Source of the DNA: Monocercomonoides exilis PA203
Taxonomy: Eukaryota > Protista > Preaxostyla
DNA: 64,000 nucleotides
Reading direction: 5' to 3'
NCBI GenBank assembly: GCA_001643675.2
Contig: LSRY02000072.1
Span: 62,001-126,000 of the forward strand
Below, piece by piece: positions 1 through 64,000 of this stretch. Under the pieces are notes generated by a model that made no database searches, was not told where the DNA came from, and worked only from the letters and a program-made list of their open reading frames with translations. Both the position numbers and the translations under genes were made by a program. Positions within the stretch are counted from its first letter, which is position 1. Each line of letters starts with the position of its first letter.

Positions 1-881
1 GATGAGCAGCAGAATGCTGTCAGCAGAAATGCTCTCGAAATAGAATCGGAACGAGTTGAACAGCAAGTCATCGTCAATCGCACCTTTCCTGGCAATGCAT
101 TCGAGAATGTAGAGAGACAGCGACAATGGTGAAGGGAGAGAAAGGGATGAGGGAATTGTCAATGAAGATGTGGAAGGAAGGAAAGATGGAATGTCTTTGG
201 GGAAGTTTGCAGATGGAAAAGAGGAGGAGGAAGAGGAGGTGCCAGTCGCAGCAGGTTTGCTAACAGACTGTTCGAATGGGATCGGAGAGAAGAGCATTGG
301 TGGTGGGGGAGAGTCAGGTTTGTGTTCAGTTGCATCAAGAGAAGACGTTGATGTCAAAGAGGAAGGGATTTTTAAACTTAAAGGCTGATGTGTTGTGTTC
401 GTATCAGCATAAGAAACATCAACATTTGGAGCGAGAGGAAAAGCACTTTCAGCTTTCATTTCAACTGACACACAGCTAAAGAATGGGAGGATGTTGAGAA
501 GCGAGGCCAAAGGGAATGAAAGCTGAGGAGAAGTCACAAGGGCAGGTAAGTTAGTGAATGAGAGATAATGAGATTTTGGTGAACGGGGCGAAACTGCACC
601 AGAAAGTGAAAGAGAAGTTGAAGTCGACAGAAAAGAGGGAGAAGATGGATGGATGATGTTTGCAGCAGGAGATGTGGAGGAAAAAGACATTGCAGAGGAA
701 GATGAAGATGAAGAGGTGGAGGAGGATGAAGATGATGAAACCAACGATGCACCAGCTGAGTGGTTGTTTTGTTGTATTTGTGGAGTTGTATAGAATGTGA
801 ATGTGCGAGAAAGTGTTCGCCTTGTGAGAATATGTTCCTGATAAGATGGAGAAGACGGAATAATTAAGCCAACTGATGATG

Positions 882-913
<32 letters not shown>

Positions 914-2793
914 ACATTTGCAGAGACAGGAATTAATGGGGTTGGCAGAGCAGCAGCCGATACTAACCTGAAAGCAGATGGAGCAATGGACAAAGCAGCA
1001 GATGAGGCAATTGAAGGAAAGGCAGCTGAGCATTGATTAGCGTGTTCTCTTTTTTCAAACTGTAGCTGTCTGGTTTGATAGGCAACATGTGCAGGGAAAG
1101 GGACTGAAGTGCTTCGAGGTCTGCTGATGCTGCCGAATGCGCGAGGTGTCAGAAAAGATGAAGGAGATGATGGAACAGGCGATGGAGGAGCAGGAGACGA
1201 AGGAGCAGGGGAAGTCGGAGTTGAAGAAGGAATTGACAACGGGCCTGAAACATAGCCAGCCCCAAAGGTAGACGAAGATGGAGTCAAGTTTGATATGAGA
1301 TTTGCGTTTGACAGGTGTGATGCAGAAGCCACTTCGGATATTCCAGGCGAGTTGGGCTCAGAATATTGACTGAGGCTGCTTTCAGAGGCAGTCAGCTTGC
1401 GAGCACATTCGTCGTTGCGTTGCTCGTCAAACGGAGCAGACAAAGAAGGTAGACAGAACTCAGATGCACTGGAAAAGCGATGCTGGCCAAACTCGACGCT
1501 GACTGGCGAGACGGGTTCGTTCCGTTTGGATGCATCTTCTCTCAGTGCGTTGCTCAAAGAAAAGCTAATTGCAGCGTTTGTGCCTCCTTCTTTCCTTTTC
1601 TCTTTCTCTTTCTCTTTCTCTTCTGAGTCTTTCTCTCGCATCTGCCCGAAGTTTCGCACTGAGTTCGCTGTGACTGCACCAAATGCGCTGTTTCTGTTGT
1701 CTGCAAAACGAGCATTTGAGGGTGGGTCATCCAAAATGAGTCCTATTCGCGGTGATGATAAGCTTTCAGTGATGAATTTGGAAGGAGTTGAGGTTGAGTT
1801 CTGAATGGGGCGGGGAGGAGAGAGGAAAGGAAGGAGCACAGAATGCGAGGTGTATGTGGGGTGTTTCAGGGAGGGGTTGTTGGTTGAGGAGGAGGAGGAG
1901 GATGAAGAAGGGATTTGAATGCTTGGAGATGGATGTTTGGGAAGTGGAGAAAGAGGCAGAGGAAGTGGAAGTGGAAGAGGAGGATGTGAATTATGTCCTT
2001 TCTTTTGTGCCTCAGAAAATGACACAGTCGTTGGCAATGCTGCTGTTGAGAGAGCAGAAGATGAAGAAGAAGATGTCGATGATGAAGATGATGAAGATGA
2101 AGAAGATGAAGAAAAAGTGGAGGACGAAGATGAAATCACTGGGAGTGGAGAGATGCTAATCAGCGGTTTCAGAGGAAACAGCAAATCGTCTATGTTTTTT
2201 GGCAGCCCGCACATTTTCTTGACCAAATTGATGAGCACGTCAACCACGTCCATCTCGCAAAGCGCTTCAGTCTGTGCAATTGTTGCCTCTTTGACGATGG
2301 CGTAGAGGAGGTAGAGGGCAGATACACTCACTTGGATGTCGAGGGAGTGGGAGAAAGAGAGGAGCTGCTTGATCAGACGGGTGGGAAGGAGATGGTGGGG
2401 TGGGGCGAGCAGAGTGAAGGGGGAAGAAGAGGAGGAGGAAGAGGAAGAGGAAGAGGAAGAAGATGTAAAAGAAGATGATGATGATGAAATAATTGGAAGA
2501 TTATTAGCAGGAGAAGAAGAAGAAAACTGATGAGGTGAAATGTCTTTGTTGGATGGAGAATTAGATGAAGAGCATGAAGGTTGTTGGGGTGTTGGCTGGC
2601 TATAAACAGGAAAAGCTGCATAATTGCTGTTTATGCCATTGGTGTTGGTGTTTATGTTATGAATGAGGGTGTTATTGGTGATGGTGTTACTGGTGATTGC
2701 GTTGGTGTTACTGGAGGTGATAGAAGGTGAGTTGTTTGAAGAAGAAGGTTGAAATGAAGAAGAAGAAGAAGAAGAAGAAGAAGATGCTAATGC

Positions 2794-2848
<55 letters not shown>

Positions 2849-4795
2849 GTTGTTGAAGAAGGAAGAGGAAGATCAAGGCGAAGAGAAGAAGACGAAGAAG
2901 AACATATTCCTTCTTCTCCTTCTCTTTGTGGAGAACACGAAGAAGGCGGAAGCAAAGTGTTTGGATGAAGAGGAAGATCAACGTCTTCGTCGCTGATGGG
3001 ACGGTGTCTGCCGGCAAAAGAAGGGAAATGAAGAGTAGATGGAGCTAGTTGTACCATCAGCTCGAAGGAAGGGGTGGAAGAAGGAGAAGAAGAGGAAGAA
3101 GAGGAAGAAGAGGAAAATGAAGAAGAAGAAGAAAGATTTGGCGTGTGTTTTGTTGGTGTGTATGTTTGAGAAAGAGATTGAGGTGTGTTTTGGTTTAAAG
3201 AAGAAGCAAAAGGAGGAGGAGGGGGAGGAGAAGAAGAAGAAGAAGAACAAACAGAAGAAGTGGAAGCAGCAGAAGACATAGCAAGTGAAGAAGAAGAAGA
3301 AGAAGACGATGATGATGAAGAATATGGTTGATTGGGTTGTTTGGAAGGGAAAGAAGCAATTGAAGACTGATTCAACTGATTCAATTGACTTGGCAGATTA
3401 TCCTTGTTTAACTGATAAAATTGTTTGTTTTGATAATTCTGCAATTGAAAAGCGTTTGGGTTAGTGAAATTTCTGAAGGAAGGCGAAACCGAAGGAGAGA
3501 TGGAGTGTTGGTGTGTGCGGAAGGGAAGAGGAGAATGAGAGAAAGAATGGGAACGAGACTGAGAGGGGAATCGGTTGAGATAGGAAGAGGAATAAGGAGA
3601 AGAGGAAGAAGAAGAAGAAGAAGAAGAAGAAGGATGATAAAAGCGAGAAATATTCAAGTTGTTTGTTTGAATTGATTGTGCTAATTGAAATTTTTGTTTA
3701 TTCTTCTGCAGTTTCATTGAATTTTCATTGATTTCTTTCTTTTTCTGTTTATTTTTCTGTTTGTTTGCCTTTTTATTCGCTTCTTCCATTGGTTGTGTGT
3801 CAACAGGCAGAGCAAATGGGAAAAGAATGTTCAAATTCGAAGAATATTTTGGATGCGGAATGGAAATGTGTTTGGCTTCTTCTTCTTCTTCTTCTTCTTC
3901 TTCATTTTCTTCTTCTTCTCTTTCTTTTTCTTCCTCCTTTTCTTTTTCTTTGAGGAAGAAATGAGCTGCTTTGGTGTTTCTGTCTCCAGTGAAGGAGGAG
4001 AATGGTTGATATGAAGAAGAAGAAGAAGAAGAAATGGAAGAAGGAGAAAGAGAAGAAGAAGAAGAAGCATAAGCAGAAGAAGAAGAAGAAGGAGAAGGAG
4101 AAAGAGATGAAGAAGAAAAAGGAGCATATGATTGGTTATTCGCATTATTACCATTACTATTATTATTATTATTATTTGTATTGATTCTGTTAGAGAAGAA
4201 AGACCTTGTGAAGGAAGGCTGATTTGGAGGAGGGGCAATGACAGGAGCAAGAACAGCAGCTGATTTAGAGCCAATCAGACGAGAATGAGAAAGAGGAAGA
4301 GAAGAAGAAGAGGAAGAGGAAGAAGAGGAGGAAGAAGAGGAGGAGGAAGAAGAGAAGGAAGAAGAAGAAGAGGAAGGGGAAGGGGATGGAGATGAATGGA
4401 GAGGGAGAAGAAGAGAAGAAGAAAGTGAAGAAGATATTGAAGAAGAAGAAGAAGATGATGATGATGATGATGATGATGAAGAAGAAGAAGAAGAAGAAGA
4501 AGAAGAAGAAGAAGAAGAAACAGGATTTGAATTAGGATTAGGAGAAGAAGAAGCAAAGTTATTCTGATAGGAATGAGAAGACAAATGGAGAAGAGAAGAA
4601 GGAGGGGGAGGGGAAGGGGAAGGTGAAATCGCTCCAACAGAAAGGCGAGGAAGAGTTAATTTGGATGATTTGCGGGGAGAAAGAGAAAGAGAAGGAGAAG
4701 GAGAAAAAGAAGGAGAAGAAGAAGAGGAAGAAGATGATGATGATGAATTAATTTGTGAAGAAGGCATTTGATATTCATCAGAACAAAAGTTGGAT

Positions 4796-4827
<32 letters not shown>

Positions 4828-5175
4828 AGAGAAAGAAGAAGGAAGAGGAAGGGAAAGGGGAAGAGGAAGGGGAAGGGGAGAAGAAACGCGAGAAGAAGCA
4901 GGAGAAATGGAAGATAAAGGAGACAAAATGGGAGAAGGGGGGCAAAAGGGAGGAGGTTCGCCTAAAAACCAAAGAGAAGGCGGAGGAAACGTTTTTGTGT
5001 TGATTGGAGAAGAAGAAGAAGAAGAGAAAGAAGAAGAAGAAGAAGAAGAAGAGAAAGAAGAAGAAATAGGAGTGATTGAAGAAGGAGAAGGAACGGAAGA
5101 AGAAGAAGCAGAAGAAGAAACACAAAAATTAGCAGAAAAAACAGAAGAAGAAGGAGTGGCGAAGAAAGAGGAAGG

Positions 5176-5208
<33 letters not shown>

Positions 5209-6707
5209 AGAAGAAGAAGAAGAAGAAATTGGAGAAGGAGAAGGGGAAGAGGAGGAGGAAGAAGAAGGGGAAGGAGAAGAAGAAGAAAGAAAAGAAATGG
5301 AAGAAGAAGAAGAAGAATTAGTAGAAGTAAAAAGAGGAAGGTTTTTGTTTGAAGGAGAAGAAGAGAGAAGAGAAAGAGAAGGGCCAACTTCAGATGAGTG
5401 TATGGGGATGGAAAGAGAGATGGGGGAAGAAGGGGAAGAAGAAGAAGAAGAAAGAGAAGAAGAAGAGAAGAAGGAAGAAGAAGGAGAAAGAGAAGGAGAA
5501 TTTAATGTTTGTTCTTCTTTTTCTCTTTCTCTTTCTCTTTCTCTTTCTCTTTCTCTTTCTCTTTCTCTTTCTCTTTCTCCTTTGTTATCGAAATCAGCAT
5601 CATAGAAAGGGATTTCTTTCATTTCTTCTCTTTCTCTTTCTTCTTCTTCTTCTTCTCTTTCTCCTTCTTCATTAATGTTGTTGGGGAAATTCGCTTGCTT
5701 ATCATTTTCTTTGTTGTTTGTGTCTGAACATTCACTGCTCAATTGAGAGATGGTTGGGATGATGGCAGATGTGGTCACTGATATCTGAGGAGAAGAGGAA
5801 GAAGAGGAAGAAGAAGATGATGATGATGATGAAGATGAAGAAGAAGGAAGAGAAAGAGGAAAAGGAGGAGGAGAAACAGGAGAATGAGAAGGAGAAGAAG
5901 AAGGAAAAGAAGAAGAAATACAGCAATTATTGTTATGATTATTAGCATTGTTATTATTATTGAACTTGCTCACGTTCTTCTTCGAACTTCGTTTTTTCTG
6001 ATTGAAAGAAAGAATCGTGGGCAAAACCTGCACAGAATGTGAAGAAAGCAAAAGATGGTGTTTTGTTTGCGAATAAAAAGAAGGCCGAAAAAGATGGGAA
6101 TGAACGGGCGATGGAGAAAAGAGGTGGAAGGCTCCTGAAGAGGAGGAGGAGGAAGAAGAGGAAGACGAAGAAGAAGAAGAAGATGAAGAAGAAGAAGGTG
6201 ACGCAATCGAATTGTTTGTGTGTGCTATGCGAAGAGGAGGAAGTTTGGAAATTGAAGTTAACACGTTTTTATTTCCATACCTTCTTTCTCTTTCTCTTTC
6301 TCTCTCTTTCTCCTTCTCTTTCTCCTTCTCTTTCTCTTTCTCCTTTTCTTCTTCTCTTCTTCTCTTCTTCTTCTTCTTCTCCTGTCTAATTTCCTTCCGC
6401 CTCCTCCTCTCCATCGCCTTCTCCAACCTCCACCTCCTCCACAGCTCTTTCTCTTCCTCCACAAACTCCTCGACTTCTGCCAAATAACACAGAAAATTCG
6501 ATGTCTTCTTCTTTTTCCCGCTTTCTTCGCTTTCTTCGCTTTCTTCGCTTTCTTCGTGGAGATTGCCGCTTCTTCTTCTTCTTCTCTTCTGAAGCACGCC
6601 AAATTCAGCTAAAGAAGAGGTCTGTTGAAGAGAATGGGGGTGGAGCGAAGGAGGGAAGGGAGAAAGAGAAGAAGAAGGAAAAGAAGAGGAAGAGGAAGAG
6701 GAAGAAG

Positions 6708-6738
<31 letters not shown>

Positions 6739-8006
6739 TGGAGACAAAGAAAATGTTTGGTTGAATTGTGGAGTGTTTTGAGGAGGAACATGAGAAGAAG
6801 AAGGATTCAATGAAGAAGAAGAAGAAAGACATTTTGTTTCACTTGAAGCAGAAAATGATGAAGAAGAAGAAGAAGATGAAGATGAAGAAGGAAAAGATGA
6901 AGAAGGAGAAAGCGGAGAAGGAGAAAGAGAAGAAGAAGAAGAGGGGTTAGAAGAAGAAGAAGAAGGATTATTTTGATTATTATTATTATTATTATTATTT
7001 GAAGAAGAAGAAGAAGAAGAAGAACCCAAAGAAGCATTAAAAGGCAGAGAAGAAGAAGGAGAAGCGAAAATTGAAGGCGAATTTGGCGGAGAAAGCTCAG
7101 AAAGACAAGAAGAAGAGGTGTAAGAAATGAGATGCACATCGGGCGACTCTTCAGTTTGAGAGGAATGGCGAGAAGAAAGGCGAGAGAGATGAGGAGAAAG
7201 ATGGAGGGAAGAGGGAGAAGAGGGAAAAGAGGTAGAGGAAGAGGAAGAGGAAGATGAATTAACCATTTCTTTCTGTTTATCTTGTTTTTCCCGTCTTTCC
7301 AGTGAAATTGTCTGAGTTTCGATGTTTTGTGGGTTCTCTTTGTTCTCTTTGTTCTCTTTGTATTGTGCTGAATTATTTGGCAGTTGAGACTTGAAATCGA
7401 GCCATTTCAGATAGAATTGCAGAAATGGATGCAAAAGATAAGCAAATTTCGCATCGTTCAGCTCTTCTTCTGTGAAATGAGAGAGTATTTCCTGTTTGGT
7501 TGTTTGGGGGATTCTTGAAGAAGATGTTGAAGATGCTGAGGAGGCTGAGGGGGCTGAAGAAGAAGAGGAAGAAGAGGAAGAAGAGGAAGAAGAAGGATTT
7601 GATGAAGGGGGATTTGAAAAAGAAATTCCATTGTTGTTATTATTACTCTTTCCTTCTCTTTCACCGTTAGCCGATAAAACCGCCCTCCCCACATTTTTAT
7701 TTTTGACATGTTTCATGTCAAATTTCACATCTTCATTCAAATCTGCCTCTGCAAATGGCGAAAGCACCGCCAACAACGCGGGAGAAAGAAAAATCGGGTG
7801 ATTTTTTGGGAGAAGCGATGAAGCAGCGACGAAAGCAGACAAAACCAAGCAGACTGAGCAAATGTGGGAGATGGAAGGCGAATGGGCGAGTAAAGAGAAG
7901 AGCGAAGGGACGAAGGCGAAATGCGGGTGGAACAAAGAGCAGAGGAGGGTGAGAGAGGCACAGGGGTCGATGAAAGGGGAAGAGGAAAAGGAGGAAGGGG
8001 AAAGGA

Positions 8007-8037
<31 letters not shown>

Positions 8038-11000
8038 AGAGGAAGAAGAAGAATGAGAATAGGAAGGGCCGAATAGCATTTCAGAAGGAGAGACGCGAGA
8101 AAAAGGGGGGAGGACAGAAGAAGAGGAAGAAGAAGAGGAAGGGAAGAATTGAGAAGGAGAAGGGGCGAAGGATGTGGGGAAAGAGGCGAAGGAAGAGGAA
8201 GAAGAGAAAGAGGACGAGAAAGAAGGGAAAGAAGAAGAGGAAGAGAAAGGAAGAAAAGGTGAAAAATCTTTTGTTCTGAACGTTGAAGAACGCCAAAAAC
8301 TAGAGCGATACGAGGAAGAGTGAGAAAGAGAAGAAGAATGAGATATGCGGAGGAGGAGCAGGAGGAGGCGTAGAAGGGTGTGAAGATGGGAAATGATGGC
8401 TGGAGTGGAGAGGGAGGTGGAGGAGACGAAGAGATTGCCACTGAAAACTCTGTTTGGGGAAAAAAAATGGAGTGGAGAAGAAGAAGAAGAAGAAGGAAAA
8501 AAAAAAGAGAGAGAGAGAGAGAGGAAGGGAAAAGTGGAGAAAGAAATTTATATGGAAAATAAGGGGGAAAAACAAATAAATAAATAAATAAATAATAAAG
8601 AGTAAGAAGAAATAAACAGAAAAGAAAAAAAAGATGAAAGAAAAAAATAAAAATAAAAATTTAATAAAAAATTAAAGTAAATTAATTCGATTTGATTTAG
8701 TAACACACTGCAATCTGAATGAAAGGGCAGGAAGGAGAATAAAAGAGCGCATGAGGATGCGAATGGAGCAGAAGAACAAGGAATTCATCACACGGCATAT
8801 CATTGTGGGCTGATGGGGGTGGAAGAGATGGAAGGGGAAAAAAGAAGAGGAGGAGGAAGAAGAGGAAGAGGAAGAGGAGAATGAAGAAGAAGAAGAGGAG
8901 GAGGAGGAGGAAGAAGAAGATGATGATGATGATGATGTTGCTGTTGCTGTTGTTGAATGAAGTGGTTGATGATTGGAATGTTTTCGTTTCTTTTGTTGTT
9001 TTGCCTTCTTTGAATTTCCTTCTTTTGACTCAGGTGAATTGGGAGATGTCGAATGAAAAGAAGGAGGAGAAGAAGAAGAAGGCGAATGTGATGATAGAAG
9101 AACGGTGGGTGATTGCTCAGATGATATTGAAGATGAAGAGGAAGAGGAGGAGGAGGAAGATGATGATGATGTGGAAGACGATGGAGGAGGCCGTGGTGAT
9201 GCTGATGTTGATGTTGATGTTGATGATGTGGAAGAAGAGGTTGAAGAAGATGTTGAAGAAGAGGTTGAAGAAGTTGTCGTTGTAGATGAAGAAGAAGAAG
9301 AAGAAGAAACAGCTGAAGCCATCGAAGAAGACGACGATGAATTGTCAGCAGCAGAAGAAATGGCAGAGGCAGAAGAGAAAGCGGAAAGCGGAAGAGAAGC
9401 AAGTATTTCCGCCAGTCCAGAGGAATGCGACGAAGAAAACTGCATCGAAGGGGAAGAAGGCGAGAGCGGGGGTTGATTGGAGGCGAAGGAGGAGGGAGGG
9501 TTGGCAGAGAAAGAAGAGCGAGAAGAAGAAGAAGAAATGGCGTTGTCTCCATTTGCCTCAGAAGAGCAGTTCTGTTTGGACGTTGTTGTTCTGGTTGTTT
9601 CACTGTCGTCGCTGTCGAAAGGGGAAAGAGAAGGAGGGAAGAGGTTGGTGGATTGGGAGAGGGGGGGAGAAGAAGGAAGAGGAAGAGAAGGCAAATGGCT
9701 TGAAGAAGAAGAAGATTTACTGTCAATGTTACAAGAAGGAGAACTAACAATAGGAGGTTGTTGTGATTGTGATTGAGATTGGAGTGGCTGAGGCTTTTTC
9801 TGTTTGAATAAAATGTCTTTCTCTTTTGATGATGTGTTCGCTTCTTTCGTCACTTCTTCTTCTGCTGCCGCTTTCGCATTTTCTGTATATGTCTGAATTT
9901 CTTTTCCTTTCTTTTCTCTTTCTTTCTCTTTCTCTTTCTCTTTCTCTTCTTCCTTTTCCTTTTCCTTTTCCTTTTCCTTTTTCTCTTCTTCTCCTTTTCC
10001 TTCTTCTTCTTCTTCTTCTGTCTTCTCTTCCTCACTCTCACTTTCGCTCTTCTCTTCCTCCCACAATGCATCTTCCAAAAGATCTTCCTCCAAAAACAGC
10101 TCCATTGCCTTCTTCACTCTCTTCATGTCGCTCCTCTCCTCCTCTTCTTCCTCTCCTCCTCCACTTCCATTCGAATTTGCTGAAGCATTCATTGAATTTG
10201 CATTTAGCGCTTTTGTTCCTTCTTCTTCATTTCCTTCTCCTTTCCTCTCTCTCTTTTTCGGATCTGCCCTTCTGATCTCCTTCCCTCTCTTCAAGTCTTC
10301 CTCGTCTTGTCTTCGCTGCTTCCTCCTCTCTGCCTCTCGAAACATGAGAGATTTTTCTCTCTCTTCTTCATCTGCGATCGCATCCATAAGCTCTTTCTCA
10401 AATTCGGGATCCTCTTGCCCTTTCAAATGGCTGCCTTTTTGCTCTTCGTATCGCACCCAGTCGTCCATGTCAACTAGAAGATCAGCTTGATCGATCCATT
10501 TTACTGACAAAAAAGTTCTGGTGGAATTGAAAAAAAAGTTAATATTTAATGTATTGCCATATTAATATGCAAGTTTTCAAAAATTGTAAATAAAGAAAAT
10601 TGCAAGGTTGCAAACTGTATTGCTTCGCAAACGCATTTTCGAACAGTGGCATTTTTGTGCTGTTAACAAATGACAAAACGTTTCAATTCCAGTTAACAAT
10701 AAATAATGAAAAAAATAATAACTATCATACATTTAATAGTCGAAGGAATAATCGAAATACGTCCACGTGACGAGCTTCAATATCTCTGGGAAGATATCCT
10801 GTTTCAAGAAATGCTAGAATGCAAAATGCTTTTGTCTATTTCAAGAAAAGAAGGTTATAATGAAAATATAAATAAAAGCAAAACTCGTATTTGCTGAGAA
10901 AATGCTCGAGAAAGCAAATTTAGCAAGAATTGAAATGCTCCAGTTTCAAGAAAAGGAGATATCGATAAAAGTTGATCTTTATTTAAAAATTTAAATTGTT

Positions 11001-11130
11001 ATTCTTGTATAACATTACAGAAAAATTACAAACTATGGTGACAAATTCGTAAGAGTTTGTCCAATAACGAATTAAGTAGATCCTCGGAATATGAAAACTT
11101 GGTGCTAATTGGCGTTAATATATCAAATTT
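1..11130 (-). CDS. Very large multi-exon Ser/Glu-rich low-complexity protein with interspersed ARM/HEAT-like helical segments; 3' end lies outside the window, 5' start uncertain (about 11.1-11.4 kb)
   Basis: One minus frame (codons at plus positions 3k+1) has no ORF-track entry over 1-8449, and every spot I translated is open, e.g. SPLSLSLYILECIARKGAIDDDLLFNSFRFYFESIS near 1-130 and LIKQLLSFSHSLDIQVSVSALYLLYAIVKEATIAQTEALCEMDVVDVLINLVKK at 2220-2390. Intron 8450-8708 (GTGTGT...AACAG) joins it in phase to ORF 8672-10510. Small GT-AG-bounded upstream exons lie near 10760-10800 (DIFPEILKLVTWT), 10885-10975 (DQLLSISPFLETGAFQFLLNLLSRAF) and 11035-11130. Confidence 0.75.
2793..2846 (+). repeat. (GAT)n microsatellite encoding poly-Ser (TCA) on the minus strand
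   Basis: Directly visible; one of many triplet and hexamer tracts in 1-10300. Confidence 0.9.
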
Positions 11131-11717
11131 CTATTAATCATTTATATTTTTCCAGTTCAATCAAAATCAAAGCATAAATATAAAAGCATATACATTTGTG
11201 TCAATCTCCCTGAAATTGGTTGTTTTAGAACAGCAATTCCCCATTAAAACATGTTTTTATTAAAATTGATAGAAATTATTTCTTATGCCTTATCTGATCA
11301 GAATGAGAATTCATTCAGAAAAGAAACATATTATTGAAAAAGTCAAACTGTTTTTCATGAAAATGTTTGTATCTTTTTTATTTCTTCTCATAAAGTTTTA
11401 ATATTTTTTACCATTGTTTCAAGAACTTTTAATCAAGAAAAAAATACTTTGGTTCGATTCAAATGATAAAAAAATCGACAATAATATGTGGAAAAATGTG
11501 AAAAGAATAAGTTTATTGCAAAGTGGCAAAAAGTTGAAAAACCTTGATATTTTTTTATATTTCCAATAATTTTGAAAAAAAGTTGGAGTGAATCAAAAAT
11601 AACCTTTTGATAAATGTAAATATTGGAAAAATACAAATTAACTTGTTTCATTGCATTTTAATCTTTTATTATTGTTATTTTTTTATCAAAAAACATAATT
11701 GTTCTTGTAATAGCAGG

Positions 11718-13656
11718 CTAGTCCTTTTCATCCCATCTTAAGCATTTTGTGAGAAGATAAAACAGAATCGCAAGCAAATTGCAGACGGCAAGCAAAATAA
11801 TAAATGTGTTGGCTGAGCCATCAATAACCCCTCCAGGCAGCCATATGTTCATTCTACGACAAAGAAAAAAGCAATGAATAAAAAAAAATCATAAAATAAA
11901 TTATAAATTCGTTTAATATATGCAAAATTGAAATAAAACAAAGAAAAAAAATTAGATATTAATGCCTTGAAACAAAAATACAAATAGAAAAACATTCATT
12001 TGAATGCAAATAACAATTCACCGCATATCCAAAAGCACACCCCCAGCACGACGGGATCATCTGCGCCATCATCATCACACACGTTACAATCGACAAATCT
12101 TTTGCGAGCACGGACAGATGATTGGAATATCTTGAGAGAGACACAGAAAGAGAAGCCAAATGGTTTGTGTGCAAGTCAAGCAGAGTGGAGTGGTAGTGCG
12201 ACGTTGTGTGGAGGAGGAAGAGAGAAAGATCGCCGACGGAACGGAAAAATGGAAAGAGGAACGGAGAAATAAAATGTTTTGTTTGGGCTTTTTTGGAAGA
12301 GAAGGAGTGGATTGTGCTGTCTGAAAAACGGAAAAGAGAGAGAAAGAGAGAGAGAAATTGTACGCATTAATAAAAGTGTATTAAAAAATATTGAAAAAGA
12401 ATAAAGATAATTCGAAATTAAGAAAAAGATTGAAATCAAAGGGAAAAAACTGTGTTTGATGGCAATCACAAATACAGACAAACATATGAAAGCCAATTTC
12501 TATCTTATTCACTTTTATTTCAACAAAATCTACTAATTTTATTTTTTATATTTTTCTATAATTTCACCGCAATCTCTTCCTCCTTCACCAAATTCTATGA
12601 CACACTTGATCTTGGGGTGATTGCTGATATAATTTCTGGAAGAGGCGCCAAACATCTTCTGATTGCATTCACTTTGCGCCTGTCTGCCTCAAATCGCAGA
12701 AGCAGCTCGTCTTGTTCACCAACTCCTTGTAGCGACTGGCTGAGCGAACGGAGGGCAGATAACTGAAATGTCAAAATAATTAGAGTTTTGAGGAATGTGA
12801 TTAAAATGGGAAGATGTTTGATGATAAATTGATGAAAATTTTATTGCGAAAAAAAAGAAAAGAAAGGTTAGGCAAATTTGAATATAAAAGTGTACAGAAG
12901 GAAGACAGGAGAAAAGATTTTTTTAAATTTTCCTCCAAAAAATATGTTGACAATAATTCATACTTCAGTTTCAAATTGTTCAACAAGTGGTTTGAATTGG
13001 ATAACTAATGTATTCAGTAAAGAATAAAGTACATACGCAGGAGATATCATTTTGCTTCTTCGTAAAAATAAATTGGTCGTGTTAGAAGAAGAAGCATTTT
13101 CTCTTTTTAAAGGTGGTTTTGTCTGATGATTCCTTTTGATTGGAGGAAATCGTGGAAGAGAATTATCAAAGACCTTAATATCCTAAAAAATGTGAAATTT
13201 TCCGATAAAATTATAAAAAGTTCGATTATGAATGTATTACTTTTTTCAATGTTCAAAATATCAAACATCTCTATATGTTTCATTTATATCAATCCAAGCT
13301 TGTTCGATAACTGCAGCAAATTGACGGTGAAATGTCACCAAAACTGTCTCTCCAAGTACGAATGATATTGGAATTTCATCTCCATTCTCATTTTTAGAAT
13401 AGCAAATTAGAAAAAGGTATGTATCAAATAGCTCCCACTTTGCGCTTGAATCTTGATTAATAATATCATCAACTGTCAGGGGATGTAAATTGAAAATATA
13501 AGCTAATTTTTTCATCTCTTCACGAGAGGGTTCTCCTTGTAAGTCAATCCATAAAGGTTTTTCTTTTGAAGGACAAGTACATTTCATGTATGAAACAAAA
13601 TCTGTAAAAGAATTAAAGTCAAGAATGTTTTCATCTGAGCATATTGAAATAAGCAT
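11718..13656 (-). CDS. CorA/Mrs2/Alr1-family Mg2+ transporter (multi-exon)
   Basis: N-terminal LWIDLQGEPSREEMKKLAYIFNLHPLTVDDII...AKWELFDTYLF is typical of CorA. The signature WG-M-N is rebuilt across intron 11854-12040 (TGG GG|gtgtgc...tag|A ATG AAC). Two hydrophobic helices flank the motif; TAG stop at 11718-11720. Confidence 0.9.
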
Positions 13657-13826
13657 TTATATCATGATTTTATTTTCTGACCCAATAAAGCAACAATAAC
13701 TATTTTTTGAGATTAAATGAAACGAAATATGGTATTATCAATTGATCTTATAGTTAAGATAAAAGGTGATTAATTTTATATTTACAAACTTTGAGACAAG
13801 TTATATTTCATTTTTTGAATAGACAT

Positions 13827-14415
13827 ATGGCTCATAGACAAGAAAGAAGGCCCGAGGATGAAATCTTTTATTCTGAAAAAGTGTGCGACGATATGTATGA
13901 ATATCGGTTTGTGAGAAATGGATTGCTTTATTTTTAATATAATTGGTGATTTATATTTGAAAAATTGTATTTGAATTATTTTTTGAAGTCATGTAATTTT
14001 ACCGAAAGAAATTGCAGCCAAAGGTGTGTAAATATCCTTAAAAATCATTTTTTGAATTATAACTTTGTAATCAGTTCCAAAAGATCGTCTTATGAGTGAA
14101 GAAGAATGGAGATCTATTGGCATACAGCAATCTCAGGGGTTTGCACTTTTTGAAATTTTTCGAATTTAACAATTTCATCTTTCTTTAGATGGGTATGTTT
14201 TCTTTTATTATCTTGACATAAAGTATTAAATATTAAAAACGTTGTGGTTTTAATTGCTTTTTATCCGCGTATTCAAATTATTGTGAAGGGTATGGTCACT
14301 CATTTTTAATATTTTCTTATTTCATATGTGTTTATTATTTAAAGTTAACTTTGATCGTCATGCACCTGAGCCTCATATAATCCTTTTCAGAAGGCCCCTT
14401 CCAAAAGCATCGTAA
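13827..14415 (+). CDS. CKS1: Cyclin-dependent kinase regulatory subunit Cks1/Suc1 (6 exons, including 4-nt and 1-nt microexons)
   Basis: Exons 13827-13906, 13989-14023, 14075-14138, 14189-14192, 14289 and 14345-14415 give [84 protein letters not shown]. This carries the YEYRHVxLP, LMSExEWRxxGxQQSxGW and HxPEPHxxLFRRP motifs. Not in the ORF track. Confidence 0.95.
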
Positions 14416-15211
14416 TTTCAACAGAATTAACATGCTTTTCATTAAATTATTAATTTCCTCTTTACACAAAAAAAGATAATCACTTCATTTTTATTTATTG
14501 TAATTCATATATATTTTTTGTTTAAAAGTTAATAAAAGGAAATAATTTTTAAAAACTTTTAATTCAATTATGCGTAATAAGAAAGTTCTGATAATGTTAT
14601 CACTGAAATTCTGGTGATTTGCATTTTTCCATCAAAAACATTCCATAAAAATTGGGTGAAAAAAAACCATCACTTATAAATCTTCGTTGTTGCCCTGGAG
14701 TTTCATTAACGAACAAATACATAAAATATATAAACTCATTTCATTTTCATTCCATTAAGATCAAAAATTATAAACTAAACAGAATAGAAACTTTTCTCAT
14801 TTTAACATTTTCATTTAAAGAAACTTAATAAAAATGTAATACATATAAAAATTATAAAAATGGAGATGTATAAAAATGGGAAAAATGCATATAATTCTCA
14901 GAAAGATGACATAAACAAGATGAAAATTTCGACAGCAACAGACAAAAAAAAAGTAAATGGAAAATGATGTGCATTTCATCGAGATTAAGTAAAGCAAGCC
15001 GAGATGATGTAAGTGTAAATTTTTCTCTTAAATTCAAGGTTTAAGTAAAATTCAATGACCATGAAAGTTAAAGGCAATAATAATGGTGGCAGCAAAAAAA
15101 AGAAGACGAAAATTTTGTTGGAAACGAAAATTTTTCAGAAGAAGAAAAAAAACAAGAACAAGAACAAGGCAATTGAAGGGATTAGATTCGGTCTCAAATA
15201 AATTCATTCTG

Positions 15212-18200
15212 TCACAATGCATAGCCAACCATGTCTTGTGTCACATCATCACTTTCCATCTGGATCTTCTTTCTCTCATCGTCCAGAAGCGGATCCCTCG
15301 CCACAATTCTTTTAAAGTTCGACTTCTTCCACTTCTTTTTGCAGCAGCCACAGAACAATTTCCCGCTGAATATGAATTCCACCACTGGTACAAGCTTCCC
15401 AATGTAGTTCAAATACACAAATGTTCCTCCTAATGCTGTTATCAGCCCCACAGCCGATGTCTTAAATGACCTCGTCGTCACTGTCATCGTCTGCGACAGC
15501 TCCACAAACACCTCCACGCCCACACTCAGCATGAAATTGATATCGCTGTTCTCTTCTTGAGAACCAGGTCTGATTGAAATCCTGTTTGCTTCGTGGCCCA
15601 TCTGCACAATATGCTTCCACTTGTTCTCTTCGTACTTGCTAACCATCAGCTCAGCAACAACCTGGGTTTGTTCTCCGCCTTTGAAAACATGCGATGAATC
15701 TCCATCAAAATGGCTTTCTGCCTGTGATTTGTATGTTGCATCAAGGAAGAAGTAGCCTTTCTGTTGGGCTACTCCAGAATCAACAGAGATGAATGCGTCT
15801 ATTCCATAGAATAGTGCATCTTTCTCTTTTGAATAGAACGAAAGAAGTTTCACTCGTCGATCAACTGCATCAATGCTGATATTCTCCGCAGAAAGTTGAA
15901 TTGTGCAATCTGCTGTTGACGTGAATAATTTGTTTGGAGACGGAGATTGATAACATATTGGCGCGATAGCAGCTGACTCATTCGGATAAATATCTGAAAA
16001 GATACATTTAGAAGCATTATAAAAGATAGTTGATTTAACATAAATTTTGAAAGGAAGAAAAAGAATGAAATAAAATAAAATTGAATTCTGAAAACAGAAG
16101 GCAAACCCAATGGATCATAAGAAGTCTTTCCTATTCCAAGAAGTGGAGAGCATTCTCCTTGTGCTTCAATTTGCTTATCCTTCACATCCTTCACGCATTC
16201 CCCTGAATAATCTCTCAGTCGAATTAAAAATTCCATCTTTTTATTTGAAAACTTATCCAGCGTTATGTTCTGCGATTTCGGATCTACATACAATCGATTT
16301 TCAAGCGTGTTTATCAAAAAGAACAGCACAACTACCGCAGAAGCAGCGCCAACCACAAAGCAAATGCCAATAATCGAAACGCATCCGCCATAACTCGTCT
16401 TCCTCACAATCTTCACTGCCTTGTGTGTTTTCTCATCGAGGCTGTTCTTGTAGGAGTCTGAGTATTGATCCAGCATGTACAGCTTGTCTCTAGTCGGCAG
16501 GCAAAAACACACAAAAGCTACAACCAAGCCAAGCGCCAATGAAACTCCATAAAATAATATTGTGAACATTGTCTCTTTCTTCGAATTCGGATCATACGAT
16601 TTTGGCTGTTCTGTGCATTTGAAAGGCTCTCTGAGTAAAGTGTTGTTGTTTGCAGCTGACCCGACAAGGCAGCTGCTGTTTGAAGCACACACATTGCAGC
16701 CATCGCTCCCGGCGTTTGGTTGATATGCTCCGCCTGTGCAAGGAATACACGCACTTATCGAAGACCCTGATCCCCATAAATAAGTGCCAGCCGGACATTT
16801 TTCGCATTCTGTTTGATTGAAATGAGATGAATATGTTCCGCTCTCGCAGAGAGTGCACTGATTTGTGTTTGTGTCGAAAAATGATCCAGGCGAGCAGCCA
16901 GAAAGATGACTTTTCAATTTGATTTTGGTTAGTTTATTTGTTGCAATGGGCAATGGTGTCATTCCTTCACTCACTGCATATCCTCCGAGGCAATACAGCG
17001 AATCGAGCATGAAAGCGCAACTGCCATGCACTAAAGGATAATCCTTTTCCTCTCTGCCTTCGTCATATTTGTGTGTTGCAAGTTTGATTTCTCCGTGTTC
17101 ATCGAAAGTGAATACAGAAAGATACGATTTCTTTGCCACTCCAGATTCTTCTCCGCCAACTATAAATCCAACTTCTCCATCTCCAACAACAACTCCAGAG
17201 CTGCATATCGGATAGTATGGCCCCGACAAGCTTACCCAATCATCAAAAATGCTTGTGACTTTTAGTGGATGTACTCTGCAGCCTTCATTGGGATTTTCCC
17301 CATTATCTCCCCCGCAAATAAAAAGATGTGGAGCTGGCTGTTCACCGTCTTCCTTTTCTTCTGCCTTCTTCAAATCTTTCGACTTGTTCTGTGCATTTTT
17401 CAAATGTTGATGATTGCTTTTGTTCGAATCAATTGGTTCTTCTCTGCGAAAAATGCTTTTCACAAAAACAGTTGGTCTCTGAACCGCAATGCGCATTTTC
17501 ATAACTTTGAACCATTCTGACGTTGCGAAATTGAATGTCCAGATGTCGTGAAGCAGATTCTTGTTGATATCACAACCTCCAACAATATACAAAATAGACT
17601 CATAAATTGTGGCACCAGAACGGCACATTTTCGGCGGCCTTTTCTCGCCTTTCACTTTTATCTTCCTCCAAGAATATGTCGCTTTATTATACTCCCAAAG
17701 ATCATTGCTCATCGTCAGAAAATCTCCGTTGCTGCTATAAGTTGCTCCGCCAAACACAAAAATTCTTCCATTCAATGCGACAACTGCTGCTTCACCAAGC
17801 AACGGTTCTCCCTCGCTTTGAAATTCTGATTCGCCAAACTCCATCCATATCATCGTCCGAAAATCGAATTTTTTGCTTACTGGCACCATTTTGTTCAGTT
17901 CGGGGTTGTACCCACCGATGACAGCTATTTCTCCACTCAATTCAGCAAGATGATGTTTCAATACTGGAAGTGATACATAACAATCACCTGGTGACAGAAC
18001 ATTTACATGGTTGCTTTGACTGCTACGAAGAAAAGAGGGAGAAGCAGATGTGTTATCCAAAAATCTGTGCACACATCTACTATCCTGAGGTGTTGTCCAA
18101 TCTTCTTTGTTCAGAAAACAAATTTCATTTGATATGTATGACTGGATTTTTCCACCAAATGCATAAATAGTTCCTTCTTCATCCACAGTACACGAGGCCC

Positions 18201-19182
18201 CCACGTATCCGATTGTCCAGCCGTCAAAGTAAAATGGAACAAGAGTTGCATTTTTAACAGCAGAGTTGAGACCAGCTTCCGTGAGGTTCAAGATTAATGC
18301 TTTGTCTAACGCTTCAGTAAATGATCCATCCTTTCCGCTCCATGCAATTTCATAACACTCTGTTTCTGAAACATAACTTGTAAAACCAGATCGATAAATT
18401 GCTCCATTAAAATACTCATCATAAACTATTTCAATTAATTGGCAATCATCAGGATTTGCCAAGTTTATTCTGTAAGCACATGGTTTTTCTTTAATATTAC
18501 TTGTCAGTCCCCCAAAAATAAACAAATAGCTTTTAAATATGCACGCTCCTCCATCTCGCATCGGAGGTGGATTTTTGGTGGGATTATTTTTTCGTAAGCA
18601 ACGCCACAAAAATGTCTGTTTGTCCATTTCCCATATGTCATTTAACATTCCACGAGATCCTTGTCCTCCGAAAATGTAAACATGTGACTTTGTTTCTGCT
18701 TTGTAAGAACCATATCTCTCGCATGGTATACTATCTGACTGCTGAATAACTTTCCATGAAATTCGTTCAAAATCATATGAAAGCAACTCGTTAGACAGCC
18801 CATGACTACTAAGGCCTCCCCAAACATACACATCATCTTTAACGCAAAATGATACGCACATGTATCGGTCAGGAAGAACAACAAGATTTGTTGATGGTAC
18901 TATATTCCACAATTTCCGGTTCAAATCAAAAAAATATGAATCTTTCATGACAATTCCATCACGATCCCTTCCGCCTCCAATGAGCAGACCTTTTCTTTGT
19001 GGGGTATTGATGTACTGAATGAATGAACCTTCGCGTGGATAAGGAGGAGAGCCACTGCCTGGAATACTTTCAACTTCTTCCACCAAATCCAAATCTTCAG
19101 GGAAAGCAATTTGAACAAAAAGTACAACAAAAATTCTGAAAAGTGTAATAAATTTAAAACTAATTGCTGTTGTAAACTGCAT
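15212..19182 (-). CDS. About 1285-aa membrane protein: signal peptide, Kelch beta-propellers, Cys-rich (ephrin-receptor-like/GCC2-GCC3) repeats, three TM segments
   Basis: ORFs 15850-19182 and 15212-15853 are joined by intron 15994-16106 (GTTTGC...CAG). Many Kelch motifs (YVWGG, YIFGG, FIFGG, FVFGG...NDLWEY), CxxCxxGTY repeats (CTLCESGTYS, CEKCPAGTY, CIPCTGGAYQ) and hydrophobic segments near the C-terminus. Confidence 0.85.
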
Positions 19183-19946
19183 AGGAATTTTTCTTTAATG
19201 TGTTAAACTTCAGTTTTTAAGTCCAGACATTTTGTTATGGGTTTTTTTTAGTAGTTTCAAAACATAATAATCCACTCTTTTTATAAAGAAGAAAAGTGTT
19301 TTTTAATTTTTTAATTTGATTGTGAAATGTTTGTAATTCCGATGCTGAAAGGAAACAAAATTTTGCAAAGAGTTTATTTTTTTTTTCTCTTCTTTGCAAA
19401 AATATAGAAAGAAAGAAAAAGAAATTTGAAAAACTGCCAACAATTTCTATTATTTGTATGTATTACATAAAAAATTTTCGATTTGGAGTTGAAAAGTTTA
19501 TATTTTGTTTGTTTATTCAGATTTACAAAAACTTTGAATCTTGAAGTATTTGAAAGGCAATCTTCAATTTCAGAACAAATCTAATATTCATATCCTTCAA
19601 AAAGTGTCTTTGATATGATGGCAAATTTTTTGTGAAAATTTTAGAAAAAAAGAAAATGAACATATTTTATTTACACTTAATTATCTCAAATTGTTTCACC
19701 ATAACAAAAAGATGGAAAATAATAATGTTTTAAATGCAAAATTTTGCTTTTATTTCTGTTCTTCAAAAAAAAATTCGTTAAAAAAATTTTTTTTGCAGCT
19801 TAAATCCATTCGATATTTTTTGAAATAGAGTTGAAACTTTTTTGAATTAAGAACACAGAAAATATGTTATTTCCAATTTAAAGTATTTTATTGTATTTGT
19901 CAATTTGAAAAATAAAAATACAAAAAAAATTTCCAAACTTAATATC

Positions 19947-20206
19947 TGGGTGATTATTTTTGAATTTATATTTTTTCTCTATCAAAATTTTCTAAATTAA
20001 CAAATTGAAGCAAATACTTTGAAATCAATCAAATGTTAACAATGAAATCATAAATGAACTTTTTTATCTTTCCCTGACAACACTTTTTTGAAAGACTGTA
20101 ATTTGAAAGAATGCAACACTTTTTTGAAAACTCTTTTGCAAATAACTGTGAATGAGAAAATGATACGTACCTCTAAATATTTTATGATTTCAAAAATAAT
20201 CGCCCA
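19947..20206. mobile_element. MITE, family M1 (about 260 bp)
   Basis: Imperfect TIR TGGGTGATTATTTTTGAA...TTCAAAAATAATCGCCCA; same termini and length as 62408-62669. Confidence 0.65.
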
Positions 20207-20797
20207 ATTTTTTTTTCATATGGATAATTTATTGTTTTTTATATGTAAGAAACAAAAGAAATAAACAGCTACGTGGAAATGTTCTTTTTTTAAAACAAAG
20301 AAAAAATGAATGATGTTTTAAGATTTTAAAGTAATTTTTCGATTTATAAAACGAAATATTGTTAAATATCCATTGGGAATTTTATTTTTCATTAATATTT
20401 TCTGTTCCAAGTTTTTTTTTTTGTTATTATTTTTCTCATTTTTCTTTTTATTATTCGAAAATTCATTGAATGAAAATATTTGACTTTTATGATATACTGA
20501 TCCTTTTTGCTACCAAACTTTTTTTCGATTTTTGATCAAAATAAAAATATCAGTGGGATTCTGAAAAAATGAACAATAATCATCGATTCATACAGCTTTT
20601 GATGGTGCTTAAAAATAGAAAAAATTATTTAAACGAAAACTCATCGAAATTTTAAATTTGATCAAAACTCGAATAAAGTGTGATTGAAAAAATAATTAGC
20701 TAACTCCTAATATTTTCCTGGAATTTTTATCAGAAAATTTCAAAGCTGAACTGTTATATGGACACTGTCATTCATTTTCCTGTAAATAATATTTATA

Positions 20798-21067
20798 TGG
20801 GGGAAAATATGAACTTTCAAGCTTTTTATGCACAAAGAACAAAAAAATTGTTTCACTCATAACTTTTCTTAACTTTGTCAGATTTCAAAATAAATCAGAT
20901 TCTCATATCCTAAAACTGATATCATTGACACTACAACACAATGTTTTGTGTCATCACAAATATTTCAATAAGGAAAGAAATTTTACTTGGATTTTTTGAT
21001 CAAAATATGACAATAAAAAGTGCATAATTTTTTAATGAAAAAACATGAAGTTACATATTTTCCCCCA
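20798..21067. mobile_element. MITE, family M2 (270 bp)
   Basis: TIR TGGGGGAAAATATG...CATATTTTCCCCCA with TA on both sides; a diverged inverted copy is at 62134-62402. Confidence 0.7.
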
Positions 21068-21594
21068 TATATGTATTTTTTTTTTTTTTTAACAATGGAA
21101 TTATTATTCAATAATTTTTTGAAAAGTTTCTTTTGTTAGATTTTCAGGAGAAAATAAACATTGTGTATTTTCATCCAGTTTTCATTCCTACTCATAAAAT
21201 ATCATCAACTTGGATGCAAATGCTTGACAATATAAATGTGCACATTCTTTTGAATTTTGGTGAATTGGAATGAAAATTTTTTTAAAATATTCAATTTTCA
21301 TTTTCATTTGAAAAAAATGTGAAATGAACTTTTCAAAAAATGTGAACATATAAAAAGTATTATTAAAAAAATAACACACACCAAAAAGGAATATTTATTT
21401 TGTGTTTGTCTCAAACATGGGAAATTGCTGCAACTCTTTTGATAATTTTCATTCCAATAATAATAAACTGCTCATTGGCAACAAAACCTTTCAATGATCC
21501 ACTCTCCGAAAAAAGGAATTATTTCTAAAATAATTGTACATATTGTTCAATAACTCAAAAAAATATTTATTATGCCAAATAAATTAAAAAAATA

Positions 21595-21972
21595 CAGTTT
21601 GCACAAAAAATTCCGGACATCGCAAAAAATATCGAACAAGATCGATATCTCAATAACCGCAAGAAGAAAAATTCTGACAAATTTCCTCAAAATATATCTC
21701 ATCAATACAAACTCACATGACATACAAGACTTTCAGGACAGCTTCGCTTGAGGTCAGAGAAAATTATTATTTTCATTTCGGAGAAACTCAAAATATTATT
21801 TCTCCTGGATATCAATCATTGATTTTTTCTGAGCTCAAGCGAAGCTGTCCTGAAAGTCTTGTATGTCACGTGAGTTTGTATTGATGATATATATTTTGAG
21901 GAAATCTAACAGAATTATTCTTTTTGCAATTATTGAGATATCGATCTTGTCCTGTATTTTTTGCACAATCTG
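21595..21972. mobile_element. Long-TIR (foldback) MITE, family M4, Tc1/mariner-like termini
   Basis: TA|CAGTTTG...CACAATCTG|TA with about 150-bp imperfect arms (CAAGACTTTCAGGACAGCTTCGCTTGAG vs CTCAAGCGAAGCTGTCCTGAAAGTCTTG); same family as 62899-63255. Confidence 0.8.
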
Positions 21973-22219
21973 TATGAACAAATTTAATAAATAATAAAAA
22001 ATATCAGAAAACAATAAAATTAAAAACACTTCAATTAATATAACAGCATATTAATAATATTAATAAAAAATCCAATAAAATAATCGTTTTAACAAAAAAG
22101 AATTCAAGAAAGAATGATGTTATTAATACTTGATTTTAAAAAAAATTAATAATTTCGGAATGTTTCGGAATAGAAAAATTCATTGGTAACTTTCATTTTG
22201 TTCATTGTTACATATGACA

Positions 22220-22341
22220 TAAGCCTGGGTGACTTAAGACTTTTGTCTTAAGGTAATCTACTTTTGACTGACTTTAAAAATGCTTGAAGTCAAAAAGCAT
22301 TTATATCTCATCAAAATTATTCAAAAGTTTAACAGTTTATC
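22220..22341 (+). repeat. 122-bp hAT A end, directly repeated at 26416-26537
   Basis: The copies are identical except T22254 vs C26450; both are followed by GTTCACAC. Confidence 0.95.
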
Positions 22342-25300
22342 GTTCACACTAGGCCTGGTTGACGGATTGAAAAATAGACGGTTACGTCAGTCAACAGAAT
22401 TTTTTCACGTCAATTGATTTTTTTTGTCTCTCTTGTTTTTTGAAACAATAAACATATATTTTTTAGAATAAAATTGTATGGCTATTTTCAATAATGATTA
22501 GTAATGAATTTCATTTTTCCTTTAAAAAAAAAAACACTAAACCATAATTCATATATCGCTCAATATGAGAAAAATAATTTCGCAATTTCACGCTTGCAGT
22601 ATATGAACGCTAATTGGTTTGCATATTATTGTATTTGCCTATTATCTGTAAATGTTTTTCTTTTTGTGAATCAGTGGAAATTTTAGAAAATAAACAAATA
22701 GTGGAATATCTTATTATCCTTGATGAATATCCAGTTTGCTTAACGGATTCATAAAGAAAGTCCACAAGAAGAAGAGACGTAAAAGTGAAAATAGAGAGTC
22801 AGATGATGAAACACTTGAAAAAGGAAGAAATTAGAAATTGGATTGAAGAAAACAGTTGCCAATGGGATAAGTTATAGATATTGACTTAAAAATAGGTTCT
22901 GAAGGTTTGCTATCGTTGTTTTTTTGAAGTGATTATTCTTTTTTATTCAGGCTATTGAAAGAATGAGTGATTATATGGCTTTGAATAAGGAAAGCAGGGA
23001 AGAAAAATGAAAAGAAGGTTGTTGAAATATAAGATTAATCGAAGATGCCTGGCGTTGGGCTTTGATGATGAATAATTTTTGAGGAAAAAAGATTTTTTGT
23101 GAAAGAGGGGAAGCGAAAAAAGAAGAGATTAAATGAAAAAGGGATTCACATATGTTTCCTATTTTTTGTTGGTGAGGGGGGATAATTGAGCTGACAGTGA
23201 AAAAGATTCAGAGGTTTCTCCTCACCAGAAGACAAAATCCTGAAGAGGAGAATTACAACGAATTTCTCCGTTGGTGAAAATTGAAATTTATGTTCTCAAC
23301 TTTCAACCTTCAATCAACTCATTCATTCAACACCTTCAAAATCTTCATCAAATTATCACAACATTTCACACGCTTCTTCTTCTTCTTCTTCTTCTTCTTC
23401 ATTCACATCATCTGAATGAATTTCTTCATATTTGATATCTGCATCAGAGATCATGAATGAAATGAAGAAGAAACGGAGAAATTATTCATCCAAAGGAAGT
23501 TTTCATAAATTTTAATTAGAATAAGAAGAATGAAAGACGAGGCGAAAGAGAAAGAGAAAGAGAATGAAGAGCGTGTTTTGAGAGGAGAACTGGAAAGGAA
23601 ATGGAATCGAGAAGATGGAAGAGGGTTTTTTGAATGAAAGGAAGAAGATGATAATGAATACGAAGATGAAGAAGAACATGAAGCTGGTTGAGAGCCAGCC
23701 ACCAACTGCGAAAGGTACTAAACAGAGCAAAAAGAAGAGCAACGCTGCCAGGGAAACTCAAACGAGATAAAAGGAGCGAAGTCCATTCCACATGACTCAG
23801 AAAACCGCTTTGTATCTCATTCAACTACCTTCTGTCTTTGGCAGCTTGTTGTTTCAACATGGAACAATGAATGACTTTTTCATTTATTTGAGTGTGTGTA
23901 TGCTTCGTTGTAACATGTGCAATCTTCACTATCCTTTTCATTGGCAAATGAATGTTCTACCTCTTCTTCTCCTTCTCTTTCTCATTCTCTTTCTGCATCG
24001 TCCATCCCAGCTTCCACTTCTCCGCTTCAATTTCTTTATTATTCATTCTCTCTCTCAGCTGAATGTGCTTAAACGGATTAAAACCACAACAGAAGACAAG
24101 TGCACAAAGGTTAAAAAGCAACAGGAAAGTGACAAACTGAAGAATTGTGTGTGGAGAAAATAACAAATACGAAGAAGAATACGAAGAGGAATATGAAAAA
24201 GAAGGAGAAGAAGAGGTGGGGGAGCTGGCTGTTTGTGGGAAAGCATCAGGAAAGAGATGGGAATGAGCACAAGGCGAGCTAACAACCGACGAATAAGATG
24301 AAGAAGCCAATGGAAATATGGAATTATAATTGGAGAGAGAAGGCGACAGATCTGAGACAGCAGAAGAAGAGAAAGAAAAAGATACGCAAAAGGGAGGAGA
24401 GGAAGAGGAAAGCGAATAAGAGCCATTGGAATTCCTGTTTTGAGCAATCTCGTTATTCGGGGTTGAAGTATTAAAGAAGAGAGAAAAGCCACAACTGGAC
24501 ATATCATGTGCTGCATTTGGAGAGTGAAGCGTGGTCGATACAAAAGGCAGCTGAGACGCGCTGCTTTGGAATTCGACTGATGAATTGAGAAGAAACGAAG
24601 AAAAGGAAAAAGATGAAGAAGGATATGAAAATGATAGCGATGACGATTTTCACTTGAGTCATTCTGTTGTTTCATTTCTTCTTTTTCTTCAACACCTTCT
24701 TCTTCATCGGTTGTTGTGCTTTCATCCATTCCAATATGAATGATGTCTGACGTGATGAGTGCTGCCATCAAAAGCGACAGGTCGTCTTTGCTGAGAGAGA
24801 AGCAGTCGTCGATGGTGAACAGCACGGAATCTCTCAGATGGTCGTCAGAAAAGAAATGGATGACAGGCTGTGGGATGAGGGGAAGAATAGCAACGATCGG
24901 TGGAATGGGTGTGGGAAAGGACAACAGCTCCGTTGGGGAAGAAGAAAGTTAAAAAGAAGAAGATAGTGAAGAAGGAAAAGATGCTGTTATAGAATAGGAA
25001 ATATCAGTGAAGAGTTAAAATAAAATTGAAAAATCAACAAACAATAACGGAATTCAGAAAGTGAAAAGATATTCACAAAGATGTGTGGAAGACAGAATGC
25101 ATGATATAGAAGATATGTTGTAAGCTATAAAAGCACTTCGAACATATTCATTGAAAAGAAGTGAGATTTAATTGAAAAGAGCAACAAACGCAACACATAT
25201 TCTCCTTCTCGTTTACTTCCATCACGAATATTGCTTTCAGTTTCCTCATTCAGATGTTCTTCTTTTTATTTGCTCATTGATATTAACGCTTTACAAGAAC

Positions 25301-25456
25301 TATCTTAAAATATGCAGTATATTCATGAAAATATTGATTGATATTTTTGTGAAAATCAAAAAAGAAAACAGTTGATTTGTTATTTATTTCAAAATAATTG
25401 ATTGTATTGTGAAATGAAAAAACCTTTGTCAAAAGACAAAATAGTTAAAAGAGCAT

Positions 25457-26053
25457 TCAGTGCTTCAAAGATAGAGAATGCCTTCTGTCACCAGACATCC
25501 TTTTTGTTCTTGAAAAGACACATTCGCAGCTTGCTTCGCTGCATTGAGATGAAACAAATGAAAAAAAGATGTTTGAGAGAATTGTTAGAAGAAGTTCTTT
25601 CTTTGTGATCTCTGCGTAGAACTTTTGTGTGTCGCCTTCGAATATGAAGCTTGGTGCTTCATTCAAAAAATCCAGAAACAATTTGAAACATAAATCCCTG
25701 ATCTCTTTTGATTGATTTGATTACACTGTCACAACGTATATTTCAAAACTTTGTCTAATTCGTATATCCCAGTAAAATCATATGGAACATACCACTTGAT
25801 AACAAACTTCTTTCTCTTTTTCTGGTTCCAGACGGGAAATCAAACTAATCTTCTGGTTTGAAAACAGCACCTCCACATCATTTGTGCTATATTCTATTTC
25901 ATCTGTTCTATCTTCCATTGAATCTTCAAGTGAGTCATGAGTATTATCTTCGAAAACAAGTATTTGAGAAGATGTCAAGCATGTTGAAGAAAAACTTTCA
26001 GAAGAAGAAGAGCAGGAGGAAGCAGCTGAATGAATTGAAGAAGACTCATTCAT
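25457..26053 (-). pseudogene. hAT transposase remnant (N-terminal acidic segment plus C-terminal dimerisation domain), left-arm copy
   Basis: SQCSEASCECVFSRTKRMSGDRRHSLS resembles the hAT C-terminal motif SxxxERxFS...RxxL. The catalytic core is absent, with only about 100 bp between the two pieces. Confidence 0.75.
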
Positions 26054-26415
26054 GGTTTCATCTTTTTTCTTTTCACTTTATTTTGTTAATCCGGTCATTT
26101 GAAGATACACTTTAAAGTGTGTTTTAGCTATTCAAAGTGAATAAATCAATCAAAAAGCGATGCATTTAATATGTTCATCCATAAAGGCATTCTGAAATTT
26201 ACTCAAATGATTTCAACATTCAATTATGTTGGGTGTTGACACAAAAATTTGACAAAGTCAAAAAAAGATCGACCAGTCTGTGACTTTGGCAATTTCCAAA
26301 AAATTGATCCGGTCAAAACCCATTAACGTGTTCTTTATTTCTTAAAAAAAGTGTCGATTATTTTTTGTTCGATTAAAATTTTTCATTTTCCTTTAATTCA
26401 ATTTAGTGTGTGAAC

Positions 26416-29400
26416 TAAGCCTGGGTGACTTAAGACTTTTGTCTTAAGGCAATCTACTTTTGACTGACTTTAAAAATGCTTGAAGTCAAAAAGCATTTAT
26501 ATCTCATCAAAATTATTCAAAAGTTTAACAGTTTATCGTTCACACACTAAATTGAATTAAAGGAAAATGAAAAATTTTAATCGAACAAAAAATAATCGAC
26601 ACTTTTTTTAAGAAATAAAGAACACGTTAATGGGTTTTGACCGGATCAATTTTTTGGAAATTGCCAAAGTCACAGACTGGTCGATCTTTTTTTGACTTTG
26701 TCAAATTTTTGTGTCAACACCCAACATAATTGAATGTTGAAATCATTTGAGTAAATTTCAGAATGCCTTTATGGATGAACATATTAAATGCATCGCTTTT
26801 TGATTGATTTATTCACTTTGAATAGCTAAAACACACTTTAAAGTGTATCTTCAAATGACCGGATTAACAAAATAAAGTGAAAAGAAAAAAGATGAAACCA
26901 TGAATGAGTCTTCTTCAATTCATTCAGCTGCTTCCTCCTGCTCTTCTTCTTCTGAAAGTTTTTCTTCAACATGCTTGACATCTTCTCAAATACTTGTTTT
27001 CGAAGATAATACTCATGACTCACTTGAAGATTCAATGGAAGATAGAACAGATGAAATAGAATATAGCACAAATGATGTGGAGGTGCTGTTTTCAAACCAG
27101 AAGATTAGTTTGATTTCCGTCTGGAACCAGAAAAAGAGAAAGAAGTTTGTTATCAAGTGGTATGTTCCATATGATTTTACTGGGATATACGAATTAGACA
27201 AAGTTTTGAAATATACGTTGTGACAGTGTAATCAAATCAATCAAAAGAGATCAGGGATTTATGTTTCAAATTGTTTCTGGATTTTTGAATGAAGCACCAA
27301 GCTTCATATTCGAAGGCGACACACAAAAGTTCTACGCAGAGATCACAAAGAAAGAACTTCTTCTAACAATTCTCTCAAACATCTTTTTTCATTTGTTTCA
27401 TCTCAATGCAGCGAAGCAAGCTGCGAATGTGTCTTTCAAGAACAAAAAGGATGTCTGGTGACAGAAGGCATTCTCTATCTTTGAAGCACTGAATGCTCTT
27501 TTAACTATTTTGTCTTTTGACAAAGGTTTTTCATTTCACAATACAATCAATTATTTTGAAATAAATAACAAATCAACTGTTTTCTTTTTTGATTTTCACA
27601 AAAATATCAATCAATATTTTCATGAATATACTGCATATTTTAAGATAGTTCTTGTAAAGCGTTAATATCAATGAGCAAATAAAAAGAAGAACATCTGAAT
27701 GAGGAAACTGAAAGCAATATTCGTGATGGAAGTAAACGAGAAGGAGAATATGTGTTGCGTTTGTTGCTCTTTTCAATTAAATCTCACTTCTTTTCAATGA
27801 ATATGTTCGAAGTGCTTTTATAGCTTACAACATATCTTCTATATCATGCATTCTGTCTTCCACACATCTTTGTGAATATCTTTTCACTTTCTGAATTCCG
27901 TTATTGTTTGTTGATTTTTCAATTTTATTTTAACTCTTCACTGATATTTCCTATTCTATAACAGCATCTTTTCCTTCTTCACTATCTTCTTCTTTTTAAC
28001 TTTCTTCTTCCCCAACGGAGCTGTTGTCCTTTCCCACACCCATTCCACCGATCGTTGCTATTCTTCCCCTCATCCCACAGCCTGTCATCCATTTCTTTTC
28101 TGACGACCATCTGAGAGATTCCGTGCTGTTCACCATCGACGACTGCTTCTCTCTCAGCAAAGACGACCTGTCGCTTTTGATGGCAGCACTCATCACGTCA
28201 GACATCATTCATATTGGAATGGATGAAAGCACAACAACCGATGAAGAAGAAGGTGTTGAAGAAAAAGAAGAAATGAAACAACAGAATGACTCAAGTGAAA
28301 ATCGTCATCGCTATCATTTTCATATCCTTCTTCATCTTTTTCCTTTTCTTCGTTTCTTCTCAATTCATCAGTCGAATTCCAAAGCAGCGCGTCTCAGCTG
28401 CCTTTTGTATCGACCACGCTTCACTCTCCAAATGCAGCACATGATATGTCCAGTTGTGGCTTTTCTCTCTTCTTTAATACTTCAACCCCGAATAACGAGA
28501 TTGCTCAAAACAGGAATTCCAATGGCTCTTATTCGCTTTCCTCTTCCTCTCCTCCCTTTGCGTATCTTTTTCTTTCTCTTCTTCTGCTGTCTCAGATCTG
28601 TCGCCTTCTCTCCAATTATAATTCCATATTTCCATTGGCTTCTTCATCTTATTCGTCGGTTGTTAGCTCGCCTTGTGCTCATTCCCATCTCTTTCCTGAT
28701 GCTTTCCCACAAACAGCCAGCTCCCCCACCTCTTCTTCTCCTTCTTTTTCATATTCCTCTTCGTATTCTTCTTCGTATTTGTTATTTTCTCCACACACAA
28801 TTCTTCAGTTTGTCACTTTCCTGTTGCTTTTTAACCTTTGTGCACTTGTCTTCTGTTGTGGTTTTAATCCGTTTAAGCACATTCAGCTGAGAGAGAGAAT
28901 GAATAATAAAGAAATTGAAGCGGAGAAGTGGAAGCTGGGATGGACGATGCAGAAAGAGAATGAGAAAGAGAAGGAGAAGAAGAGGTAGAACATTCATTTG
29001 CCAATGAAAAGGATAGTGAAGATTGCACATGTTACAACGAAGCATACACACACTCAAATAAATGAAAAAGTCATTCATTGTTCCATGTTGAAACAACAAG
29101 CTGCCAAAGACAGAAGGTAGTTGAATGAGATACAAAGCGGTTTTCTGAGTCATGTGGAATGGACTTCGCTCCTTTTATCTCGTTTGAGTTTCCCTGGCAG
29201 CGTTGCTCTTCTTTTTGCTCTGTTTAGTACCTTTCGCAGTTGGTGGCTGGCTCTCAACCAGCTTCATGTTCTTCTTCATCTTCGTATTCATTATCATCTT
29301 CTTCCTTTCATTCAAAAAACCCTCTTCCATCTTCTCGATTCCATTTCCTTTCCAGTTCTCCTCTCAAAACACGCTCTTCATTCTCTTTCTCTTTCTCTTT

Positions 29401-30595
29401 CGCCTCGTCTTTCATTCTTCTTATTCTAATTAAAATTTATGAAAACTTCCTTTGGATGAATAATTTCTCCGTTTCTTCTTCATTTCATTCATGATCTCTG
29501 ATGCAGATATCAAATATGAAGAAATTCATTCAGATGATGTGAATGAAGAAGAAGAAGAAGAAGAAGAAGAAGCGTGTGAAATGTTGTGATAATTTGATGA
29601 AGATTTTGAAGGTGTTGAATGAATGAGTTGATTGAAGGTTGAAAGTTGAGAACATAAATTTCAATTTTCACCAACGGAGAAATTCGTTGTAATTCTCCTC
29701 TTCAGGATTTTGTCTTCTGGTGAGGAGAAACCTCTGAATCTTTTTCACTGTCAGCTCAATTATCCCCCCTCACCAACAAAAAATAGGAAACATATGTGAA
29801 TCCCTTTTTCATTTAATCTCTTCTTTTTTCGCTTCCCCTCTTTCACAAAAAATCTTTTTTCCTCAAAAATTATTCATCATCAAAGCCCAACGCCAGGCAT
29901 CTTCGATTAATCTTATATTTCAACAACCTTCTTTTCATTTTTCTTCCCTGCTTTCCTTATTCAAAGCCATATAATCACTCATTCTTTCAATAGCCTGAAT
30001 AAAAAAGAATAATCACTTCAAAAAAACAACGATAGCAAACCTTCAGAACCTATTTTTAAGTCAATATCTATAACTTATCCCATTGGCAACTGTTTTCTTC
30101 AATCCAATTTCTAATTTCTTCCTTTTTCAAGTGTTTCATCATCTGACTCTCTATTTTCACTTTTACGTCTCTTCTTCTTGTGGACTTTCTTTATGAATCC
30201 GTTAAGCAAACTGGATATTCATCAAGGATAATAAGATATTCCACTATTTGTTTATTTTCTAAAATTTCCACTGATTCACAAAAAGAAAAACATTTACAGA
30301 TAATAGGCAAATACAATAATATGCAAACCAATTAGCGTTCATATACTGCAAGCGTGAAATTGCGAAATTATTTTTCTCATATTGAGCGATATATGAATTA
30401 TGGTTTAGTGTTTTTTTTTTTAAAGGAAAAATGAAATTCATTACTAATCATTATTGAAAATAGCCATACAATTTTATTCTAAAAAATATATGTTTATTGT
30501 TTCAAAAAACAAGAGAGACAAAAAAAATCAATTGACGTGAAAAAATTCTGTTGACTGACGTAACCGTCTATTTTTCAATCCGTCAACCAGGCCTA
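26416..30595 (+). mobile_element. Unit-length hAT element (4180 bp), internally deleted, carrying cargo DNA
   Basis: Starts with the A end (TAAGCCTGGGTGAC) and finishes with the B end. Subterminal TGAC/GTCA motifs cluster at both ends; transposase remnants lie at 26900-27490. Confidence 0.88.
26900..27491 (+). pseudogene. hAT transposase remnant, right-arm copy with extra frameshifts
   Basis: Mirror image of 25457-26053; 1-bp deletions shift the frame inside the dimerisation motif. Confidence 0.7.
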
Positions 30596-30766
30596 ATATG
30601 ACAATTTAAAGAATTAATAAATAGGTTCAAATATCACCCAAATCAAGTTTTGATTAAATCAATTGTTGACCCATTATTAATTTTTAACATTTTGTTTTAT
30701 TGATTCACATTTTGTAACAAGCAATTACCATAAAAATTACTGAATATAATCATAAAATAACATTAA

Positions 30767-31138
30767 ATGTTCATTGAAGAAGAACTCCAAGAAATTGAAA
30801 AAGAGTATTCGCCATATTTACACAATTTTTCAATTGTTAAAAAATCGGAGACAGAAGCAAAATTTTCTCTGACTACGTTTGAAGATGAAATATTTGTTAT
30901 AAATTTGAGCATCGATGGATATGAGGTTTGAAAGACGATTGGTAGAAATTGTTCATGAATGTTTGAGCTCTCAACTTGACATTTTTCACAAAAGGTTGTT
31001 GATGGACCTTTAAAAGGTAATGTTTATGAATCATTCGAAGGTTTTATACGTTCAAGCAGTAAGCATTATCAATCGATGCAGAATAAAATTTTTCTTGAAA
31101 GACTTTCGTTGTTATCAAAGGAAAAGGATCATCAGTAG
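30767..31138 (+). CDS. Small GSKIP-domain-like protein (100 aa, 2 exons)
   Basis: Exons 30767-30925 and 30995-31138 (intron GTTTGA...AAAG) give MFIEEELQEIEKEYSPYLHNFSIVKKSETEAKFSLTTFEDEIFVINLSIDGYE|VVDGPLKGNVYESFEGFIRSSSKHYQSMQNKIFLERLSLLSKEKDHQ*. The TxE..l.ls..Gy / YE....l...S..y.....L..L pattern resembles GSK3-interacting protein. Not in the ORF track. Confidence 0.65.
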
Positions 31139-31313
31139 TTTTTTCGTTGTTTTTCTCTTATAATTTCTTTAAAAAATTTCGAATAAGTTGAAATTTATCT
31201 GAATTATTAAAAACAAACATGCTTTCAAACATTTCCCACTTGATCTTTCTTTTACTTTTTTGAATAAAGATCAGTTTCAATTTTTTGTTTTTTGAAATAA
31301 CAACCAAATATAA

Positions 31314-34102
31314 ATGTCATCCACCAGAAAACCGCTTAAAAAAGTTGTGGGCTCCGAGTTATCCGTTCCTGCAAACGGACAGGTAGATTTACAAAGGAAA
31401 GGCTACACTTCTTTCGAGGGAATGCCTTCCACGCACAACATTTCCATTCTCTATCTTCGTATGCTTTTAATCTATAAACATTATATGTCTAACTATCCAC
31501 TCCTCATTTTGAAAAAATAAACCTCTCTTATTTGTCGTTTTTTGCTTCCGAATTGCTTTTTTCGGCTATTTCAAAATTTTTTCGTTAAAACTTACATTAA
31601 AGAAATGAACCATTTCACGACATTTGATCACTTTCCCGTTCTATTGCATTTGAAGGAGTTGTACATGGCAGGCACTCAACTTGCTTCTTTACATGGTTTG
31701 CGAAAGCAGCCGCAAATCAAGTTGTTTGATTGCCAGCGAACTCCATTTTCCAAGAACCCTCATTTCAGATTGATGTGTATGCACTATTCCTTTATTCATA
31801 TTAATATCAAAGAAAAAATTTTGGATTTATTTCTTTTTAGCTCTTATTTCATTTGGATCAACATTGTTCAAAATCAATGATGTTCCAATTACTTCGAAAG
31901 AACGAGGCGAAAGTGTTGTTTATGGTCCATTGCTTTATGACTTTCTCAACGAAGGATTTTTGATTCGCTCTGTTCCAGAAAAGCCAGTAACATTTTTCAA
32001 GATCAATGTAGATGATGAAAAAGTTTCAGATGGTTTGATAATTTTAAACTTGAAATGATGTATTTGCTATCTCCTATTTAAATAATATCAACATGCAATT
32101 CATAACATTTATCTATTTATTTTTAAAGCAATTTCTGGATACGTGGATATTGTTGCTTGCGAAAGGGAAGAAGCAAATCAAGCAATATACACCACCAGCA
32201 CCGGAGAAACGCGCACACGAACGCTTACCCCGCCTCCAACCAGCTTTTCGTCCTCATCTCATTCATCTGTGCGACCATCGAGCGCACACAGAAGAATCGG
32301 TTCATCCGGCAGACTTTCACACAATCCGTCTTCTTCATCGATTTCTTCTCCTTCTCATTCTTCTTTGAGGCCTAAAACTTCTGCAAGTCTGGCAACACCA
32401 ACAAAAAAGCAGATAGGAAAAATTCCATCTTCTGCGTCTGCGTCAGCATCCACCTCAAGTTTTGAGTCCCTTCCATCTCCCTCTCTCTCTCCCTCTCCAT
32501 CATCTTCATCATTATCTCGCACGCCTTCCTCTTCAAGCACTGCATCCTCTTCATTGTCCAGCCACCAGCAATCAATTCAGCCACATGCGCTGAAATCTTC
32601 TCAGTCTGCTTCATCCACATCTTCCATCCAGCCTGTCCAACCAACCAGAACAAAGAAACTGATTTCCTCTCAACCACACAACAAGCCTTCCTCCTCCTCC
32701 TCCTCTTCTTCTTCTTCAAAAGCAGAGCACGTTCCAGCAAAGAAGAAAGCAGCCACTCAAAAGAAGGCTCCACGTTCTTCTGTTTCTTCTGCTGCTTCTC
32801 TGGCGACACCACAGCCAGCAGTGCCACACACATCAACGTGGTTTTTCGAGTCAATCACAGACAGCCTGACAAAAATGGATGATGCACTTTTGAAGACATC
32901 GTTTCCGCTCTCTGAGATTGATCAGAAGGAAAAAGCAAGCGATGAGAAGAAGAATGAAGTTGAGGAAGGAGAGGAAGAAGAAGATGGAGAGGAAGGAGAA
33001 GGAGAAGGAGAAGGAGAAGAAGGGGATGAAGGGAGAAAAAGGAAAGAAATGAAAAAGAATGAAAGCCAAGCCAACGTTAGAAGGCAGAAGAAGCCAGACG
33101 CAGCGCTGTTTCGCGTGAAATTCACAGCGCCTGACGAATACGACGGCGAAGGAATTGAATGCGAAGGCGAGACGAATGAAGACGGGACGAGGAGGAAGAA
33201 GGCAGCGAATGCGGTGTTGAGAGCAGGAGGATACAAAGATCATCTGCAGCTGGATGAGAAAGGAATCACGTGCCGTTGGATCAAGTCAGAAAACGACAAA
33301 AAGAAAGAGAAGGAAGAAAGAGAAAAGAGAAAGCTGAGGAGAAAAGAGAGAGAAAGCAAGAGGAGCGAAGAAGAAAGTGAAAGAATAAACAAAAAGGCGA
33401 AAGAGGTTGAAAGACCACAGCTGATCAAGAGAAACAGAAGAAGGCCATCTTATTTTGATTTTGACTGGGAAAAGGAAGAGAAAGCGAGACAAGAGAAGTT
33501 GGCACAGAAAGGAGGTGAAACAAAAGACGATGATGACGATGATGATTTTGATGATGATGATGACGAAGATGATGAAGGAAATGGAGAAGAAGCAGAAGAT
33601 GATGAGATGTTGATGGATGCTGATGACGAAGAATTGGATGATGAGAACGAGTATCCGTTGGACGAAGTCAGATTTTCGTGGGGGCTGGTTAATAATGTAT
33701 GCTCTTATTTTTAATCTTTTGATTTTATTTTATTTATTAAAATTATGATAACAATTTCTATTTATTTACAAATATTTTAACTTATTCCACTTCCTTTCAA
33801 CTTAACTATATCGAACACTATTTATTCATATTCCTCTTCCATTTACCATTTCCTTTTTTTCCATTTCTTCTTTCCTCTTTCTCTCCATCTCTCAGATCAC
33901 TTCTTCATCGACCTCTGGCAACGACCCAGCCATCCTCACCGTCACCATCATCACTCCATCACGCATCCCCCACACGATGCAGAGCAGAAGCACTGTTTTC
34001 ACCTCTTTCTCGTTTGAATGTGCTCATCCACGTTCAGTCATTCGCTGTGTGGACGAGTGGAAGAAGTGGAAGGAGGAGAGGGAAGGAGAAGGGAAAGTGT
34101 AA
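31314..34102 (+). CDS. Leucine-rich-repeat protein with Ser-rich and acidic linkers, AIR9-like LRR cap (multi-exon)
   Basis: LRR strands (ISILYL, LKELYMAGTQLASLHGL) are followed by TPFSKNPHFRLM..FGSTLFKINDVPITSKER..YGPLLYDFLNEGF. The large exon 32143-33697 splices via GTATGC...TCAG to the last exon 33896-34102 (TAA). Confidence 0.7.
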
Positions 34103-34973
34103 AAATAAATAGATAAAGGAAGGAAGGAAGGAAGGAAAGAAGGATATATTTTATTTTGTGAAAATTCACATACTTTCTTTTGGAAATGTTTACTGATTTG
34201 TATTTTTTTGTTGTTTGGTATTCATCAAAGACGAATAAAAGTTAATGCTTCGATTTATCGAATGACTCACTTATCGACTTCTTTTTTGTATTCTCATTGC
34301 ATTTTTGACCTCTTTCTCATTTCTCTATTGATTGTCTGCGAGTATTTTTGCTTACAATTATTTTATCTGCTTTTTTCCCTCTTCACTACAAAATGATTCA
34401 ATTCACTATCTCTAATATTTTTATGAGTATTCCTCTAATAATAATTTGTATGTACTACAAACACTCAAAGTTATTTATATATACATTAAATTCCACAAAA
34501 ATATGATTTTTAATAAATCATTTTATTTATTTTTGTGAAATTTCAAAATAAGGAATTATGATTGAATTGAAAAAACTATTAATATCATTTCTCTTCTTTC
34601 ATTGTCAATGAATCAAATCTTCCTTTAAAAGCTTAATTCCAAAGCAAACAAACGAAAAATTCAATAAACGCAATGGGAAGAAGAGTTGCTCAACAATAAA
34701 ACTGTTTGCTCATTATAAACAAAGCAGAATTCAAAAAATCAAGAGCAAAGAAATTTATCTGACTTTTGAATATAAAAAAATGTTAAATCGAAAAGAAACA
34801 TTAAACAAAAAATAATTTGTAACAGTAAGGCTCTTTAAATCCTTTTTCGATACAATAAAATAAACATTATAATCATTTGTAATATAACCATTAAGTATGG
34901 CATTTCATGTTTTTATATTCGAAATTATTAATAACCCAATATTAAATATTCTTATTTTTCAATCTTGTTTGCT

Positions 34974-37900
34974 TCACATAAGATTCATTTGCATTTTCAG
35001 CATATAATTCATTCTTTCATTTCGTCTTCGGTGTCTTTCTATTTTGTCTGGTTTGATTCTCTTTTTCTTCGCATTCACACTGAAAATATCAAAAATCCAC
35101 ATTTTTTTCATTTCAGATGGAGTTTTGAGCAAACACATTTCCTTCTCAAAATTCATCTTTTGCTTCAAAATTTGCTTTCGATTTTCTTTTTCTTTTGTTT
35201 GACTCAACACGAAATGACATCGATACAATTCATTTTCTTTCTTTGGAATCAATTTTTGTGGAAATGTTGCAGATAATTTTTCTTCAATATTTTTATTTGA
35301 AATATGAATTCTATCTTCTTCTTCTCCTTCTTTTTCTATTTCATTTCTTTTCATCATTTCTTCTTTCTTTTGTGAATCCTCCTTATGACATGCTCCTGTT
35401 TCTTCCTCTTTTCCATTCCCTTCTTCTTCTTCTTCTTCTTCTTTTGTTCCTTTTCTCTTATTTGTGCTTAATATTTTATTACCCTTCATCTGATAATACT
35501 TAGCCATCAAATAATTGTATATTGATCCACACACAACAACAGAACATTCATCTGCCTTTCCCGTTTTATTTGAAAGAAGCTTAATAAACCCTTCTTCATT
35601 CTCACTTTCTTCTTCTTTTTCATTCAAAAAATGGAAAGAATTCTGTTTACTTATCACAGGAACACAACTTGTGCATTCATTGAGCCAATCAAACGAAGAA
35701 AATGGATTTTGCAAATAATTCGAAATTTGCAGAGCTGATGAAGAATAAGATGGTTGCTTTTCTGTCGGATGAAACAGAATGTTTGTTTGAATTGGCGAAT
35801 TTTTAAGTTTGAGAAATTTCTTGTTTGCAAATGAAAAGTCTTCACTTTCATGTTTATTTTTGAAATTAGAAGAAGAAAATTTGCTTCCAAATACTGCATT
35901 TATTCCTTTCTCTTTCTTTTCCTTTGAAGAAGAAGCATTTTCCGTTCTGTTATTGTTGCTCCAATCACATTTCGCCACATGTTCATTCTTCTTCCTCCTC
36001 TTCTTCGCCTCCTTCTCTCTCTCCTTCACATAGTTGACAATATACATTTCCACTTGGGACAAACCTTTCATATTCTCTTCTTCTTCTCTTTCTTTCTCTT
36101 TCTCTGCGATTTTCTTCGCAATCCGTTCAATTTCTTCTTCACTTTCATTCACATCCAATTTTTCCTTTCTTTCTGCAAACGCAATTTTCAGTTCTTCTTC
36201 AGTCAAACCAACTTCTTCCTCAAAATTCCCATTTTCGCCCTGTTTTTTACTCTCTCCCATATAATCTGCATCACTCATCATTGATAATTCCGCTTTTCGC
36301 CACATTTCTTTTTCTTCCGGCAAAGTCGCCCAATCTTTGAATATCCATCTCCCAAACAGCTTGGCGTATCTTTTAGCTTCGACAATCTGCTTTTTCACCA
36401 GTTTTTTCTGTTCTTTCCTCATTTTCCCTTCAAAATCCTCATTTTTCATTGAAAAAACAGAAGCTCTAAGCTCATTCCGTTCATTATCATCTTCATCAAT
36501 ATCGTTCATTTCCCTCTTTTCTTCCACTTCTTCTTCTCCTTCTTCATTTCCCTCCTTCTCTTTCCCATCCTTCGCACCTCCTCCTCCTCCTCCTCTCCTC
36601 GCACACACAAACAATTCGTTCTTCCCCATCGCATTCCCCACGCTCAGCATCAGCCCCACATCCTCTTTTCTCCACTTCTCTTTCATCGTCTCTTCTCTTC
36701 GCTCTGCCAAAAGTGACACCTTCACCCCGTCAATCACATAGTCAATGTCCCAACAGAACTCCCGCTGCTTCATCGCCCCGGGCTTCCACTCAGAAATAAG
36801 CGCTTTCGGAGAAATATGATCGTCTTCAGCTATTTCTCCGATATTTTCCTCTGAACTTTGTGGGACATTTTCGGTTTCTTCTTCTTCTTCTTCTTCTTTG
36901 CTCAATGTTCCTGTGCCCATTGTTTGTTTTGAAGTTCCATGAATTTCACTTGAAATGAGTGATTTACCTGAAAGCATGTCTTTTGAGTTCAATTCATTTG
37001 AAGATAAGATTGCATGTTTATTCACAGTGTTTTCCGTATTTGGAACAATTTCATTGAATTTCCCAGTGTCTGCTCCCTGTTCATCATGAATTCCAATAGA
37101 ATGCGATGAATATTCAAATGGCAACACACAGCTGCGATAGAGTGGCTGCGAACAAATTGTATTTAATTTGGTTGTTTCATTATGATTGGTGCAATTCATC
37201 TCATTCTTTGCTTTCAAAGTCGAATTGAAGTTGACTGTTGACTTTTCATCCTTATTTTTAATTTCTTTGTACAAACTTTCTCTTCGTAGCTCTTCAAATA
37301 AATCTTGTTCTGTCATGAAATAATCTGGTTGATCTTCTGGACGTATTTTCAGTTTTTCAAACCGTTTTGCCTGTTCGGTTTTACCTCCAAAATCCACCCC
37401 AGAAAACACTTTGGTATCCAACTTTTCATTTTTCATTTTGATTTTTGTTTCTTTTTCAGTTGGTGATAAATGTGAAGAATTTCGATTTGAAACTGGATTG
37501 AAATCAATCTTTTCGCTCTCATCATCACATAAACTGAAAGAGAGCACAGAAAATTTCGAATAAGATGCATGAAAAGAAGCAAGGTGATTTTTCTTCAATT
37601 CAGATTTAAATTCATTTGAATCAGAATGACTTGGTAAAGGCTTTGAATTTTTTTCTGATGAATGGCGCAGAAAATCAAACGGTGATGAAGAAGCAGTAGC
37701 AATTGAAGGCTGGACGCATGTTGATTGTATATGATTACGTTGAAATGACCCGCTTCTACCAAAATTTTCAGTCTTAAATTTGCTTAAATTCTCCAAATAT
37801 GAAGAACGAGATTTTGAATCTTCAAGAAAGTTTTCAGAAGTAAAATTTCGTGAAGAAACTGAATAAGAATATTTGCATGATGGTTGCTTTGAAGCGTATA

Positions 37901-38060
37901 GATGAGAGGTTGAATATTCATCATTCAGTAACTTTGAGCAACATTATTCAAAAACCAGAAAAACACAATATATCACAATTAAAAAATTGCAACACTAATT
38001 CATAACTATTAAATAAAAGCTTTATACCATATTGAGATCTAATTTCGAAAATTTACTCAT
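34974..38060 (-). CDS. Uncharacterised Glu/Lys-rich protein (about 1000 aa)
   Basis: 940-aa ORF 34974-37796; the open frame appears to extend upstream. Probable first exon ATG 38060 (MSKFSKLDLNM|gtataa). No family recognised. Confidence 0.7.
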
Positions 38061-38160
38061 TCTTTTCTCAAATTAAACGAGCATCAATAAACATTGTTCT
38101 GATCTTTGATCCCATTACAGAATGAAGACATTAAGGTGAAGAGAAACTCTTGGATTTTAA

Positions 38161-39693
38161 ATGATACGAAGTTTATTTAAGGAGAAAAAACAATTTGTTT
38201 CTGTTTGTATTCATTATTTTTAAAACTAATTGAGTAAAATTATTGCGTAATATATTAAAATTATTGCTCAATATTGTTATTTTAACATTTTAAGTTTCTT
38301 GCGCCAATGGTGCGTTATTCTCGATTACCTTTTCGCTTACTGTGCCTAAAATGTGGAGTTGACGTTGTTTATTCTCCAATGTTTGTTGCTGAAGGATTCA
38401 TTCGATCACAAAAAGCTCGAGATGCTGATTTTTTAACAACACAAACGGAAAAAGACAAACTGATTGTTCAATTCGCAGGTTTATTGTTCTTAATTGCTTG
38501 GTTATTTATTTTATTTATATTTTTATTATTTCGTTCGGTGATTTTTCGTTATCAAAATAATAAGCTTGCAATGCGGAAATTCTTACAAAAGCAAGCAGTA
38601 TAGTTGCAAATTATTGCAGTGGAGTTGACTTGAATTGTGGATGCCCTCAAAAGTGGGCAATGGCTGAGGGATATGGATCTGAAATGCTTAATCATCCAGA
38701 CATTATTCAAGATTGTGTAAGATCTGTCAGATGTAACATACCTAATCTACCAATATCTGTGAAGATTCGAATTTGCATTTCTAACAGAGAAACAATGAAA
38801 AATGCAGGAAAACCAAAAACCGATGGAGAAATGGAAAAGGACATGTTTAATGGCGGAGACATGACAAAAACGTTGGAATTAGTGAAAGTAATAGAGAATG
38901 CTGGGGCTGGTGTGTTCGAAATAAGCAATTTTCTGGAATTTGTTTCTTTGTACTAAAAATGCATCAAATAAAACGTTAAAAGCTGTTTTGTGAAAATGCC
39001 TCTAATTTAGTTAATTTTTTATTTTTTACGTTAAATATTTTGTGTGGTTATTCATGCACAATAATGCCATTTCTTATCTTTTTTTTTCATTATTTTTCCA
39101 TCAAAATTTCTCTTAGATTACATAACCATTCACGGAAGGACCTGTCTGAATGCATCTGCGTCTTCATCAGTTTCTCTTGAGGCCATTAAAATGGTGAAGG
39201 AAACAGCCTCAATTCCAGTTGTGGCAAATGGAGATGTCTTCTCTTTGGAGAAAGCAATCTATACGAAGGAGCAAACTGGAGTGTGCAAAAGATTATTTTT
39301 ATTTATACATTCATTAATTTTACTTTATTTAATTAATTCATTTTTAAACATAATAATTATATGTGTAATTCTATTTATCCATTTATTTTATTTTATTTTA
39401 TTTTTTTATTTTTTTATTTCATTCATTTCAATCATCACCAGGTCGATGGCATCATGTCTGCCCGTGGTCTCCTCCAAAATCCAGCCTTTTTCACTGGATG
39501 CCCCAGGCCTCCATTAAGCGTCTTCACTGACTTCTACAAGCTTGCTGTTGATTACACGCTCCCTTTCAAGCTCTTGCACAACCACACAATGATGATGGCA
39601 TTTCCTCTCCTTTCAAAATCAGAAAGACAAACTTTGTCTATGTGCAACTCGCCTTCGATGCTTTTTGACATCTGCAAGGAGCTTATTTGGTGA
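38161..39693 (+). CDS. DUS4: tRNA-dihydrouridine synthase, Dus4-like (multi-exon)
   Basis: APMVRYSRLPFR, YSPMFVA..FIRSQKARDADF, LIVQFA, GVDLNCGCPQKWAMAEGYG, ITIHGRT, PVVANGDVFS and DGIMSARGLLQNPAFF occur across GT-AG-separated exons. Confidence 0.92.
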
Positions 39694-40188
39694 AGGATTT
39701 TGAATAGGTTTTTAATTTAATGTTATCAATGAGGAGATTTGTTTATATTTAAAAGGTGGACGTTGGGAAGATGTTTTTAAGATTTTTGATTTTTATAAAA
39801 ATCATTAAAGGAATTTACAAAATTATAAATAACAATGTATAAATAACTTCAATCGAAATATTTTTAAAGCAAGCTGCAGCTTTTATAAAACAAGTTTAGG
39901 TTGTTACAAGCATCCTTTTTAAAAACATCCTTTTTAAAATGTTATTTAAAAAATGCTCTTCAAAACAATACTGCTTTCATTATTAACGTGAGATCAATAT
40001 TTCACAGTGTGAAGGAAAGCAAATCATAAATTAATAATAAAAATAAAAGTTTTTGTCTTTTTATTATTAACAATTTGTTTTTAAAGTATATAGAAAAATA
40101 TGGAAAAGTATATTCATTTCCCTGAAAAATCATTTGATCAATGTCATAACATAATTTGAATAATAAAAGGTTGTTTTAATTGCTGATT

Positions 40189-41794
40189 ATGCCGCCTGGG
40201 GACTATCCAGACGCTATCGAAGTTATTCCAAGTATCCAATTATTTTTTATGAAATTATAATATATTTATTGTTTATTTATTTTGTGTACATTTTCATAAT
40301 TTTAATTTATTAAAGATCGGCTTTATTACGTTTCTTTGAACTCTACACCAGAAGAAACAGAAACAGAAAGATTTTTTACTACTGACTCGTCACTTGTATA
40401 TCGCCCATTTTCTTCAGATTTTGGGCCATTGAATCTTTCTTGCGTTTTTCGATTTTGCGATACAATCCAAAAAGTATTGAAGGTATACAAGAAAGTTGCT
40501 TTTAATATGTGATTCACTGATTTTGATTTTAACTTTTATTCAATTTTATAATATTCCCGACACATTTATTTCATTTAGGATACCGAAGATAAAGGAATTA
40601 CATTTTATTACTATTCAAGCTTTGATGGGCATAAACGATCAAATGCAGCCTTTTTAATGGCTTCATATATAGTAATGTGTCTTGGCAAAACTCCAGAAGA
40701 AGCAATTTTGCCGTTTTCGCAGATGTATCCTCCTCTGCCTCCTTTTCGTGATGCGTCAGTTGGACTTTCAACAATGAATCTCACAGTCGTTGACTGTCTT
40801 AAAGGCCTTTACAAAGGTTACAACTGCGGGTTTTTTGATCTTTCAACATTCAATCACCAAGAGTTTGTTATTTTTCAGTAATATTTAAAAAATCAATTAT
40901 ATCATTTTCTTTTTTTTCTGCTTCTTAGATATGAATATTATGAGAAATGTGAAAATGGAGAAATTAATTGGATTGTACCAAACAAAATCTTAGCATTTCC
41001 TTCACCAACACACACCGATGTTGTCACGCCATTTGGGATAATTTCACATTGCCCCGAGTTTTTTGTCGACTTGTTTATTTCCTGGAATGTGACGTGTGTC
41101 ATCCGCCTGAACAACAAGCTCTACGACTCCCGGAAGTTCACAATGAAAGGCATCGACCACCACGACCTGTACTTCGACGACGGCTCCGTCCCATCTCTGG
41201 ACATTGTGGAGCGGTTTTTGTCGATCGTCTCCTCAGCGCGGGGGGCTGTGGCTGTGCACTGCAAAGCTGGGCTGGGGAGGACGGGGACGCTGATTGGGTG
41301 CTGCCTGATGAGAGACTACGGCTTCACGGCGACAGAGGCGATTGCGTGGCTGAGGATGTGCAGGCCGGGGAGTGTGGTTGGCGCGCAGCAGCACTTTCTG
41401 AAGGAGATGGAGGAGAAGTACAGAGAAGAGGAAGAAGAGGGGGAAAGAGAGAGGGAAAGAGAAAGAGGGTATATGATGGGAAACAACAGAGGAAGAAGCA
41501 GGAGCATTGATGATGGATACCGCAGTGATGGAGGGTGTTTGAGTTTTGAGAGGGAAGAAGGGAATCAGTTTGGCGAGTTTGGTGAGATGGGAGAGGATGT
41601 GTTTGGAGGAGAAGGAGGGGATCATTGGGTGAGGGAAGACGAAGAGGCAGAGATGGGAATGGGAACGGGAACGGGAATGGAAGGAGAAAGAGAAGGAGAA
41701 AGAAGGAATTCGGCAAGTGTGTTATTTGAAATATTTTGAGAGAAAGAGAGAGAGAGAAAGAGAAAGAGAAAGAGAAAGAGAGAAAGAGAAAGAG

Positions 41795-41855
<61 letters not shown>

Positions 41856-44171
41856 AGAGAGAAAGAGAAAGAGAAAGAAAAGGATTGTATTGCTTTTCTG
41901 TTGAGCTCATTTATTTTTTTTTTCCATTTATTTTCTTTCATTTTTTTTCAAAATTTAATATTTTGTTTTTTTTTTAACCCACCTTAATAACAAACAGGCA
42001 AATCTTCTCGCTCTCTTTCATCTGGCCACTCACAAACACATCACTCTCCATTCCAATCAATGCCTTCTTCTTCTTCTTCTTCTTCTTCTTCTTCATTTCC
42101 CCCTGAAATTTCTCCTCTTTCCTCCTCCTCTTCCTCTTCTCCCTCTTCTTCTTCCTCTTCCTTCCCTCTCTCTCGCTCCTCCCTCCGTTCTCAAAGCCAG
42201 CCACGTTCAATGTCTTCTTCCCATTCAACAAACAAACGCCAAACAAAAACAAAGTTTCCATTCACTCCTCAATTGACAAGACAATTGTCTTCTCAACAGA
42301 GCAATGGAATGAATGCAAACAATACAAATGCTTTTGTTTCTTCTTCTTCTTCTTCTTCTTCTTCTTCCTATCCTTCTCGTCTCGGTTTAAATTCTCTTCC
42401 CCCTCTCTCTTCCGTCTCTTCTCTCTCTTCTTCCCAACAGCTCATTCCTCCTCCTCCTTCTTCTGCTCTTTCTTCCTCTTCCTCTTCTTTCTCTTCCAAT
42501 CCACGTAACACACCCTCTTCTGCCACTTCACATTCACCTCACTCTTATTCATTTCCTTCTTCTTCTTCTTCTTCTTCTTCTTTCTCCTCTTCTTCCTCTT
42601 CCTCCTCCTCTTCCTCTTCCTCTCCATTCACTGCAATGATCCGCACAGCCTCTATTCTCCAGAGCAGAGAAGGCATTCACCGCCCTTCTTCTCCGCCTGC
42701 ACTCGAAAGAGAAAGAGAAAGAGAAATCCAAAGAGAAAGAGAAAATGATAGAAAAAGAGATAAAATGACAGAAAGAGAAAGAGAAAGAGAAAGAGAAAGA
42801 GAGAGCGAAAAGAAGAAGAGTTTAGCTTATCATTCGCGTGCTGCTTATTCGTCGCCAGCTGCCGATCACATTCTTCATTCACACGGAAGAAAGAGAGAAA
42901 GCTATCGAAATAATAATAATAATAATAATAATAATATCAATGTTAACTCGAATGCTGGCACATCTTCTGCTATTTTGATGCTCTCTTCGATGCCCCTTTC
43001 TGCTTTGAATAATGACAATCTAATTTCTTCTTCTTCTTCTTCTTCCTCTTCTTTTCAAGCAAACCCTGCTGCTGCTTCGTTTGATGAGCTGGTTAGAGCT
43101 GAAACAATATGTGCTTCTTCTTCTCTTTCTCCTTCTTCCTCTTCCCCTTCCTCCTCTTCCTCTTCTCCTTCTTCTTCTTCTTCTAATTCTTCATTCATCA
43201 CCACCCCTTCCTCTTCTCCTTCTTCTTCTCTCCCCTCGTTCCCTTCCACAAATCCTTCAGATGACATCTCAAAATCTTCTTTTCCTTCTTCTTTTCCTTC
43301 TTCTTCTATTTCTTCTTCTTCTTCTTCTTCTTCTTCTTCCTTCTCTTCCTCCTTCAAGAACTCCAGGCCTTCCACTTCTTATCTCTCTCTTCGCCAGCCG
43401 CCTCTTCTCACTCAAAATGCTGCTGCTTCCTCGCCTTCTTCGCCTTCTTCCTCTTCTTCTTTCCTTCCTTCTTCTTCTTCTTCTATTTCCTCTTCTTCCT
43501 TTGATCAGTTATCATCTACTGCCTTTGCAAACCCAACAGCATTTTCATCTTCAATCATTGGAATGTCTTCTTCTTCTTCTTCTCCATCTTCTTCGTCTTC
43601 TTCTTATTCATCTTCCATTTCACAACCATCATCATCATCATCTTCTTCTTCTTCTTCCTCTTCCTCTTCCTCTTCCTCTTTCCTTCCAACTGGTTATGTG
43701 CCCACACGTGCATATTCTTCCATCCGCCCTTCAAAAACACCCTCTGCAAACTCTTCTTGTCTGCCTTCGTCGCTTCGCAAAGGAAAGATTTCAGCTTCTT
43801 CCCTTTCCCAATCAAGAACATATCATCATCCTTCTTCTTCTCTTTCTTCTTCTTCTAATTCTTCCTTCTCAGTTGATTCATTGCCTTCTTTCCCCTCTGC
43901 CAGCTCTTCTTCTTCTTCTTCTTCTTCCTCTTCCTCTTCCTCTCATCCGGCAAAGACAGCGCTGATTCGAATGACTTCTGATGCACAAAAAGCACAAAAA
44001 ACACAAAAAACACAAAAAACACAAAAAACACAAGCAATTTCGAAAACAATGCAGACACCGCTGATATCAATCCATTTTGAGCCATCGTCCAATCCTCTGA
44101 CATCCATAATTTCTCCGGGGACGAACTCACGCACAATAATTATTCCGAACAGCGGATTTTCGCCTGTTTGA
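40189..44171 (+). CDS. CDC14: Cdc14-family dual-specificity phosphatase with long Ser-rich C-terminal tail
   Basis: YRPFSSDFGPLNL, KRSNAAFLMASY, PFRDAS, YEYYEKCENGEINWIVP, VIRLNNKLYD, DLYFDDGSVP, catalytic AVHCKAGLGRTGTLI and AIAWLRMCRPGSVVGAQQ. Intron about 41717-41997 leads to the last exon ending 44171. Confidence 0.95.
41738..41882 (+). repeat. Polypurine microsatellite (AGAAAG)n/(AAAG)n/(AG)n in a CDC14 intron
   Basis: About 145 bp of uninterrupted purines, directly visible. Confidence 0.9.
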
Positions 44172-45147
44172 AATGGCAAAATAGAAGCACGTACAACATT
44201 GCTCTTTCAAATGAAAATAAAAATAAAAATAAAAATTAAAACCATCAAAAAATGATTGTGAATGTGATGTGTTAAATACAAAATAATCTTTGAAATTCTG
44301 TTATTTTGTAACATAAAATGACTATCATTCATTTCACATTTTTTTTGTATTTTTTGTTTCTTTTTCACAATTGTATCTTTTTTTAATTACAAGTTTGCAA
44401 TTCTTATTTTGGCTATTTTTGCAATCAGTGACTAAAAGTTGGCATTTATGCTGATGCATCACATGAGACATTGAAAAGCAGTAAGTTCATCAAATCAAAA
44501 ATAAAGCCAACAAAACACAAAAATATCCAATTGAATCATGTTTTCTTAAAAGTGCGTTATTAAATTCTCGAATTAGAAATTCATTTTCATGTGTCACATT
44601 TTCTGTTTTGTTTGGAATTTTAAAAGCGAAAATAACTGTATCATGAACATTTCTCGTGAAACAACTTATAAAAATAAAATGTCTCAAAAATAAATTGCTG
44701 TACTTGATTTTTAATAAGTGGAAATAGTGTTCATATCAAAAGGAATGTTTTATATTTGCATTTTGAGATGTTTATTTGAAAAACATAAAAATTATTAAAA
44801 AAGAGAAAAAAATTCGGCCACCACAGGAATAGTACCTGCAACATGCAACGTAATTCAAACATTTTACTCACATGTTGCACGTGTTACTCCTGTGATGACA
44901 ACAGAAAGTTCTTTCATTTGCCATTTAAAATAAACCAATTGGATCGATCAAAAAAAAATTTCAATAAAAAATATTCTTCATTTCTCAATTATTGTTTGCA
45001 AAATTCATTTAAGGATATCTTAATATAAAGAATTAATGTTGTGCATTTATTCCAATAACATTTTCAGTTAATAAAAAATAAACTTTGTGAACTTGATTTT
45101 TTTTGAGAAATAACCATAATGAAACTTGTGATGTTTGATGGATAAAA

Positions 45148-48100
45148 ATGTCGATTTTTTCAGTTGTGGCAAAGTACTCATCGACGGGGGTAGGAATTTT
45201 ATTTTTGCGTTTTTGCGTTTATTATGTTTTTGTGGTGGGTGCTTTGTTCGATTTTTATTTTGTTTTTGAGGCCAAATATTTGGATAGCAACAAGGGAGAT
45301 TTTGTTTGTGTGCTCAAGGAGTCAGGTTCCGGGTGGGCGTATTGTTGCAACAGCTCAGGGAAAAAAGGTGTGCACGAGCATATGTTTTCTTTGGCCTTGC
45401 CGAACTGTTTGATAGGATTTCTGCCGAAAAAATATCTGAAGCCAATTTCCTCGTTTGATGATGCTCTTGAGGTTAAGGAAGAAAACTCTCCGAAAATGGT
45501 TTTTGAGAACAAGCTGCAGTCTCTCAGCCCCGCAGGAGGAGAATGCGAAGCAGAATTTGTTGACGAAAAATCATCTTCTTGCTGCGCGAGCTGCAAGTCT
45601 GCGAAAATGAAAGTTGGAAAACTGGTAGAAAGCGAACCTTGTCTGGACTGTGGAGGCAGCGATTATGCGGTTGTTATTGCAGATTATGACGGAAAGATGC
45701 AGAACAAGAGATGTCTGACGATTAAAAGTCGAGATGTTGTGAGAATATTGGAAAAAGGCGGAGATTGGTGGAGGTGCGAGCTGAACGGGGAGAAGGGGCT
45801 TTGCCCATCAAATCTTTTGAAAACAGAAAAAGAAGTCGAGCTTCTCACAAGAAAATATGCGCATCGAAAACGGAACTGGGCAAACAGAATTGTCGAAGGA
45901 AAGAGACGCGCAGCAAAAGCACCAACACCCCGTCATGCCGAAGATCAAAAGCTGCCAACAGAAGGCTTCTGCACTTCGTATCATTCAGAGGAGCACAACA
46001 CAAGCGCACCAGCTGGCTTGACATTTTCGTCCACCTCATTTCCGCTCAAAGCGTCAAAATCAGAAATTGCTTTTCACGCACCATCTTCAACAGACACAAC
46101 ACAGAGCAAGAAAGGCGATGCAAACATTTCGAGAGAACAATCAGTCACAGCGGGAGCAGCAGATTGCACTCAGGGAAGGGCGTCTTGCCTTCCTCAAAGT
46201 GAGATATCGAATGCAGAAACACCAATCTGCTCATTGCCTTCAAAAGCGCCCTGCGAAAAGCCAAACATCTGCGCAATTCCAAATGCGTCAGCAAAATCTG
46301 ATGGTTGTTCAGATGCAAGTGCCGAGCCAAATCAGACATCAAAGCTGAAATGGCAGTATCAGCAAGTCGAAAAAGCGCAGACGAAGGAGCAATGGCCACA
46401 ACAACAACAACAACAGCAACAGCAACAGACACAACAGTTCTGTTTGTGTCGCCCTGCTGTTCCAATGCAAGCACAGCATTTTCAGCTGCAGACATCGCGT
46501 GGGTACAACACTTGCAATGCATTCAATGCGTCTCGTTCATTCAACACATTCAACACCCACAATGCATGCAATTCTTATAACCCGTTCAACACGTTCAGTT
46601 ATCCAAACATGCGCAGCACATGCAATGCACACAAGACGTGTCCCACCTTCTCTTCTTGTAAGCCTGACTCTTCTGCTGCATCGTGTCGCCCTCAAACAGC
46701 AAGAACCAGCAGCATCCAACAGAACACGGCATCTGCTTCTTCTGCCTCTTTGTTTTATTACAGGCCTCGCTCTACAAATGCTTCTATTTCTTCTTCTTCT
46801 TCTCCATCTTTAAGTTCTCCTTCTGCTTCGCCACAAGCATTTTCTGCTCCTTTCAAAGTGCCAACAAAAACACCATCTCCTGCATCTCCTTCTTCAACCA
46901 CACTTACTCCATCATCACCATCATCGTCGTCGTCATCATTATCAACCATTTCTTATCCAGTCAACTTTCCGTCGCCTGTGCCAGATGCCAAGATCAATCT
47001 TCTTTCTCCGTCTCCTCTTCCTCTTCATCCTTCCTTCCCTTCCCTTCCTTCCCTTCCTCTTTTGCCACCATGTTATTTGGCACTCAACAAACAGGACAAA
47101 CAGGCTGTGAATTCTGTCCAAATGCCAGTGGCAACTCAGCAATGTGCAGATTGTATTGAAAAGCTCAATGACTGCAATCAAACTTCATCATCACAATCTT
47201 TATTGCCGTCATCAATTGACACAATTGAACAACCAACAACAACATCCACACCCACATCTTCTCATATGCCATTTGATAAGCATCAAAAAAAGCATCAAAA
47301 AAAGCATCAACATCAGCATAAACATGAACATAAACAGAAATGCAAACAACATCGACAACATTTGCTGGAGCAGAACTTGCCAACAGACCACACTCAAATG
47401 CCAGTTGCTTCTCTGTCTGAATGGAAGGAGTCAAAAGAAGGAATTGAAGAAGCGAGAAAGGCAGAAGAAGAGCACAAAAAAAGGGAGAAGAAGACAGCTG
47501 AATTGAGAACAATGGAAAGGCCAGTGAAATCTGATTTGAGTCATCCATCAAGGGAACTCCAAACAGAACAGTTGAATGCTCCATCATCAACAACATCATC
47601 ATCATCTTCTTCTTCTTCCTCCACTTTGAATTCAACTGCTTCATCTTCCCCCAAGGTGTGTGTTGTGACAGGCGGGGCTGGCGGAATAGGCAGATGCTGT
47701 GTGACGAAGCTGTTGAAGGAAGGGCTTGTGGTGATTGCGATGGATGTGAGCGAAGAGGAAGGGAGGGAAATGGTGCAGAAAATGGCAGAAGGGGAAGAAG
47801 AAGAAGAAGAAGTGAAGAAAGATATTAACCTTATTTCCATTCAGCAACAGAAATCAAACGAGAAGCCATCAATTCAAAGAAAGCATTTTTCAATCACACA
47901 ATTTGAAGGGCATTCAGTCTTTGCATTTCCACCGATAACTGAAATAACTTCATCATCATCATCAACATTATCTTCTTCTCTTCTCTCTCAGCGCCAACTG
48001 ATCTATTTCGCAGGCAATCCATCAGATGAAAGCGATTTGAATGTGTTTGTTTTGTTTGTCCGATCAACAGGATTTGCAGTCAGAAGTCTCATCACAGCGC

Positions 48101-49212
48101 CTTCTGTCTGTTTGGATTGGTGGGATAAGAAAGAAGATTGTGCGAGTGGAAGGAAAGAGGGAAAAGGAAAAATAAAAGGAAGAAGAAAAGGAAAAGAAGA
48201 AAGAAAATCAAATAAAAAAGTTGAATCCAATGAAGTGGATTCTCCATCTTCTTCGTTTCAACAGCCAACGCCAACAGAAGCAAAGGCAAAGACAACAATG
48301 CCTTCATTGTTTTCTTCTTCTTCTTCTTCTTCTTCTTCCTCATCTCCCACTCAACATTCATATCCTTCATCTCCTTCTCATCCCTCTTCTTTCTCTCTCT
48401 TCCGCCAAATGCTCAGTGAATGTGTGATTTCTCCTTCTGTTTTGGTGTCTTCGCTTTCAGACAGATTTTCTCTTGGTGCAAGTGTTGTGTTCATCTCCTC
48501 TCCACTCAATTGCTCTTCATCATTTTCATCATTGCCATCAACACCATCCCCTTCTTCTTCTTCTTCTTCTTCTTCTTCTTCTTCTTCTTCTTCTTCTCTT
48601 TTTCCTCCTTCTTCTGATGCCATTTGTGTCCAGCGTGGAAGTCTGGATTGTCTGACGAGGCGTCTTTCAGCTGTGTATTTGGGTGTTGCGAGAGTGAATG
48701 CGATTCATCCTGGCTGGATGGACACGAAAAAGAGCATTTTGGAGAATGGAAGGAGAGAAGAAGCAAAGATGTGTGAATGCAAGGGAAGTGGCAGAGATGG
48801 TGATGGTGGTGGTGATGATGATGAAGACGATGGAATAGATTGCTCTTTGCCTGTTTTCTGCTCGTTGGAGGATTCGACTGAAGGGGTGGAGACAACAAAA
48901 GCGTCTGCAAAGTCTTCTGCTGGATGCTCTTTTTCTGCTGACAAATCGACATTTTTGAATTCGTCGCCTTGTTTGCGCACACCAAACATGACGCCAAACT
49001 CCTTTTCTGCTTTGTCCTCTCCTGCTTCTTCCTTTTCGCTTCCGACACATCCACTTTTGGCGCCGCTCTGCTTCAACAGGCAGATTTCAGAGCCGCAAAG
49101 AGGAAGACGCGAAGATGCTGCGAACTTGGCGGTGTTTTTATGCAGCGACGAAGCATCATTTATTTCAGGGCAGTGCATCAGTGTGGATGGAGGGTTTGGG
49201 AACAGCTATTAG
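45148..49212 (+). CDS. Two SH3 domains, low-complexity linker and degenerate short-chain dehydrogenase/reductase (SDR) domain
   Basis: SH3: VVIADYDG...LTIKSRDVVRILEKGGDWWRCELNGEKGLCPSNLL. A first SH3 appears after removing introns 45190-45270 and 45368-45415. SDR: KVCVVTGGAGGIGRCCV, RVNAIHPGWMDT and AANLAVFLCSDEASFISGQCISVDGG. Start codon uncertain. Confidence 0.85.
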   Translation: MSIFSVVAKYSSTGVGILFLRFCVYYVFVVGALFDFYFVFEAKYLDSNKGDFVCVLKESGSGWAYCCNSSGKKGVHEHMFSLALPNCLIGFLPKKYLKPISSFDDALEVKEENSPKMVFENKLQSLSPAGGECEAEFVDEKSSSCCASCKSAKMKVGKLVESEPCLDCGGSDYAVVIADYDGKMQNKRCLTIKSRDVVRILEKGGDWWRCELNGEKGLCPSNLLKTEKEVELLTRKYAHRKRNWANRIVEGKRRAAKAPTPRHAEDQKLPTEGFCTSYHSEEHNTSAPAGLTFSSTSFPLKASKSEIAFHAPSSTDTTQSKKGDANISREQSVTAGAADCTQGRASCLPQSEISNAETPICSLPSKAPCEKPNICAIPNASAKSDGCSDASAEPNQTSKLKWQYQQVEKAQTKEQWPQQQQQQQQQQTQQFCLCRPAVPMQAQHFQLQTSRGYNTCNAFNASRSFNTFNTHNACNSYNPFNTFSYPNMRSTCNAHKTCPTFSSCKPDSSAASCRPQTARTSSIQQNTASASSASLFYYRPRSTNASISSSSSPSLSSPSASPQAFSAPFKVPTKTPSPASPSSTTLTPSSPSSSSSSLSTISYPVNFPSPVPDAKINLLSPSPLPLHPSFPSLPSLPLLPPCYLALNKQDKQAVNSVQMPVATQQCADCIEKLNDCNQTSSSQSLLPSSIDTIEQPTTTSTPTSSHMPFDKHQKKHQKKHQHQHKHEHKQKCKQHRQHLLEQNLPTDHTQMPVASLSEWKESKEGIEEARKAEEEHKKREKKTAELRTMERPVKSDLSHPSRELQTEQLNAPSSTTSSSSSSSSSTLNSTASSSPKVCVVTGGAGGIGRCCVTKLLKEGLVVIAMDVSEEEGREMVQKMAEGEEEEEEVKKDINLISIQQQKSNEKPSIQRKHFSITQFEGHSVFAFPPITEITSSSSSTLSSSLLSQRQLIYFAGNPSDESDLNVFVLFVRSTGFAVRSLITAPSVCLDWWDKKEDCASGRKEGKGKIKGRRKGKEERKSNKKVESNEVDSPSSSFQQPTPTEAKAKTTMPSLFSSSSSSSSSSSPTQHSYPSSPSHPSSFSLFRQMLSECVISPSVLVSSLSDRFSLGASVVFISSPLNCSSSFSSLPSTPSPSSSSSSSSSSSSSSSLFPPSSDAICVQRGSLDCLTRRLSAVYLGVARVNAIHPGWMDTKKSILENGRREEAKMCECKGSGRDGDGGGDDDEDDGIDCSLPVFCSLEDSTEGVETTKASAKSSAGCSFSADKSTFLNSSPCLRTPNMTPNSFSALSSPASSFSLPTHPLLAPLCFNRQISEPQRGRREDAANLAVFLCSDEASFISGQCISVDGGFGNSY

Positions 49213-50724
49213 AGAGACGATAACTGGGATGTGGAAGAGAAAGAGAAAGAGAAAGAGGAACAAATAAAAAGAGTTTGGGTGCTTTTGTGAGATGAAGATG
49301 CGAATGTGCTTGCGATGAAGGAGAAGATGACCGAAAAAATTGTTGAGTTTAAACACAGCAACTGTTTATTTATTTATTTATTTCTTGCTTTCAAAGCAAT
49401 TTCAGGATTATTCTTGATTTTTGAAGAGATCTTTTTCGAGTTCTGTTGATTGAATGAGATGTTGGGATGCTGCCAATGTGTGTATTTATTGAGCACAGAA
49501 ATGCTGTTATTGTGCATTGAGGTCAGTTGGAGCATTTGCTTAATCCTGAAAAATCAATTGTTGTTTTTCATTTTTAAACACAAATTTATGTTGATTCTTT
49601 CATTTGTTTGTGTGTTTGTTTTGATAGAAAAATTCTTGTTTCATATTGTTAAAGAATACAAATATATGCATTTTTTATTTGACCTCACAACATTCACACC
49701 ACCCCACCCGCCTCTTTATTTCATGGCATTGCTCACAGTTTTCTTGTCATGTTTTTGCAAATGTTTATTTAATCTTTGTTTTCATTTTATTTTCTGTTAA
49801 TTTTTCCTCCTCTTATCTTTATTTGTGTTTTTTTTTCTTTTCAAAACATTAAATTCGTGAAATGTTTCATATTTCTTTCTTTTTCTGCGACAATGCCAAT
49901 TGCCATTCACATTCTTTGATTTGATAATTGTGTTATTTTGCCATGTTTTGCTTCATTTTTTCAGAAGTTAGAAAAGACCACTTTTGCTTTTGTTTGCTAA
50001 ATTATATATTTTTATGATTCATTTTTTCGTATTGAAGTCTTTGAAGCATGATTTGCACCATTCTTTTGCTTCCAGATTTTTGTTGAATGTGTTTTTTGAA
50101 TGAAGAATTTCTTTCTTTCTTTCTTTTTCTTTCTTTTTCTTTTGAAAATGCAAAATCTCCACAACAGTTTCAATGAAGTTTCACTGAAACGATTTATTTC
50201 TTTTGCACTTATGTATGAATAATCATCACAGTCACCACGTTTTCTCTGAGATTTTGCTTTTCTTCCTGAGCGAATGGTTGCATTATCTTTAATGTGATTG
50301 TTTTAGGTTTTTGACACAGCAACAAAAATCAACAAAAGAAATTGCATCGTTGTTTTCAATTGTTTTGATAGGCACAAAAAAAAAAGCTTGATGAATAACA
50401 GGAACAGTTTTTGAGCATTTAATTTTATTTTCAAACAGCCTACAAACATCATCTTTTCCACACAAAAAATCAGTTTCAAAAGAAATGGAAAAAATGAAAT
50501 GAATTGCGTTTCAGTGAAATGAATTAACATTTTGAATTGCCAAAATCTTGATGAGTTTTAAATGCATCAAAAAGGATCTCGCTGATTCAGCGTGTCATTG
50601 CACTTTTTCAGAGGAAAAGATTTGAACAAAATTTGAAGCAAATTCATCATCCAAATCTGGCAGCTTTCCATTTGTCTGGATGCATTTTGTTTAGTGAGTG
50701 TATTCATCGCATCGAACCAAATGT

Positions 50725-53048
50725 TCACTTCACGTGCTTCTCTCCATCTCTTCTCTTTTGCCAGTTCCCTTCTGCCTGCTTGTCCCACTGCCTCCCTCTT
50801 TCCCTCAGCGGGTCAATCACAACAAGCGAGTCGTCTTCTGCACTCTGCGCTGTTAATGATGACGATGAAGATGAGGAAGAGGAAGAGGATGACAATGCAC
50901 CCAGCATCAGTTCGCTTGTGTCTCGGGTGAAGTGCAGCGTGTGGCGCATCCACTCAGTCGAGTTCGCGTTGTAGTCGTCCGCGTCTTCTCGATCCAGATA
51001 GTGCGTTATCTTCGTGTTTTCTCCCCCCTCAGAATCACTTCCTGCTGATTCCAAATTTCTGCTCTGTTCCTTCTCCTCTTCACCTGCTTCATTTCCGTTG
51101 TTTCTCGCACTGATTCCATCTGCAGCTTCTTGTTCTTCTTGTTCTTCTTGTTTTTCATCTCCGATTCGCATCCTCTTTGTGTTTTGATCAAAACGCCCTG
51201 TTTTCTTTCCTCCACTCGTTCCTGTCCACAGTCCTCCCCCAATCAATGAATCAAACTTCGCCAGGCGCTCCATCATTGCTGCGTTTCTGCCTGATATCAG
51301 TTGTTTGCGCCCAGCTTCTCTTAATCTGAAGAAGCAAACCAAAAAATCCAAGAAGAAAAAATAAGTTAATAATAAACCACGAAATCATTTTCAATGAGTT
51401 GAAAAACAAGCAGATTTATTTCTGCATTCAAATATAAATTCTCCCAACAAATTATCATTCACACCTTCTTTTCTCCACTGGCGTCGCATCCTCGTCGATC
51501 GACAGCTCAATCATCTGCTGCTCCACCGTCCGTGGCGCTGCTCGCTCTTCCCCATTCTTCTCCTCTTCAAAGCGATTTTTCTTCGTGTGCTTCAGAGAAA
51601 GCGCATATAATGCTCCTTCATCCTCATCATTTTCATCATCATCATCATCATCTTCTTCTTCTTCTTCTTTTCTCTTCTCCTCTTCCTCCTTTTTCTTCTT
51701 TTCCTTTTTCTTCTCATTCAATTCTCGGCTCCTCTTTGTGAATGATTTTCTCATCATGAACGCATCAAAATACTCATCACTTGCCCCTTCGGCCAGTTTC
51801 TCTTCTTCGCTTTTTTCATGCCCACCCAACCGAACATCCTTGACGCTCTCTCTTTCGTTCTCTTTTGGCCCTGTGTCTACTCTGGCTGTGCTTTCAAACG
51901 GTGTTCCAGAAAACAGAGCTTTCTTCCACTTTGCCTTTTTGTCTGCGAACAAATCACTCGGTGAATCTTCCATTCCACCCCGTTTGGTTCCTTCACCTCC
52001 ATTTTCGCCTTCTTCCGTTTTTTTGTTCTTTTTGCCATTTTCCACTGCCTTTTCCTCCTTTGGTGTTTTTGCCCTGCTAACTTGAACACTTTCTCTGCTG
52101 AGCATGTCATCTTCCAGAACATCATGAGCCGAAACAACCTGATTCTTTGTGCGCTTCTGATCTCCCTCTTCCTTCTCATCGCTTTCATCTTCGCTGTCCT
52201 CACCATTTTCATCGTCAATCTGTGCAAACGACAGAAGCTTGGCGTCTCGCCTTGTCGTCCCCCTCACCGTCTGCCGCTCTGCCTCTTTCTTCTTTTCGTT
52301 ATTCTTTATTTCATTCATCTTCTCTTGCTGCGCTGCCAGTTCCTCTTTGCTCAAAGGCCGCGGCACCATCACTGCATTCTCCATCCCGCCAAACGGATTC
52401 GTGATCACTTCTGCTCTCAGAAGCTTCGGCGGGTAGAAAGGGCGATCGTGTGCATCGCATTCCACCTCTCCAATCGTCGTCACCGTGAAAATCGTGTCAA
52501 ACGACACCTTCCCAAATATCGTGTGCATCCTGTCCAGCCACTCGCACTTGTCCAGCGTTATAAAAAACTGGCTCCCGTTCAAGTTCACCTCCTGAATCCC
52601 TCTTTCGCTCGCAGGCGTCGCCATCGCCACAATGCCCCGATGGTTGAACTTCAGCCTCGAGTGGAATTCAAGCGCAAACGGCTTCCCGTATATCGACTCG
52701 CCCCCTTCCCCGGTCCCCGTCGGATCCCCGCCCTGGATGCAGAACCCTTTCACAATCCGGTGGAAAATCGTGTTGTCGTAGTACCCTGTCAGGCAGTGCT
52801 GGATAAAATTCCGGCACGCTTTCGGCGCTTCTTTTGCCCACAGCTCCACAACAATGTCCCCGTGGTTCGTCACCAATTTGACCTGAATCACGCGCAAGCA
52901 CGCCATCATCAATTATCCAAGCAAAGCACCACCAACCAGTTCAATAAGAAAAACAACCACAAATAATTACAAAACACAAAGCAAAAAGAACACGCAAAAA
53001 GAATACCGTTCCCGTCGTCGCCGGCTCAGACAAGTATATATTGGACAT
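50725..53048 (-). CDS. CWC27: Spliceosome-associated cyclophilin Cwc27
   Basis: MSNIYLSEPATTGT|VKLVTNHGDIVVELWAKEAPKACRNFIQHCLTGYYDNTIFHRIVKGFCIQGGDPTGTGEGGESIYG..EFHSRLKFNHRG; C-terminal WMRHTLHF...VVIDP. Introns about 52883-53006 and 51327-51462. Confidence 0.93.
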
Positions 53049-53600
53049 TTATCAAAAAACGAGCAATTCTCCACATTTATAATGGTTGCAATAATTTCAA
53101 AAAACCAAAATCTCACAAATGCTATCGGTTGATTGCATATATGAATGGATAAATCAACACATATATTCTTTTGAAGTTAGCTTATTATTATCTTTCATTG
53201 CTGTCTAAAATGAAAATTGAATAAAAAAATCACTCAAAAAGAAAATTTCGCCTCCAAAAATGAAAATCATAAATTCTGACAAAAAGATTATCACATCTTT
53301 CACATGTTTGCACTGATATATTCTTCTGCTTTGCCCTCATGCTTTTCTTCTTCTTCATTTGTTTTCATTTCTGTTGATTCATTTTCTCCATCTTTCTCTC
53401 AACTCCTGTTTCTTTGAACCTTTTGTGTAGTTCTCTGAATTGGCTGAAAACAATTGCAGCTTATTTCATAAAGCTGGATATGTAATCTTCTTTGAAAGAA
53501 TTCGTGAAATCTTCTTCATTATCTTTGCAAAAATTAAATTTGCAGGAGGAAAAAAACAAAAAAATAAAAATCTCATTGAAATGAATGATGAAATCGCTTT

Positions 53601-55139
53601 TCAACTGACAAATAATTTTTGATGTTCAAAGAAGAATAAGATAATTGCTGAGATCATTTGAAAATCCCCACACACGAGCACCCCCAAAGCAACTTTCCTG
53701 AAGCTGACAATAATATCTTCATATCCTTCTTCTTCCGTCTTCTCATGCACCTTTCGGAAAAGCATCATTTTCTTCTTTGCTTTTTCGCTTTCTTTTTCTC
53801 CTTTCCATTCAGCCAGCTCCAGGCAAACCAAACATACCAAGTCAAGCTATTCTTTTTTTCTTTTTTTCTGCTCAATATTCGAGAAAGGTGATAAAAAACA
53901 CTTCTGCCGCGCGTTAAAAGCTCATCGTTAATTGTTGGCTGATGCATTTCCTCCAAAATGAAATCTACAGCCTCTTCGCACAGGAAGCAATCAGAAGATT
54001 CTGCTTCATGCAAAATGATATGAAACAAAAATGTGAGGCATTTCCTGAATATTCTTCTGTGGCTGCCCTTTGCTGCTCCACACAGACCAATGATGCATCT
54101 CGTCAGTTTGTTGCATTCATCGTTCTGCATTTGGACTTTCAGAGAATAAAAATTCAATAAATTGAGCCATCTGTCCAAAATAATCGTTTCTTTCGTTTCT
54201 TTTCTTTTTTCATCCTCCTCCTCTTCTTCCTTTCTCTTCCAATCCACACATTTCATCAGCTCTTCCAGCTCTCTTGTTGCTTCTCCCACAAAATGCAATT
54301 CATTCACAATGATGCTCTTCGGACACTTGTCGAAAACCAATCTGCCTATCAAAAACAGCCAAGCCGATTGGCATGCGAGTTTGGTCAGGTTGCGGTTTTC
54401 GTGATGGCACTTCATGATTTCTGTCATCCGCCTCAGATACAATTCTTTATCAATATGCTTCATGATTTAAAAAAATATATAAAAATATGAAACAAAAAAG
54501 GAAGAATGAAGCTCATGCATAATGTTTTCTAATGTCGCTCAATCCAAGTAAAGCCATTTCCACTTCTTTTTGAGTCTCCTCATTTTTCTCCTTTTTCCTC
54601 AATGCAACTTGCAGAACACAAGACATGCAAATCGAAAGCAATTCCTCTGAAACATAACCATCGCACAGCATCATGCAGCATTCGCAAAGATCAACCAGAA
54701 ACTTTTCATTTCTCTCTTCTTCTTTCTTCTTTTCTTCTTCAACAATCAACCTCTCAAACCTTTTGCCCAACGAAGAATAAATAAAATCATAGCTTATGGA
54801 ATAATTCAGCACTTTCCAATATCCCATGTGCTTCAGCAATGCAATCGTGTTTTCCAATGACATTTTCTTTTCTTCAATCATTTTGTCCATTCTGCTGAAC
54901 AATTGTTCTTTGAAAGCAGAATCCAACTTTTCTTTGTCCATTCCTTCCATCAATCTGTCGATTTCTTCAATTTTCTGAATCTGCTCTTTCTCCCCACGAT
55001 CCTCCAGTTCATGAATTAATCCTTCAAAATAAAAAAAATAGAAATAATTCGATCATTTGGAATCAAAACACGATGCCGTACACAAACGAGAGAACTTTTC
55101 AGAGATGTCAATGTCCTGATATTTGAATTTATGTTGCAT
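53601..55139 (-). CDS. Member of an expanded lineage-specific ARM-like helical family; 3' end has a frame change (intron or frameshift)
   Basis: MDKMIEEKKMSLENTIALLKHMGY, EKFLVDLCEC, EETQKEVEMALLGLS, NELHFVGEATRELEELMKCVDWKRK and EEEGYEDIIVSF are motifs I recall from a high-copy Monocercomonoides family. ATG at 55139; introns near 55027-55086 and 54465-54520. Confidence 0.7.
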
Positions 55140-57136
55140 TCAGAAAACGTAGTATTTTTTATCATTCAAACAGAAAATGAATCATAACAGGAAAGAGACA
55201 ATGACTATTTAAACTCCAAAGAAAGTATTATATATAAAGTTTTCATACCATCCGTCTTTGAATTGATATTTTAATCAAGCGAATATTGAGATAAACAACG
55301 CTTTATCTTCTTCAAGTTTGCTCTTATGGATGATTTGATCAAATTCGATTTTGGAAAAACCGAATATTTTTGTAAAACAAGAGAACTACAAGCGAATCTA
55401 TCCAGCATAATATTTGTTATTAAATTGCCAGTGATGGTGACAGACAATGACGGAGAAGAATCGAAATATCTTTTTTTTTTGGAACGATTTTTGGAAATGA
55501 ATGGCTCAGGGAAAACGACATTCATATTTTGGTTGCAAACAACAAATACATAAAATAAACAAAATAAATTTGAAAAGTGATTGGAAGAAGGGAAAAAAGG
55601 AGAATGCAGACAATTGAAAGGAAGTCTGAAAGTTCGAAATTAAATGAGAAGTCGTTCTTTTCAAACAAGAAAAGTGATTGACACGAATGAAATTTGACTT
55701 TTTGTGAGGGGAGGGTGGGAAGGCAGAAGGAGAAAGAAGCAGCGGAAGACATTTGAAAAGGAGATAAATAGCATTCCATGTTGAACATTTCTTTTTCTCT
55801 TGCGATGGTCAGGACAGGAATGAGACTTTGAGGAATGTTTTGAAAAAACAATGCAAGTGCTATTTCTGTCACTGTTTCAAACCTTATGAAACAAAAGGGA
55901 ACAAAGCAAATGGAATCTGTTTGTTCTCAAAGATGTTTTGCTTCCTTTTTTTCAAGTTCAATACTCACTGTTTCAACAACCCAACTGTTCTTCTTCAATG
56001 GATGTTTTTTGAAGTGTTATTCAAACATTCTCCATTTTCAGCAAAGAGAAGTTGCTTCTGCTGAAAAGAGGGGGAATAAACATCAGATGATGTATTGAAC
56101 CTTATTTTTGCATGTGCTCACATTCAAATGATTGAATTCTTCATTTGGTGAAATTGTGAATACCAAAACACAGCAATCACCATCAACCGCAAAGCTTTCA
56201 TCACCAAAATTGGGGTGATTGCTTCATCCATTCCTTTCTTTTTGAGGAATGTGAACGTTTTTCAGATTCATGAAAAGGCTTGAGAAAGAAAGTTAATCAT
56301 CAACCGTTGTTCCAATTGCATCTTTCAAATCTCTTCTGGAACAATCCTCAAAATGAATGGAACATGCTGAAAGTGACCATTCAATCAGAACAAGATCTTT
56401 GCTCTCAGCATAAATAGCTCTCAATGGATTGTGAACCATCTTGTGATGATGATAGCATGTTTGTTGTTTCAAAGTCTTTCACTCCACACACACTCAAAAA
56501 ATCAATTGGATTGCAAAAACACAAACAAGCAATTGAAACACTTGAAAATAACAGAAATGAGAAAAAGTTAAACATTCTTCATCTTTGGAGATATTACAGC
56601 GTTTTGATGAAGACAAAAACACATCAACAAGTAAAAGAAACAAAAGAAACAAAAAAATAATCTTTCAACACAACATTCCACAAATAAAATAATAAGCCAT
56701 CAAACAAACACAAAACAAAGAAAAACAAAGACGATATTCTAACCACAATGAAACAAAAAAACAAAAAAAAAGACAAAAAATGCATATTTTCAATTTATAA
56801 ATCTGGGGAAATGCTCTCCAGAAAATAATCATGAACAGAAACAGATGGAAAAAAAATACTTCTTTTGTAATTAAATACATAAACATTAAAAAAACATAAA
56901 GAATCTAATTTAACAGAACAGACCTCCTAACAATCAAAATATTGACAATAAAACTTCAAAAAAAGAGACAAACACACATACACATACAAAATAAAAAATG
57001 AAGATAATTTTCTATGCCTAGGAATTGGCACAAGCAAAATATTTGTGCAAACAAAACACTGCATTTTACAGGATGTTTTTTTCGGAGCTCATAAAATACC
57101 GTCTGACAAACACTTGCTGCTCCATCTGCCCAAATC

Positions 57137-60100
57137 TCACAGCGACCTCATGCAGTCTGCAATCTCCATGTGCCTCAGATAAGACAACGGACCGGCAGTT
57201 GCCAGGTAGCCCAGCAGCATCGCAATAAACACCAGCGCAATCAGAGTGGCATACGGAAAATAGAAAGCAGGCAGCCCAGTCGACAGCAGCTGCACCACCT
57301 CCGAAGACATCATGTACGACACCGCCATCCCGCAGACCACCCCCATCACAGCTGCTCCCATCACCAGCACAAACGCCTCTTCCACAAACACCCGCCGCAC
57401 CTCAAACTGCCCCATGCCCATCGCTCGCATCATCCCGTACTCCTTCTTCGACGACAGCACGTTCCACGACATCGCTGCCACCAGCGAGCACTCCCCAACG
57501 AAGCTCAAAAGAAGCGCCGCCACAACAAACACCACACGCATCACCACCTCAAACGTCGCATACGTCTGGTCGAACTCTCGCTTTGTCCAAACATAAGAGA
57601 TCGTGTAGTTGCTCTCCCCAGCACCAGCAACCATCAGCGAAGCCAATGGATCGGAATGGGGGTTCATCAGTGGCTCCCTGCCATGTTGCCAAGGAATAAA
57701 ATCGATTCTTCTTGCTTCATCAACGGAAGATCTGCCGCCACTTTCCATCTCTCTGTTCGGCTGCAACCCCTCCAGTTCAGAGTTCTTCCAACCATTTCCC
57801 TCTGGCTTGCGATTGCTCTGGAAAGATGGGGACTCTGAAGAATGCTCACTGGAGCCATCATATTTTGAAGAGGATGAAGAAGCCTAGGCACAGCCATCGG
57901 AGTCGTTGACTTTTGCGTATCTGACTGACCTCTCCAAGTCCTCAGTCCTCGAGGCATGTGCCCCTTTCTTGTACTTCACTTTTACGTCTGAGATGCACAA
58001 GTCGTCAAATGCCGATGATGAGAAAACACCGCCAATGTCTGACACGGTCTCACACAGCAGCGGAACAGAAACGGGGAGCTGGGCAACCCCATAGCCGTCT
58101 TTGACCTCAGATACAACAAACGGAATGGCTCTGACAAACGCCCCAATCGTGATGTTTTTGAATATCGCTGACAGCGGAGCAAGATTTGTGTGCCCTGCTG
58201 TGCTTTCAGCATCTCTCTTGTTCTTCGACAGATCGCTCTCGCTGAACAGCGTGTTCGAGTAAAACGGCAAGTACACTGAGGCATCCGCGCTGAGATTCTT
58301 CGCCAGCACATATCTGTCCCCCAACTTCGCTTGCATCGCCTTCCCAAACGCCTTCGACACAACACCAATCGGCGCTTCAAAGTAGTTTGCATACATCTGC
58401 CGCACAATATCGTCCCCGCCCATCCTCTTTCGATCATTCAGCGACCCATCCACATGCCACGTGCCTTCGTCGGTCGCCGCCCTGAAGTTCGGCGAGAGCG
58501 CAATCAGCTCATATTCCTCCTGGTGCGTTCTCCCGCGGTTCGTCAGCAGCACCGAAGCCCCGCCGCCCCGCTGCTGCCCAGCAAGCAAGCAGCTCGCAAA
58601 CGCATACGACTCAACCACATCGCTGTACTCATCCAGCACTTTCTGGATGCTCTCCAAGTTCTCCATTCGGAACCCACGCGACGTCACATTGCGGTGGAAC
58701 AGCGGCGGTGGGAAAAACACTGAGCCATTCCAGTTCTCGTACTTCTCAAAGGGGAACGTGGACGCATACGCCAGAGGCCGCACATCCAAGTCGCACCCAT
58801 ACTGCTGATACCCCGACGCCTTGATCGCACTCAAAACTGTGTTCGCAATCACATCCATGAAAAACACAAAGCACAGGATCAGCGCAAACATCACTGTCGT
58901 CCCCCGGTTCCTCAGCCTGTGCAGACTCAGGTTCTTCAGCGCCATCTTCTTCACTGCCGACTTCTCCCAGAAGAGAAACACCGTGCACACAACCGCCTCA
59001 AACACATACTCGAAGTTCACACACAGCAGCACCAGCGCAACCATGATGCATATCATCAGCCCAATCAGCACAACCACCAGCATCGCCACGTTCCCAGACT
59101 CCAGCGAAAGAGGGAAGAACACATACACACACCCGCCAATCACCACCAGAATCGCGCCATCCACAAGCAGAGCATACGACGGATGCACCGAGTCACTCCG
59201 CTCGATGGTGACAAGAACAGCTGACGCGTTTGTGTGCTGCACATCAATCGAGTCATGCAGATTCGCCGACAGCGCTGTGCGGATCGGGAAGAACGAGGCC
59301 ACAAGAGTCGCTCCCAGCACAACCAAGATCGTCACAACCACCGACCACGCTGGAAGCGCCACCCCCAATTCAATGCCTCGGTTCTTCGTGATGGCACCCA
59401 CCAGAACTGCATTTATCCCCTGCGCTCCAGCAACCCCAACAACAATCCCCGGCACCGCATACATCAGCCCTTGCATCACAACAAGCATCACCACCCCACA
59501 CCGCCCCATCCCGTGCACCCGCATCAGCCCCAGCTCATATGCTCTCCCGTCGACAGACCGCTGGATCTGCGAGTAGATAATCAGCACTGTGACCCCCAGC
59601 AGCACAACCACCAGCACCCCCATCAGCAGCAGCAGCAGGCTTTCGAACATCGCGTCGCTCTCGGGCGCCATCGGCAGCGAGGCATCGAGCTCCACCGATC
59701 CCAATGCAAAAAGCACCCCCGTTGACCACAAATTCAGCTTTCTTAACGAAGCAAAGCAGAAGGAAATTCATTCAATTAATGTGAATACACATATAAATAT
59801 AGTAAATGTATTTATGTCATCATTCATTTGTTTTCGCAAATGAAAAGAAGCACCAATTGAGAAATGAATATGCATTTCGTCCCCCCAGAAAAATGAGAAT
59901 TAATTCATTATTGCGACAGCTGCACACAAATCCAAGCAAACCGTTGAACCATCGAACTGTCTGCATGCAAATAAGTCTTGTTTCTCGGCAGCTGGCACGT
60001 GCATGCCATTTGAGAAGCATAGTCACTCAGATTTGCCTCCAGAAAATGTTCTTTTGCAACAACATCCAAGACAGAAAGCGGAAAGTTGTCAACAATCTGA

Positions 60101-61423
60101 GGCATTGCACACAGAATAAAAAAAAGCATGAATGGCCAAAAAAACAGTATCGTTGTCATCATCAGCAGCAGCAGCAGCAGCAATAACAACAACAAAAGAA
60201 AGAAAGAAAGAAAGAAATATTTGTCATAAAACAATATGCCAAAAATCATTAAAATCGCAAATATGATCAATGCCAAAATATCACACATGCTCCCAAACGG
60301 AATCGAATTCTGCAACAATTTTCGCTGAAGCACTTGTCTGGTCAATGCTGTCATGAACCTTCAAAGCAACAATAATATGAATCAAATGAACGAAGCAAGC
60401 GAAACAAATCATAAACATGTTCATAAATGGAAAGGCATTTTTGTTTCAAAATGCAACATAAATAAACGTGTTGCCACAAAATAGATTTCTTGAAATAGTC
60501 TCTGATATTTCATTTCAAACCTCAGCCAGTTCAAATGGAACGGTCAATTTCCCCAGCAACTTCGCAATGTCTTTCAGATTGCCTGGAGAATATTTCTTTA
60601 CCACATCAAATGCTATTGGAGAAATCCTCGAGATGTTCATGTTGACTTTTATGGTGTCTCCAGGCTTCATTAAAAGAGAGTTATAAATAGGCCCGTCAAA
60701 AACAACTTTCCCTTTTGGAATTGCATCAAGATTCCATCTCCAGCCAATGTCATATTGCTTCTGAGCCACGGAAATCCATAGTAAGTGAGCATAATAACAA
60801 CCACATTTAAATGCCGTGCATGAATCATGAGAGGAATAAGAAGAAGAAAAAAAGAAAGAAATTCATTTTATTTTTTATTGAGAGTGGAAAAAAGTCGAAA
60901 CCTCAAATCTGCTGTTGATTGCCATAAAATTACAAGTGTCTCCAACTCCGTTGTGGCTTATTTGCAAGAAATCTTTTATGCGAGGCGAACACATGGAAAA
61001 CTTTTCAATTTTAATATTTCTGCTTTTTGATGCAAATTATCAATAACGCCAAACTTCTTTTCCAAGAGGATCGAGTATTTCTTTTGCATGTGTGAAATTC
61101 AATCCCATGGCGTCCGTTTGAGGTTTTGGTGCAATAAGCATGTCAGGAGTAGTATAAGATGGAATGTTTATTGAATAATTTAATTCAGGGAGCTTTGTAG
61201 CCAAGCCCAACACAATCGGTATAATTAAGCTCACAAGAAAGCATCTTTCAAACGCAAACGCGATATCAAAAAACAAGCATTAAATCACAACAAACCCTAA
61301 AATGCCCCAACAAAAACTACATTTGTTGCGTTTCATCTCCCTCCAACTTTGGAGCAGATAAAAGCGAAAATACGCATATGCTTCTTTTCCTTTGCTTTTG
61401 TTTGTTTGGATAGATTTGTCCAT
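57137..61423 (-). CDS. FtsX/MacB-like ABC transporter permease with two permease modules (multi-exon); in-frame TAG at 57884-57886
   Basis: Two signature motifs, RAYELGLMRVHGM...VVMQG and KKEYGMMRAMGM...VFVEEA, plus ALKNLSLHRLRNRGTTVMFAL and N-terminal SWREMKRNKCSFCWGILG|CFLV. Multiple TM helices. ATG at 61423 and several GT-AG introns in 59740-61300. Confidence 0.85.
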
Positions 61424-61876
61424 TGTCTTTATAAATAATTATTTCCACAGAAAAGAGAAAACCTTTCATGCTAATTATGCAAAGATCATTATTCGCACGC
61501 AAACGTTTATTTTTTCATTATGAAATTATCATGTTGGATATTTGACGAAAAGGATGGATCATTTGGAAAAATGAATTCATAACGAATAAGTTGCATTTGC
61601 TCAGGAAAAGTGGAATTTGGAACAAATCAAGCCCAAGATTTCCGTGAAAGCTTTGTTCACCAAAAACAAAACATTATTGCTCGGAATAAATCACTTTCTT
61701 GGAGAGTTATTTTCTTTCTTTCTTTCTTTCTTCAAAAATTTAGCATTTCCAATTAATGAAACAGTTTCGATAAATCGAATTTATAAAAAGTTTTTGCTGG
61801 TTGAAATGTGCAATTTTCCAGAAAAAGTCGCATAATACTTCTTATTCATTCGTATTTAAAACATGATTTTATTATA

Positions 61877-62131
61877 TGGGTTATTCTTTTTGAAAAGTCA
61901 CAAATGTTTAATATCTGGGTGAAATAAAAAAGGAACTTATTTGATCGTTTTAGAAAATAAATCCAATGAATTTCTCCATTATGCACTTATTCCAGCATCA
62001 AATAGGTCTGCGTATTTTAATTTGCATAATGATTACGTTTGATGGATTTGTTTACAAAAATGGTCAAATGAGTTCATTTTTTGTTTAACCCAGATATTAA
62101 ACATTTGTGACTTTTCAAAAAGAATAACCCA
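61877..62131. mobile_element. MITE, family M3 (255 bp, perfect 44-bp TIR)
   Basis: 61877-61920 TGGGTTATTCTTTTTGAAAAGTCACAAATGTTTAATATCTGGGT is the exact reverse complement of 62088-62131; TA lies on both sides. Confidence 0.85.
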
Positions 62132-62133
62132 TA

Positions 62134-62402
62134 TGGTGTAAAATTATACACTTCAGGTATTTTCATTGAAAAACTATGAACTGTGGATGAACTTTTTGTG
62201 ATCAAAAAACACAATAAAAATGTGTACATTTTTTGACATACGCGAAATGTCTCTTTTCTTTATGTTATGATTTCAATGATGCCTGTTAACAGATATGAAA
62301 ATCCAATTTATAATGAAATCTGATAATATTTTATAAAGTTATGAGCTAAACAAATATTTCATGCTTCGTGCAAAAAAAGCTTGAAAGTTCATATCTTCCC
62401 CA
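62134..62402. mobile_element. MITE, family M2 (inverted relative to 20798-21067)
   Basis: GTGCAAAAAAAGCTTGAAAGTTCATATCTTCCCCA is the near reverse complement of TGGGGGAAAATATGAACTTTCAAGCTTTTTATGCAC at 20798; lengths match (269 vs 270 bp). Confidence 0.7.
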
Positions 62403-62407
62403 AAATA

Positions 62408-62669
62408 TGGGTGATTATTTTTGAAATCATATTTTTTCTAACAAAAATTTCGGTGCAAATATATTTGATGAATAACAATTAAAAAACATAGAAGAGTGAA
62501 AAGACTTATTCAAAACATTTTTAATCTTTCATTTAACTGAAACAATTGTATTTTAAAAAACAATTATCATGTTATTTTTATTTTGAAACAAAAATTTCTT
62601 TCGAAAAACTTTCAATCTTTGAAAAATCAACACCCCGAAAAAAGATATGATTTCAAAAATAATCACCCA
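62408..62669. mobile_element. MITE, family M1 (262 bp)
   Basis: Perfect TIR TGGGTGATTATTTTTGAAATCATAT / ATATGATTTCAAAAATAATCACCCA, with TA on both sides. Confidence 0.8.
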
Positions 62670-62898
62670 TATATATTTATTTGATGAATATTTGAGTTTT
62701 GAAAAATTATTAGGTATCAAAACAACAGAAAGAAAATGAGTTTCTTAAGTTTAGAAATAATAGAAAAAATTAGAAAGGAAAGATAAAAAGCAATACTGAC
62801 AAGTTGAACTCGCAACAGTACAAGCTTGTGGAAACATGAGCAAATAATTAATCAAAAAAAGAAACTTTAAAAAAAAAGAAAAGAAAGAAAAAAACATA

Positions 62899-63255
62899 CA
62901 GATTGTGTAAAAAATACCGGACAAGATCGATTTCTCAATAACCACTTAAAGAGAAAATCTGATAATTTTCCTCAAAATACATCTCATTGATACAAACTCA
63001 CGTGACAAACAAGACTTTCGAAACAGCTTCATTTGTGCTCAGAAAAAATTATTGCAAAAACATCGGAAAAATAGGAATTTATGTTTCTCCGAAACTTCAA
63101 TAATGATTTTTTCTGAGCACTAGCGAAGCTGTCCTCAAAGTCTTGTTTGTCACGTGAGTTTGTATCAATGAGATGTATTTTGAAGAAAATTATCAGATTT
63201 TCTCTTTAAGTGGTTATTGAGAAATCGGTCTTGTCCGGTATTTTTGCACAATCTG
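62899..63255. mobile_element. Long-TIR (foldback) MITE, family M4, Tc1/mariner-like termini
   Basis: TA|CAGATTGTG...CACAATCTG|TA, with about 155-bp arms and about 45-bp spacer. Confidence 0.85.
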
Positions 63256-63426
63256 TATCTTTATTTTCGAAATTCAATTTTGAAAAACATTAAACATTCA
63301 GTCTTGTAATAATGAACATTTGTTAAAAAAATTATATTTGAAATGAAATAAAAATTTTGCATTCATGAGAAAATCTTCGTTTTATTCCAGACTATTTATG
63401 TTGTCGTATCATAATTAGAATTTGAT

Positions 63427-63900
63427 TTAAGTGCAAAAATGATACGAAAAATAATAAAATTTTAGAAAAATATTTGTTAATATTGAATGGAACAAAATGC
63501 ATAAGGCACAAAATTTCGATCCATATTTATAAGTTTCTGTTTGAAGCAATGTTGGATTAGAATTTGGGATCATATAAAAAACTGGGTAGTAATAAAAATC
63601 TGATCCTGCAACACAATTATGAAAAAATTGCATATACGGTTAAATTTTAGCTTCTTTGAAAAAAGCAATGATTTGTTCCAAACCTTTTATTTTTATTAAT
63701 TTATTTATTTTGCTTTCATTTCATTGTAAGTCTTTCATTATTATGAAAAAATTAAAATAAAAATAAAAATATTGAAATTTTTGAATAACGAAAAAGATTC
63801 AAAAATGTTGAATCGAACAAAATTTTGAAAGCAAAAAATTTCAGCCTATTTAATGATTTTTCATAGCGTTGAACTTGCAGGTTATTTCCAAAACTTTTAA
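63427..63900 (-). CDS. Possible exons of a gene entering from the right edge
   Basis: Non-repetitive open segment PYMQFFHNCVAGSDFYYYPVFYMIPNSNPTLLQTETYKYGSKF among AT-rich intron-like tracts; no family recognised. Confidence 0.3.
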
Positions 63901-64000
63901 TAAAAAAAATCAACAGGAAAATAAGCAACCTTACGATCTCAAAATTAATTAAAAATTTCTAAGATCTGAAAATTAAATAAGCAAAAATGTCTGATCCTTT

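Follow-up and report, generated by a model that had tools for sequence, protein, structure and literature searches.

The window analysed here, 64,000 nucleotides of forward strand from the gut protist Monocercomonoides exilis PA203 (contig LSRY02000072.1, positions 62,001 to 126,000), belongs to a nanopore-based assembly of 82.3 Mb in 101 contigs (PMC8767320) and includes a gene whose public protein is labelled M. exilis CKS1. The gene consists of six coding exons of 80, 35, 64, 4, 1, and 71 nt (Table 1), which together give 255 nt in frame with a terminal TAA and encode 84 amino acids, and according to the RNA contigs its transcript runs on to about 14577. Exon 3 ends with the first two bases of a Gly codon (GG/gtttgc at 14138; slashes mark exon-intron boundaries), the ATGG exon (tag/ATGG/gtatgt) contributes the third base of Gly and the conserved Trp codon, and G14289 (gaag/G/gtatgg) opens the Val codon that follows Trp. 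Three introns thus fall within five coding bases and split Gly-Trp-Val as GG/A TGG/G/TT. The bases and coordinates which had been read from the letters for the end of exon 3, the ATGG exon, G14289, and the last exon were all confirmed, together with intron lengths of 50, 96, and 55 nt. The G at 14289 lies in the sole AG-N-GT site (14287-14291) from exon 4 to the last exon and is needed for the reading frame, as computed along the candidate paths.

Two other features were seen in the vicinity. A piece of a CorA-like Mg2+ transporter gene begins on the opposite strand, some 100-170 nt upstream from CKS1, and the two genes may share a short promoter; farther downstream an open frame of 1110 aa combines Kelch repeats with an ephrin-receptor-like cysteine-rich region and is probably a membrane protein.

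Table 1. Positions of CKS1 features and neighbouring genes in the window (1-based).
Feature	Position	Strand	Basis or remark
CorA-like Mg2+ transporter gene piece	13261..13656	-	Pfam E 1e-11
CKS1 5' UTR exon, 3' end	13753..13765	+	matches loose end of RNA contigs X5/X6 before 13821
CKS1 5' UTR intron, 57 nt, GT..AG	13766..13822	+	putative junction, from loose ends of 10-11 letters
CKS1 coding exon 1, 80 nt from ATG	13827..13906	+	RNA joint, GT..AG
CKS1 intron 1, 82 nt	13907..13988	+	RNA contigs
CKS1 coding exon 2, 35 nt	13989..14023	+	RNA contigs
CKS1 intron 2, 51 nt	14024..14074	+	RNA contigs
CKS1 coding exon 3, 64 nt	14075..14138	+	RNA contigs; Pfam CKS positions 28-47
CKS1 intron 3, 50 nt, gtttgc..ttag	14139..14188	+	RNA contigs
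CKS1 4-nt exon ATGG	14189..14192	+	between both sides of RNA joint, X5 and X6
CKS1 intron 4, 96 nt, gtatgt..gaag	14193..14288	+	predicted from conservation in seven genes; no RNA joint of its own
CKS1 1-nt exon G	14289	+	extra G in mRNA; ag/G/gt..g kept in 7/7 genes
CKS1 intron 5, 55 nt, gtatgg..aaag	14290..14344	+	predicted from conservation
CKS1 last coding exon, 71 nt with TAA, aaag/TTAAC	14345..14415	+	Pfam CKS positions 52-68
Open frame, 1110 aa	15850..19182	-	Kelch repeats, cysteine-rich region

Membership in the Cks1/Suc1 family (PF01111) is recognizable from single exons, since exon 3 alone matches the Pfam CKS profile with 28.4 bits (cut-off 27) and the last exon alone with E 4e-4; the latter exon encodes the hinge H-x-P-E-P-H and the last strand and matches residues 59-75 of the human CKS2 chain. 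The spacing from Gly-Trp to H-x-P-E is five residues in all 180 homologs that have the motif, and the window gene acquires this spacing only when the 4-nt exon and a single further base are included, in agreement with the collinearity to the Cks1 motif that had been claimed for inclusion of the G. The M. exilis protein is therefore an ordinary family member in spacing and hinge motif, and its gene structure alone is unusual. The Trp of the 4-nt exon and the Arg of the last exon belong to the phosphate-binding pocket of Cks.

All five public gene models of oxymonad CKS1 examined are wrong. In XP_067718786.1 the G is skipped and the protein of 72 aa goes out of frame; MONOS_11128.1 contains about 25 residues of padding from intron 4, and this old model, to judge from its sequence, also uses intron 5; XP_067720659.1 reads into intron 4; XP_067728362.1 is frameshifted; and in the Streblomastix strix model KAA6377135.1 the Trp and the next five residues are dropped.

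RNA evidence comes from one study and concerns the paralog of the window only. In RNA contigs X5 and X6, which originate from two runs of this study, introns 1 and 2 are removed at GT..AG ends, and position 14138 is linked to 14344 with ATGG between them, G14344 taking the place of the extra G. The mature mRNA thus contains the 4-nt exon and one additional G before TTAAC, which is the cDNA predicted by the sequence-only reading, and this G is a base that under canonical splice sites adjoins neither of the neighbouring exons (two RNA runs, one study). The assembled contigs, from which rare forms drop out and which carry no read counts, contained the included form only and no partially spliced one. 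Among other canonical paths there are 25 stop-free in-frame routes between exon 3 and the last exon; among the paths nearest to the right length only the 4+1 combination yields the sequence observed in RNA. On the genomic side the short-read DNA contig X3 (depth 2.8), which carries the same sample label as the possible source of the assembly, spans 14047-14527 with zero differences from it, so that the missing G by which the sequence-only reading might have been explained as an assembly error was not found.

Two further Cks genes are present in the M. exilis genome (contigs C50 and C13), each with a 4-nt exon ATGG, an internal ag/G/gt site, and a last exon that is one base short. The same layout was revealed in CKS1 of Streblomastix strix (GCA_008636045.1), where the 4-nt exon is CTGG, a synonymous variant, and in three eukaryotes known from metagenome or read assemblies (L008, L009/L010, and L023), whose Cks proteins have the same distinctive residues. 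The proposed check in related oxymonads is thereby answered by seven of seven genes in five organisms, which all keep the 4-nt exon and the ag/G/gt site. The pattern ag/G/gt..g stands at the same place in all seven genes, though the inner parts of the introns show no alignment between genes (mean pairwise z between -0.26 and 0.25), and each of the 21 introns that flank the microexons has canonical GT-AG ends. The base of the 1-nt exon is G in every gene, with no natural substitution, and it completes a Val codon in two genes and a Glu codon in the other five. The lengths of the flanking introns (35-114 nt in the seven genes) are similar to those of the other CKS1 introns (47-86 nt); in 6/7 genes intron 4 exceeds both intron 3 and intron 5 in length, and intron 1 is likewise long. 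The L023 gene has no introns 1 and 2 and has an intron of its own in exon 1, and it keeps the three microexon introns, which are very short there (35, 67, and 40 nt; L023:397-449).

Two side observations concern these relatives. Intron 4 of the C13 paralog possesses a second site, AG-T-GT (L003:1688-1692), whose use as a 1-nt exon would give an in-frame TAA stop. The S. strix gene (L022) contains in-frame TAA codons where Gln is expected, in agreement with the reassigned code of this organism.

Genomic Cks copies of the other eukaryotes examined have an uninterrupted Gly-Trp-X and no introns at the three positions, which suggests, within this small sample, a gain of the three microexon introns in the oxymonad line. 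Exon 3 as a query against JGI metagenomes retrieved six Cks loci of non-oxymonads, in which these introns are absent, and no Blattamonas or Paratrimastix protein was found among the matches listed in the protein searches.

The mature mRNA is alike whether the G comes from 14289, from 14344 (the last base of the AG), or from 14193 (the first base of the donor). Conservation of the internal site across genes favours 14289, from which the extra G would most probably originate. The strength of this argument was estimated with dinucleotide shuffles of the interval, where an AG-N-GT was counted if both resulting introns had 40 nt or more. Under this null the chance of an AG-N-GT site is 0.01-0.08 per gene; for the window gene, whose choice was post hoc, an AG-N-GT..G site appears in the shuffled 152-nt interval with a chance of about 0.01. 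The six other genes serve as independent tests, and the product of their chances is 1.5e-9 with the loosest pattern AG-N-GT and 6e-16 when G at +5 is required.

The most serious competitor is a single intron of 151 nt (14193-14343) with GT..AA ends, cut one base early, so that the G of the final AG remains in the message. It gives an identical mRNA, the contig alignment itself puts the joint at 14344 with GT..AA ends, and the retained base is invariably G, with AA before it in the three M. exilis paralogs, whose final acceptor is aaag in all cases, and in S. strix. However, the base before the final AG varies among the seven genes (A, T, or C in aag, tag, and cag), and a single intron then needs GT..TA ends in two relatives and GT..CA in a third, where in each case a perfect AG is reached one base further on. 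Nor does it account for an internal acceptor-G-donor site in seven of seven unalignable introns, and it is at odds with the GT-AG intron boundaries described as ubiquitous in the M. exilis genome (PMC6759080). This reading is accordingly regarded as improbable. A shifted 5' cut, by which one intron at 14194-14344 leaves the first G of the donor in the message, is even less probable: it produces the same mRNA and the donor GT fixes a G in all species, but the internal ag/G/gt site is again left without explanation and the intron is required to start with TA or TT. To our knowledge, no U2 spliceosome uses such starts routinely. Loss of a G from a GGG run in the nanopore-based assembly, where homopolymer errors are common, or insertion of a G by RNA editing can practically be dismissed, as the short-read DNA contig is identical to the assembly over the region and six other independently assembled genes are without the same base and with the same internal site.

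Thus, mRNA, DNA contig, and conservation of the site together support the claim of a 1-nt exon after a 4-nt exon, and the probability that CKS1 contains a constitutive 1-nt exon in this position, with three canonical short introns removed one by one, is estimated at about 0.93. It is not a zero-length recursive (ratchet) splice site, as the motif at 14289 reads AG-G-GT and a base is retained in the mRNA.

Computed translation indicates that CKS1 without the G, without ATGG, or without both, as well as with any of the three introns kept, runs into an early stop, by which the hinge and the last strand are lost; inclusion of the microexons is therefore predicted to be constitutive. As for the mechanism, the CKS1 introns would be ordinary U2-type GT-AG introns, each of them short and probably recognized across its own length (intron definition). 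They would leave stepwise, since two spliceosomes cannot act simultaneously to the left and to the right of a single base. Neither microexon would ever be recognized as a free exon; once one flanking intron is out, a microexon would be fused to its long neighbour and become the end of a longer exon. One possible order, given only as a suggestion, is that introns 3 and 5, spaced by the longer intron 4, are removed first and intron 4 last.

The splice signals were compared with the snRNAs of the genome. The U1 snRNA gene (G000:C28:313530-313684; L025:1503-1511) has the 5' arm ACAUACCUG, complementary to CAG/GUAUGU, in place of ACUUACCUG, and the U6 has the standard ACAGAGA box. The donor gtatgg after the 1-nt exon pairs with this arm through 5 of its 6 intron bases and through the exon G in position -1, and the latter match may explain why the base of the 1-nt exon stays G. 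T at intron position +4, which matches the U1 arm, occurs in 31 of the 34 donors of the seven Cks genes. G at +5 is present in 20/21 donors flanking the microexons versus 6/13 other introns, the genes being related, and the U1 duplex energy of microexon donors is no different from that of others (p 0.49); for both reasons stronger donors around the microexons are no more than hinted at. The M. exilis genome possesses about 35,000 introns with a mean length of about 120 nt and no minor spliceosome (PMC6759080, PMC8767320), and U1-associated proteins are nearly absent in metamonads according to a survey (PMC6679479), which fits intron definition.

A further candidate 1-nt exon, in this case C (aaag/C/gtttgt), was noticed in genomic DNA in a Rho-type GTPase gene (G000:C14:1936899; L019:1450), and it counts in favour of the 1-nt exon reading of CKS1. 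The segments CCA A/gtttgt, aaag/C/gtttgt, and ag/T GTT TTT GAT AAT TAT are separated there by introns of 76 and 52 nt, and the C, which is obtainable from neither flank, would stand second in ACT, the Thr codon of switch I.

With CKS1, the few lineages that have nuclear one-base exons, namely plants and fungi, are joined by an intron-rich protist of the metamonads. Its three introns within five coding bases, in a gene central to the cell cycle and in at least two named oxymonad genera, provide a compact natural test of minimal exon size and of the removal order of neighbouring introns. The gene inventories of these mitochondrion-less protists may contain more errors of the same kind. A more far-reaching proposal, which is speculative and in our estimation rather unlikely, is that oxymonads as a whole lineage splice exons of 1-4 nt routinely, tandems included, by a spliceosome that works with intron definition alone; it is suggested by the short introns, the U1 5' arm fitted to GUAUGU, and the reported near-absence of U1 proteins. 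If it were true, misannotation would extend to many oxymonad genes, and CKS1 would serve as a minimal natural substrate that imposes a fixed order of intron removal.

In a literature search that covered few subscription journals, no protist nuclear one-base exon, no metamonad case, and no 4+1 tandem were found; the known examples belong to plants and fungi. The plant VPS55 gene contains a 1-nt microexon, rice has tandem microexons of 5 and 12 nt (PMC8831610), and 13 one-base exons were described in Coprinopsis cinerea (PMC12230235). These cases resemble CKS1 in that one-base exons and adjacent microexons occur there and are routinely misannotated; however, the VPS55 exon is alternatively spliced in early-branching plants (PMC8831610), and the rice tandem is larger than the 4+1 of CKS1. 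The one-nucleotide exon of Fusarium CYP621A (PMC12940212) has the same AGGGT site, short introns, a phase mismatch, a site conserved in orthologs, and RNA reads over the joint; in contrast to CKS1 it lies in an unrelated gene and lineage, takes the second position of a Gly codon, and, within the part of the description covered here, has no neighbouring microexon. The closest counterpart is Arabidopsis APC11, also a small cell-cycle gene, where substituting the base in minigenes proved a single-nucleotide exon (PMC4674806), whereas the CKS1 exon is supported by RNA and conservation. The APC11 exon is constitutive and is situated between two spliceosomal introns, as is predicted for that of CKS1; both are needed for the frame and were missed by annotation, and intron definition with stepwise removal was proposed for APC11 too (PMC4674806); the APC11 exon is an A, while that of M. 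exilis is a G after a 4-nt exon. One-base exons are very rare yet already known in plants and fungi, and CKS1 is most probably a further case.

Follow-up and report, generated by a model that had tools for sequence, protein, structure and literature searches.

A composite hAT element in the oxymonad Monocercomonoides exilis, very probably formed by self-insertion

Introduction

The maize double Ds (state I Ds), reportedly described by Doring et al. 1984, a work cited in PMC3260210, is said to be a Ds with a reversed second copy inside. A standard Ac/Ds element has its competent ends on one chromatid (PMC3239180), and sister-chromatid transposition (SCT) in maize needs two elements whose 5' and 3' ends lie in direct orientation (PMC3239180, PMC3744419). 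In Drosophila, hybrid element insertion, which a passage of PMC3744419 credits to Gray 1996 and Preston 1996, lets opposite ends of one element, each on a different sister chromatid, behave as a single transposon. Pairs of directly oriented ends cause sister fusion and breakage in maize, where all breakers have multiple ends (PMC3239180, PMC3260210), and structures carrying such ends are thought to be selected against (PMC3260210).

An 8,392-bp composite hAT structure was analysed in M. exilis within a 64-kb window, i.e. the whole stretch of DNA studied. Its unit element is written A-t-C-B, A being the first 122 bp, t (GTTCACAC) an internal 8-bp target and C-B the remaining body. Like the maize double Ds, the locus holds a non-autonomous hAT element with an identical reversed copy inside, an internal 8-bp duplication, four ends and directly oriented end pairs, but its central segment points the other way, its internal 8-mers are inverted, three of its four ends face the same way and any breakage is putative. 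As assembled, no complete reversed copy within a direct TSD is present, the inner A facing the wrong way, and such a copy appears only when the 122-bp spacer is flipped. As in P-element hybrid insertion, in the outline given by the same passage of PMC3744419, sister ends of one element would have rearranged donor and target DNA; here, in contrast, the element is a protist hAT, the target lies inside the element and the end product alone is seen.

The products of Ac/Ds SCT and reversed-ends transposition (RET) share with this locus a hAT transposase, 8-bp target copies at two new junctions and an inverted duplication (PMC3744419, PMC3239180, bioRxiv 10.1101/2020.01.07.897926). SCT, however, leaves a central footprint, whereas no excision footprint was found at the duplication centre, which holds the element's own A end, and the progenitor would have been one normal element instead of a pair of directly oriented ends; for RET to fit, a tandem dimer must have existed beforehand. 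The Mu killer and Ac killer alleles are likewise long inverted duplications of a transposon including transposase remnants (bioRxiv 10.1101/2020.01.07.897926), but the remnants in M. exilis point away from the centre. Hairpin RNA of the killer type requires a transcript through the centre (bioRxiv 10.1101/2020.01.07.897926), and a literature search for the RNAi machinery of M. exilis found none described.

Results

The composite is bordered on both sides by ATATGACA as a direct repeat and reads TSD-A-t-B'C't'-A-t-C-B-TSD (Table 1), which is exactly the layout proposed in the initial annotation; all of its coordinates were recovered, as was the inverted 8-mer abutting a B terminus in one copy and an A terminus in the other. 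A2, t and the right arm together make up one unit-length element of 4.18 kb (26416-30595) with 14-bp TIRs matching at 12 of 14 positions. The B tips lie at 22350 (inverted) and 30595 and the second A begins exactly at the A tip, both new junctions (t/B and t'/A) thus falling on base-exact element tips with an 8-bp offset and no base lost. The chance of each 8-mer is 1e-5 to 4e-5, that of the outer TSD being about 4e-5 under the local composition, and no further A or B tips occur elsewhere in the 64-kb window.

Table 1. Features of the composite locus (window positions) and of the two full-length copies (positions within each locus)
Feature	Positions	Strand	Remark
Outer 8-bp TSD, left copy	22212-22219	+	ATATGACA
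A1	22220-22341	+	left terminal 122 bp of the element
A1 TIR	22220-22233		14 bp; subterminal TGAC motifs in A1
t	22342-22349	+	internal 8-bp target (unit positions 123-130), abuts B tip
Left arm	22350-26407	-	inverted element body C-B; right-end TIR at 22350-22363
Transposase gene 3' remnant, left arm	25438-26083	-	hAT; dimerisation-domain match
t'	26408-26415	-	second internal-target copy, inverted, abuts A tip
A2	26416-26537	+	122-bp spacer separating the arms
t, native site	26538-26545	+	as in the unit element
Right arm	26546-30595	+	element body C-B; right-end TIR at 30582-30595
Transposase gene 3' remnant, right arm	26870-27510	+	extra homopolymer deletions, probably consensus errors
Outer 8-bp TSD, right copy	30596-30603	+	
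L001 element copy	5532-14804		
L002 transposase	6081-8897	+	unbroken 939-codon frame

Including t, the inverted arms measure 4066 bp (22350-26415) and 4058 bp (26538-30595) and differ by no substitution and seven indels, all of them in homopolymer or dinucleotide runs, the right arm being the shorter at every one (7/7). At these sites the left arm agrees with the family copies fully in six cases and more closely in the seventh, and the indels look like consensus errors. A1 and A2 differ by a single substitution (T at 22254, C at 26450), which falls in the 3% of the duplication lying outside the arms (P about 0.03). This placement hints that the arms have been homogenised, either in vivo or by consensus calling; consequently their identity is a weak clock and does not date the event, which had been considered recent on this ground. 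At the substituted site most family copies, L001 and L002 included, carry A, so that two different derived letters occupy one site.

The insertion disrupts no long reading frame. A probable GSKIP-domain gene (30767-31135, + strand; PF05303, E 0.019 for the first exon) starts about 170 bp to the right of the element. A 1,110-codon frame at 15850-19182 (- strand) carries kelch-like repeats, a cysteine-rich stretch and membrane segments. Small fold-back (MITE-like) elements were also seen at 21622-21976 and 62888-63266, at 20784-21083 and 62117-62407, and at 61874-62134, two families each being present twice in the window with 72-81% identity.

A search of 1.84 billion proteins with a right-arm piece as query yielded a single true relative, P0001 (MONOS_12692 of Monocercomonoides exilis). 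Its hAT dimerisation domain is a weak match (PF05699, E 5e-4) that falls slightly short of the curated cut-off. Two other candidates, P0002 and P0003, were rejected as chance matches in unrelated contigs. P0001 is encoded twice on contig LSRY02000015.1, and each locus (L001 and L002) is a 9.27-kb element with the tips of the window element, a plain A...B layout and its own 8-bp TSD (CTGGTCAC in L001, GTTTAGGG in L002); the two are 99.8% identical, with 4 substitutions and 11 homopolymer indels between them. Their TIRs match at 13 of 14 positions, and TGAC motifs are clustered at both element ends. The window unit is 75-89% identical to these copies. The hAT identity and the unit A-t-C-B that had been proposed are both borne out, the former by the 8-bp TSDs, the TIRs, the transposase motifs and the hAT-type nearest clusters, the latter by A-t-C continuity on a public contig of about fivefold depth; dispersed, multi-copy occurrence is seen in the depth and in the two 9.27-kb copies with independent TSDs.

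The usual hAT TIR consensus is (T/C)A(A/G)NG, and the fifth base is C here in place of G. The Ac group prefers nTnnnnAn targets; t fits this pattern, and position 2 is T in all four family target 8-mers.

Relative to the full copies, the window unit lacks the 5' part of the transposase gene and most of the downstream cargo region, and its transposase remnant has two stops and one frameshift near 25469 that are common to both arms. It is an internally deleted, decayed, non-autonomous hAT derivative, and the composite product encodes nothing intact. Since the L001 and L002 copies have the plain A...B layout, these deletions and shared lesions mark the unit as a dead derivative and the palindrome as a local event. 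The public contigs branch near 26083 (window 26052-26282), one form probably leading to the full transposase. Another form, with a depth of about sixfold, agrees with the deleted form at 98%, which indicates several other copies of the deletion derivative.

In L002 the transposase occupies an unbroken frame in which the D, D, CxxH, RW and E motifs follow in hAT order (213, 275, 313, 365, 910), with a C-terminal dimerisation domain, and all ten of the named Atlas clusters nearest to it are hAT-type. It is annotated merely as the 299-aa fragment MONOS_12692. The first Met is codon 168, making an upstream exon likely; the pieces of the transposase were searched apart, and the start exon lies outside the gene model. 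The corresponding L001 frame is interrupted by three indels of one base each in homopolymers, which may reflect errors of the assembly. Downstream of the transposase, both full copies have cargo genes of low complexity (L001 10282-13172, L002 11457-13691), for which no Pfam match was found. Exact look-ups with window ORFs and cargo frames yielded neither a closer copy of the 4.18-kb derivative nor an empty site.

Ten right-arm pieces gave no Pfam match, owing to the frameshifts of this arm. Homologue searches with the 115-aa piece, P0001 and the transposase core returned no further relatives, and neither a PDB sequence search nor an HMMER search returned a transposase homologue. A single-sequence fold of the transposase was a poor model (pLDDT 41). 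The L002 protein is a candidate active, very divergent hAT transposase and is probably competent. Of what the initial annotation suggested looking for, two copies with their own 8-bp TSDs and, in one of them, an unbroken transposase frame were found. This frame is a candidate for the active transposase postulated elsewhere in the genome, and its action at the window locus is suggested by the shared tips. Recent activity of the family rests on L001 and L002, not on arm identity.

Neither the t/B nor the t'/A junction was found among the public contigs listed (four runs, X1-X4, of one sample) with a 4,601-letter query swamped by family copies, and the new junctions are neither shown nor excluded by these contigs. 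Depth of the own-allele contig, which is weak evidence since it does not equal copy number, was about 1.7-3x the lowest mode in X2 and X4, 1.2-2.1x in X3 and about 1x in X1.

Discussion

The composite is very probably a real self-insertion of a hAT derivative, and we hold with high confidence that a transposase made it. The strongest argument against an artefact is the anatomy, since a nanopore fold-back or a mis-joining of repeat copies that produced the second arm would have had to make both of its joints exactly at TIR tips, with an offset of 8 bp, and all this within an outer TSD that is intact. Such an origin would be in line with the seven uncorrected homopolymer deletions of the right arm, the multi-copy family, the absence of the new junctions among the public contigs listed and the own-allele depth of about 1x in X1. 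One-sided polishing of repeats is, on the other hand, described by the genome authors (PMC8767320), genuine inverted duplicates lose bases from their second arm in nanopore reads (PMC7229812), as would be expected here of a real one, and own-allele depth is about twofold in X2 and X4; an artefact is consequently improbable. That the palindrome is simply the normal structure of this element family is almost certainly wrong, and for the copies examined it is refuted, both full copies being plain A...B elements with their own TSDs and the contig of about fivefold depth carrying A-t-C continuity.

Each candidate product was built from the window's own blocks and compared with the observed string, and four routes reproduced it exactly: hybrid ends of sister chromatids with an inverting insertion, the use of reversed ends within a tandem dimer, nesting in reverse with a later inversion of the spacer, and an autointegration circle crossed into the element. 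The earlier remark that reversed-end transposition in a tandem dimer gives the same product is therefore correct, whereas the inverted 8-bp target duplication is not diagnostic, since nesting with a spacer flip, or the circle route, gives the same sequence. The weights given below to the two main routes are a matter of judgement, not computation.

Hybrid-end (sister chromatid) or reversed-end transposition is the leading route, held tentatively at close to an even chance. It matches the observed string in a single event, and the locus has opposite ends on the two halves of one staggered target, a configuration that is not unique to it. A non-autonomous 4.18-kb element flanked by 8-bp TSDs would have been the starting point. 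Transposase supplied in trans would bring together an A end and a B end belonging to two adjacent identical copies, the partner copy lying either on the sister chromatid, in the manner of P-element hybrid insertion, or in a head-to-tail dimer. After the flanks had been cut away, both ends, still tethered, would attack the copy from which the B end came, at a staggered 8-bp target 122 bp inside it; B would be joined to the left half of this target and A to its right half. The body C-B would thereby be inverted and duplicated in one step, with the target copies ending up inverted, and the reciprocal product (an empty site with footprint, or a circle) would segregate away or be lost. The reaction itself, its timing and its enzyme we infer. 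Both arms share many letters unlike other family copies, and at 26 of 29 sites the other copies agree with L002 against the window locus, so that the duplicated DNA was the locus's own copy or was later homogenised with it.

This one-step reaction is more economical than the two events needed if an excised element inserted in reverse at t of a sister copy, to produce the double-Ds layout of maize, A-t-(B'C't'A')-t-C-B, whose TSD is of the normal direct kind, and the 122-bp spacer was then flipped, by a later crossover between the 4-kb inverted arms or by the assembler. Nesting with a flip is nevertheless quite possible, if clearly below an even chance: standard transposition suffices, inversion between inverted Ds copies is frequent, recombination between such copies making up 11% of rearrangements in rice (PMC3239180), and the lone substitution outside the arms hints at sequence exchange between them. 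Since the 8-mer copies lie inside the 4-kb inverted arms, their inversion is compatible with it. The direction of the spacer is all that distinguishes the two isomers, whose words are identical up to a length of 4,067 bp; short reads and junction PCR therefore cannot separate them, there being no distinguishing word under 4,068 bp. The assembly was built on ONT reads with an N50 of 8.9 kb (PMC8767320) and the spacer lies 4.1 kb from unique flank, which makes its phasing feasible and a flip by the assembler unlikely. Far less probable is autointegration, in which an excised element would have formed an inversion circle A-t-B'-C'-t' and entered the retained sister copy by a crossover in the 130-bp A-t homology. 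Both Sleeping Beauty and piggyBac have been documented to form inversion circles (PMC3952818), but a crossover in the 30 times larger 4-kb C-B homology gives a different structure, and Sleeping Beauty avoids terminal regions (PMC3952818) while the present target is 122 bp from the tip.

Within the leading hybrid-end or reversed-end route, the narrower proposition that a single normal hAT element transposed by ends from both sister chromatids, with its own body as the target, is rather unlikely; because competent Ac/Ds ends lie on one chromatid, it would also be unlike the documented maize reaction. The sister-chromatid self-insertion first proposed for this locus thus yields the exact product and belongs to the leading route, which is itself not established, and of the precedents cited for it P-type hybrid insertion is a closer model than maize SCT with its need for directly oriented ends.

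Three ends, A at 22220, the inverted B at 22350 and A at 26416, are directly oriented and face the same way, and the composite may, like state-I Ds, be a substrate for chromosome breakage. The competence of A1 is doubtful, since no more than 130 bp of the left end is retained there; the other two ends are whole.

The kind of event is already known from double Ds, hybrid element insertion and reversed-ends transposition; what is new is an unusually complete example in a new lineage. As a caution for similar loci, an inverted TSD inside long inverted arms is no proof of alternative transposition. If a single element did use sister ends, the locus would be a natural P-type hybrid insertion by a hAT element outside plants and flies, and the same-chromatid restriction of Ac/Ds would not hold in this oxymonad. 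Taken as a real structure, it would mean that long palindromes arise in M. exilis through hAT transposases and that directly oriented ends can persist together in a structure there. The locus would then be a complete and still legible record of a transposon's attack on its own copy, in an organism distant from the maize and fly models.
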